From: Mesotaenium endlicherianum
Lineage: Eukaryota
DNA: 64,000 nt
NCBI GenBank assembly: GCA_009602735.1
Contig: WELA01000881.1
Location: 62,001 to 126,000 of the forward strand
Direction of reading: 5' to 3'
A program made the translations under genes and the position numbers. Under the pieces are notes generated by a model. It was not told the DNA's origin. It ran no database searches and saw only the letters and a program-made list of their open reading frames with translations. This document shows, piece after piece, positions 1-64,000 of the stretch (position 1 is its first letter; every line of letters begins with the position of its first letter).

Positions 1-765
1 TCGAATTTGGTCAAGTATTGAGAGACTCATGGACTTTTGAAGTTTGATTAATTTTGATGTCGGTTGACGACTGTCCTTAATTTGCTGTGAGCGCGACCGT
101 TGGATTGACCGACAGCGTCGAGCGGTCTGGCCCGTTAGAGTGAACTCGAACCTTCACGTATGTTCGTCTAACACGGAGTGCCGACTAGGTCGGTTTACCT
201 AGAAGTTTCGGTTTAGCCTAGCGCATCTAAGGTAGAATATTCTAGTAATGTCGATGCATACATGTGGACGTCAATTTGACCCGACACGTCAGATGAGACT
301 GATCTGGCCTACTCACAAATTTTCTGGAAGGGACGAATTGACAAACACTTAGGAAAATCCCGTAGCGTCCTCCTAGAGAGGAGCACTTAGGCAAAAAAGA
401 CTTTAAATAGGCGTAGCTTCTTTATTTCTTATTAGTTTCTACCTCTGTAAATTTCTACAAGTTTGTAAGGACAAGGCCTTTCATCCTACATCATTTGTAA
501 GCAATTTTTTGCTACTCAAAATGTTGAGTAATTTTCCTAAGCTTTCTTAGTGATATGCCGCTGCACTCTTTAGTATGATTGCAATTAGTTCCTTTCCTCG
601 TGAGTGCCTACGCTTCCACTAGGGGACTCCGTCCCCTTTCACTCTGGCTAGAATCAGAGCCTTCCACACACTCCATAGGATGATAGATCCTTGCACTCCT
701 CAATCGCATGAACCCTTGAATTTCTCCAGGTCCCCTTCCAAGTTGATCATCAACAGCCTTCACAG

Positions 766-2799
766 CAGGGTTACGCCGTACGCCGTACAAGCCAAGCTTT
801 GTATGCTTATTTAAGCGTACTGAGTCGATTCGCTCGTACTAAGCGTACGAGTAAAATTTCACGCATGCACGCCACCCAAATCAAGTCCAATGCCGTCGAA
901 TCTTTTCCCGTCGACTTGTTTTGCTCGTGAGTTTAAGAAAATCGACGGGATCGAAAATGTACAAGTCTGTGTGTCAGGTTCTTGTAGCAATAACGTGTAC
1001 CGTGAATTTTTGCAAAACTCGATCGCCAATGTTTTGGCTTCTGCCAATATTTTGGAAAGGCAGCGGCAACGTTGCTCGCATCAGCGCGGTTGCACAATTC
1101 TTCACTGCACAACCCCCATCAACTCGAACTTTGCAACCATGGACATATGTGCAGCCGCAACCATGTCCGTCCTAGGTTTGTTTAGTTTGTCTTGCAACAC
1201 TGTCTCTCTTTTCCGTCCCATCCCTCCATCTCAATGCACTTATGCTCTTTCTCGCTTTCTCCCCCATTCTCCCCCTCTCCTCTTCCTCTTCTCTCCCTCT
1301 CTTATCTCAAAAGCTCTCCCTTTCTGTGTGCTTGCGACAGTTGCTATGTATCAGGCAGCTGCTGCCATGTGTCAAGGTGTTGTCAGGGCTGCTGCTTCAA
1401 GATTATCTTGCTTGTTTTGCTTCGAAGCTGCCGAGGACGAGGGGAGGCTAGAGAACAGAGTTGCCTAGATTTTGCCGGCAGGGGCATACTGGGTTGCAGC
1501 TCACGATTGGACTGGCTGTAGTTCTTACCCTGGGCTAGGCTGTAGCACCCCGTATTGCCCTGGGCTGGCTAGCTGTGGCTCGCAGTTGGGCTGCACATCA
1601 AGGCTGGGCCGGCGGTAGCTTTGCCCTGGGCCTTACCCCCGGGTTGGCGACTCATCCCTGGACTGGCTGGGTTGTAGCTCGTCCCTGCTTCTGCTAATCT
1701 CTCGCCTCCTCTCCCTGCTCTTCGTCCTGCTGAACCTCTGAACCTCTTGCTACACCTCTTCCTCCTCCTCCTCCTGCACCTACTTTTGCTCTTGTACCTG
1801 CTCTATGCTCACATCTCCTCCTGCTCCTGCACCTCCTCCTTCCCTTGCTGCCCCTCCTACTCCTTAAAAGGGGAAGGAGAAAGGAAGGGGGGCTCCTTGG
1901 ACGGCCTGCTTGGGCTACCTTGCTCCCAAACATATCCTCTGTGCAGCTGGCATGTGGCGGGCTGGCTAGTTGGCTGCCTGCATCAGATGGTGCATGTAGT
2001 GTGCACGACGACAACGGCCATCGAGGTTAGCACGATAGTGGCCAAGCTGAGAGAGCACGCCCTTCCTCAATCCCCAGGTATGAGACTCCGTGCCCTCTCT
2101 CTCTCTCTTATCCCTTTACGTGTGCTTGCGTTGCGGGATTCCCCTGGGTGGAGTCATGCCTCTTGCTTCCATGAGCAAGGGGGTGTTGGCTGTGTGAAGG
2201 TTGCGCGCGGGGGTCTGACAAGAGCAGCGGCACCCGCCCTAGCCGGGTGTGCGGAGGGTGGCACGCACACTCACGCTTGCATCCCTGAAGGCGCGTGGCT
2301 GTGTGCGCGTGTGTCGACTGGCACACGCGCACGCATGCACACTTCCGTTTGCTGGTGAAGTGGAGGGGGGGAACAACCATGAGGTCGTGTGTTCGCGTGC
2401 CGCCCTTGTAGGCGCGTGAGTTGTTGTAGGTGTTTGTGTGCTGTCCTCATTTATTTTTGCGTGCATGAGAGTGCAAGGGCTGTTGCGGGGGAGAATAGCA
2501 ATGTTGCCCACCCTCTTGTCTAGTAATTCAGGTGTGCGGGGGGGGGGGCGTTGTCCTTCAAGGGGGGGGTTTGCAGTGCACGAGAACTTGCTGCCTGAAT
2601 TGCCTGCCGACGTAAGCTCAGAAACACCTACCCCCCAGGGGTGCGTGCATGTGTCCATGTCTAGCGGATGGCATGCAAGGGCCTTCCCTCCTTCCCTTCC
2701 TCCCTCCCTCTCTCTCACTCGTCTCACTCCCTCCCTCTCTCTTGCTCTCTTGCTCTCTTTCTCCCTCTCTCCCTCCCTCCCTGTCTCCCCCTCCCTCCC

Positions 2800-2836
<37 letters not shown>

Positions 2837-3086
2837 NNNNNNNNNNNNNNNNNNNNNNNNNNNNNNNNNNNNNNNNNNNNNNNNNNNNNNNNNNNNNNNN
2901 NNNNNNNNNNNNNNNNNNNNNNNNNNNNNNNNNNNNNNNNNNNNNNNNNNNNNNNNNNNNNNNNNNNNNNNNNNNNNNNNNNNNNNNNNNNNNNNNNNNN
3001 NNNNNNNNNNNNNNNNNNNNNNNNNNNNNNNNNNNNNNNNNNNNNNNNNNNNNNNNNNNNNNNNNNNNNNNNNNNNNNNNNNNNNN

Positions 3087-3163
<77 letters not shown>

Positions 3164-4633
3164 GTGTGCGCGTTGTCAGCTGCTGCCATATGTCAAAGGG
3201 TCGTTGGGGCCGCAGCAGAAACATGCTTGTCACACTCTCTCTCCTTGTCCTCACTTCTCTCCCGCTCTCCCCTCTTTCCCACTCTTACTCTTCCTCTCTT
3301 CTCTTGACATCTCTTTCCTCTTTCTCTCTCCCTCTTTGTATGTGTTCTCGGGCTTTGTAGCTCTTGTTTTCCTTTGAATTGACGATGTGATTTCAATGTG
3401 AATTGCATGTGTTTGTTTATATAGGCAAAAAGAGGTACATGAGAGGTCTCAAGGCATTCTTACAAGTTGGCTACTGCACTTGTTGCGAAGCTATTAGCTC
3501 ATGAACTTTAGCATTTAGGCTGGACCTGGTTTGTCATGCTTGTAAGATAGAGGTATGAAAGAGTTGGCGCAATGTATTTTTTATAGGTGGCTATGAAGAT
3601 ACATTATTGAGGTTTTAGGACTTTAGTTTAATCCAAGATGGATCAATGTTGGTATTAGTATAACCAATATACTATACATATGATTTATAATGGAGGCTCC
3701 AAAATTGACAAGCACGCAAATTGCCACCTCTATTTATGAGGTAAAAACCACCTCGAAAAAGGCCAAGTAAAACCAACCAACTGTGAAAAGTGGACAACCA
3801 ACTCTAGTAAGGTGGGTAAACGCATGCTTGTTAAATGGTTAAATCCTCTCTACACTTCTTCATTGAAGCGCATTGTACTCAATTAAGAATTAGAGTTACT
3901 CCTAAGCCTTCTCATTGAAATGATAGCCTACATAAGTTCTATAAAGAGCCTTTGCTAAGCGGCCCTCCCAGTGTTCTCCAACACGTTTTTCGCTGAGGCT
4001 CTACTGCGCAGTTTATCTCTGAGAGGCAATTATAGGTACTTCGCATATCTTACGTGTTTGATGATTATGAGGGCTTCTAATTTCTTATGCAGACCTCATT
4101 AATTTCAAAATAGATACTCATAATATCTTACACATTATGTTAAGTAATAAGTTTGTCAACAAGTACATCAAAGAAGGTCTCCTGAGCGGCCTTCCCACTT
4201 CAACCATCCCATTATTTTTTTCAGAAAATTAACCAAACTCTCAACTCCAGAATCATTATCTTTGGCAGTTTGGTTAGGATCCATCCTTTGCAACCGGTGG
4301 CGGTGGTTCAAACCCGTCACCTTTCGCTGGATGTTCTGAAAGAGGACCAGTACATTTTCACGAGCTTTCACTGCAAAGCGGGCAGCAAAAACTTCAGGAA
4401 GCTTTTAAGAAAAGAGAATAGCCATTTTGAACTAGAAAAAGGACTTACACGACGTAATTCTTTTACAAATGTGACCGACATGGAACGTCGACGTCGTAGC
4501 TATTTCATGTCGACGCCGTCATGACGTTAGCGTACTAGGCGAATTAAGCGAACTAGTCCATTTTTTTGAACACCAATCTAAGCGAACTAGCGTATTAGTC
4601 AAACTAAGCGTACAAGCGTACGGCGTAACCCTG
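766..4633 (+). mobile_element. Non-autonomous hAT DNA transposon (copy 1 of the CAGGGTTACGCCGTAC family)
   Basis: 18-bp TIRs CAGGGTTACGCCGTACGC (766-783 and 4616-4633). Perfect 8-bp TSD CTTCACAG (758-765, 4634-4641). Subterminal AAGCGTAC/AAGCGAAC repeats. No recognisable transposase inside. Contains the N gap at 2837-3086. Confidence 0.93.
2690..3161. repeat. (CT)n microsatellite / pyrimidine tract with assembly gap (N 2837-3086)
   Basis: Directly visible. Confidence 0.97.
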
Positions 4634-6325
4634 CTTCACAGACCTCAATTTCAATTTTCTTAAAAAATTCTTGTTCACCTGAAGTTATCAGAAATGGGAC
4701 AAAAGTGCCTTACTTCTAAATAAGTTGTCGCCCAAGTTGACAACTTAAATTTGTAGTCTGCTAAAATCACGTCTAATCAGATTTACGTACACACACAACA
4801 CCAATGTTTAGACAAAATTGCCCACCAGGACTTTTGCTTAACTTTCACAAAGTCAGAGCTTACAAAACTCCGAAACTATGGCATCTATGCTAGCCAGGTT
4901 TCAGCTCTTTAGGAGTTCCCACTACTCGCTAGGCTCACTCAGTTCTTCACTGAGAGTGTTCCCAATTAATTGTGCTCTTGCTTTCAGCAATTCCATAATA
5001 GAGATTTTGGAGAACTTAGAAACTAACATAGGACTCACCATTTTATGTGCTTTCACACGCTTGTGGTGTCTTGTGGAACCCTGCGCAAGAATCCTAGCAC
5101 ATCCTATTTTGCAAGCTCTCACTACTTTCCATCAAAGAAATCCTCTCTTTAATACTTTTAACGTTTTTATGATACACGGAGAACGAATCTTCGAGCGTCC
5201 GCTGGAGCTTGCCTCCTTGGCATTCCTGTGGCCTTGGGAACTTTTTCTCCTTCGCGGCCTTCTCTTCTCTTTTTCTCTCTCTCTTTTGCTCCATCTGCTG
5301 CCTTGGCAGATGTGCGCGGCAAGAATGAGGTGAGATCGTGCAAGCTTGTGCCTTACCCAAACACCACGCATGTAGGCCTCTCTCTCTCTCTCTCTCGTTC
5401 CAATGCTGCGTCACACCCCTCACACAACGCATGCATGCAATCTCGAGTTTATCACTTGAGCAGCTTAACCTCTTGATTAGCATGCAAGTCTGGGCATCGT
5501 CGTAGCCCATGTCCCTTGGGTGGCTGCTTAAGTCGTGGCAACCTCGGCCCAAGTCCAGCGACAAAGATCGCCGTCCAGTCAGCGCTTCTGACTCGGCAAC
5601 TTCCACATGTTTGCAACACGGTCAGCTTCGCAGCAGACTTGGCGTTTCCTCCCGGGTCTTCGGCTTAGTTAGTCTCCTCGTTGATCTGTCAATCATCGAT
5701 TGCAGGCGTATCTCAGTTAACTTTTTGGCTGAGTGGATCGTGAAACCCCACTCACCCTTGAGCGTCGCGTTACCTGACTTCTGGTCAAGTTCACACGTGG
5801 CCTGAACTAGTGCTGGCCTGTCGATGGTCAGCTGATGGAACTGATGTCGGCGTTGACTTCCGTACCTGGGCGGCCGTGACTTGCGTAGCACGTGCGCCAC
5901 CGTCAGACGGTTAGCGGTCGCGACAGCAGTCGTGCCGAACAGTATCGGTCCCTTGGCAGGTGTGTGGTATCCCAGCACGTGTGCCGTCAACTTGGTTGAT
6001 GTGTCGGTGGTTCTCGTCGCGTGTGGGATTTTCTCGGTTGACTGGTCGGGACATTGGCCCGGCGCAATTGAATTCTGTCGATGAATATTCTTGAACAATC
6101 CCGAACACACTCGAACACGTCGAAACGACGTCACGTACGACCACGAAACACGACGCGCACAAGCAAGGCCCTTACTGATTTAGCTGATGCTGTCGAGTAC
6201 GTTGAGTGTCCAATCAGTGGGGGGAAGGGTTGGAGAGTGATGGCAGGTCTTAGTGGTTAGACGGGTTTGGGATGGTAGGTGAGGGAGGCTCAGTTCACAA
6301 GCAATTGGGGTGAGCATTTGGACCT

Positions 6326-7005
6326 ATGGTAATTTTTGTTACCTGATTAAACAGCAAAAGACAAACGAACTAGAGGTGGACAATACTCGCAAGTCAAATG
6401 CAAGTGAACGAGCATCAATGTTTCAATCAGTAAACTCATACATGAGCAAGGCTAGAAGACGGTGCGTATCAATGACTTCTGGCCTTGGATTCAGATGTCT
6501 CTCAGTAAGCAATATAAGAGAGGTGGCCTCGTTTCCGAGTGCCAAACTTTGAGACCAATACCTAGCATATATACATGGAATGAGTTTACTGTTCAACGAG
6601 AAGTGTGATGGCACCGCCTACCCGAGAGTTAACCACGTTGGTAGGACCTCGGCTAACCAAATCCACAGCCATCTCCCATCATCCGAATCGCCATCCACCT
6701 TAAGGGTGTCATCTGGCCACTCATCTAGCACACCACACTTAGATGCATAGCTAGGCAGTTCGCTGCTGCCGAGTACGGCAGCCAGCTGACTGCCAAAGAA
6801 TGTGTCAGCAAGCTGGCACAAGTCAACGGGCTGACCTAATGGACTTCAGCCTGCTGCTTTCGGTTGAGTCATTTAACTTACTGTTAAGTATTCAACAGGC
6901 TTAAATCCAGCAGACTACATATTAACTCAAATTCAGCAGGCTGAACTTATCTAGCTATTAAATCTAAACTAATATAATATGTATCCAATATATTGATTCA
7001 TTACA
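6326..7005 (-). mobile_element. Decayed, truncated LTR of the TGTAATGA family
   Basis: Colinear with the LTR at 54031-54749 (e.g. GATGGCACCGCCTACCCG.GAGTTAACCACGTTGGTAGGACCTCGG). Ends ...TTCATTACA at 7005. The other terminus is missing. Confidence 0.85.
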
Positions 7006-7317
7006 CCTTGTCTCTATCTAAGTTGGAAGAGGAGTGACAATTAACCCTACACCGATTGTTATGCTGAAGTGACAAGTTCGTCGCATATTGTGAATTACAT
7101 AAACATTAGACACTGCGTAGCGCTTGCTTGCACACAACTCGATCAACAATTTATTGTGCCCTCTTACTATTTGAACCGTTATTTGTTCCACTTTACTACT
7201 CTGTACGAAGAAATCATAGCTATTATACGGTTATCAAATTTGTTGCATTAAAAGCTGTGTCACATTGGATAGTGTCTTTATGCTTTGAAATGCACGTTAC
7301 ATTCGTCTCGGCCACAC

Positions 7318-8000
7318 TTAAAATGAATGGACCTACAGAGTAAGCAATTAACTATTTTAATGTCAGCAAGTGATTTTTTTGATGTTTTTGCCGTTTGGCT
7401 TAACTCAATAACAGCAAATCATAACACAACTAGCATAAGCAATTCTCACAAGTCAAATGCAAGAAACGTGCATCAATAATGCAATCAATAAACTCATACA
7501 CAAGCAAGGTTAGTAAGCAGTTCGTGTAACAAATTGTAGCCTTAGATCTAGGTATTCTCTCAGTAATTTGTATAGATAGTTTGGCCTCATTTCCAAATGT
7601 CAAACTCGATAGCAAACCTAACATATGTACATGGAATGCATTTATCATTCAATGGCAATAACGATGGTACCGCCTGCCTACCCGGGAGTTAATCTCGTCA
7701 ATAGAACATCAGCTAACCAAATCCACAACCATCTCTGATCATCTCAAATCGCCAGTTGCCTAGGGCGTTATCTAGTTATCCATCTCGCATATCATAATAA
7801 ATACATTCATAAGCAATTCTCTAGTTTCGCTTAGCGCAGTCGCTTGATGGTCAAAGAATGTATCAGCAAGCTGACTTCAGTAGACTTCACCCTGCTACTT
7901 TTGGCTGAGTATCTATATCAGATATGAAGTAAAATTTAGCAGATTAAACCCGATGTACTACCACATATAAATTATATTAATAACATATTGCTTCATTACA
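7318..8000 (-). mobile_element. Diverged solo LTR (TGTAATGA family)
   Basis: Similar to the family LTR over its whole length. Ends TTCATTACA. Flanked by 5-bp CACAC on both sides (7313-7317, 8001-8005). Confidence 0.8.
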
Positions 8001-8109
8001 CACACTAGCTTATGTTGTGGATGTATGAGGATGACATTGGACTAGAAGGGGGAACTTCGAGAGCAGAAGCAAATGGAGATTGTGGAGGGACACGCTTACT
8101 ATAATATGT

Positions 8110-8290
8110 GAATCCAAGGTTGCAAGCCGTTGCACAAACCACTTACTTACCTTGATTGCATGATTGATACTCGTTTACTTGCATTTAACTGTTGAGATTT
8201 GCTTATACTTGTTGTATTGTACTTTTGTTGTTTGACGAGCAAACTGGAGAACATCATAAAAATTAATTGTTGACATAAAATATTGATTAA
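8110..8290 (+). mobile_element. Fragment of the 3' half of a TGTAATGA-family LTR
   Basis: GAATCCAAGGTTGCAAGCCGTT...TACTTGCATTTAACTG resembles 15398-15520. Confidence 0.55.
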
Positions 8291-8847
8291 ATTATTAACT
8301 CCTAAACGATAAGTTGATCCATTTGGAAGATGGATGAATAGAGCGAGCTTCACAAATGTGGTCAACATAAAATTTATTATCATCACGAACGGATCGGACA
8401 GATTTCGGTTGGACCGTTGAAGTCAACCCGTGAACAACTTGTCGCCCCTAATGTATGGTTCCAAGAAAATGATATTGAATAGAGGGTAAGCTTTGTATTG
8501 AGGTAATATGTTTAATTTATAAACAATTTGATCTACGCGGCGTACCATCGAATATTAACCCACTTAGACAAAACAGCACATGGCTTTTTCTTGACCACTC
8601 AAGGAAGCTCAAGATTGAAGTACTTCTCACACGACCTGATGTATTATCCATGGATTACACCTTGAGTACTCGTGACATAATTAATAAGCACTCAAACAAA
8701 ATGATTCTTGACTTAATATAACGTAGTTATAGAGCTCGACGAAGTAGCAATCTAGATAGCGGAAGAATACGTCATAGAGTGATAAAAAAGAGCCCATATT
8801 AAGACAACTTGGAAAAAAAAAAAAAATCTATTCTGAGAGAGAGAGAG

Positions 8848-9550
8848 TGTAATGAAACAGTATATTGATAGATATAGTAATCATATAAATATAATAGCTA
8901 ACTAATTTGATCTGTTAAACGCAGTAAATATCCGTTCTGCTAGAATTTTAGTATTATACAGTATAATGACTGAACCGAGAGCAGCGGGCTGAAGTCCACT
9001 TGGGTCAGCTTAATAACACATTCTTTGACAGTCATCTTACGCGGTATCAGTGAACTGCCTACTTATGCACCTAAGTGTGATATGCTAGATGGATGGCCAA
9101 GTGACACCCTCGGGTGGATAGCTTTTTGGGATGATGGGAGATGGCTGTCCATTTGGTTAGCCGAGATCCTACCGACGAGGGTAACTCCCGAGTAGGCGTT
9201 GCTATTGCACTTGCCGTCGAATAGTAAATTCATTCCATGTACATCTGCTAGGCATTGCTATCGAGTTTGGCGTTTGGAAACGAGGCCAACTTTCTGTACA
9301 GATTATTGAGAAAACATCTAAATCCAAGGCTGCAAGCCGTTACACGAACTGCTTATTAACCTTGCTTATGTATGAGTGTACTGTTTGCATTATTCATGCA
9401 TGTTACTTGCAATCGACTATGAGTATTGCTTACTGCTAGTTGTGTGGTATTTTTTTGTTCATAAGTTAAACAAAAAATACCATAAAGATTACTTGCTAAT
9501 ACAAAAATCTATTATTGATTATTCATTGCTTATACGTAAGTTCATTTTTT
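8848..9550 (+). mobile_element. Diverged solo LTR (TGTAATGA family) inserted in a (GA)n tract
   Basis: Starts TGTAATGAAACAGTATATT and is colinear with 14940-15636, ending ...GTAAGTTCATTT. (GA)n lies on both sides. Confidence 0.8.
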
Positions 9551-9563
9551 TATATATATACAT

Positions 9564-9596
<33 letters not shown>

Positions 9597-9944
9597 AGGA
9601 AGAGAGAGGCAGAGAGAGAGAGAGAGAGAGAGTCGCGGCATAGATCGTCGAGGATTGCACATGTTGAGTGAACGAAGCACTACTAAGTCTAGTCGGCAGT
9701 GGGTAAAAACCCCCCTAGAACTAAGTGGGGGAAAAGGTGATTGCCCTTCTTGGGAAGGAAAGCAAAGAAAACTATCATCAGATTATGACTCTTAATTTAT
9801 TAAAGTTTTTAATTAATCCCTTCATCCTAAAGAGAGAGTGAGAGAGCACTGAGCTAGGTTAATGAAACATGTGACATTAAGTGAATCGGCTTACCAATAA
9901 GGGTCTAGCATATAACAATAGATATTTATATTAGATAGTACTTT

Positions 9945-11199
9945 TCATGGTATTTTTTTGTAAACTTAACCAGCTAAAGACCACACAAGTAGCGTAAGCA
10001 ATATCACTAGTCAAATGCAAGTAACGAGCATCACTCATGCAACCAATAAACTCATACATAAGCAAGACTAGTAAGCAGTTCGTGTAACAACTTGCAACCT
10101 TGGTTTCAAGTATTCGCTCAGTAATATGTACAAAGAGTTGGCCTCGTTTTCAAACGTCGAACTACGTACAATGAAAGGGGGAAGGGTGCGGGGAGTGCGC
10201 CCATCCACATTCACGCACCCTCACCCGCGAGTGGAAGCGTGCACGAGGACCTTTCCTAGTTGCATACACAAGGTGGAGTGGCCTGGTGGTATGCCACCCT
10301 TGCAAGAGTTAGAGGGCTACATGAGAGAGGAGTGGAAAAGAACTCGCTTTATTAAGAAAAGTCGTGTACAAGATGAGAAGGTTAGACTAGACTAGAATAA
10401 GCCCCCTCTACCACTTTCTGCTTCCCATTTACCCTTTAACTCTAAGTGTCCTCTCTAGCAAAGTACCTCCAGAACCTTCTCCTATGGCTCCTTCTATGTA
10501 GGTGACCTTGCCTAGTTGGACAAGCTAGCACACTCACACGCACACAATCACGCTCTAGAATATTCTACTACACAATCCACTAACTGATCACGGAGTTTTT
10601 AGAAATTCCACGATCACTTTCGCACTCTACGTAATTGTACGTAGTTTCTGGAACCCTCATGTTTCAATGTCCAACTTCCTGGACTCCAACCGGAATTTTC
10701 GTCACTGGACCTGTCCTTGTCACTAAATAGAATCTGTGACAATAAAAACTCACTAAAAACTTCCAAAATTCATAACTTTCTCATTACTTGTCCAAATGAC
10801 TTGAAATAAAGGCCAAAGTTCTTCTAAAAATCACTCTATGCATATAAAATACTAGAAAGATACAAACTACACTTTGATAACCTTACATACAATACCTAGC
10901 ATATGTATATGGAATGAGTTTACTATTCAATCGCACCGCCTACCTGTGTGTTAACATCGTTGGTAAGACATCGTCCAACCAAATCCACAGCAATCTCCCA
11001 TCATCCCTAATCGCCATCCGCCTAAGGCGTTATTTGGCTATTCATCTAGCATATCACAATCAGATGTGTTATTAGGCAATTAGCTACTGTTGGCTGAGTT
11101 ATTATATTGAATATCAACTTAGGTTTAGCTGGCTTAATCCAATTAATCATTATACAATAAATTGAATAAATACATCTACCGATATACTGTTTCATTACA
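9945..11199 (-). mobile_element. Decayed TGTAATGA-family LTR interrupted by another solo LTR
   Basis: 9945-10171 and 10888-11199 join into one LTR-like sequence ending TTCATTACA at 11199. Confidence 0.75.
10172..10887. mobile_element. Solo LTR of an unrelated family, nested in the decayed LTR
   Basis: Termini TGAAAGG...CCTTACA. Perfect 5-bp TSD TACAA (10167-10171, 10888-10892). Confidence 0.8.
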
Positions 11200-11539
11200 T
11201 GACAACACGGAAGTTGGGAGCGAGAGTGTAGTCTTCTCTTTTTTACGGCGAAGCTTAGCAGTCTTGTGATGGTTGCAATCGTGCACCAAACCAGGATTCA
11301 GTGAGAGGGAAAAGTGAGTGAGAGAAGGAGCGCACGGCTCGGCTTAGTGGAACTATTGACTATCTTAGATCAACCCGCTAACAATAACATTGAGGTGGGT
11401 AATTAAGAATGAGCTATGCTTAATGAGATTGCATTAAAGAAGCAATCCTTACAGACATACAAGGACTGATGTCTGCTGGCATACAGGTCAGTCGTTTTAG
11501 TAGTAATTGGCAAGCTCTATCTCCCTCCCAACCTACGCT

Positions 11540-11552
11540 CTATCTCTCTCTT

Positions 11553-11634
<82 letters not shown>

Positions 11635-11660
11635 CTCTCTTGCTCTTGCTCTCTCCCTCT
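11540..11660. repeat. (CT)n microsatellite
   Basis: Directly visible. Confidence 0.95.
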
Positions 11661-12769
11661 CAGAGTATATCTCTACAAGTTTCCCACCAGGCGACTTTTG
11701 AGGTCAAATAGCTAAGTAAACAAGACGCGTCATAACTCGTTCACGAGTGAACGGACGTAGGTGACTTAGATAATTGACCACAAAATTTTGCGGTCACACT
11801 CGATTACCTCTCCTTCACTAATGGGGTTGGCCGGTGTGTACGTTGATTGGTCCGGAGACCCCTTCCCACTACCTAATAGTTCGTCGATCGGTGGTCGCTG
11901 TAGTAGGGCAGGTGGTTTGTGCTAAACCCCGATATGGGATGACGAGACACGTGTGAAAGTCGGTGGGGTAGCACAGAGCCGGGAGGATCTCATGGCAGCT
12001 CAAAAGCGACCTTGATCATGAGACCAGGGTTACGCCGTACGCCGTACGGGCCGACCCTCGTACGCTTAATTCAGCGTACTGAACCAGTACGCCATACTAA
12101 GCGTACGAATAATTTTCAACTCGTGTGCGCCGCCCAGTGGCGCGCCGACGTATTCACGTCTGGCACTGCACCCTCCGTTTCACTTATTAGTTTAAAATTG
12201 TCGTCGATCGAAGCGATGAAACGTGACAGTACATGCGAACAAGTTTTATCAGCAACGGCGGGAACATAAAAAAACAAGTGAAAGTTTCACCAATATTTGG
12301 GCCACCATGACATTGGTTCCAATTTCCCTCTCTTGCACATACGCATCTGCTTCGGTGTAGTGCAGCCGCGAATATTTACAAGCCAAACTTGAGGCCTACT
12401 TAACAGCTCTGTAGCCTCTTGTTGTTCATTCTACATCTGCTGATCATTCTTGTAAGTTTCTTTACCTCGTTTTCATGACCTCGCTTCCTCGCTTGCTTGT
12501 TCTTGTTACTTGTATATGTATTCATGTTTTGTTTATGGATGAATTTTATTTCGTTTCATTGTGGTTGGTTCTGGTAATGGATCTTCAATAAGGCTTAGGT
12601 CACTAGTGCTAACAATGTTCATATGAGTGGCAGGCCTACACAAAGAGCACAAAGTTGAACCCATCTAGTGCCTATCGACGTGCCACCGTCCACAGACAAT
12701 TGCATCAGGTCACATTCGCCTCTCCCCTCCTCTTTTCTGCTGTCTTTTTTGGCATGGGGGATCTATTTG

Positions 12770-14939
12770 GCTTGTCAGGGCTGGCTACCAGCCCCTTGCT
12801 TGCTTTTGTGGGGCTGGCTGCCACCCCTGAGCTTGCTTTTGGCGGGGCTGGCTGCCAGCTCCTGCTTGCTTTTGTGGGGCTGGCTGCCACCCCTGAGCTT
12901 GCTTTTGTCGAGGCTGGCTGCCAGTCCCCTGCTTGCTTTTGTGGGACTGGCTGCCACCCCTGAGCTTGCTTTTGTCGAGGCTGGCTGCCAGTCCCCTGGT
13001 TGCTTTTGTGGGGCTGGCTGCCACCCCTGAACTTGCTTTTGTCGGGGCTGGCTGCCAGCTCCTACTTGCTTTTGTGGGGCTAGCTGCCAGCCCCTTGCTA
13101 TTTTAAGATTTAAGTTGGGGCTGGCTGCCAGTCCCTCTCTTGCATTTGTCGGGGCTGGCTGCCAGTCCCTCTCTTGCTTTTGCCGGGGTTGGCTGTTAGC
13201 CACCTGCTTGCTTTTGGGGGGCTGGCTGCCAGCCCCTTACTTGGTAATTTAAGATTTTAGTTGGGGCTGCCTGCCAGTCCCTCTCTTGCGTTTGTCGGGG
13301 CTGCCTGCCAGTCCCTCTCTTCCGTTTGTGGGGCTGGCTGCCAGCCCTGAGCTTGCTTTTGTCGGGGCTGGCTGCCAGCTTCTGCTTGCTTTTGTCAGGG
13401 CTGGCTGCCAGCCCCCTGCTTGCTTTTGTGGGGCTGGCTGCTAGCCCCTTACTTGCTATTTTAAGATTTTAGTTGGGGCTACCTGCCAGTCCCTCTCTTG
13501 CATTTGTCGGGGCTGGCTGTTAGTCCCTCTCTTGCGTTTGTCGGGGCTGGCTGCCAGCCCCCTGCTTGCTTTTGTTGGGGCTGGCTGCCAGCTATTGCTT
13601 GCTTTTGTGGGGCTGGCTGCCAACCTCTTGCTATTTTAAGATTTTAGTTGGGGCTGACTGCCAGTTCCTCTCTTGCGCTTGTTGGGACTTGCTGCCAGCC
13701 CCCTACTTGCGTTTGTGGGGCTGGCTGCTAGCCCTGAGCTTGCTTTTGTCAGGGGTGGCTGACAGCCCCCTGCTTGTTTTTGTGGGGCTGGCTGCTAGCC
13801 CCTTACTTGCTATTTTAAGATTTTAGTTTGGGCTGCCTGGCAGTCCCTCTCTTGCAATTGTCGGGGCTGGCTGTTAGTCCCTCTCTTGCGTTTGTCAGGG
13901 CTAGTTGCCAGTCCCTTGCTTGCTTTTGTAGGGCTGGCTGCCACCCCTGAGCTTGCTTTTGTCGAGGCTGGCTGCCAGCCCCCTGCTTGCTTTTGAGGGG
14001 CTGGCTGCCAGCTCCTGCTTGCTTTTGTGGGGCTGGCTGCCAGCCTCTTGCTATTTTAAGATTTTAGTTGGGGCTGGCTGCCAGTTCCTCTCTTGCGTTT
14101 GTTGGGGCTGGCTGCGAGTCCCTCTCCTGCGTTTGTCAGGGCTGGCTGCCAGTCCCTTGCTTGCTTTTGTCGAGGCTTGCTGCCAGCCCCCTGCTTGCTT
14201 TTGTGGGGCTGGCTGCAAGCCCTGAGCTAAGTTTTGTCGGGGCTGGCAGCCAGCTCCTGCTTGCTTTTGTGGGGCTGGCTGCTAGTCTCTTGCTATTTTA
14301 AGATTTTAGTTAGGGCTTGCTGCCAGTTCCTCTCTTGCGTTTATTGGGACTGGCTGCTAGCCCCTTACTTGCTATTTTAAGATTTTAGTTCGGGCTGCCT
14401 GCCAGTCCCTCTCTTGCATTTGTCGCGGTTGGCTGTTAGTCCCTCTCTTGCGTTTGTCAGGGCTGGCTGCCAGTCCCTTGCTTGCTTTTGTAGGGCTGGC
14501 TGCCACCCCTGAGCTTGCTTTTGTCGAGGCTGGCTGCCAGCCCCCTGCTTGCTTTTGTGGGGCTGGCTGCTACCCCTGAGCTTGCTTTTGTCAGGTTGGC
14601 TGCCAGCTCCTGCTTGCTTTTGTGGGGCTGGCTGCCAGCCTCTTGCTATTTCTAGTTAGGGCTGTATAATGAATGCCGTCTCTTGCATTTGTCGGGGCTC
14701 GCTGCAAGTCCCTCTCCTGCGTTTGTCAGGGCTGGCTGCCAGCCCCCTGCTTGCTTTTGTGGGGCTGGCTGCCAGCCCTGAGCTTGCTTTTGTCGAGGCT
14801 GGCTGCCAGCTCCTGCTTGCTTTTGTGGGGCTGGCTGCCACCCCTGAGCTTGCTTTTGTCAGGCTGGCTGCCAGCTCCTGCTTGCTTTTGTGGGGCTGGC
14901 TGCCAGCCTCTTGCTATTTTAAGATTTTAGTTAGGGCTG
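12770..14939. repeat. Tandem array of the palindrome GGGGCTGGC-T-GCCAGCCCC with TGCTTGCTTTTGT-type linkers (left part)
   Basis: Dozens of ~30-35-bp units punctuated by TTGCTATTTTAAGATTTTAGTT. Continues after the LTR element at 23203. Confidence 0.95.
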
Positions 14940-15636
14940 TGTAATGAATCAGTATATTAGTACATATAATATTCATTTAAATATAATAGTTAAATAAGTT
15001 CAGCCTGCTGAACTTTAGTTAATAGTCAGTCTGCTGGACTTTACATAATTATCAGTTTAATGACTCAGTCGAAAGCAGCAGCCTGAAAGTCCATATAAGT
15101 CAGCTGGCTGACACATTCTTTGACAGCATTCCATACTCGGTAGCAGCGAACTGCCTTGATATGCATCAAAGTGCGATATGCTAGATGAATAGCCAGATGA
15201 CATCCCTATGATGGATGGCTATTCGGGATGATGGGATATGGCGGTGGATTTGGTTAACCGAGGTCCTACCAACGTGGTTAAGTCGCACTGACCGTTGAGC
15301 AGTAAACTCATTCCATGTACATATGCTAGGCATTGCCCTCGAGTTCGGCATTCGGAAACGAGGCCAACTCTCTTGTAAAGCTTATTGAGAGAGATCTGAA
15401 TCCAAGGCGACAAGCCATTGACACGCACTGTCTTCTAACCTTGCTTATGTATGAGTTTACTGATTTGCATTATTGATGCCTAGTTTACTCTCATTTGACT
15501 GACAAGTATTATGCACTGCTAGTGCGCTGTCCTTTTGCCGTTAAAACAGTTAACAAAAAATACCATAAAGATTACTTGCTGATATAAAGATCTTTATTAA
15601 TTGTTAATCGCCTATTTTGTAAGTCGATTCATTTCA
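14940..15636 (+). repeat. 5' LTR of family A copy 1
   Basis: TG...CA direct repeat of 22521-23202. Confidence 0.95.
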
Positions 15637-15637
15637 G

Positions 15638-15649
15638 TGGTATCGGAGC
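15638..15649 (+). promoter_or_regulatory. Primer-binding site TGGTATCGGAGC (initiator tRNA-Met type)
   Basis: 1 nt after the LTR end. One base away from the canonical plant TGGTATCAGAGC. Confidence 0.9.
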
Positions 15650-15670
15650 AGTTATCATAGTCTTCTTTGT

Positions 15671-17149
15671 ATGGTAAGGACAAGGTCTCAAACTAGCAAC
15701 TCCCGAGACATGGAGAACCAGGATAACGAGAATGTCGAAAACCAGGCGGAAAGCCATGTAGCGGGAACCCGTACCTATTCTGAAGCAGTAGCAGACACTG
15801 CAGCTAGGGAGGCTGCAGATGAGGCAGATGCTATTGTCTCAGTCGCAGCTCAGCAAACTGAGGGGGAGATAGCCTGACTAGAAGCTGAACAAGTAGCAAA
15901 GGCCGCTGAAGATGTACAAAGGAGGGAAGGACAGCCAGCTGACGAGCGAACTGTTGAAGAACTTATGGCATCAAGGGCCAATGTTCTGAACCCACCTCTT
16001 GCCGTACAACTCAATGTACCCCTAGGTCAAATACGTGACCAGCTGAATGCGGCAGGAATTGCTGCTGCAGGAGCAAGAGGGATTGTTGAGGACACTACTC
16101 AGCGAGTAGATGCCAATGCTGCTGCTGCATTTGCTAATCTACCACCCCAAAATGTAGACTTGGGAGCATTGTTCGTTCAGATGCAGTCGCAAATGGCGAC
16201 CATGTATCGGTTCCAGCAGGAGGTGAAAAGAATCATAATGTCCCTACTCCGGGAAAGAGACCAACTGGGGTCTCACACCACTAGTGCTGGTGGCCGAGGG
16301 CCTAGTAAGCCCAAGCCGAAACCTCCCCATGACTATGATCCTGAGGGAAACAGAAAATATTACCTGATCAAGTTTCTCGCGGATGTTGAGCAGTGGCTGG
16401 AGAACTACCCAGAACTGCAAACTTACGAGAAGGTCAGGCACACCGGTGCGCTACTGAAAGGCAGTGCCGCAGACTGGTGGCTTTACTGGAAGGAAGAGCG
16501 TAAGGCTCGGCAACTCGGTGACCCTACGTGGGTAGAGTTTGTCGAGAAGTTGCATGAGAAGTTTGATGTCATCAACCAGCAGGAGAAAGCTATCTATGCG
16601 ATGATCTCCCTGACACTGAAGCAGACCACTTCAGTTGCTGAGTTCGCTCAAAAGTTCCAAGAGAACATGATGAAGCAGCCGGATTTGCCAGAACGGTATA
16701 GGATAGCATCCTTCAGGTATGGCTTGAAATCCGAGGTCTCTGGTCATTGCGCTGAGAAAAAGTATGAGAAACTGGCTGACTTGATCCAGGATGCTGACGC
16801 CTGGGATCAGCAGCAGTTCAATCACAAGCGCCAGAGTAACGCTTTGGTGTCTAAGATTGTCAAAAAGCCCCACGGTTCCTACAATGCAGTTGAAGGAGAG
16901 CTGGCTGAGGATAATCAGGGTGATGAATATGAGTGTGAGTACGATGCTATTCAGTCTAGAGGTAGAGGTGGTCCCTCTCGAGGTAGCTATGGAAGGGGTG
17001 GTGGTAGGACTAAGCCGAGACCAGCCTCAGCAAAATCTACTTGCTACCATTGTCAGCAGAAAGGCCACTACAGAGAACAGTGTCCGGTCAAGCACCTGCC
17101 TAAGGTCGAGAGAAAAGACCAGCCTTTAAAAGACAGCAACAGTCAGTAA
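15671..17149 (+). pseudogene. gag: Gag (capsid-like + CCHC zinc knuckle) with a premature TGA at 15875-15877
   Basis: Near-identical to the intact 492-aa ORF at 62092-60614. [14 protein letters not shown] zinc knuckle. Confidence 0.93.
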
Positions 17150-20100
17150 TCCAGTCTACTGACTGTGAGGATGCTAGAGATAGTGAGTCGTCACTAGCTG
17201 CCCTCGTAGCAGGTATTATGGGTCCTGCTGAACTGGATTCACTATGCATGCCTGACAAACAGATAAAGGAGACCATCAGCAATATAGACGTCCAGAGAGT
17301 GCACACTCTGGATGCTCTTGTTCCACCTGATGTCCAACAATTCTTTGCTACGTCAAAACAACAATGAGAAAGTCAGGAAAAGACAGTCCCCCCTATCCTA
17401 CTGCATTGCATGATTGCAGGTAGGAAGGTGAGGGCATTTGTTGACGGAGGGGCGTCACATACCTTTATCCACAAGGACTTAGTTAAGCGGCTAAGGCTGC
17501 CTACTGTCACCCAAGGGAATAGAAAAATATTCCTTGGAGATGCCTCAAGTATCCCGGGAGGAGTTATAACCAAGCCTATTGAGGTCCAGTTAGGTTCTGG
17601 CATTGCAGTTCTAACTGAAACGCTTACATTTGAGGTACTCAACACTGGCTTTTATGATCTCGTGCTAGGCAGGTCCTGGCTTAATAGACATCAAGCTGAA
17701 GTGTGTTGGAGCAGAGGTACAGTTAAAGTGAGAGGAGCCAGTGATGGGCAGACTGACTTGGCACCCACCAGTGCTCTTCCTCTTGTCCTGTGTGGATGGC
17801 AAATGAAGGAAAAGAAGAGGCTTCCAGAAGGATGCAAGTTGCTGAATGCAATGGAGTTCGTCAAAAGCTGGAACCAGAAGGAAGACAGAATGTTCTGTCT
17901 GCTGCTAAGAGAGGTACCTCCTCAACCTGAAGAAGTGGTTGAGAAAAAGGTAAGCCCTCCGGAGCACCCTACTGCTGCAAAAATTGTTGCTCAGTACACT
18001 GATGTGTTTAACATGCCTCCAGGACTACCCCCTAAAAGGGAAGTAGATCATAGGATTGATCTATTACCTGGTAGCCAGCCACCCTGGCAACGCACTTATG
18101 GCTTGTCTTATTTGGAGAGCGAGGAGTTGAAAACACAGATTGCAGAGCTGGAGGAAAATGGTTACATTTCTCCCAGTAAATCACCGTACGGCGCACCTAT
18201 CCTATTTGTTAAGAAAAAGGATGGCAGTATGCGGATGTGTGTGGATTACAGAGCCCTGAACAGAATTACAGTAAAGAACAAGTATGCCTTACCCAGAATC
18301 GAGGACTTGCTTGATACCCTGTCTGGCGCTAAGGTGTTCAGTCAGATAGATCTCAAGAGTGGTTATCATCAAATCAGAATTGCTGAGGGGGATGAACACA
18401 AGACTGCTTTCCGCACACGTTATGGACACTATGAGTTCAACGTGATGCCATTTGGACTGACTAATGCTCCTGCTACCTTTATGGGTGCTATGAATGACAT
18501 TTTCAGACCTTATTTGGATAAGTTTGTGCAAGTTTTCCTGGATGATATTTTAATTTTCTCTATAGATGAAGCTCAGCACACTGAACACTTCAAAACAGTC
18601 CTGGACACTCTGCGGAAAAAACACTTGTATGCTAAAATGAGCAAGTGTGATTTCTTTAAGGAAAGTATTGAATTCTTAGGCCACGTTGTTAGTAAGGAAG
18701 GCATCAGTGTGGATCCTAAGAAAGTCCAGACCATACGGGACTGGCCACTACCACAGTCTATCTCTGAAGTTAGATCCTTCCTCGGGTTGGCTAACTACTA
18801 TACGAGATTTATTGAGAATTATTCCACAAAGGCCAGTAAACTGACTGACCTTACTAAGAAAGACATCGGGTATGTGTGGGGGGAAGCGCAGCGGGCTGCC
18901 TGCCAGACCCTTAAAGGTGCCCTTTGTTCCGCCCCAGTGCTATCCGTGTATGACCCCAGCAAATCGGTGCAGGTGGTTACTGATGCCTCTGATTTTGCCA
19001 TGGGTGCTATTTTGTTGCAGCCTGCTGACAAAACCACAAAGGATGGTAAGGTACGGCCGGAGTGGCATCATGTGTTGTATGAGTCTATGAAATTTAATCC
19101 AGCGGAGATTAATTACTCAGTGCATGACAAAGAGCTGCTAGCTATCATTCATGTACTCAAACAGTGGAGAGCATACTTACATGGTAAAGCTTTTAAGGTG
19201 ATTACAGATCATCTAGCTCTGACCCACTTTCAGAAGAAGTCCAAGCTGTCGAGGAGGGAGAACCGCTGGAGCCAGATGCTGGAGCAGTTCCAAGTCCAGA
19301 TCGACTACAAACCAGGGAAGTTGAATCCTGCTGATGCACTCTCTAGAAGACCTGACTTGCAAGAAAGGAACTTTAGTCAGCATGCTGTAGATAAAGTCCT
19401 GTGTGCACTCACTTCACTAAAGGTGAAAAAGTCCTTCCTTGAACAACTTAGGAAAGCCTACCTTTCTGACCCAACATTTGAGCCCAGCCCCACTACTGGT
19501 GTGTGTCGTGCTACTGCACTCGGGTATAAGCTTAAGGGAGGGGTCTGGGTGACTGAAACCACTTCAGGCAGGCTGAAGCTGGTCATTCCTAATAACTTGG
19601 AAATAAGGTCTCTCTTACTGAGTCAAGCTCATGACAGTCTCCTGGGTGGACATTTGGGGCAGGCCAAAACTGTTGGCAAATTGGCAAAACATTATCAGTG
19701 GGAGGGGTTACCCCGGGAGGTCTTAAACTATGTCAAGTCCTGTGACCAGTGTCAGAGAAATAAGTCTCGACACACACCACCAGGAGGTCTCTTGCAACCG
19801 CTGCCCATCCCAACTGGACGCTGGGAAACTATCCATGGACTGGGTGGTCTCACTACCAAGAACTGCCAACGGGCATGGTTCAATACTGATAGTTGTGGAT
19901 AAACTGACAAAAATGGTCATTTTTACCTCCCTGGTGTGGTCAAGAAAAAGCTTGGCCCTGTCTGGGTCGGTCCATATTCGGTGGTCCGTCGTGTCGGTCA
20001 GAATGCTTACAAACTGAACATGTCAGCTGAATACAAGGGGCACCCGGTCTTTAATGTCTCCTTCCTGGAACCATACATCAAAGGTGATACACTGTTCACA

Positions 20101-20346
20101 GGTCGGTTCCCTGTCCAACCGAGACCGGTCCCCGCTGTCCGGGACGGCGACCCTGAGGAATATGAGGTCGATGAGATTTTAGACGCTCGCTCGGTCCGTC
20201 GATCGTCTAAATATGTCATGAAATACCTCATTCGATGGAAGGGTTACGATGCCTCTGGGGACACTTGGGAGTTTAAGGACCACTTGACCAATGCCAAAGG
20301 GGCGTTGACACAGTTCCACCTCCAGGCCGCTGGATTCCCTCCGTAG
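17125..20346 (+). pseudogene. pol: Pol (PR-RT-RNaseH-truncated integrase-chromodomain), disrupted
   Basis: FVDGGAS protease, FLDD RT, TDASD RNase H, HHCC integrase N-terminus and YEVDEIL...YLIRWKGY...TWE chromodomain. Relative to copy 2 it has a stop at ~17366, a frameshift near 19835 and a deletion of the integrase core at ~19925. Confidence 0.93.
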
Positions 20347-20731
20347 CTGTCATTTCAGTTGACACGGGAAGGTGACAGGCGGTCCTGTCTCCATTTAAGT
20401 TGGAGGGGAAAATATATGACAGTTAGTGAGGAGAGCAATAAAAGAACAGTTACGTGAATCCTAAGTGTCAGCATAGTGACAGAGGGGACAGCCTGGCCCA
20501 CATAAAGCACCTTGAGCTGAAGGAAAAAGGGGCCTCGCACAACACCACAACACTCACCCTAAAACACACTCATACGTTTATGTGTAGCGCATCGCAACTA
20601 CGTCAACTTTTAGCAATCATCCTGTAAGGTAAACAGCAGCGAAGCCACTATACTAATAGTAACATACTTCCTGCAATCCCTCTGACAAAATTCCATATCC
20701 TACTAACTGGTGCCCTGGTTACATGTGCAGG

Positions 20732-22407
20732 ATGGCGCCCACCACACAAAAGGAGGACAGAAAGCGCAAGGCAGAAGAAGCCAGGAGGACAATGGAGCAA
20801 TACCAGAAGGAGCTGGCGGCGACGTCCCTCACCAGGAGAGAACAAGAAAGGGTCCGCAAACAACAAGAGGCGGCAGAAGAGGCACAGAGGAAGAAGGATC
20901 AGGAAGCGGAAAACCTCAGGAAGGCCGAGGAGGAGAGACAAAAGAAACAGCAAGAAGAAGCGGCAGCGGTAGAAGAGGAGAAAAGGAAAAGATTGAAGCG
21001 GACAGACAAAAGAGCTTGGCCACATACAAGTATACTGTGCTGGGTGGCCAAAACTTCGATAACCTGAAGGAAACATTGCTGGCAGCCCAGGAGATCAACA
21101 GGCTGGAACAGACAACACTGCTACAGAAGGAAGGAGCAACAGCACTGGATAGGTACATCGAGACACACACCGGCGTGGTCCTTTACGAAGATTATGCTAA
21201 GTTGGTGGGCTATACAGCGGAGCAGGCCCGGTATCTCGCAGATGATTCAGAGGACAAGCCGGTCCCCATACCGGGAATAGTGGGAGATCAGAGACTCATC
21301 CGGATGGTGAGCATGCGGCCCGATAGCTTTAAGGATACGGTATTCTACCTCACACTCCTGCCAGCTTACAATGAAGTTGAGAGAAGGAGCTGGGAGTACT
21401 TGGCCAGGGAAGCAGGACAGCAGATGTTCTCTCCCCACTGGTTCCCGTGTAAACTGAGGAAGGCTGAGCACGGACCCCAGTACTACCAGCAGCCAACAGA
21501 CTGGAGGTGGATGACCGTCACAAATAAGAAGCAGGAGTGTGACCGAGCCCAACCGGATGACTTCCACTATGGCCTAGACGGCTATCTCATCCTACCACCT
21601 CACATTGCCCCTTGGGACCCCAGGCTGAATGGATGCCTGAGCAATATGAATGCAGAGACCAAGGAACATAGGAGGAGGGGAAGAGACTACTTCTCTAAGG
21701 GAAAGCATGCCTTTGTCAAATGGGCAAAGAATGCAGGCCGGATAGATATCAGTAGGCTGAAGGCCAAGCAACCTCCAGCGCGCCCTAAGAAAGGGAGGTC
21801 GGTAGACTACTCCATGTCTACTAGGGAGCAGGACGACTTAGTGGACGAGACCCCTACTCTCTCCGAGGAGGAGGATGAGGAGGATGAGGAAGAAGAACAA
21901 GGCAGAGGAGAAGCATCAGCAGCAGGTACTCAGGATACCCAGGGACAGGCAGTGGCACTTCCTAAAGAACCACAATCAGGTGTTTGGAATGTGATCCCCG
22001 TTATGGCGACAACTGGACCCCGCGCTCGCTCCCCCAGTCCACCTGCCCAAGCAGGGGAAGAAGGTGATCTGACTGTACTAGGCAGCAGACAGAGACAGAA
22101 ATCCCCAGAGAACAGGGGTGCCAGAAGAGGGACACGCGGGTGGGCCAGAGGTATGCCAGCCTCCCCCTCTGCTCATGGGCATGTACCTCTAGCCAATGTA
22201 TTTCAGCATCCTACTGGAATGCCTGTCTATGTGGGAATCAACACCCAAGTGGTTGAAGAGCAGGCTACCATCCTTCGTTCTCCTCGAGGTCCAACTTTAG
22301 AGCAAACCGGGTTCTTTAGAAGGCCAGCTGACAGACCTAGAGGGCTGTCCAGATCTAGGTCCAGATCTCCGTCTCCTGACCCTGAAGCCCCAGGAACCAC
22401 CCCTTAA
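20732..22407 (+). CDS. ORF3: uncharacterised accessory protein of the retrotransposon (coiled-coil N-terminus, conserved W/Y-rich core, acidic tract, RS-rich tail); one frameshift near 20980-20990
   Basis: Joining ORF 20723-21067 (MAPTTQKEDRKRKAEE...) to ORF 20710-22407 gives a protein colinear with 56503-54955. Shared motifs include YNEVERRSWExLARE, PTDWRWMT and LPPHIAxWDPRL. Confidence 0.8.
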
Positions 22408-22520
22408 GGTGACAGGCTGAAAAGATAGTCAGTAAGGGAGGCTGGTCAGGGTCAGTTTCTTTATTTAAAGCTTTTGCAGTTTAATGTTGTCGAGGCGACA
22501 ACAAGTTAAGTTGGAGGGAT

Positions 22521-23202
22521 TGTAATGAATCAGTATATTAGTAGATATAATATTCATTTAGATATAATAGTTGATTAAGTTCAGCCTGCTGAACTCTAGT
22601 TAATAGTCAGTCTGCTGGACTTTACATAATTATCAGTTTAATGACTCAGTCGAAAGCAGCAGCCTGAAAGTCCATATAAGTCAGCTGGCTGACACATTCT
22701 TTGACACNTACATTCCGTACTCGGTAGCAGCGAACTGCCTTGATATGCATCTAAGTGCGATATGCTAGATGAATAGCCAGATGACATCCCTATGATGGAT
22801 GGCTATTCGGGATGATGGGAGATGGCGGTGGATTTGGTTAACCGAGGTCCTACCAACGTGGTTAACTCCCGGGTAGGCGGTGCCATCGCACTGACCGTTG
22901 AGCAGTAAACTCGGCATTTGGAAACGAGGCCAACTCTCTTGTAAAGCTTACTGAGAGAAATCTGAATCCAAGGCGAGAAGCCATTGACACGCACTGTCTT
23001 CTAACCTTGCTTATGTATGAGTTTACTGATTTGCATTATTGATGCCTAGTTTACTCTCATTTGACAGACAAGTATTATGCATCGCTAGTGCGCTGTCCTT
23101 TTGCCGTTAAAATAGTTAACGGAAAATACCATAAAGATTACTTGCTGATATAAACATCTTTATTAATTGTTAATCGCCTCTTTGGTAAGTCGATTCATTT
23201 CA
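22521..23202 (+). repeat. 3' LTR of family A copy 1
   Basis: Direct repeat of 14940-15636, preceded by PPT TAAGTTGGAGGGAT. Confidence 0.95.
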
Positions 23203-24170
23203 GGCTGGCTGCTTGTCCCTCTCTTGCGTTTGTCGGAGCTGGCTGCCAGCCCCCTGCTTGCTTTTGTTGGGGCTGGCTACCAGCTCCTGCTTGCTTTTGT
23301 GGGACTGGCTGCCAGCCTCTTGCTATTTTAAGATTTTTGTTGGGGCTGGCTGCTTGCTCCTCTCTTGCGTTTGTTGTCACAGGCTGCTTGCCCCCTACTT
23401 GCTTTTGTGGGGCTGGCTGCTAGCCCTGAGCTTGCTTTTGTGAGGGCTGGCTGCTAGCCCCGTGCTTGCTTTTGTGGGGCTGGCTCCTAGCCCCTTACTT
23501 GCTATTTTAAGATTTTAGTTGGGGCTGCCTGCCAGTCCCTCTTTTGCATTTGTCGGGGCTGGCTGCGAGTCCCTCTCCTGCGTTTGTCAGGGCTGGCTGC
23601 CAGTCCCTTGCTTGCTCTTGTCGAGGCTGGCTGCCAGCCCTCTGCTTGCTTTTGTGGGGCTGGTCGCCACCCCTCAGCTTGCTTTTGTCGGGGCTGGCTG
23701 CTTGCTCCTGCTTGCTTTTGTGGGGCTGGCTGCCACCCTTGAGCTTGCTTTTGTCGGGCTGGCTGCTAGCTCCTGCTTGCTTTTGGGGGGATGGCTGCCA
23801 GCCTCTTGCTATTTTAAGATTTTAGTTGGGACTGGCTGCCAGTCCCTCTCTTGCGTTTGTTGGGGCTGGCTGCCAGCCCCCTGCTTGCTTTTGTTGGGGT
23901 TGGCTGCCAGCTCCAACTTGCTTTTGTGGGGCTGGCTGCCAGCCTCTTGCTATTTTAAGATTTTAGTTGGGGCTGGCTGCCAGTTCCGCTCTTGCGTTTG
24001 TTGGGACTGGCTGCCAGCCCCCTACTTGCTTTTGTGGGGCTGGCTGCTAGCCCTGAGCTTGCTTTTGTCAGGGCTGGCTGCCAGCCCCCTGCTTGCTTTT
24101 GTGGGGCTGGCTGCTAGCCCCTTACTTGCTATTTTAAGATTTTAGTTGGGGCTGCCTGCCAGTCCCTCTC
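23203..24170. repeat. Palindromic GGGGCTGGCTGCCAGCCCC array (right part)
   Basis: Same units as 12770-14939. Confidence 0.95.
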
Positions 24171-25544
24171 TTACATTTTGGAGCTGCTGTTGAAAGATAA
24201 AAGAGCTCGAGGGCATAATGGATAGCTTCAAGCACTTGGTCCAGTTTGTTGCAAACCACCACATGCCTCACGCTCTTTACCGTGAGCATGGGGCAAGGCT
24301 TGGAAATAATTTGGAGTTGTTGAAGCCAGGGCCCACGAGGTTTGCTAGTAAATTCCTTTGCTTGCAAAGACTCATCGTTGTGAGGGATACCTTACAAGCT
24401 ATGGTGTCTGAAAGAAGATGGTTTGAGTGGGCGGCAAAGAATGGTTGTGTAGGTGAGGTCACGGAGATTAGAGACCTAGTTCGCAACGATGAACTTTGGG
24501 AGCGAGTGAAGGTATGGATAGCTGTGTGTGAGCCGATCGTAGTTCTCCTTCGACTAGTTGACTCTCCACAACCTTCTCTCGGGAAGATCTGGGCTCCCAT
24601 GAGTGCCATTAAAGAGCATGTGCTTGAGGTTGAAGGACTCAAACCGACACAAAGAACCCAACTTAAGAAGGACGTGAAGGCTCGCCGGGACCAACTTCAC
24701 AGCCCCCTACATTCTGCGGGTAAAAGTCTATTTTGATGTTGCTCACCTTTCTTGTTCGGCGGCTGCTGTTCTCTTGCATGCTTGTTATTGTGAGTTGATC
24801 ATTGTTATTGTTATTGTGCTTGTTATTGTTATTGCTCTCTTTTTTGTGATGTGCATTGCGCTCTCATATACTGAGTGTGCTTCTTGACTTTGTTTTGCTA
24901 GAGGCTACTATCTGGACCCCGAGTTCCAAGACCATCAGTCTTGGGCAGTTGAGAAGTGTCTACTAACCGATTGGTCCAACGTGCGGAGTACCCTTGTCGG
25001 AGGGAGTGTGCTCGATCGAGCGTTGGTGGATCGAGAGTTGGCACTCTACCAGCAGAGCGGTGACATTTTTGGCGATGATGTTTGCAAGGCTAATAAGACC
25101 ATGATGCCTGCTCACAAGTGGTGGGAAACATACGGAAGTCATTGTCCTAACCTTCAGCTTCTTGCTATGAGAATATTGTCACAACCTGGTTCAGCAGCTG
25201 CATGTGAGAGAAATTGGTCTGAGTACGGGTTTGTTCATAGTCCGATTCGCAATAGGCTGCTCCCTACTAGAGCAAAGAAGTTGGTGTACGTGCATTCTAT
25301 GTTGAGACTTCAGGAGAAGAGCTTGGACTTCCTTGGACCAAGTGTTGGCGCCACTCCATGGGTTGAAGAAGCGGAGTTCTTGGAGACACCTGAAGAGGAG
25401 GGTCTCAATCTTGCCATGCATGCCTCGTTGAGTGAGGAACAGGAGATAGAGGTAGAGGATGAGGAGGTGGAGGAAGAGGAGGTGGAGGAGCGACCTAGTG
25501 TTTTAGCTCCAGGAAGAAGGAGGCTTAGAGAGATCGGTTACTAG
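24170..25544 (+). pseudogene. hAT transposase, C-terminal half only (intron ~24720-24903)
   Basis: PGPTRFAS, HSPLHSAG|YYLDP and the hAT dimerisation motif WWETYG...CPNLQLLAMRILSQPGSAAACERNWS. The N-terminal half is deleted relative to 30459-31450. Confidence 0.9.
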
Positions 25545-25589
25545 ATGTGTCTGTCAGCTAACATATATGTAGTAGAGGTAGCATGTATT

Positions 25590-26490
25590 CTCACTCACTT
25601 TTTTTGGCTAAGTCACACTTCACTCTCTATTAAATTTGGCAATCATAAGTACTTCTTAGATCTTGTACATGCTTGTTCAGAGTTTGCATCTTCTTCACAC
25701 TTCTTCATTAAAGCTTATTGTACCCGATCAAAATGCAATGATATTGCTAAGCCTTCTTAGTTTACTAATTAATAAAATAGGAAGTACAAAAACAATGCTC
25801 TGCCTAGCGGCTGTCTCAGTGTTGGACTTTTGGTCGATAAGTCAAATTTCACTCACTCTTAAAAGTAGCATATATAGGTACTTCTTAGTTCTTATACATG
25901 CTTGTTTAGAGTTTGAATCGTCTTCGTACTTCTTCATTTAAGCTTATTGTACTCCATTAAGAAGCAATGATAATTCTAAGCCCTCCTTATTGAACTAATA
26001 AAATAATTACAAAGTACAAAAATATGCTTTGCTAAGCAGCCCTCTTAGTGTAAGACTTTTTGTGAATAAGTCAATCACTCTGAAACGGAGCATTCATAGG
26101 TACTTGTTGGTGGTTATACATGCTTCTTAAGAGTTTGAATCTTCTTCACACTTGTTCATTGAAGCTTATTATACTCCATTAAGAAGCAATGATACTACTA
26201 AGCCTTCTTATTGAACTCATAAAATAGTTAGAAAGTACAGAGAACATGCTCTGCTAAGCGGCCCTCCCATGGTTAGACGTTTTGTCGAGAAATCAAGTTT
26301 CAGTCACTCTTAAATATGGCATATATAAGAACTTCTTATTTCTTACACATGCTTGTTAAGAGTTTGAATCATGTATACACCTCTTCCTTCAAGCTTATTC
26401 TACTTGATAAGGTAGTAATGATACTCCTGACTGTTCTTGTTCAACTAATAAATCAGTTAGGAAGTACAAAAAACAGGTATGCTAAGCTTC
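25590..26490. repeat. AT-rich ~225-230-bp tandem repeat, about 4 copies, in the hAT 3' region
   Basis: AAGCTTATT(G/A/C)TAC...AATGATA...AAGTACA recurs near 25711, 25940, 26162 and 26391. Confidence 0.75.
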
Positions 26491-27259
26491 CCTCCCTGAA
26501 TTGGAACGATAAATGCCGTCGACATTATTCATGGACAACGGGTCATTTCATTGTCCAAACGAGAAACAGCTTACGTAAGATTCAGCGTGAGGCAGCGTGG
26601 TTAAGCATCGCTCCTTGCATACGGTGACGGGGGATCAAATTCGTTGGGTAGCGCCTGATACGTGAAGCGTACCATAATTCTTTCTTCTCAGTGGATAGTG
26701 AATGCTAACTATAATGCAACAAAGACCGCCCGGCTATAGAATCGTGCATGGCACTTCGGATAGCTCTCTAAATCCTGCACCTGGTGGCGGGAGTTCAACC
26801 CGACCGGTGACATTCTGATGGTATAGTTTGATCAAAATTTTGCTAATCTTCGTTTCAAATCGGGCAGTTCAAAAATTCCGAAAGCGCACGGATTTTTTTT
26901 TGCCATTTTGAACAGAAACAAAAGTCTGACTCGACGTGGTATTTGTACACGTGCGACCGATATCAGACGTCGACGTCGTAGCTACTTGACGTCGACGCCG
27001 TCGTGACTTGGCGTACTAAGCGAATTAGTTCTTTTTTGTAAACACTGTACTAAGCGAACTAGCGTACTAGTCAAACTAAGCGTACAAGCGTACGGCGTAA
27101 CCTTGCATGAGACAACTCTGAACTAGCACATTTTAGTTTTGGTAACTTTCAGTCTATGGACTCTCACTTACCATCCCACCCCATTTGGGTGCTATCATGA
27201 GCAGTCTAGGCAACGACGTCTAGAAGTGGTAAGACACCATAGGGCATGACAAGACACAT

Positions 27260-27300
27260 GGAGAGAGAGAGAGAGAGCGAGAGAGAGAGAGAGAGGGGGG

Positions 27301-27375
<75 letters not shown>

Positions 27376-27428
27376 NNNNNNNNNNNNNNNNNNNNNNNNN
27401 NNNNNNNNNNNNNNNNNNNNNNNNNNNN

Positions 27429-27482
<54 letters not shown>

Positions 27483-27560
27483 GGAGAGAGAGCAAGAGAG
27501 AGGGAGAGAGAGAGAGAGGGACACGGAGAGGAAGATAGAGCGAGAGAGAGAGGAAGAGAA

Positions 27561-27607
<47 letters not shown>

Positions 27608-27660
27608 GAGAGAGAGAGAGAGCAAGAGAGAGGGAGAGAGACAAAGAGGGACAGAGAGAG

Positions 27661-27717
<57 letters not shown>

Positions 27718-27720
27718 AAG
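27260..27720. repeat. (GA)n microsatellite with assembly gap (N 27376-27428)
   Basis: Directly visible. Confidence 0.97.
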
Positions 27721-28340
27721 TGTAATGAATCAATTCCTTATTTATTTAATTAATTGCATGTATAAATACAACACTAAACAAGTGTTATGTCACTATACTG
27801 ACATGCGCGAGGTCATTTAAATGAATGTATGTCGATGTAATGCGAGTTTACTTACTTTCGCAAAAAATTTAGCAAGATGACGTTTGCATCTTAGTGTAGT
27901 TTGTTGAGATGTACATATGAGCTTTAGGATATATTATCAAGAAAGCTCGCTTGATATTAGTTAGTATACTTAGCTTCAGTACGCTGAGGATAGATATTTT
28001 CATTTAGATTGTTATTTGTAAATTGGCACATGTGACCGTAGTATACTGAAAGACGGGAGGTCGACTGAGATTTGGTAAACCGATGTCCTACCAGTGTGGT
28101 TAACTCTTGGGTAGGCGGAGCCGTCGTCAGTCAACTGAACGGTTAGGACTTTAGTCAATCGACCAATTGATATGGTCGTTATACCTAGATCCATGGGTCC
28201 CAACTTAACGGGTTTCCTACGAGATGGCGCACCTTGCGCCGTGGTCAACCAAATGGTCACTAGGTACATAGCAGGCTGGGATCTCGTGGTCTCTCATTCT
28301 GGACAGTAGGCTTTACAGTCGGACTCCTACTTGCACTTTT
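27721..28340 (+). mobile_element. Truncated distant relative of the TGTAATGA LTR family
   Basis: Begins TGTAATGAATCA. 28068-28120 (GATTTGGTAAACCGATGTCCTACCAGTGTGGTTAACTCTTGGGTAGGCGG) matches the family core. Right end not defined. Confidence 0.6.
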
Positions 28341-28354
28341 TGGGTTCGTTCTAA

Positions 28355-30330
28355 CCAGCCCCGTGCTTGCTCTTGTCGGGGCTGGCTGCCAGCCCCTTGC
28401 TTGCTGCTGTTGGGGCTGGAGGCCTGGGCGTGCTTGCTGTATAGGGTTTAGTCTGGGCGGGCTTGCTTGCTGTTTTAGGGTCTAAGTTGAGGCTGGGTGA
28501 TGTAGTGCTTGCTCGTGTCGGGGCTGGCGGCCAACCGCGTGCGTGATCTTGTTGGGCCTGGCTGCCAGCCCCTTGCCTGCTTTTGTGGGACTGGCTGCCA
28601 GTTCTTTGCGTGCTATTTGAGGATTTTAGTCAGGGCGGATTGGCTGCCCCTTGCTTGCTCTTGTTGGAGCTGGCTGCCAGCCCCGTGCTTGCTCTTGTTG
28701 GGGTGGCTGCTAGCCCTTTGCTTGCCGCTGTTGGGGCTGGAGGCCAGCCCGTGCTTGCTGTTTAGGATTAAGTTGAGGCGGGCTTGCTTGCTGTTTTAGG
28801 GCGTGTGTGATCTTGTCAGGCCTGGATGCCAGCCCCTTGCATGCTTTTGTTGGGCTGGCTGCCAGTCTTTTGCGTGCTGTTTGAGGGTTTTAGTCGGGGC
28901 GGATTGGCTGCCCCTTGCTTGCTCTTGTTGGGGCTGGCTGCCAGCCCCGTGCTTGCTCTTGTTGGGGCTGGCTGCCAGCCCCTTGCTTGCTGCTGTTGGG
29001 GCTGGGGGCCTGCGCGTGCTTGCTGTTTAGGGTTTAGTCGGGGCGGGCTTGCTTGCTGTTTTAGGATCTTAGTTGAGGCTGGGTGTTGTCGTGCTTGCTC
29101 GTGTGGGGGCTGGCGGCCAACCCCGTGCGTGATCTTGTCGGGGTTGGCTGCCAGCCCCTTGCTTGCTGCTGTTGGGGTTGGCGGCCAGCCCGTGCTTGGT
29201 GTTTAGGGTTTAGTCGTGGCGGGCTTGCTTGTTGTTTTAGGGTTTTAGTTGGGGCAGGCTGTTGTCCTGCTTGCTTGTGTCGGGGCTGGCGGCCAACCCC
29301 GTGCATGCTCTTGTCGGGGCTGGCTGCCAACCCCGTGCGTGCTCTTGTCGAGCCTGGATGCCAGCCCCTTGCATGCTTTTGTGGGGCTGGCTGCCAGTCC
29401 TTTGCGTGCTGTTTGAGGGTTTTAGTCGGGGCGGATTGGCTGCCCCTTGCTTGCTCTTGTTGGGGCTGGCAGCCAGCCTCGTTCTTGCTCTTGTCGGGGT
29501 TGGCTACCAGCCCCTTGCTTGCTACTGTTGGGGCTGGAGGCCAGCCCGTGCTTGCTGTTTAGGGTTTAGTCGAGGCGGGCTTGCTTGCTGTTTTAGGGTC
29601 TTAGTTGAGGCTGGGTGTTGTCGTGTTTGCTCGTGTCGGGGCTGGCGGCCAACCTCATGCGTGGTCTTGTCGGGGCTGGCTGCCAGCCCCGTGCTTGCTC
29701 TTGTTGGGGCTGGCTGCCAGCCCTTTGCTTGCTGCTGTAGGGGCTGGGGGCCTGCGCGTGCTTGCTATTTAGGGTTTAGTCGGGGCGGGCTTGCTTGCTG
29801 TTTTAGGGTCTTAGTTGAGGCTGGGTGTTGTCGTGCTTGCTCGTGTCGGGGCTGGCGGCCAACCTCATGCGTGGTCTTGTCGGGGCTGGCTGCCAGCCCC
29901 GTGCTTGCTCTTGTTGGGGCTGGCTGCCAGCCCTTTGCTTGCTGCTGTAGGGGCTGGGGGCCTGCGCGTGCTTGCTATTTAGGGTTTAGTCGGGGCGGGC
30001 TTGCTTGCTGTTTTAGGGTCTTAGTTGAGGCTGGGTGTTGTCGTGCTTGCTCGTGTGGGGGCTGGCGGCCAACCCTGTGCGTGATCTTGTCGGGGTTGGC
30101 TGCCAGCCTCTTGCTTGCTGCTGTTGGGGCTGGCAGCCAGCCCGTGCTTGCTATTTTAGGGTTTAGTCAGGGCGGGCTTGCTTGCTGTTTTAGAGTCTTA
30201 GTTGGGGCTGGCTGTTGTCCTGCCTGCTTGTGTCGGGGTTGGCGGCCAACCTCATGCGTGCTCTTGTCGGGGCTGGCTACCAGCCCCTTGCTTGCTGCTG
30301 TTGGGGCTGGCGGCCAGCCCGTGCTTTTGT
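28355..30330. repeat. Palindromic GGGGCTGGCTGCCAGCCCC array with TTTAGGG-containing linkers; ~210-bp higher-order repeat
   Basis: Directly visible. Near-identical 210-bp blocks start at ~29580, ~29790 and ~30000. Confidence 0.95.
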
Positions 30331-30458
30331 TGAGATTGCCTGCTCTCTTGTTTGCCTATTGTTGTGTTTTTGCTTGTTTATATGGCATTTGAATGGCATG
30401 TTGTTATGTCTCTTACAAGTTGTTACTGTACTTCATTATTGCAGGTTTCACGCGCATC

Positions 30459-32807
30459 ATGTCTCAACCATGCACTTCGTCTGGAGCATCGCTTGGTGGA
30501 ATGAGGGCGTCCACTGTAGCTTTAACCGCTCGTCTTCCCCCTAGGGCAATTGCTGCAAGGTCTGGTCCAGAGTGGGGCCATGTGACCATCGTTGTGGAAG
30601 CCAAGTCCAAGAATTCATATCCGAAGGTGAAGTGCAACTACTGCCCCAGGGAGTTTACCGGTGGAGTCACGCGGATTCGTGGCCATTTCACAGGAGGCTG
30701 TAAGGATGTTAGTCAGTGTGAGGATGTTCCCGATGAAGTTCTAGATCTCATGATTAGCCGTAGAAACCGTATGGCTAATTCTTTATTAGGAACGCGACGT
30801 AGGAAGAGTACAAGCTGCACGAAAGCGCGTGCATGAATGGGGTTGTGCAAGTGCTGGAGAGTCCCCCTCCTTAGGCAGGGAGTCAGGGCAAACCTCTATA
30901 AGTGACATGTTGCAGAAGATGAATGCTGATGCTGTTCATGAGACTGTCGTCCGTTTCTTCTGTGGCACTGGTTGCTCATTCAATGTTGCTCGCCGTGACT
31001 TCTTTAGGAACATGTTGGTTGCTGTCAGTAAGTACACCTTAGAAACGGGTCTTGTGTATGTCCCGATGAAGGATAAGCCTCTCAGAAGTACCCTACTAGA
31101 TAAAGAGGTGTCGAAGATAGAGGCTTGGGAGAAGAAACAAAAAAAGGGACTACCACAGATGGGTTGTAGCATTGTAGCAGATGGGTGGACCGATCCATGT
31201 GGGCACCCTCTTCTTAACGTGCTTATGGTTGTGGGAGGCACTGAAATGTTCATGGATGCTATCAACACTGAGGGTGAAAGAAAAACGGGTGAGTATATTG
31301 GTAGCCACCTGCTTGCGGCCGTGGAGAAAATAGGGGCCGATCATGTCGTACAACTTTGCAGAGACTCTGCAGCTAACATTGTAGCTGGTTGTAATGTGGT
31401 TCTTGAGAAGCACCCGCATATATATATTGGACGCCTTATGCTGCTCACATTTTGGACGTGCTGTTGAAAGACATAGGAAAAGTATAAGAGCTAGAGGGCA
31501 TAATTGATAGCTTCAAGCACTTGGTCCAGTTTGTTGCAAACCACCACATGCCTCACGCTCTTTACTGTGAGCATGGGGCAAGGCTTGAGAATAAACTAGA
31601 GTTGTTGAAGCCAGGACCCACGAGGTTTGCTAGTAACTTCCTTTGCTTGCAACGACTCATTGTTGTGAGGGATACCTTACAAGCTATGGTGTCTGACAGA
31701 AGATGGCTCGAGTGGGCGGCAAAGAACGGTTGTGTAGGTGAGGCTACGGAGATTAGAGACCTAGTTCGCGACGATGAACTTTGGGAGCGAGTGAAGGTAT
31801 GGGTAGCCGTGTGTGAGCCGATTGTAGTTCTCCTTCGACTAGTCGACTCTCCACAACCTTCTCTTGGGAAGATTTGGGCTCGCCTGAGTGCCATTACAGA
31901 GCATGTGCATGAGATTGTAGGACTCAAACCAGCACAAATAACCCAAGTTAAGAAGGACGTGAAGGCTCGCTGAAGGCAGCTTCACAGCCCCCTGCATTCT
32001 GCAGGTAAAACTCTATTTTGATGTTGCTCACTTTTTTGCTTGGCGGCTGGCGTTCTCTTGCATGCTTGTTATTGTGTGCTGGTCATTGTTTTTGTGTTTG
32101 TGCTTGCTATTGTTATTGCTCTCTCATTTGTGAAGTGCATTGTGTTGTCATATACTAAGTTTACTTCTTGACTTTGTTCAACTACAGGCTACTATTTGGA
32201 CCCCGAGTTCCAAGACCATGAGTCTTGGGCAATCGAGAAGTGTCTACTAACGGATTGGTCCGACGTGCAGAATACCCTTGTTGGAGGAAGTGTGCTTGAC
32301 CGAGCATTGGTGGATCGAGAGTTGGCGCTCTACCGGCAGAGCGGTGACATTTTTGGCGATGATGTTTGCAAGGCTAATAAGACCATGATGCCTGCTCACA
32401 AGTGGTGGGAAACATACGGAAGTCATTGTCCTAATCTTCAGCTTCTTGCTATGAGAATATTGTCGCAACCCGGTTCAGCAGCTGCATGTGAGAGAAATTG
32501 GTCTGAGTACGGGTTTGTTCATAGTCCACTTCGCAATAGGCTGCTCCCTACTAGAGCAAAGAAGTTAGTGTACGTGCATTCTATGTTGAGACTTCAGGAG
32601 AAGAGTTTGGACTTCCTTGGACCAAGTGTCGGCGCGACTCCATGGGTTGAAGAAGCGGAGTTCTTGGAGACATCTGAAGAGGAGGATCTCAATCTTGCCG
32701 TGCATGCCTCGTTGAGTGAGGGGATGGAGGTGGAGGAAGAGGAGGTGGAGGAGCGACCTAGTGTTTCCGCTCCACTAAGAAGAAGGCCAAGAGCGATTGG
32801 CTACTAG
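30459..32807 (+). pseudogene. hAT transposase (BED zinc finger, DUF659-type catalytic region, hAT dimerisation domain); intron 32005-32187; stops and frameshifts present
   Basis: W...KCNYC...GGVTRIRGH...C BED finger, IVADGWTD, DSAAN, AAHILD, TRFASNF and CERNWS. Premature stops near 31479 and 31971. Confidence 0.92.
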
Positions 32808-34627
32808 ATGTGTTTGTCAGTTAACTTGTATGTACTAAAGGTAGCATGTACATATTAAAGAAAAAAAAGGAGGTTGAGAAAATGAATATATTTGAAATCA
32901 ATTTTTTATGCCCTATGACTTCATGGAATGTGGTACTTTGTGAATGACTTACATGGTATGGATTACCTCTAACTTCTTATGCATGCTTGCAAAGAGTATG
33001 ATTCATGTTTATACTTCTACATTAAAGCTCATTTACTCGTTTTAGAAGTAATGATACTCCTAAGTGTTCTTATTGAATCAATTGGCTAGTTAAAATGTAC
33101 AAAAAGCATGCTCTGCAAAGTGGCCCTCCCAGAAAAAGAGAGTACAAAAATAATCCTTAATCTATCTTCAATCACTCTTGAATGTGGCATTTATAATAAC
33201 TTCTTAGTTGTTAGACATGCTTGCTAAGATGTTGAATTATATTTATACCTCTTCATTGAAGCTTGTTGTACTCGACTAAGAAGTAATGATACTGCTCAAT
33301 GGTCTAATTCAACAAATATATAAGTTAGGAAATACAAAAAAGAACTTTGCTAAGCGGCCCTCCCAGCTTTGACATGATTGAATGTCGTCTAGATGGTACA
33401 TAAACAAAGCGCTTACAAGACATTTTATATAAAAACAAGAATGCGGGTTGTCGTAAGCTACTTATAGTGAAAAATTGGTAAATCGTCGCTTCCGGCAGCT
33501 GATGGCGGGGGTTCGAGCCCGACGGTTGGCGCCCGGGGCTCCGTTTTGTGGAAATCCGTGATTTCCTTTTCGCCAAGCGTTTTTGCCCTAATAAATACGT
33601 AATTATGATCGCGAAGTTATAAGAAACGTGCATGGCTGGTTGGGTAGTGTCTTATCCCTGCACCCGGCGGTGGGTGTTCAAATCCGCTTGCTTACATCCC
33701 TAAATAGCAGAAGTTCAAAGTAGGTTTCGAAATTGTCGCCGCAACCCGGGCAGAGAGCAGATCCGAAACTGCCCGAAAAAGTTACCGGTCACTTTGAACG
33801 AAATAAACAGTCTGACATGACGTGCTTTTTGTACACGTGCGACCGACATGTAATGTCAACGTCGTCGCTACTGCACGTCGACGCCGTTGTGACGTTGGCG
33901 TACTAAGCGTTTTAAGCGAACTAGTCCATTTTTTTGAACACCGATCTAAGCGAACTAGCGTATTAGTCGAACTAAGCGTACAAGCGTACGGCGTAACCGT
34001 GGGAGAAACACTAGTCCTCAGGCTCGCCTCTTTCTTGTTCCTTGTATTAGTGTGCGACTATGGCACACTACGGTATGGGGAGTCAAGTGTAGTGATTTGA
34101 GTTATTATATATTTGTATGCATATATTTTAATGTTTTCAAATATATTTGGAGTGGTTTTGTGTGGAGTCAGGTGTGAATAAGTACTCTAGTAACTTGGTT
34201 CATGTCCTTTGAACCTTCCAAGGCATTTTCGAAGTTAGAGGAAAGACCTAGAAGAACTCCATGTGGCAAAAGTCAAATGTGCCATTTTTAGGTCAAAAGG
34301 ACATGTGTACATTATTCTAGAAAGAGGTGGCAAGTTTTGGGATGTGTTGGGTGCCAACACATCAACATACACCTTCCTAGAAATTACTTATGTAGCAAGT
34401 ATATAAACAAGAGCTAGAACATAGAAAGACATTCCAGAATCACTCTTGTACTTGCCAAAATCCAGAAATATATTAACTTTCAAGAAGCCATCTCTCTTTC
34501 AAGAAGCTACCACTTGTGTTCAAAGATCCTTGTCTTGAATAGATAAAGTATTCTGTTTTACTAAGTACTTTATCTATCTGTTTCACTACAGTGGTATCGG
34601 AGCTAGGCACTTTGGTAGCACAAGAAG

Positions 34628-35907
34628 ATGGCCGATCCTCAAGACCAACAGCAAGCTTTCGAAGGAAGCCCTTCCTCTCCAAGACACCCTCCTCCAGCGC
34701 CGATGGGAGAGCCCACTCAAGAAAATCTGCAACAACAAGAAGCACCACAAGTAGGAGCACACCCTCCTCCAGCGTCAATGGGAGAGCCTACTCAACGAAA
34801 TTTGCAACAACAAGAAGCACCACAAGGAGGGGCACCGTCACATCCCGTGGCAGCCGCTATAGCAAAGTTGACCCCACCACAAGGAGTTCCCGCAAATGAG
34901 TGGGCAGCCTTCCTAATGACCGTCCACAACCAAGTGGGCTTGGCCACCTATGAAGCAACCGTGCAAGCGTCAACACAGCTATGGCTGCCGTGGCTGCCCC
35001 TATTGCGAGCAATGCTCAAAATCCAGCCCCGGCTCAAGCGCCTCCACAAGAGCCAACGAGAGCAAGGAAACTCATCAAGCCCGGCAAACCCGACACTTTC
35101 AACCCCGGGAAAGGTGCCAACCTGAATTTATGGCTCTACCAAGTGGAGACGTACCTCGCATTCCTTGAAGTACCCGAGGAGGACTACGTTCCCTTTGCCG
35201 TTACCTTACTTAGAGGAGCAGCAACATCATGGTGGCGTAACTATCAAGCGGCTGTATATCAAGCTATGGCGCACCCCATGCTCGGCCAAGAGCCCCCACC
35301 ATCATATGCAAGATGGGCAGATTTTCGTGAGGCCCTCAAGAAGCAATTCATGCCCATCAGTGCGGAGAAGATTGCCCGAGGAAAGCTCCACCATCTCAAG
35401 CAAACGACGTCCGTTCAAGAGTATACATCCAGATTTCACGCCCTCACTCTTGAGATCCCCAACATGTCTCTCGAGGAGAAGATTGACCGTTACATCTTTG
35501 GCCTCACACCCAAGGTGGCAAAGGAAGTGGAGTTACACGACTCGACGGACTTCTCAAACATCATTGAAGTGGCCCAAAAGGTGGATACCTTGGATTTCAA
35601 GCACTCCGTGCCTTCATCTTCACGGGTACCGACGACGCAGGTGTACGCAGCCCCTTCCACATCCGAATCTGGACCCACACCCATGGAAATCGGAGTTATT
35701 AAAAGGGACCCCGCGGCTGCCCGGAAGAGTGGAAGACCCTCCAATGACACTTATGATGCAAGAAACCAGCAAGGAGTGAAAGCAAGACTCTCCCCGGCTG
35801 AAAAAGAAGCTCTCATGACGGCTGGACTATGCTTTTATTGCAAGGAAAAGGGCCATCGTGCACTTTCATGCCCCAAAAAGTTGTCAAAAAACGGACAGCG
35901 CCGGTAG
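34628..35907 (+). pseudogene. gag: Gag of family B with one frameshift near 34970-34985
   Basis: MADPQDQQ... frame switches to the 34981-35907 frame. KPDTF, LRGAATSWW, PTPMEIG and [14 protein letters not shown] zinc knuckle. Confidence 0.88.
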
Positions 35908-38900
35908 GCCAGGAGCCTACCACCCCAAGACCCACTTCACGAGAAGGCAACACGCCAAGTGAGGTGGAGACCCCCGTTGAAGACGACGTTCCAGCCCCAA
36001 TGAGTTTGAGAGGTTACCTTGGAGGAGAGAAGGTCCACATCTTGGTGGATAGCGGAGCTCAAGGCAACTTCATTGCTGCAGATTTTGCCACCAAGCACGG
36101 TATTACTATGCGAACTCTTGACCACGACGAGGAGATTATGATGCCCGATGGATTCTCCTATACTACCCCTTCCAAGAAGACGTACCCCTTGGCACTCTCT
36201 ATCAAGTCCTTCAAGGATAGAGTAGTGTTCTCCCCCATGCAATTGGGCAAGTACGACGTCATCCTAGGGACGCCTTGGTTGACCAAGCACAACCCCCAAG
36301 TTGATTGGAGGACCGGTACTATCAAGATCAAGAATGACATCACTTCAAGAATCTGTATTTTGCGCGCAATCCAGAATATCCAGACCCAAGACATCCAGAA
36401 GCCGGCACACGAGATACTATTGTCCGCCCTCCAACTCAAGAGACTTGTGAGGAAGGGACACGAGCTTCTTTTGGCCTTGATCACGCCAAAAGACATCAAG
36501 AAAGACATCGAGAGTCAAGAAGGCAGCCCCGTTCCCAAGGAGATACAAGAAGTCTTTGAGGACTACAAAGAAGTGTTCTCCCCGGAATTGCCCAAGGGCC
36601 TACCCCCCAAAAGATTCGTAGACCACAAGATAGAGTTGGAGCCCGGAAGCAAGCCCATCTCTCGGCCTACGTTCAAAATGTCATACACGGAGCTAGACGA
36701 AGTCAAGAAGCAAATCAAGGAGCTACTGGAGCATGGCTTCATTCGACCTAGCAAGTCGCCATTTGGAGCCCCGGTGCTATTTGTCAAGAAGAAAGATGGT
36801 ACCTTGAGGATGTGTGTGGACTATCGCGCCCTCAACAAGATCACCATCAAGAATCGATACCCGCTGCCGCGCATGGATGAGCTCATGGACCGGCTGGTTG
36901 GAGCCAAGTACTTCACGAAGATTGACTTACGGAGCGGCTACCACCAGATTCGCATCGCAGAACCGGACATAGAGAAGACGGCATTCAGGACAAGATATGG
37001 ACATTTTGAGTTCATGGTCCTGCCATTTGGACTCACCAACGCGCCAGCAACTTTCATGACTATGATGAACACCATATTTCAGCCCATGTTGGACAGATTT
37101 GTGGTGGTATTCATCGATGACATCCTTATCTACAGCAAGACCCTTGAAGAGCATGCGAGACACTTGAAAGAAGTCCTTGAAGTATTGAAGCAAAACAAGC
37201 TGTTTGCGAAGGAGTCAAAATGCGAGTTTGCCAAACAAGAAGTGGAGTTCCTAGGTCTCCACGTGACTGCTGATGGCATCAAGATAGACCCCAAGAAGAC
37301 CACGGTGGTGGAGGAATGGCCAACCCCCACGACCAAGAAAGAACTCCAGTCATTCTTGGGATTTGCCAATTGGTACAGAAAATTCATCCAAGGCTTCTCG
37401 CACATAGCAGCCCCCCTGACAGATCTACTCAAGAAGGACAGGCTATATACATGGACCGAGAAAGAGGAAGAGGCATTTCAAGAGTTAAAGCGAAGATTGA
37501 CCACATCCCCGGTGCTCACACTCCCAAGTCCAAACCCAGATTGGCCCTTCCACGTCATCACCGATGCATCTTCCTATGCAATAGGAGCAATCCTGCTTCA
37601 AGACCAAGGCAAGGGACTGCAGCCCATCGCCTACGAGTCAAGGAAGCTAAATCCAGCCGAGCAAAATTATACAACCACGGAGCGAGAGGCATTGGCGATT
37701 GTACATGCCTTGAAGGTTTGGCGCTGCTACGTTGAAGGACGCAAAGTACTGGTCACCACGGACCACGAGGCGTTAAAGCACCTCCAAACGCAGCCGTATC
37801 TCTCAAGGAGACAAGCAAGATGGAGCGGATACTTGCAACAATACAACATCACGATTCAGTACCAGCCCGGCAAGACAAACCCGGCTGACCCCCTCTCAAG
37901 ACTGCAATTAAATGCAGTGATGGTATCCCTGAAGACAGATCTGGAAGCTCGATTTTCAGCCGCCTATGAAAGAGACCCTTACTACAAGAACGGAGAAGCA
38001 GCCTTGGACCCATGCAAGAAGCAAGAAGGCAATTATTGGGTGAGGCAAGATACGGGCCAGAGATGTGTTCCTAATGACTTAGACCTCCGGCTCTTGCTTC
38101 TACGAGAAGCACACGACAACCCTCTTGGAGGACACTTTGGAATCCTAAGGACCACGGGCGTTCTAGCTAGGACTTATTGTTGGCCAGGCATGTCTAAGCA
38201 AGTCAAGGAGTACTGCAGGAGCTGTGACACATGCCAAAGAATCAAGCCATCATCGCAAAAGGCGGGAGGACTCCTCCAACCACTACCAATCCCCGAAAGA
38301 CAATGGACGGACATCTCAATGGACCTTATCGTGGACTTGCCCGTGACACCTCGAGGCCATAATGCAATACTCACGGTGGTGGACAGACTTACCAAGATGG
38401 CTCATTTTATTCCCACGACGACTAAGGCTACAGCACCACAACTTGCAAGACTCATCTTTGACAACATCTTCCGACTCCATGGACTACCATCAAGAATTGT
38501 GTCAGATAGAGATCCAAGATTCACAAGCCATTTCTGGAAAAATCTCTTCAAGAACTTGGGTACATCGCTGGATATGTCTACTGCCTACCACCCACAATCA
38601 GATGGGCAAACCGAGCGTATGAATCGTACCCTAAAGACCTCTCTAAAGGCCTACGTGTCTACCCTCGAGCAAGACTGGGACATGTACTTGACCCCCCTCG
38701 AGTTTGCCTACAACAACACTACGCAGGCCTCTACCCAAGAGTCCCCATTCTTCCTCAACTATGGCTTCCATCCGACCACGCCACTGAGCTTCACGGCTGG
38801 CCATGATGAAGTACCTGCAGCCACAGATTTTATGGAGACATTAGAAGCAGCCCTTACAGCAGCGAAGAAAGCTCTACAACACGCGCAAGATGCTCAAGCA

Positions 38901-39494
38901 AGAGTGGCGAACAGATCCAGAAGAGAAATTACGTACAGAGTGGGTGACAACGTGTTACTATCATCCAAGAACATTTCCCTGAACAACAGGCCTGCCGGCA
39001 GCAAGTTCTCTCCCAAGTATTTGGGACCCTTCAAGATTATCCAGCAAGTCAACCCCGTTGCTTTCAAGCTAGAACTTCCCCAGACTATGCACATCGACCC
39101 CGTATTCCACGCTTCCCTCTTCAAGCCATATGTGCAACCCGACAACAAGTTCCCAGGACGTGTGACAACCCCACCAGCCCCAACAATAGTGGATGATCAT
39201 TTGGAGTACGAAGTGGAAGACATAGTGGCTATGAGAAATTTCAGGAGACAGCAGCAATACTTGATCAAGTGGAAAGGATATCCAGATTCGGAGAATAGTT
39301 GGGTGGCGGCGCACTACCTTGACAAAGTTCAGAGAAAGTTGAAGCGCTTCCATGCCGCCAACCCCCATCTTGGACCAGCCCCAAGTCTCTCTACTAGAAG
39401 CCCGAAGACTTCAGGGAGGCAGCCTGCCACCATCAAGAAGCAGCAGAAGACCCCTTGGAGGCAGCCTGCAAGAACAAGAAAGAGGAAAAATTGA
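35886..39494 (+). CDS. pol: Pol polyprotein (PR-RT-RH-IN-chromodomain), open frame, probably reached by -1 frameshift
   Basis: [23 protein letters not shown] and DDE integrase (SMDL, SDRD, GQTE), GPF motif and YEVEDIV...[13 protein letters not shown] chromodomain. Confidence 0.95.
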
Positions 39495-42313
39495 CATTAG
39501 ACACTCTTCTCTTCTCGCAGTTTCTGGACAGAAAACTAAAACTGCTACTGGTAATAGGTCTCTGCATAATAAATTCTGAAAATTTACCTGGCTGTAGTCC
39601 ATGAGTAGCCGGTCATTTAGAGTCCAAGTTTGCTCAATTTGGAGCACTGGTGAGAGAGATATGATGCTCTAAGTAGAAGGGGGTCAGGCTGCTGGCATTG
39701 TTAGGGCAGAATATGCCTTCTGACATTGTGCCTTCCCCTGAACTTGGAATGCTCTGAAACTCAAGACTCTGGTAGAACATCTTACAGCGCCCAGTTTGAG
39801 ACTTAGTTTGCAGAATTTGGAGAAGTATAGAAGGACTTATGATTTTCAGAAGTTTCTGCACAGATTTGGAGGAGTGCCTACTCTCTCAGCTCTCAACGAC
39901 ACTCCAGAAATGAGAATGCTCTCAAATTTGGTGACCCGGTAGAGTTCTCCGACGCGGTCCGTCTGGCACTCGAATTTTCAGATTTGGAGCAGTTCTGTGG
40001 CCGCTATGAATTTTTGAATTCGTGGCAGATTCTGGGCCAACTTGTACAATTTTCTTTATCATTAAGGAGTAGGCTAGCCAATAAGGTCACACCACCTACG
40101 ACCTTGCCTAGTCTACCTTACATGTGTAGCACCTGACTTGGCGCCTTTGACTAGTCCTCTTCACATGTGTGGCATCTGACTTGAAACTGTTGACTAGTTT
40201 GCTCCACATGTGTAAGACCTGACTTGACGCGCCGAGACGTCGCTTTTTCTATCGGGGGGGTGATGTAGTGATTTGAGTTATTATATATTAGTTTGCATAT
40301 ATTTTAATGTTTTCAAATATATTTGGAGTAGTATTGTGTGGAGTCAAGTGTGAATAGGTACTCTAGTGACTTGGTTCATGTCCTTTGAACCTTCTAAGGC
40401 ATTTTCGAAGTTAGAGGAAAGACCTAGAAGAACTCCACGTGGCAAAAGTCAAATGTGCCATTTTTAGGTCAAAAGGACATGTGTACATTATTCTAGAAAG
40501 AGGTGGCAAGTTTTGGGATGTGTTGGGTGCCAACACATCAACATACACCTTCCTACAAATTACTTATGTAGCAAGTATATAAACAAGAGCTAGAACATAG
40601 AAAGACATTGCAGAATCACTCTTGTACTTGCCAAAATCCAGAAATATATTAACTTTCAAGAAGCCATCTCTCTTCAAGAAGCTACCACTTGTGTTCAAAG
40701 ATCCTTGTCTTGAATAGATAAAGTATTCTGTTTTACTAAGTACTTTATCTATCTGTTTCACTACATGAGGGTCTTAGATGAGTAAACGAAATTCATCGTA
40801 AGGGCAAAGATCGCTCCCTCATTTCACACGCTTCCACCTATCTCTGATCTTATATATTCAGATGAAATATTTTAATCTTGAGTAAGCAAGATTCATTACA
40901 GAAAGAGAGATTATGTGTTGATTAAGTGATCTATGTTCGTTTTAGTTTTGAAAATTATTCGAGGTTCTTCATCTGACATTTGATGTGGCAAAATGCGATA
41001 CACTGCTGACTTTATTACAAATCGTATTACAAATGCCAGCTGATGTGAGTTGTGGTGAGAGATCAACATCATGTGATATGTTCAGGATAAGTTCATCAAG
41101 CATGTTATTCCTTAAAGTTTCCTTTGATTATCTTAAAACAAGTAGGTATATTCTCCATTAGCATCGGCTTGCAAGACGAATGCGCTTCCAAACAATGCTT
41201 GTGACACGACTCTTAGGCGTACATAAAAAATCACGTGAACACACTCAAGCATGCCTGCTGGAGTAAATCATACTCCATGTGTGTTTATAAATAAGAGGCA
41301 GCGATACGGGAAAATTTCACACTGCGATACTTTCATTATGTATGTTGATTTGATGCGCTTTTATACGTACCATACCCACACGCATGCGGTGAGCTAAAAT
41401 TGCACATGTATGCACAATACACATGCTTGTGCACATGCACGAACGTACGCCCCCACGCACCCACGCTTGTGGATAAGCGCATACTTGCAGTATCATTCAA
41501 TGCTTGTACATTTCCTTGACGCCTTATCTTGCTTATACCATGTGTAAGCGGTTGCATGCATGCGTGCACCCATGCCAGCAATACAAAATCGCAAATTGGC
41601 ACATGCACGTTTTCCACCGCATATACACATATGCAAACACAAACCAGTCTCTACTTTAGCATGATGTTCTTCACAAACATTAAGCGCCAACTAGAACATA
41701 AATATCACACGCTGCATACATGGTTGCACGCACGTATCTATTTCACACGCCTGTACGCTGAGCACAAGCTCGAAAGTCGACCGTGTAGCTTGTGCCGCTC
41801 TAATATATATCAAGCCTTTTTAATACGTAGGGGAGACTGAGCTGGCTGCCGCTGGGCGGGCTCCTTTTCGTCCACATGCTGCTTGTATCCGGCAAACCCC
41901 TGGTACCATGTTCGGTTGCGTTTGACGATGTGGTGACGGGTTCATCTGAATCCGCACGCTCGACTCCTGACGAGTCTGACGAGTGACCGGTACCGCCTGA
42001 CGAGTTTTGTCACACATCGTGTCGAGAAGGTTTGGGCCAGTTTGGGCGAAAAAAGCCGAAGACAGGGTGTTGGCCAATATTTCTTCGCCAAAAAACGTCC
42101 AAGCCCTAAAATGCACTCTACGCGGATTTTGACGAAGAATTCCTGCTCAATCTGGGAGCATGGGTTGACCGACGACCACAAATACATACTACATATTCTC
42201 GAGTCGAGACAGGAGCGATCTCATCAAGATTCTCTCGTCTTTTATCGCGTCCCTTCACAGTAGGAGGTATAGAAGGACCACTTTCCGACACACCCATTCG
42301 TATTCAAGTAACA

Positions 42314-45300
42314 ATGGCTTGTATGTGTGAGCGTGAGGCTGGTGTGAATCATTTCTCTACTGTGCAATTAAATGTTGGTGAGCACCGCTGACCAGCTTGA
42401 TGATTTGCTACTCTCATTTGCTTCACTTGGAATGAGCTGCTGATTTCTAGTGCTTTCTGTAGTCTGTAACTGGTGATGGAATGAGTTCGCATAGAGTTTA
42501 AGCATTGTTCCATCCTGCAGTGGCATGTACCATTTGTGAGTACTTCATGTTCGCGTACTGGAGTACGTCAGCTGCGAGAACGCGGACTGGTTGTTATTGA
42601 GGTAGCCTTAGCTGAATACGTTTTTTTTTCCTACTCTGGTTTCGTTGAGAGACATGCAGGTGGTCAATTATATACGACAACAAGAGCTACACTAACCCAT
42701 AGGGACGCTGATTCTATGCTGGGAGCTATGTTTAGCGGCCGCCACCTTGTTGTCACTGAACGCGGAAAGGTACGCCACAATTGCGGCCCATTATGAGGGA
42801 GCCCTTCATTCCCGATCACGGCGCCACTAAACGCTTCGTCTGTCTCAGTTGATGCTCATCATTGTACTCATATATTCCACCTTTTTAAGTCTTTCCGTTC
42901 TTTTGACCTGCTGCATGAAGCGTCAGGGTTTGAGCACTTTCACATCTGAAACTTGTTTTGAAGGAATTTAATTTCGACCGGCTGCGTGAAGCGTGAGGGC
43001 TTGAGCACTTTCATATCTGAAACTTGCCTAAAGGCGTTTAATATCTTATATCTGTGGCTGGCCCAATTAGTTGCCACGTTGCAATACAAATTGAGTATCA
43101 AGGCAAACTGTATGCGGATTGCACGATTATCAGGAATATCTCCAACTGTGGCACATAGTATTGCAACTTGTCCCTTTTTGACGAGGTTGAGTTCACCCAG
43201 TCGAATGATTGTGAACGGTTTCATCCTTCTCTGAAATCTATATGTGTCAATGTCTACCGGTCTTACTTCACGCTTTCTCAAAGTGTCTTTTGTGTTCCTC
43301 TGGATGTGATAGGATTCCATATTCATTGACAGGGATGGGAAACATTTCAGACACGTGCTCAACTGGCTCAGAGATGGAGTCATTCCGCCCCTTGATAGAG
43401 TCATCTACCAGGAGCTTCTGCACGAGGCCCAGTACTACCAGCTTACTGTAAATGCTGCTCGCACCTCACTCCTTGTGCAGTAGCCTGAGACTTTTCATTG
43501 ACACAGGAAATACGTCTGGGGGTTTTGTCCATAAAGTTGGCCATTGAACAGCGTCTTTCCTTGAACCCCTTGCACAGATGTGTGGCAGCCATTCTGCTTA
43601 GCATAAAGTGCACCATTAGGGTAAAAATGGAGACCAGTATAGGATTGTTTTCACTTTGGCCCAGAAATGCTGAAGTTTCATACTTTCATGAGATGTACAC
43701 ATCGCTTACGTGTGATGCCTTACTTTCAGCTCAAGCTAGTGTGTTGATTGTTGTAAGCCCTCCTTAAAAAGTGATCACAGACCAACAGACCCTTGTAAAT
43801 CAAAAATGTATGTATGACGATGATATTGGTTTGGAGAGCAAAGATTGGAATGTTGTTACCTTCTTACGACCTCTGGAGTGCGTTTGCTGCGTGCTATTTC
43901 TGCATGCGTGGCCTATTTCTGCATGCGTTGGTTGTTGCTGAAGGGAGTACTTGAGTGTGTTGTACAGGGATTTATTGAGCGTCTGTCAAGCATGCTAAAA
44001 AATGCAAGCGTGGATGATTCGCAACCGGAGCTCACTCGGAAGGAGGTCTATTTTCAAATGCCACAAAAAATTTCAATGACGAACGTGACAATGAAGCTTG
44101 ATCGAGGGGTGCTTGATTTGTGTCCCAGGATGTAAGATAAGCATGTAAATACTGGAGACTTGTTGAGCCACCTGGTCACAGCACGATAGCTGGTTAGCCT
44201 TGTTTGCTCCTCTGCCGTTGATGGCAATCCTGGCAGCCAGCCAAGTGTGAGCTTTCTTATTTGTTGCCAGATGTTAGTTGACCAGATTGTTTTTGCTTAA
44301 TTGCGTGATAGAGCTTTCTCGTGCATCTTGTGTTTGATTGGTACCAGTCAAGGTTTTATCTCGGAAAGGTGAACCGTGGACTAGTGCGTCGCAATAGCAA
44401 GTGGCTGACTATCTGTTCACGTGGGTGATACTTAATGGCATGGCAGGTCATTAAGTGCCTCCAAAGCAAGAGGGTACGTTTGAGGGGTGTCAACATCTGT
44501 GGAGAAGACCTGTCCAAGCTGGTGAGCCAATGTTTGTCTTTTGTTCATCCTGCATCCACCCCACTCTGTCCTTGGTCCCTTTTTTAGGTGTGCCTGCTTA
44601 TGGTTTTAGGCTGGTTTTGAATAATAGTGTTGTGTTGTGTCGTGTAATTGTCACATTTTGCTTTTCAGTGCCCCCCATGTGCTCAACTGTATGTTCTGCT
44701 ACTTCTGACTTTTCTTCACCAGTCTGATTGGCAAACTGGAGCTCCACAGATTGCCATGTTTTTGCATCACCAAAGGTGTGCTTCATGCTGCAGATATCCG
44801 GTGGCTCAAAGAGACTGTTGTTTGTTACGTCCCTTCAAGCAAAGTAAACCATGTCTGAGGGCCCATAACTTGAGGAGGGATACTCCGCACAGGCAAGGAA
44901 ATAATGAGCAAGCACAAACTCCTAGCTACTCAAGCTAAATTGAAAAGCAAGAAGGTTATTAAGTCACACTTAAGCCTTGATGTGTTCAAATATTTGCACT
45001 TGACCTCTTTCCCCCAGTTCCCCTCCAAATCTTCTTTCACCAGTCCTACTTTGAATGTGGCCGCTGCCAAATTTGGCATGGACTTGAGCAGGACCTCACT
45101 GGAGTTGATCTCAGTTACGCTCGATTACATGGCACTTTCTTTTCACGTGCAAACCTTCAGTCTGCCCTCTTTCGGGTGAGCTTGATACTCATTCCATTCA
45201 GCGAGGTGCACTTTTTTGTTGCTGCCGGTAACATCCTGGTGTCGCATGCAATGGATAAAACCAAGTGCTTTCAAGTGTTTACTCAAGAAGGGGGTGTGTC

Positions 45301-48048
45301 TTTGCAACGTTGATAGCTTGTTTGTTTGTATTTTCATCCTCTGTATGGCTGCTTGATGTCCCCCTGCTTTGCATTTTGCTGAGATTGTTTACGTGCTCAT
45401 TTTTCAGACGCAATGCTCCGGCCTTCCGTATCCTGAAATTTTGTATGTGTCCACTGATGCTGGGAAAAGTTTACGTCTCGTATTCTGGTCGAAGCTGCAA
45501 TACGGGGTCCACGCAGCAGCACGACTGTGTATCATTTAGGCAGTTGTCACCCAATGCCTGTGTCCAGTCCGCTGTGTGCACGTTTGTCGAAGCTGGATCT
45601 GCTTTGTGTGCATTTCAAGAAGTGCTTCTTCTGTCTGGGTTTTGCAACATGGGTATGGTATCTTTGCTAGCCCAGTCTGGCATGGAGGAAGTATGTCAAC
45701 AGGGATTACTTGTGTATTTGTCATACTCAAGTGTCTCTGATGCTAGACATTTTAGAGGAAAGGTCACAAGCTCTCATATTGGGGATGGCACGCAGGAGGC
45801 GGATGCAGAGCAGGCTAATTTTCATAATGCATTTCTCAAAGAGTGAGTTCGGTTGTGCCTGACTCGCTTTGACTTGGCCTCCTTTGGAGGATGCAACTGA
45901 GGTGTTTTCGAGGTCATTGACTTGCACGCCAGTCCTATTTCAATGGTGTGTTTTAGTTAAAGGGTCAAGGCTCAGATTGCGTGCATTTGCTCCAGCATTG
46001 TCTCCTGTTTGTGTGCTGTCTCATAAAGCTGACATGGTCAAACGGCTGTAGTTGGATACTATTATCCTGATCTGAGATCATGTGCGTAACTGGGGCCAGG
46101 GCCTGATGGCTGCATGAGGCTCACATCTGCAGGTGTGACTTTGAGAGGGCTAATCTGAAGATGGCATTGCTGGCAGGCACCTCCCTGCTGAGCGCCAACA
46201 TGCAAGGTATGTCAGCAGGGCTCTCCAACTCGTCCTGTTAATTTTTGGGTACACGCCATGTTGTACTAGTGTCAGAAATGTGTGTGGGTGGCCCTCACGG
46301 TAGGTAATATGATGGCGTTGAGTCTGAGAAATTAATGATGGAGGGCCATGGTCCAAGGTTTTTGAGGCTTGAATGACAGTGGTGTCTTTTGTCTATTCGC
46401 TTGATTCAATGGTTATTTCTTGTGTGGTGGGCAGATGCATGCCTAGCGGGAGCCAGTCTCCTTGAGGCCGATTTACGTTCTGCTCACCTGCAGGTACTGC
46501 TTGATTGTGTTAGTCTTTGATGCTTGCGTGCTTGTAGGCAAAAGGGAGCTCCACTTGTAGTTATCCCTCAATGCTTTTGTGCCCCTTAAACTTGCAGGGG
46601 GGTGTTTCGACATCATGTTTATCACATGAATGCTACACCTATGCTGTTTTCCCTGTGTTTAAATAGTGTGGTTGATTAATCAGCTCGAGGTGATAGGTGC
46701 ATACTTAGGCATTAGTTTGTCACGCGTGTCCCCCACGTGGATTGCCTTAATGTATATTCGTACAGGGGGTGAGGCTGCAAGCTTGCATTCATGTAAACTG
46801 TTGTAAGGCAGCTTAATGGCCTTCTAGGTGCATCTTATTTTCCTCTCGGGTTGTAGAAGAGGATGCCTTTGTTGGCTGATGGGAAAGCAGGAGCCATAAA
46901 AAGTTGTTGTCGGTGGCCAGAAACAACAAATATGATGTTGTTGACTGCGGAGGCATGTGTTCCTCTTTGCTATTATGCCTGACCCTCCGCAGAATGCTGA
47001 TCTCAGCGATGCCAACCTGTCAAATGCCAACCTCGAGGGCGCTAATCTCAAGGTCAGCCTTTTTGCTTATGTGCTCGAATGCTGGAGTTAGGTTCAGGAG
47101 GTATGCTGTTTTTATTCAAGAAAAGCTTTGAGTGAGTGATTGTTGTTGAACTCTGTTCCTTCCTGATTGCAGTTGGTGGTTCCTGGCTCTTAAATTGACT
47201 CGTGGTTTTCATTATGTGGTGCTAATGGATTCGTCAGGGTGGTATGAGTGGTGTTACTGGAAAGCAGCACTTAGCTGAATATTCGTAGCACTTGTATCTG
47301 GTTCTTTAGTTCAAAACCTTGCGGTTCTGGGTATGTTAGCAGCTCCTTGGTCTGCGAACTATTATTTGGCGACTCTTGCCAGTACTGCTGGGTGTGGGAG
47401 CGGGCAGACTTGAATGTATAGTGACGTTCTCGGTGGGTTCCTGGCTTTGCAACGACAAATATATGCTCAGTCTAAAAAAATTATATAATTCGAGGCTTCT
47501 GAACGCAGTGTTCCATATGGTTTCTGTTTGCTGCTTTCACTATTTTTACACGTTTTCGTGTTCTGTGGCGTTCAAAATGGCGACACTTCTGTATACAAGC
47601 TCCGCATTGTTGCAAGACTAGCTGGAGCCATGTACATGTGCGAATGCTTGTCGTTGGTGATGGGACTACTGCACTTTAAGTGTTTGCTTCATTGAGAATC
47701 CTAAAGGGTTGCATTATTGACAGGGAGCATGCTTGACTGGTGCTAACCTGCGTGGAGCAAATTTGCAACGTGCTTATCTTCGAGATGTTGACCTGCGCAA
47801 TACAGTAAGTTTTGAGGAAATTCTTGCTAGTTCTTGCCTATCAATAGTACGGGTGTTTCTGTTGTGTGATATTGGCTTGTGATACTGGCTGCATCAAGTC
47901 CTTGTGGAGTGTTGTGCTCCACTTGCTTGCTTAAATGTGACTGGTTCGTTATAACCTATATAATATGCCTGAGAACATGTCTTTGAAGGTGCAGGTATTG
48001 GAGGGTGCCAACTTAGGCGGTGCCAATTTGCAGGGTGCTATAAGGTAG
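42314..48048 (+). CDS. FIP2: FH-protein-interacting protein FIP2-like (BTB/POZ KCTD-type domain + pentapeptide repeats), 12 exons, 306 aa
   Basis: Manually spliced GT-AG exons: 42314-42377, 42660-42769, 43313-43447, 43968-44045, 44447-44521, 45092-45175, 45796-45842, 46133-46206, 46435-46493, 46993-47052, 47724-47804, 47995-48048 (921 nt, in frame). Protein has VQLNVGG..YTTT..TL...DSMLGAMFSGRH, FIDRDGKHFRHVLNWLRDG, A(D/N)Lxx repeats and ends ANLGGANLQGAIR, as recalled for plant FIP2. Confidence 0.93.
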
Positions 48049-49435
48049 TCGATGAATTGTGTTGTTATGTTGAGATGGTCAACATTTTCCTCATTGGTAC
48101 CAGAGGCGTTCTGTTGTCACTCCTCATATGTAGGGTAACTGCAAGGATGGAGATTGGCAAGGCTAGGCATTATTGTTTCATGATTTCTGGAATTCGGTTT
48201 CTTACATTTAGTCTCCACCCTAATGCTCGTCACTTTGTGGACAGCAAGTGGTTGCTTGTGCATCTCCTGAAGCCATGATGTGTTTCAACTGGAGTGATAT
48301 ATATGATCCTTTACTTGCCCTTCAATTTAATGCACATTTCATTTGTGTTTGGAGTTAACCTAGATTCCCATTCCTCATTGAGAGCAATCAAGTCAATCCA
48401 ATTCAGTTTTGTGACCTAAGTTCCAATCGCCAACAAAATATTCATCAAACTCGCACCACATAGGTCAAGCTTGAATAGCCACTGAACTTGTACTTCTATT
48501 GCTCATTTACAAATTAGGATTAATAATAATGCTTCGCTTTAACTTAATGCATGGTCCACCTCTCACGTAAGTCAAACGTAAGGTAGATGCGCCCCAGTTA
48601 ATAGGTGCGATCTACCAACCTTTATAACACATATGGTAAGTCTCACGCGCCATTATGTACAAACAATCTATTTCTACCTTTGCTTCTTGTCATGACCAGT
48701 GCTGTCGACTCCGTTGAGCGTCAAATCAAAGTGAGTGGGGAGTTGGAGGATGATGACAAGTCTAAGTGGTAAGTCAGGTTAGGGTGGTAGGTAAGGAAAG
48801 CTCAGTTCATAGGCAGTTGAAGTGAGAACTTGAACCTATGATCCGCTCACGAGGTTTTGCTGTTGAGCAACTGTGAGGTCCCACCCGGATCGTGAACTTA
48901 CTTTTCGCCTCCACATGTGGTGTCGCTGCCCACATGTTTGGAGACCGGCCCACAAATTCCCTCACTTGTTGGGTCGGCCTTGGTACCAAGTGCGAACCTT
49001 AGCCGTCTCTAACTAAGCCTTCATTGTACTCTAGGCGAGCCCGTAGGGTATGCCTGCGGGCTCGCTAGGGGTTAGGGAGTGTACAAGTGAGTGTGTGTGG
49101 GATTGAGAGGGTGTACGGTCCATAGTCTGTCCATTATCTTTTCACTTTACATTTGTCAATAGTAAGTCACTATTCCATTTTGACGCGATAACGCATCACC
49201 ACAATAAGGTGTGTTTTTTGTTTGATCTCGTAGGCACTGGGCTTAGACATTTGCGAGCGGGCTACTTAGTGAGCACGCTAACACCATTTTGGTGTTAGCA
49301 TTTGTTTCTCCAAATTTATACTTCTATTATTACTCTCCTCACAAGCTTTGTGTCCTCGGCTCCTTTGCGGAGTGTACTTGCATGCCATCTCCCTCTTTGT
49401 AAAGTAGTGCGTGCTTCTTTTCTCATGCTTCGGAT

Positions 49436-49794
49436 CCTAGTTATGGGATACGTATTTGGAGAATACGTAATACGTATACGTATTGCGAAAATACGTGTAA
49501 AAAATGGAAATACGTGAGTGTTACGTTTTTCCAAGATTCTCGAAAAAATTGGCAGAGCTTATAATTTTCAAATTGCTTCGGCACCTCGAGCGCGATCAAT
49601 CGCGAATGGTAGAGGACTCAATTTGCTATGATATGAAGGTGGTGAAAGTAGAAAATTCATTGTCACATTTTCAAACCGCCATATATTCATTTTTACCTCG
49701 TCGGGACGCGTATTTTGAGTATTTTGAAAATACGTCAAAATACGTGGTGTAATACGTCGCTCACGGACCAATACGCGAGTATCCCATAATTAGG
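49436..49794. mobile_element. hAT-type MITE
   Basis: TIRs CCTAGTTATGGGATAC / GTATCCCATAATTAGG. Perfect 8-bp TSD CTTCGGAT. Confidence 0.92.
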
Positions 49795-50268
49795 CTTCGG
49801 ATCCATAGATTATAGCTCTCGTGAGGCCGAGTTCGGCCATATCATTGCTAGCCACTTGAGTAGCTCACTACACTCTTGCTTTGTTCTCGTATTTGTCGTC
49901 GTCCGCCTTGCTGAGCCTATCCCTCCATTACATACAATGCTAATCCATCACATTGTTAGGTATTAGAGGCCGGTCGGGAACTCAAACACTGGTGACCCCT
50001 GACATTCACCCACGTTGCATAAGTAGTTTCTCTTTTCGACGGGACTAGCTCCTTGTTTCTCCTGCCAAGATAGCAAGTAACCAACCCTTCGCCAGGGACT
50101 ATCAAAGGTTGACAGTAGTGACTGATAAGGACAAATCTGGTTTTGCCCGCCTCCTCGTCTGGAGAGCGCATGCTCTCCACTCGAGGGCGCACCAGGAGGG
50201 AATTAATTTACCAGCATTCAGCCCCGAAGGAGCTGCTATCCGAACCAGACTTCTCGGAGACGACCTCT

Positions 50269-50603
50269 CCTAGTTATGGAGAACGTATTTGGAGAATACG
50301 TTAAATGAATAAATAGAAACACGTGTGTATTACGTTTTTCCAGGATTCTCGGAATAATTGGCTGAGCTTTTAACTTTCAAGTTATTTAGTAATTTCGAGC
50401 GCAAATTGTTGCAAATGGTAGAGGACTTAATTTGCTATGCTATGAAGGTGGAGAAAATAAGAAATCCGTTGTTACATTTTCAAACCGCTAAAGATTCTTT
50501 TTTACCTCGTAAGAACATGTATTTTGAGTATTTTGGAGATACGTCAAAATACGTGGTGTATTACCTCGCTTACGGACCAACACGCGAGTATCCCTTAACT
50601 AGG
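50269..50603. mobile_element. hAT-type MITE (same family, older)
   Basis: CCTAGTTATGG... to ...GTATCCCTTAACTAGG, internally similar to 49436-49794. TSD not recognisable. Confidence 0.85.
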
Positions 50604-50658
50604 CCAACCCTGAACCTGCCAGTAAGCACACATATTAGTCTGACTACCCCCTTGCGCC

Positions 50659-50992
50659 CCTAGTTATGGAATACAAATACGAAGTATTTATATAACGAAT
50701 ACGTACTAGAGTTATACGTGTAAAATTTGAAAATACGCGTGTATTTTTATTTTTCAAGATTCTTGGGAAAAATAGAAAGCTTCATAACTTCCACAATTTT
50801 TCAAAATTTTGAGCGCGTTTGGTCACGAATGATAGAGGTGTTGATCTGCTATAAATAGAATGTGCCAAAAGGAAATTAATGATATGAACATTTTATACTT
50901 GTCAAAAAAAAAGCCGCGTTCCTTTGGTTATTTCAAAATACGTGGAATAATCCAATGGTTTGGGACCATCACGCAAGTATTCCATAACTAGG
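50659..50992. mobile_element. hAT-type MITE (same family)
   Basis: TIRs CCTAGTTATGGAATAC / GTATTCCATAACTAGG. TSD CTTGCGCC / TTTGCGCC (7 of 8). Confidence 0.88.
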
Positions 50993-51912
50993 TTTGCGCC
51001 CCCTCTCCAATTGAGTCTTCCTCACGATGTTGTGGGAGGCTGGTGGGGGATTGACGAGGGTTACGAGGATGTTCACCCTGCTGTTGATTTATCGTTCAAA
51101 ATGTCCGGTCCTCGTCCTCTTTTGCGGTGCATCCAACCTACCAGTCATTCTTATGGCATGCCACTGCTCTCGTTAGAGTCTGAGATTGATGCATCTATGG
51201 CAATGTTGCATCCTCGTACTTACAGATTGACGCGTAACGAGTACTTTGACACCTTACCTACGCACGTGGGCGGAGAGGCTTTGGTGCTCTATCAATGTGT
51301 CAGGCTTGATATCATTTGCACCATCTCCAATGCCCCTTTCCTAGCCGCCCCCTGAGGACGGCGTAGGCGTCGTTTCCCTTCCCCTTACTCGACGCTCCTC
51401 TTGTGGATGGGCCAGCCGCTCATAGGGCCGCTGCTGCAGCTGTCGCTGCTGGATTGGATCTTGCTTAAGTTTGAGAAGTCGTTAGAGCCTCTTCTGAGCG
51501 TTCCATACGTATCGTGATACGCTGTGGTAAAGTACAAAAAAGAATGTGTATGTACCGACATGATATGAAACTAATTTTCTTAAGTAGCCCTTCTCTAATT
51601 TCTTTCACCTGTTTACTTATTACCCGCTCACCACGTCGGCCCCGCCGCAACCCAGAGACACAGGTTGAGGGGGCTCGTGCAGTCCACAGCCGTTGTGTAG
51701 CCGCCCATGCATCTCTCCCAAACCCTTCCGTCGACTCTGATCACGGTCGTGGTGACGTCCAGCTAGCCCAGCATCCTTGTTCATTTGAGACGACAAGCAG
51801 AGGCCCCCTCATGCACGTGCACCCGTACCCAATAGGCCTCTGGCACATGTTGGTGAAGATTCTGCAGGTAAAATGAATCATCCCAAACGACGTCCCCATT
51901 GCTCATCCCAAG

Positions 51913-52268
51913 CCTAGTTATAAAATACCGTGCATCGGCCTAGCTTGTCGTACCAATACTCCGTATACGTATCAAAAATACACTTTAAGTAATAGTGGTC
52001 CGTTCTTTTTAACACCAAAATAGGAGTCTCCCTTCTACAGGCGAATGGTTGACAGATTTTTCTTTTTTGACCATCTTTTTTTGACGCGCTCGTTAGTCTC
52101 CACCTAATGTGGTTGACGAAATATACGAATTTCAAACTTTCTAAAAGTTACAACCGCAAACACGCTTGGCGCATTTTGGCATAATATACGTCTGATTTTG
52201 ACAAACCTATATATACGTATCCGTACAGGTTGTACCCGTACAAGCCGTATCCGTATTTCAAAACTAGG
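51913..52268. mobile_element. hAT-type MITE (related TIRs, different interior)
   Basis: CCTAGTTATAAAATAC / GTATTTCAAAACTAGG. Perfect 8-bp TSD ATCCCAAG. Confidence 0.88.
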
Positions 52269-52939
52269 ATCCCAAGCGCAGCAGCTATGTACCGACCTGC
52301 GAGCGGCCGCAGCTTTTGTTGAGCGCGACCTCCTTCTGCCGCCATCCTACCCACAAGTGGCTGTCAACCTGCCTCGCAGCAGGAATCCACCCATTTTGTC
52401 TACGCCACCTCAGCCTGCTGTTGCTGATACGCCAGCAACATTCGCAGCACTTTTTGCACGTGCTGCTGTTGAGCACCTTTTGCTCACCTCAGCCCTTGAA
52501 TCCGCGACTGCTAATTAGGTGGTGTCCAACCAGCCAATTGCCTCTTTGTGAGAGAATACCCTTCCATTGCTTTCGGAGTTTCCCCACACGGTGGCCTCCT
52601 GCATACACGTGTCCTATGCACGTCGAGTCCCCCACACTCTTTCACTCATAGTAGAGCCCAACCCTATGCTTAGCCCGCCTCTTGCTCTTCACAATTGCGT
52701 GACGTTCCCGTGTTGCGCAGGTCCCTCATGACTGCTTCACTTGCTTCCTTGGTACAGGCACACAAAGGCCCTCACATGGGAGCTCCTCCGGTGCTGCACA
52801 ACCTCCTCGTCGTCACTCAATTTGCCTGTAGCCCGCCTGATGCCGATTTGCCTATTGCTGTCAGTTCACCCGCCGCCAGCCGTCTGCTCGTGATGCATAT
52901 TGCTTCTTTGGGGTTTAGTATGACGTTTGCAATGAAAGT

Positions 52940-54030
52940 TTTAGGACGGTGATGCTTCACGGTCATTGACTCAGGAGCATCAGACAGCTTATAAATGCAC
53001 ATTTTCCAGACGACATGAAGTTACTTCCACTACTCAAGAAACAACAACTTCGCTTAGGCGATGGTTCTTTAGCTTGTATTATTGGAACGATTAAGTTACC
53101 TCTTAAGATACACTCATACTTTGGACACGAATAATTATGCATTACTGAATTGCTCGAAGGTATTGATGCAATTTTGGGTAACAAATGGCTTACACGAACA
53201 AGCGATTCTTGACTGCGGTCAAAAGACATGCATTGTTCAAAAAGGGACCGAAAAGAATACTCTTCAGTCTCTTAAACCTGATTTAGTCTTGGGAAGTCTT
53301 ATATTGTCCATTAAGCAAACACGACATTTGGCAAAATAAGGTCAATGTGCTTTCTTCGATTTCCTGCAACCTGATCCCTCCGCGACGACCAATCCACTCG
53401 TTACAAAAAAACCTGTGCTGGACATCCCTGATCTCGTGGACACACTTACAGCTGAACTTGCTGCTTGATTGCAGAAATACAAGAAAGTGTTTTCCGGGGA
53501 AATACCAGCCGGGCTCCCGCCTGATAGGGATATTTGGCATACAATTCCTCTCGTTCCCGATTCTCAACCGCCTTGGCGACCTATCTAACGTATGTGCCCA
53601 TTAGAGATGACAGAAATGAAGAACCAAATTACCGACTTTTTGAAGAAAGGATGGATTGAGCCGAGTGTTTCAAAGGAAGATGGGACGCGCAGAATATGCA
53701 AGAGATATCGTGCGTTGAACAACATAACGGTCAAGAATTGCTATTCGTTGCATCGCATAAACGATTTGTTTGATTTGCGGTTGGGAGCATGCGTGTTCTC
53801 CTCGCTTGATCCAGCCTTGGGCTATCATCTGATCCAAAATCACACCAGAGGACGTTCCCGAGACACCGTATCAAACGCCTATTGGACACTTCCAATACGA
53901 AGTCCTGAATTCTGGACTTACCAATGCACCGGCGACATTCCAAAGTATGATCAAGGACTTGTTTAGGTCCTACTTGGGTAACTTCGTCCAGATTTACCTC
54001 AACGATATTCAGAACTAATCAAAGACTAGG
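52940..54030 (+). pseudogene. pol: Old decayed Ty3/gypsy pol, 5' part (protease, RT N-terminus)
   Basis: [45 protein letters not shown] and YLNDI spread across broken frames. Confidence 0.85.
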
Positions 54031-54749
54031 TGAAATGAATCGACTTACCAAATAGGCGATTAACAATTAATAAAGATCTTTATATCAGCAAGTAATCTTT
54101 ATGGTATTTCCGTTAACTAGTTAAACGGCAAAGGACAACACACTAGCAGGTAATAATACTCGTAAGTCAAATGCGAGTAAACTAGCATCAATGATGCAAA
54201 TCAGTAAACTCATACATAAGCAAGGTTAGAAGACAGTGCGTACCAATGGCTTCTCGCCTTGGATTCAGATCCTCTCAGTAAGCTGTACAAGAGAGTTGGC
54301 CTCGTTTCCAAATACCGAACTCGAGAGCAATGTCTAGCGTATGTACATGGAATGAGTTTACTGTTCAACGGTCAGTGCGATGGCACCGCCTACCCGGGAG
54401 TTAACCACGTTGGTAGGACCTCGGTTAACCAAATCCACCGCCATCTCCCATCATCCCGAATCGCCATCCATCATAGGGATGTCATCTGGCCATTCATCTA
54501 GCATACCACACTTAGATGCATATCGAGGCAGTTCGCTGCTACCGAGTACGGAAGTCAGCTGGCTGTCAAAGAATGTGTCAGCAAGCTGACTTAAGGTGAC
54601 CTCAGCCTGCTACTTCCGGCCAAGTCATTAAACTGATATTAAGTATAAAGTCCAGCAGACTGATTGTTAACTAGAGTTCAGCAGGCTGAACTTATTTAAC
54701 TATATTATTTAAATGAATATTATATCGACCAATATACTGATTCATTACA
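54031..54749 (-). repeat. 3' LTR of family A copy 2
   Basis: Direct repeat of 62127-62836. Confidence 0.95.
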
Positions 54750-54954
54750 ATCCCTCCAACTTATCATGTTGTCGCCTCGACAACACTATCACAAGTAACA
54801 GCGTGCTGTCCCTCTTATCCCCAGCCTGCTGCCCTTAGGAGGGAGATATCCCCGAGGCCCTATGCTCAGGGGAGCCAGACCTCCTCCTGTCTTGGGTTCT
54901 TTTGAAGCCTGTCAGAGAAGGGGGTTCCGTGTAAGGACCCGGCGGAGAACGTAG

Positions 54955-56503
54955 TTACTGGGCTGTTTCCTCCTGCACAGTCTGGAACTGAAGGGAGGCA
55001 GCCTTCTCCTGGGCAGCCCTCAAACTGACAGGTACGTATACCGGCATCCCGGAAGGATGTTGCATGACATGAGCCAAGGGTACATGCCCTCTCTGCGAGG
55101 GAGATGCTGGCAGGCCTCTGGCTATCTCCCGAGCAGCCCTCCTGTCTGCCCTGTCCGACTGGGTCTCCTTGCCTGGAGATGGGCTCTGTCCTCTGGCAGT
55201 CCCCAGCCAAGTGATATCCTCCTCTTGAGCGAGTTGCGGCGGGGCCCACCCCGTCTTCTCCCTTACAGGGGATGTGGCAGGTGTCAGGATCACGGCGGGG
55301 CTAGTGTCCTCCTCCTCGCCTTCCTCCTCGTCTTCCTCCGACTCCGCCTCCTCGCCGTCCCCGGGTTCCTCTGAGACTTCTGGGGTCTCCTCTGTCCGCT
55401 GCTCCAGCTCTTCCCGAGAAAAAGAATATCCTACTGACCTTCCCCTTTTGGGTGCTGGTGGGGGCTGCTGAGTCCGGACCGCATAGAGGTCCTTTTCCCC
55501 CTGCTTACTTGCCCATTTGGCATAAGCGTGCTTCCCTTTGGAGAATGACTCTCGGGCCCTGCTTCTGTCCCCCTGCATCTCTTGGCTCATGCAGTCTCTG
55601 ACTCCATCCAATCTTGGGTCCCAAGCCGCAATGTGAGGGGGCAATACTATGTTCCCGTTTAGGTCTGTCAGGAAATCCTCATCCGTCGCCCTGTCATTCT
55701 GCTGGTCCCTCATGTTGATGGTCATCCACCGCCAATCAGTGGGCTTTTGGAAGAAGGCAGCGTCTGTCTTTTTGAGAGTACAAGGGTACCAGTGCCCTGC
55801 AAAGTCCAGCTGACTGGTTTCTCTGGCCAAGAATTCCCAGCTCCTCCTCTCCACCTCATTGTACATGGCTTTGAACCTGTTGTGGGGTGTCGAGTCCTTG
55901 AAGCTGTCCGCGTCCATGGGGATCATCCTAATGACCTTATCTGCCCCCCAGATACCAGGAATCGAGACAGCTCCTGCTTCGTTCACCTGGGCCATTGCCT
56001 TGGCCTCTCCGATGGTATTATCCTACCATCCTGGCGTAATCGTGGTAGAGGAGGAGCCCTGTGCCGACCTCTATATACTTGTCAAAGTTTTCAGATGTCT
56101 CCCCTTCCTTCTGGAGGATTTCCTTCTGCGACTCACTGCGACTTCTCTGGGCATACTTGAAGGCCTCCTCCAGTAGATCAAAGCCCTTGCCCATCACCGT
56201 GTAGCGGTAGCTGCTGATTCTCCTCTGTTCTTCTTCTTCAGCCGACTGCTTCCGCTTCTCCTCAGCTTGCCTCTCCTCCTCTGCTTTCTTAGCCTCCTCT
56301 GCAGCTTTTCTGTCCATTTCTTCCTGCCTCAGTCTGGCCTGTTCCTCCTCCTCCTTCTTCTTCTGCGCCTCCCGCTGTTGTTGGAGTCGTTGTGATTCCC
56401 GAGCGATGATGGAAGATGATTCGATATCTCCACGGAATTGCAAGTATTCTGCATGTGCCTCTTCCGCCCTTCTCTTCCTCTTGAGTTCCGACTTTTGAGT
56501 CAT
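54955..56503 (-). CDS. ORF3 accessory protein, second variant; 1-bp insertion frameshift at ~56018
   Basis: Removing one A in GGA TA(A)T ACC joins MTQKSELKRKRRAEE...DYARMVG to YTIGEAKAMAQ..., matching copy 1 DYAKLVGYTAEQARYLA. Confidence 0.8.
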
Positions 56504-56828
56504 CCTGCTCAATCATAAACACAATGCAGTTAGTGAAGTCATGATATTTTGCCGTTACTGAGTGCCCTTGATGAAGAGGGACGCGATCGGGAGAGTTCCA
56601 AGAGTGGAATACCTGGTGTGAGCGAATATAAGGAAAAATTGAGTTGGAGAGCAAGTGAGTGTGAGCGCAGGTTGAGTGGGTAATATGGTGATCAGAGACT
56701 ACCACTCCCTCCAACTTAAATTTTAAAGGTGGGTTGCCTGTCACAACTGTCACTAACTGTCACATCTCCCTCCAACTTATATGGAGACAGGACCTCCTGT
56801 CACCTTCCCGTGTCAACGGAAACGACTG

Positions 56829-59800
56829 TTAGGGAGGTGCCCCAGCCGCCCGAAGGTGGAACCGTTTCAACGCCCCTTTGGCATGGGTCAGCTGATCTTT
56901 AAATTCCCAAGTGTCCCCAGAGGCATCGTAACCCTTCCATCGGATGAGGTACTTCATGACATATTTAGACGATCGACGGACCGAGCGAGCGTCTAAAATC
57001 TCATCGACCTCATATTCCTCAGGGTCGCCGTCCCGGACAGCGGGGACCGGTCCCGGTTGGACAGGTAACCGACCTGTGAACAGTGTATCACCTTTGATGT
57101 ATGGTTCCAGGAAGGAGACATTAAAGACCGGGTGATCCTTGTAGTCAGCTGACATGTTCAGTTTGAAAGCATTCTGACCGACACGACGGACCACCGAATA
57201 TGGACCGACCCAGACAGGGCCAAGCTTTTTCTTGACCACACCAGGGAGGTACAGGTGCTGAGAATGCAGTTTGACTAAATCCCCCTTGGAAAATGTCAGT
57301 TCCCGACGGTGTTGATTAGCGTATTCTTGTTGGTTTTCTTGGGCCGTGTGCAAGTTTCGTTGGACTTCTGACAGGGTGTCAGCAAACTCCTGAGTTAACT
57401 GGAGGGAGACCGGGTTGTCAATCCCTTCAGGGTGAGTTAAAGATTCCCCTAGCACATCTAGAGGAGACTTAGGGACTCTACCCAGGCTGAGTTCAAAAGG
57501 AGTCTTGCCCGTTGACGCGTGCACCGCACTGTTGACCGCAAACTGAATTTGAGGCAACAGGTCATCCCAATTATCTTGTTTTTGGTTAATATATGCTCGC
57601 AGCACCTCCTACAGAACTCGGTTAGTTGTTTCAGTCTGCCCATCAGTCTGAGGGTGGTTTGCTGTGCTGAGCAGCTGTTTGACTCCCATTATCCCCATTA
57701 AAGCTCTCCAGAACTTAGAGGTGAATTTTGAGTCTCTGTCTGAGATGATATTAGAAGGGAGCCCATGTTGGCATACTACATGGTTGTAAAACTGTCTCGC
57801 TATTTCGAGTGCAGTCACTTTGACAGTTGTGGGGATAAAAATGACCATTTTTGTCAGTTTATCCACGACTACCAGTATTGAATCATGCCCGTTGGCAGTT
57901 CTTGGTAGTGAGACCACCCAGTCCATGGATATAGTTTCCCAGCGTCCCGCTGGGATGGGTAGCGGTTGCAAGAGACCTCCGGGTGGTGTGTGCCGAGACT
58001 TATTTCTCTGACACTGGTCACAGGACTTGACATATTTCAAGACCTCCCGGGGTAACCCCTCCCAATGATAATGTTTTGCCAGTTTGCCAACAGTTTTGGC
58101 CTGCCCCAAATGTCCACCCAGGAGACTGTCATGAGCTTGACTCAGTAAGAGAGACCTTATTTCCAAGTTATTAGGAATGACCAGCTTCAGCCTGCCTGAA
58201 GTGGTTTCAGTCACCCAGACCCCTCCCTTGAGCTTATACCCGAGTGCAGTAGCACGACACACACCAGTAGTGGGGCTGGGCTCAAATGTTGGGTCAGAAA
58301 GGTAGGCTTTCCTAAGTTGTTCAAGGAAGGACTTTTTCACCTTTAGTGAAGTGAGTGCACACAGGACTTTATCTACAGCATGCTGACTAAAGTTCCTTTC
58401 TTGCAAGTCAGGTCTTCTAGAGAGTGCATCAGCAGGATTCAACTTCCCTGGTTTGTAGTCGATCTGGACTTGGAACTGCTCCAGCATCTGGCTCCAGCGG
58501 TTCTCCCTCCTCGACAGCTTGGACTTCTTCTGAAAGTGGGTCAGAGCTAGATGATCTGTAATCACCTTAAAAGCTTTACCATGTAAGTATGCTCTCCACT
58601 GTTTGAGTACATGAATGATAGCTAGCAGCTCTTTATCATGCACTGAGTAATTAATCTCCGCTGGATTAAATTTCATAGACTCATACAACACAGGATGCCA
58701 TTCCTGCCGTACCTTACCTTCCTTTGTGGTTTTGTCAGCAGGCTGCAACAAAATAGCACCCATGGCAAAATCAGAGGCATCAGTAACCACCTGCACCGGT
58801 TTGCTGGGGTCATACACGGCTAGCACTGGGGCGGAACAAAGGGCACCTTTAAGGGTCTGGAAGGCAGCCCGCTGCGCTTCCCCCCACACATACCCGGTGT
58901 CTTTCTTAGTAAGGTCAGTCAGTTCACTGGCCTTTGTGGAATAATTCTCAATAAATCTCCTATAGTAGTTAGCCAACCCGATGAAGGATCTAACTTCAAA
59001 GACAGACTGTGGTACTGGCCAGTCCCTTATGGTCTGCACTTTCTTAGGATCCACACTGATGCCCTCTTTACTGACAACGTGGCCTAAGAATTCAATATTT
59101 TCCTTAAAGAAATCACACTTGCTCATTTTAGCATACAAGTGATTTTTCCGCAGAGTGTCCAGAACTTTCTTTAAGTGTTCAGTGTGCTGAGCTTCATCTT
59201 TAGAGAAAATTAAAATATCATCCAGGAAAACTTGCACAAACTTATCCAAATAAGGTCTGAAAATGTCATTCATAGCACCCATAAAGGTAGCAGGAGCATT
59301 AGTCAGTCCAAATGGCATCACGTTGAACTCATAGTGTCCATAACGTGTGCGGAAAGCAGTCTTGTGTTCATCCCCCTCAGCAATTCTGATTTGATGATAA
59401 CCACTCTTGAGATCTATCTTACTGAACACCTTAGCGCCAGACAGGGTATCAAGCAAGTCCTCGATCCTGGGTAAAGCATACTTGTTCTTTACTGTAATTC
59501 TGTTCAGGGCTCTGTAATCCACACACATCCGCATACTGCCATCCTTTTTCTTAACAAATAGGATAGGTGCGCCGTACGGTGATTTACTGGGAGAAATGTA
59601 ACCATTTTCCTCCAGCTCTGCAATCTGTGTTTTCAACTCCTCGCTCTCCAAATAAGACAAGCCATAAGTGCGTTGCCAGGGTGGCTGGCTACCAGGTAAT
59701 AGATCAATCCTATGATCTACTTCCCTTTTAGGGGGTAGTCCTGGAGGCATGTTAAACACATCAGTGTACTGAGCAACAATTTTTGCAGCAGTAGGGTGCT

Positions 59801-60638
59801 CCGGAGGGCTTACCTTTTTCTCAACCACTTCTTCAGGTTGAGGAGGTACCTCTCTTAGCAGCAGACAGAACATTCTGTCTTCCTTCTGGTTCCAGCTTTT
59901 GACGAACTCCATTGCATTCAGCAACTTGCATCCTTCTGGAAGCCTCTTCTTTTCCTTCATTTGCCATCCACACAGGACAAGAGGAAGAGCACTGGTGGGT
60001 GCCAAGTCAGTCTGCCCATCACTGGCTCCTCTCACTTTAACTGTACCTCTGCTCCAACACACTTCAGCTGGATGCCTATTAAGCCAGGACCTGCCTAGCA
60101 CGAGATCATAAAAGCCAGTGTTGAGTACCTCAAATGTAAGCGTTTCAGTTAGAACTGCAATGCCAGAACCTAACTGGACCTCAATAGGCTCAGTTATAAC
60201 TCCTCTCGGGATACTTGAGGCATCTCCAAGGAATATTTTTCTATTCTCTTGGGTGACAGTAGGCAGCCTTAGCCGCTTAACTAAGTCCTTGTGAACAAAA
60301 GTATGTGACGCCCCTCCGTTAACAAATGCCCTCACCTTCCTACCTGCAATCATGCAATGCAATAGGATATGGGGGACTATCTTTTCCTGACTTTCGCATG
60401 GTTCTCCTGACGTAGCAAAGAAATGTTGGACTTCAGGTGGAACAAGAGCATCCAGAGTGTGCACTCTCTGGACGTCTATATTACTGATGGTCTCCTTTAT
60501 CTGTTTGGCAGGCATGCATAGTGAATCCAGTTCAGCAGGACCCATAATACCTGCTACGAGGGCAGCTAGTGACGACTCACTATCTCTAGCATCCTCACAG
60601 TCAGTAGACTGGATTACTGACTGTTGCTGTCTTTTAAA
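56829..60638 (-). pseudogene. pol: Pol (PR-RT-RH-IN-chromodomain) with an in-frame TAG at 57611-57609 and protease D->N (FVNGGAS)
   Basis: ORFs 60545-57609 and 57605-56829 are in the same frame. All domains are recognisable. Confidence 0.93.
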
Positions 60639-62092
60639 GGCTGGTCTTTTCTCTCGACCTTAGGCAGGTGCTTGACCGGACACTGTTCTCTGTAGTGGCC
60701 TTTCTGCTGACAATGGTAGCAAGTAGATTTTGCTGAGGCTGGTCTCGGCTTAGTCCTACCACCACCCCTTCCATAGCCACCTCGAGAGGGACCACCTCTA
60801 CCTCTAGACTGAATAGCATTGTACTCATACTCATATTCATCACCCTGATTATCCTCAGCCTGGTCTCCTTCAACTGCATTGTAGGAACCGTGGGGCTTTT
60901 TGACAATCTTAGACACCAAAGCGTTACTCTGGCGCTTGTGATTGAACTGCTGCTGATCCCAGGCGTCAGCATCCTGGATCAAGTCAGCCAGTTTCTCATA
61001 CTTTTTCTCAGCAAAATGACCAGAGACCTCGGATTTCAAGCCATACCTGAAGTATGCTATCCTATACCGTTCTGGCAAATCAGGCTGCTTCATCATGTTC
61101 TCTTGGAACTTTTGAGCAAACTCAGCAACTGAAGTGGTCTGCTTCAGTGTCAGGGAGATCATCGCATAGATAGCTTTCTCCTGCTGGTTGATGACATCAA
61201 ACTTCTCATGCAACTTCTCGACAAACTCTACCCACGTAGGGTCACCGAGTTGCCGAGCCTTACGCTCTTCCTTCCAGTAAAGCCACCAGTCTGCGGCACT
61301 GCCTTTCAGTAGCGCACCGGTGTGCCTGACCTTCTCGTAATCTTGCAGTTCTGGGTAGTTCTCCAGCCACTGCTCAACATCCGCGAGAAACTTGATCAGG
61401 TAATATTTTCTGTTTCCCTCAGGATCATAGTCCTGGGGAGGTTTCGGCTTGGGCTTACTAGGCCCTCGGCCACCACCACTAGTGGTGTGAGACCCCAGTT
61501 GGTCTCTGTCCCGGAGTAGGGACATTATGATTCTTTTGTCCTCCTGCTGGGACTGATACATGGTCGCCATTTGCGACTGCATCTGAACGAACAATGCTCC
61601 CAAGTCTACATTTTGGGGTGGTAGATTAGCAAATGCAGCAGCAGCATTGGCATCTACTCGCTGAGTAGTGTCCTCAACAATCCCTCTTGCTCCTGCAGCA
61701 GCAATTCCTGCCGCATTCAGCCGGTCACGTATTTGACCTAGGGGTACATTGAGTTGTACGGCAGGAGGTGGGTTCAGAACATTGGCCCTTGATGCCATAA
61801 GTTCTTCAACAGTGCGCTCGTCAGCTGGCTGTCCTTCCCTCCTTTGTATATCTTCAGCGGCCTTTGCTACTTGTTCAGCTTCTAGTCTGGCTATCTCCTC
61901 CTCAGCTTGCTGAGCTGCGACTGAGGCAATAGCAGCTGCCTCATCTGCTGCCTCCCTAGCTGCAGTATCCGCTACTGCTTCCGAATAGGTACGGTTTCCC
62001 GCTACATGGCTTTCCGCCTGGTTTTCGACATTCTCGTTATCCTGGTTCTCCATGTCTCGGGAGTTGCTAGTTTGAGACCTTGTCCTTACCAT
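60614..62092 (-). CDS. gag: Gag, 492 aa, intact
   Basis: Starts just after the PBS. Capsid-like LKGSAADWW region, RGG tract and CCHC knuckle. Confidence 0.95.
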
Positions 62093-62126
62093 ACAAAGAA
62101 GACTGTGATAACTGCTCCGATACCAC

Positions 62127-62836
62127 TGAAATGAATCGACTTACCAAATAGGCGATTAACAATTAATAAAGATCTTTATATCAGCAAGTAATCTTTATGG
62201 TATTTCCGTTAACTAGTTAAACGGCAAAGGACAACACACTAGCAGGGAATAATACTCGTAAGTCAAATGCGAGTAAACTAGCATCAATGATGCAAATCAG
62301 TAAAATCATACATAAGCAAGGTTAGAAGACAGTGCGTATCAATGGCTTCTCGCCTTGGATTCAGATCCTCTCAGTAAGCTGTACAAGAGAGTTGGCCTCG
62401 TTTCCGAATACCCAACTCGAGAGCAATGTCTAGCGTATGTACATGGAATGAGTTTACTGTTCAACGGTCAGTGCGATGGCACCGCCTACCCGGGAGTTAA
62501 CCACGTTGGTAGGACCTCGGTTAACCAAATCCACCGCCATCTCCCATCATCCCGAATCGCCATCCATCATAGGGATGTCATCTGGCCATTCATCTAGCAT
62601 ACCACACTTAGATGCATATTGAGGCAGTTCGCTGCTACCGAGTACGGAAGTCAAAGAATGTGTCAGCAAGCTGACTTAAGGTGACCTCAGCCTGCTACTT
62701 CCGGCCAAGTCATTAAACTGATATTAAGTNATAAAGTCCAGCATACTGATTGTTTAACTAGAGTTCAGCAGGCTGAACTTATTTAACTATATTATTTAAA
62801 TGAATATTATATCGACCAGTATACTGATTCATTACA
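62127..62836 (-). repeat. 5' LTR of family A copy 2
   Basis: TG...CA termini, followed by PBS TGGTATCGGAGC. Confidence 0.95.
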
Positions 62837-64000
62837 CTAGGAACGAGCATTACGAGCACCTGAAATTGGTGTTACAAATCCTTCGCGAGCAACAGCTGTA
62901 TGCTAAGCTCATGAAATGGTCCTTCCTAAAGGATGAACTGTTGTACCTTGGCCATATTGTGGGTTCAGAAGGGGTGCGCCCTGACCCAGCCAAGATTGCG
63001 TGTGTTGAAGATTGGCCTGTCCTGACAGATGTCCATACAGTTCGTTTCTTGGAGTTGCTAACTACTTTCGTACGTTTATGCAAGGTCATTTAATGATTGC
63101 AACAACACTCACTGCTCTGAAGAGGAAAAATACGACGTTCATCTGAAATGAGAATACGCAGCATGCGTTTGAGCACATTAAGTATGCACTCCCTAATGCG
63201 CCATTCCTGTCATTGGCCGATCCCGACTTGCCTTACGAGGTGGACGTAGATGTGACCGGTGTTGGCATAGGGGTTGTTTTGTCGCAGACAGGCAAGCCCA
63301 TTTGTTTTGAGAGTTGAAAGCTGACATAATTACTCAACGACAGAGCAGGAGCTTTGAGCAGTCATCTACGATGTGAAAGTTTGGCGATGTTATGTAAAAG
63401 GCTGCAAGGGTTTAACAGTAGTTAAGGACCACTACCCAAATGCTTTCTTCCAAATTCAACCAACGCTATCAAGGCGGCAGATGCAAAAGTCTGAATCTTG
63501 CAACGATTCCACTTTAACTGGGCGCAACACTGTTGCAGACCCTCTAAGTTGAATCCCCTATCACCACTTGATGTTGGGGACTGTTGCGAGTTTGCAAGAA
63601 CAAAATGGTCAGGTTTCGAGGGCGGCCACCCTTGCTTCTGCTGTACCCACCCCGACATGTACAAATGCATTCCTGTCTGGTGACGGGGGAGAACCCAATT
63701 TAGATAGCACGCACACCTTTGAATCACTTGACCCGCATCAAGTGTTTCAAGAGGGCTATCTCAAAGATTTGTTTTTCGTAGATCGCCAGGGTACGAGCTT
63801 GAACGGTGTAGTTGTAACGATTAACTGTATAAACACAAGGAAAGAGCTCTCAGACTATTTGTTTGAGGATAATTTTGGTGGCATGATGGGCGCATTGTTG
63901 TCCCAGAAGGCTGGGGAAGACATGCTGCTACAAGAAGCGCATGACTTTGCTTACTCTAGTCATCAAGGAAACACCGAAACCACACACGCGTTGCGCATGA
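62837..64000 (+). pseudogene. pol: Old decayed Ty3/gypsy pol, continuation (RT C-terminus, RNase H, start of integrase); runs off the window
   Basis: EHYEHLKLVLQILREQQLYAK, YLGHIVGSEGVRPDPAK, GIGVVLSQ and LLQEAHD...HQG. Resumes exactly where 54030 stops. Confidence 0.88.

Follow-up and report, generated by a model that had tools for sequence, protein, structure and literature searches.

Two ancient versions of an accessory gene between the polypurine tracts of one chromovirus family in Mesotaenium endlicherianum

Two complete chromovirus copies and a third gene

The window analyzed here is a 64,000-nt stretch of Mesotaenium endlicherianum DNA (contig WELA01000881.1). It contains two complete copies of one high-copy, chromodomain-bearing Ty3/gypsy family: element 1 at 14940–23202 on the forward strand and element 2 at 62836–54031 on the reverse strand. 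Pfam matches follow the same order in both (capsid, zinc knuckle, protease, reverse transcriptase, RNase H, integrase, SH3, and chromodomain), which is the order of a chromovirus, and the chromodomain (E 1e-9) is C-terminal after PR-RT-RH-IN. The other traits of Ty3/gypsy chromoviruses are also present, namely long terminal repeats (LTRs) of the form TG...CA, 5-bp target-site duplications, a primer-binding site, and a polypurine tract (PPT). The two insertions are judged to be independent and fairly young because the LTRs of each pair are 96.5% (element 1) and 98.9% (element 2) identical.

Element 1 begins with a 5′ LTR at 14940–15636 (TG...CA; target-site duplication GGCTG), followed by the primer-binding site (15638–15649), gag with a Ty3 capsid domain and zinc knuckle (15878–17149; Pfam), and a broken pol encoding PR-RT-RH-IN-SH3-chromodomain (17368–20346), the integrase of which has a gap of approximately 586 nt compared with element 2. 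Downstream lie an internal polypurine tract, PPT1 (20397–20407), an open reading frame that we call ORF3 (20732–22407), a hairpin shared by both elements together with the normal tract, PPT2 (22485–22520), and the 3′ LTR (22521–23202). Element 2 has the same layout on the reverse strand: 5′ LTR (62127–62836; target-site duplication CCTAG), gag and pol with the chromodomain (56829–62140; a single in-frame stop at 57609), PPT1 (56768–56778) with a second internal PPT copy (56707–56717) and clustered GTGACAG words across 56707–56778, ORF3 (54835–56503), the shared hairpin and PPT2 (54750–54785), and the 3′ LTR (54031–54749). The Gag of element 2 (60614–62140, reverse strand) carries an Ala/Glu-rich N-terminal extension of approximately 230 aa ahead of its capsid domain. 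The primer-binding sites of both elements are presumably of the tRNA-Met type.

An earlier note, made from the letters alone, had described a sense-strand ORF between the chromodomain and the 3′ LTR of each element. The ORF is present in both, at approximately 557 codons each, and all of the shared sequence blocks that the note listed were found in both copies. Its description of a single frameshift in each holds for copy 1, which runs from an ATG at 20732 to a stop at 22407 (approximately 558 codons) and is broken near 20985–21010. Copy 2 starts at an ATG at 56503 on the reverse strand and has an in-frame stop at 54955 in addition to its frameshift near 56018; homology continues past that stop up to 54835, giving approximately 556 codons. 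The protein is not env-like, as had been proposed: no transmembrane segment was found in the four pieces (highest 19-residue Kyte-Doolittle mean, 0.91), and the N terminus is charged.

Of the 24 public sequencing runs listed, 20 contained half or more of the version-1 words, and these represent 7 studies and 5 organism labels; the run richest in the words may be the window's own sample. The depth of version 2 relative to gag-pol was 0.27 in run X8, 0.31 in X1, and 0.25 in X2 (all three DNA-type runs), and that of version 1 was approximately 0.9 in X8 (one DNA-type run); these are rough values from summed contig depth and not copy numbers. The two versions coexist in X8 at very roughly 3:1. The copy-1 frameshift was missing from all four X8 contigs that span the site. 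In X1, more than 99% of the depth over the position of the copy-2 stop (46 contigs) did not show it, nor did any of the covering depth in X2 and X8; the copy-2 frameshift was missing from 62% of the X1 depth (21 contigs), from all of X2, and from three of three RNA reads. The ORF3 breaks are mostly private to the copies in the window. An open frame that runs from 20707 through the N terminus of copy 1 is put down to the frameshift and the A/G richness of the DNA there because the contigs from other copies do not have the break.

The closest full-coverage relatives of the RT-RNase H region are approximately 60% identical. A member of the Tekay clade would be expected to group with seed-plant chromoviruses in this region. 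In a FastTree phylogeny of 80 sequences (the query plus those 79 database rows, out of 84, that passed a coverage filter, with no labeled clade references), the element fell outside the seed-plant group of Tanacetum/Solanum/Gossypium/Paspalum (support 0.99–1.0) and among environmental sequences, with weak support along the backbone. No self-priming complement of at least 8 nt was found between the 25 nt after the LTR and the LTR itself, and the element does not show the Tcn1 trait of self-priming without a tRNA primer-binding site. We take its chromodomain to carry the aromatic residues of group I, judging by their positions. Self-priming is found in 83% of Tcn1 clade members, and the group I aromatic motif is described as limited to non-seed plants (PMC6317226). 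This motif and the intron-rich pentapeptide-repeat gene at 42–48 kb both suggest that the host is a non-seed plant or an alga. Chromovirus clades of ferns and lycophytes are mostly known from PCR fragments (PMC2864245; PMC3350952).

Elsewhere in the window, 34088–40563 is occupied by a second chromovirus family with an open pol of 1230 aa, a different polypurine tract, and no long ORF past the chromodomain. A nest of older LTR relatives (67–81% identical) fills 6325–11066 and includes an integrase remnant (8426–8570) and a decayed PPT1-like motif near 7015–7040. Minisatellite arrays of 34/176 nt lie at 12700–14939, 23203–24200, and 28200–30400, and element 1 is inserted in one array. Duplicated hAT remnants (DUF659 and hAT dimerisation domain; 87–93% identical) occur at 24192–25544 and 30790–32807. 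An intron-rich host gene with pentapeptide repeats and a BTB-looking domain spans 42640–48040 and is presumably FIP2/KCTD9-like.

Divergence of ORF3 and the boundaries of the cassette

The earlier note had spoken of two diverged variants. This is correct for the ORF3 block and incorrect for the elements as a whole, which are 97.7% identical over gag-pol (97 differences in 4275 nt). The two ORF3 proteins are approximately 43%–49% identical: 43% over 361 aa for the core and tail (E 5e-93) and 44% over 78 aa for the stretch between the two frameshifts, with a nucleotide identity of about 50%–60% in a gapped alignment of the block. The pieces were compared one by one, each in its own frame, and the direct comparison rests on two full copies. 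In the core, identity at the three codon positions was 0.64/0.70/0.43; the third position was the least conserved in every piece, and 52 of the 97 identical core residues are encoded by different codons. The pN/pS ratio was 0.38 for the core (95% bootstrap, 0.31–0.47), 0.49 for the N-terminal coil, 0.49 between the breaks, and 0.46 for the tail; synonymous sites are saturated (pS 0.70–0.81), so these values exceed the true dN/dS. Among the 24 best-supported differences listed between version-2 copies, with the stop position omitted, 11 were synonymous and 13 non-synonymous, a synonymous share above the quarter expected without selection.

These values bear out the proposal that ORF3 is under purifying selection. 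The outcome that would have spoken against it, dN/dS near 1 with no unbroken copies, was not seen, and most contigs from other copies are free of the breaks in the window. ORF3 is almost certainly a real accessory gene; it is family-wide, non-env, and under purifying selection.

Synonymous divergence between the two elements is 0.016 in gag and approximately 0.04 in PR-RT-RH, and it climbs toward ORF3, from a dS of 0.02–0.04 to approximately 0.12 at the integrase end (0.11–0.12). By this measure, the ORF3 versions are estimated to have split long before the gag-pol backbones that now carry them because fast adaptive change cannot saturate synonymous sites. From saturated ORF3 beside gag-pol at a dS of 0.02–0.04, we infer that the block was swapped by recombination, and it is very likely that ORF3 has been exchanged as a cassette. 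The LTRs of the two elements are 91%–92% identical to each other, i.e., 8%–9% apart, which suggests crossovers on both flanks.

The boundaries of the presumed cassette coincide with polypurine tracts. Identity between the elements stops at PPT1, directly after pol (20397–20407; 56778–56768), with the exception of a shared 13-nt word immediately behind it, and returns at a 19-nt hairpin that precedes PPT2 (22485; 54785). The 11-nt polypurine tract occurs five times in the window, always at cassette boundaries, the extra internal copy of element 2 included. The likeliest exchange route is template switching at sites of reverse transcriptase priming or pausing; two RNAs packaged together would swap the ORF3 block at the PPT blocks they share. 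Recombinants between CRM chromovirus subfamilies are prolific and have been put down to template switching or nested insertion (PMC4079200). In that account, the recombinants shuffle LTRs and segments of the polyprotein, whereas here it is an accessory gene that is exchanged. Loose contig ends in run X1 differ from both window versions at both boundaries, a hint of further cassette types.

The word GTGACAG was also noted at the cassette edges. Seven of its ten occurrences in the window lie in non-coding cassette edges (20372, 20476, and 22409; 56738–56803), and two of these are common by descent. Over the whole window the word is not enriched (10 found versus 9.5 expected). TGACAG resembles a TALE-homeodomain site, and the cassette-edge copies are possibly binding words.

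The ORF3 protein and its transcripts

Both ORF3 starts read CAG-G-ATG, with CTAAC 23–24 nt upstream and an AG/GT donor 102 nt (element 1) or 108 nt (element 2) upstream. The predicted 5′-UTR introns are 102 nt at 20629–20730 (branch point, 20703–20707) and 108 nt at 56505–56612 on the reverse strand (branch point, 56533–56529), each ending in a CAG acceptor. The regions upstream of the two starts cannot be aligned beyond the first 33 nt, yet the splice-like signals are kept. Among the 2128 ATGs on both strands of the window, 56 have the acceptor, 6 the acceptor and branch point, and 3 the donor as well; both ORF3 starts match this full pattern, which was defined after its sighting. Three of the four LTRs also carry a donor-like GGTAAG at their end (among them 23184 in element 1 and 62145 in element 2), as do both gag starts (62090 in element 2). 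From these signals, we predict that ORF3 is probably read from a separate spliced transcript. The ORF3s of other elements are typically expressed from their own spliced mRNA (PMC5408684).

RNA data were sparse. Version 1 had zero depth in seven of seven bins in all three RNA runs (6%–12% of each run sampled), and no RNA run was among the runs listed with version-1 words. In RNA run X23, reads in the expected sense orientation covered 55782–56375 of version 2 at a depth of approximately 3 (about a dozen reads), and depth in the same orientation over the end of pol was 0–0.35. The sense reads in X23, the one RNA run examined for them, were confined to the 5′ half, with none over most of the 3′ half. 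No spliced ORF3 read was found among the joints listed, and gag-pol RNA was low in the samples examined. Reads in the opposite orientation were seen over the 3′ end of pol in all three runs (19643–20479; 56376–58454), and at version 2 they ran from the 5′ end of the cassette back into pol at a depth of 2–4. This opposite-strand RNA possibly reflects antisense transcription from a bidirectional promoter, or else read-through at a single locus.

The protein has a basic start, a charged coiled-coil-like stretch, a conserved core of approximately 270 aa with two or three cysteines, an acidic tract, and an S/TP-rich tail. The N-terminal 84–95 residues are 77%–79% E, K, R, Q, and A. The tails are Arg-rich and contain 9–10 S/TP sites, one conserved short motif, and six (version 1) or three (version 2) RS pairs. 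This anatomy points to a nuclear, self-associating regulator.

The earlier note had recognized no domain family in ORF3, in agreement with our searches, which gave no match above noise in Pfam (E ≤ 10), PHROGs, or NCBIfam; at the profile level, the Pfam search (E ≤ 10) likewise gave no match above noise to the domains of known plant accessory ORFs, PF03078 (Athila ORF1), PF04195 (Transposase_28), and PF10536 (plant mobile domain), or to VANC. Among 5.8 billion clustered proteins, a search restricted to 254–811 aa gave 734 candidates with none at E ≤ 0.001, and one restricted to 350–2000 aa gave 4103 candidates with none at E ≤ 1. Two matches from a profile search of 1.84 billion representatives were rejected as tandem-repeat proteins whose weak repeats had been summed (best pairwise, 24–27 bits). 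The sole match among PDB sequences was at E 0.32, phage tblastn returned four records at E 6–10, and pattern matches in viral and metagenome contigs were confirmed in 0 of 50 and 0 of 269 cases. The ORF3 profile matched nothing at 82 loci of distant chromodomain elements (≤34%–39% identity; best E 0.1), where the long ORFs after the chromodomain were mostly gag and pol on seemingly circularly permuted contigs. Four of the metagenome loci (L066, L043, L001, and L035) have non-gag-like ORFs of 220–360 aa behind the chromodomain that do not match ORF3.

The best ESM Atlas scores, 0.79 and 0.83, were inside the range of shuffled proteins. A lead to C5 cytosine DNA methyltransferase (PF00145; Atlas score, 0.83) was rejected: hhalign, covering similarity over motifs I, IV, and VI, gave probabilities of 0.15% and 0.08% against six methylases, and there was no Pfam match. 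AlphaFold2 confidence was low (pLDDT 39 with a three-row alignment; 35 with a single sequence), and fold searches with the pLDDT-39 model (none at E ≤ 0.001 in the PDB and viral sets; best Z 3.7 in VIA) were uninformative on fold. The searched RNA of the ORF3 cassette had no Rfam match.

Relation to known accessory genes and possible roles

Sense 3′ extra ORFs are already known, in chromoviruses too, and the statement in the earlier note that chromoviruses normally encode only gag-pol was too strong: the REXdb survey reports a sense 3′ extra ORF in 18% and a 5′ extra ORF in 33% of 782 Tekay chromoviruses (PMC6317226). The same survey records none for Tcn1 (1500 elements), Galadriel, Reina, CRM, or Chlamyvir. 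The plant Ty3/gypsy eORF-3′F or aORF-3S class (PMC6317226; PMC7264820) is described as similar to ORF3 in place, orientation, length above 250 codons, family-wide occurrence, and the absence of a known domain. ORF3 differs from plant sense 3′ extra ORFs in having no transmembrane segment, in residing in an element whose chromodomain presumably has the group I aromatic residues, and in the position of that element's RT-RH outside the seed-plant clade in our tree. The 314 extra-ORF groups of REXdb may nevertheless include ORF3 or a relative.

Among other accessory proteins, the Tekay 5′ aORF of sunflower and grasses (PMC11728184) is, by its description, a conserved chromovirus protein with a predicted nuclear localization signal, helices, and long disorder; it is located upstream of gag and is largely disordered, whereas ORF3 lies 3′ of pol and has a conserved aromatic core. 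CERV of the C. elegans element Cer1 (PMC10309623) is a nuclear accessory protein made from a spliced mRNA and subject to proline-directed phosphorylation, but its reported G and M domains with a Cys loop have no counterpart motif in ORF3. VANC of the VANDAL transposons (PMC13547354) is likewise a coiled-coil accessory protein predicted to oligomerize, but it is described as MAIN-related and comes from DNA transposons, whereas ORF3 has no Pfam match above noise. What is new is a protein without a detectable relative that exists in two ancient versions, very likely swapped between the two polypurine tracts of a single backbone. We found no account of the ORF3 protein or of a PPT-bounded ORF3 cassette in the open-licence literature.

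Architecture and analogy suggest, tentatively, that ORF3 is a nuclear trans-regulator that keeps transcription of the element switched on, in the manner of Tas or VANC. For the VANC-like anti-silencing role raised in the earlier note, too, these two are what speaks in favor. The basic start would provide for nuclear import and the coiled coil for self-association; the protein would act in trans on the chromatin or promoter of the element, as a trans-activator or an anti-silencer, and the acidic tract and conserved tail motif would contact host proteins. Its separately spliced mRNA would start at a promoter immediately after PPT1 or use a donor in the LTR leader. The aORF proteins of plants are frequently nuclear, and gene23 of Grande is reported to have its own promoter (PMC7264820); foamy viruses have an internal promoter as well as a central PPT, and they encode Tas between env and the LTR (PMC7828637). 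No DNA-binding or chromatin domain was detected in ORF3, and its CpG depletion (0.41–0.47) equals that of pol (0.41–0.43), which gives no indication that ORF3 is locally shielded from methylation. A PPT-bounded, exchanged ORF3 encoding a nuclear protein that sustains the element's own transcription is the best explanation as a whole, and we hold it as one possibility, well short of probable. A bolder form of the same idea, which we consider improbable, is that the versions constitute an ancient multi-allelic regulator locus with a new core fold: self-contained, self-recognizing modules, each with its own promoter, intron, binding words, and protein, would be swapped at the PPTs, and the polymorphism would be kept by competition between versions or by escape from host silencing, as retroviruses swap env.

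The splice signals would also suit a Rev- or CERV-like RNA factor, made from the spliced mRNA, that lets unspliced genomic RNA escape splicing and exit the nucleus. With strong donor-like sites at the LTR end and gag start and an acceptor ahead of ORF3, an intron would remain in the genomic RNA; the Arg-rich tails with their S/TP sites and RS pairs fit such a factor, and Cer1 offers a precedent, since export of its genomic RNA depends on CERV, which must be phosphorylated (PMC10309623). However, no strongly structured RNA was found between PPT1 and the ATG (120-nt windows, z −1.4 to +0.9), and in a scan of the cassette and the end of pol only a 3′ hairpin stood out (z −2.2 and −3.3); together with the absence of an Rfam match and of a CERV-type Cys loop, this makes the reading rather unlikely. 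We assign a similarly low likelihood to ORF3 being a gene captured from the host, or part of a different mobile element, with a function (as an enzyme, a movement protein, or other) unrelated to regulation of the element. Capture of extra ORFs and their sharing among elements are common (PMC5408684; PMC9289625), the predicted intron and promoter-like region would suit a captured gene, and the DNA directly behind PPT1 begins LTR-like, so the cassette may be what is left of a second element or of an older LTR. Nevertheless, the searches of 5.8 billion clustered proteins and 1.84 billion representatives gave no host or transposable element homolog, the methyltransferase lead failed (hhalign, 0.1%–0.2%), and the non-coding DNA of the cassette does not match any LTR in the window.

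A cofactor that steers the integrase complex, or aids nuclear entry as part of the particle, could account for the basic start and the long charged helix, and aORFs have been proposed to shape insertion preference (PMC11728184) and to act in nuclear entry (PMC7264820). This role is doubtful, as the element already carries a chromodomain, and versions less than 50% identical share a near-identical integrase, which argues against tight contact between the two. The two versions could instead mark a compatibility or interference locus under frequency-dependent selection, with the backbone recombining freely and each version favoring its own cassette type or blocking the other. Both versions occur in one run (X8), divergence increases toward the cassette as it would beside a balanced locus, and the loose ends in X1 hint at more cassette types; but one or two ordinary recombinations between old subfamilies would yield an identical picture without selection for diversity, and such recombinants are reported to be common in CRM chromoviruses (PMC4079200). 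We therefore regard an interference locus as improbable too.

What extra ORFs do in the LTR retrotransposons of plants is described as an open question (PMC7264820), and the elements studied here provide a natural experiment: two ORF3 versions less than 50% identical occur side by side in the same genomes, each with the same gag-pol, so expression, methylation, insertion site, and copy age can be compared directly by the version carried. The residues kept through saturated divergence mark the working parts of the protein. If exchange does occur at the polypurine tracts, it would also show a simple way for retrotransposons to swap accessory genes with one another.
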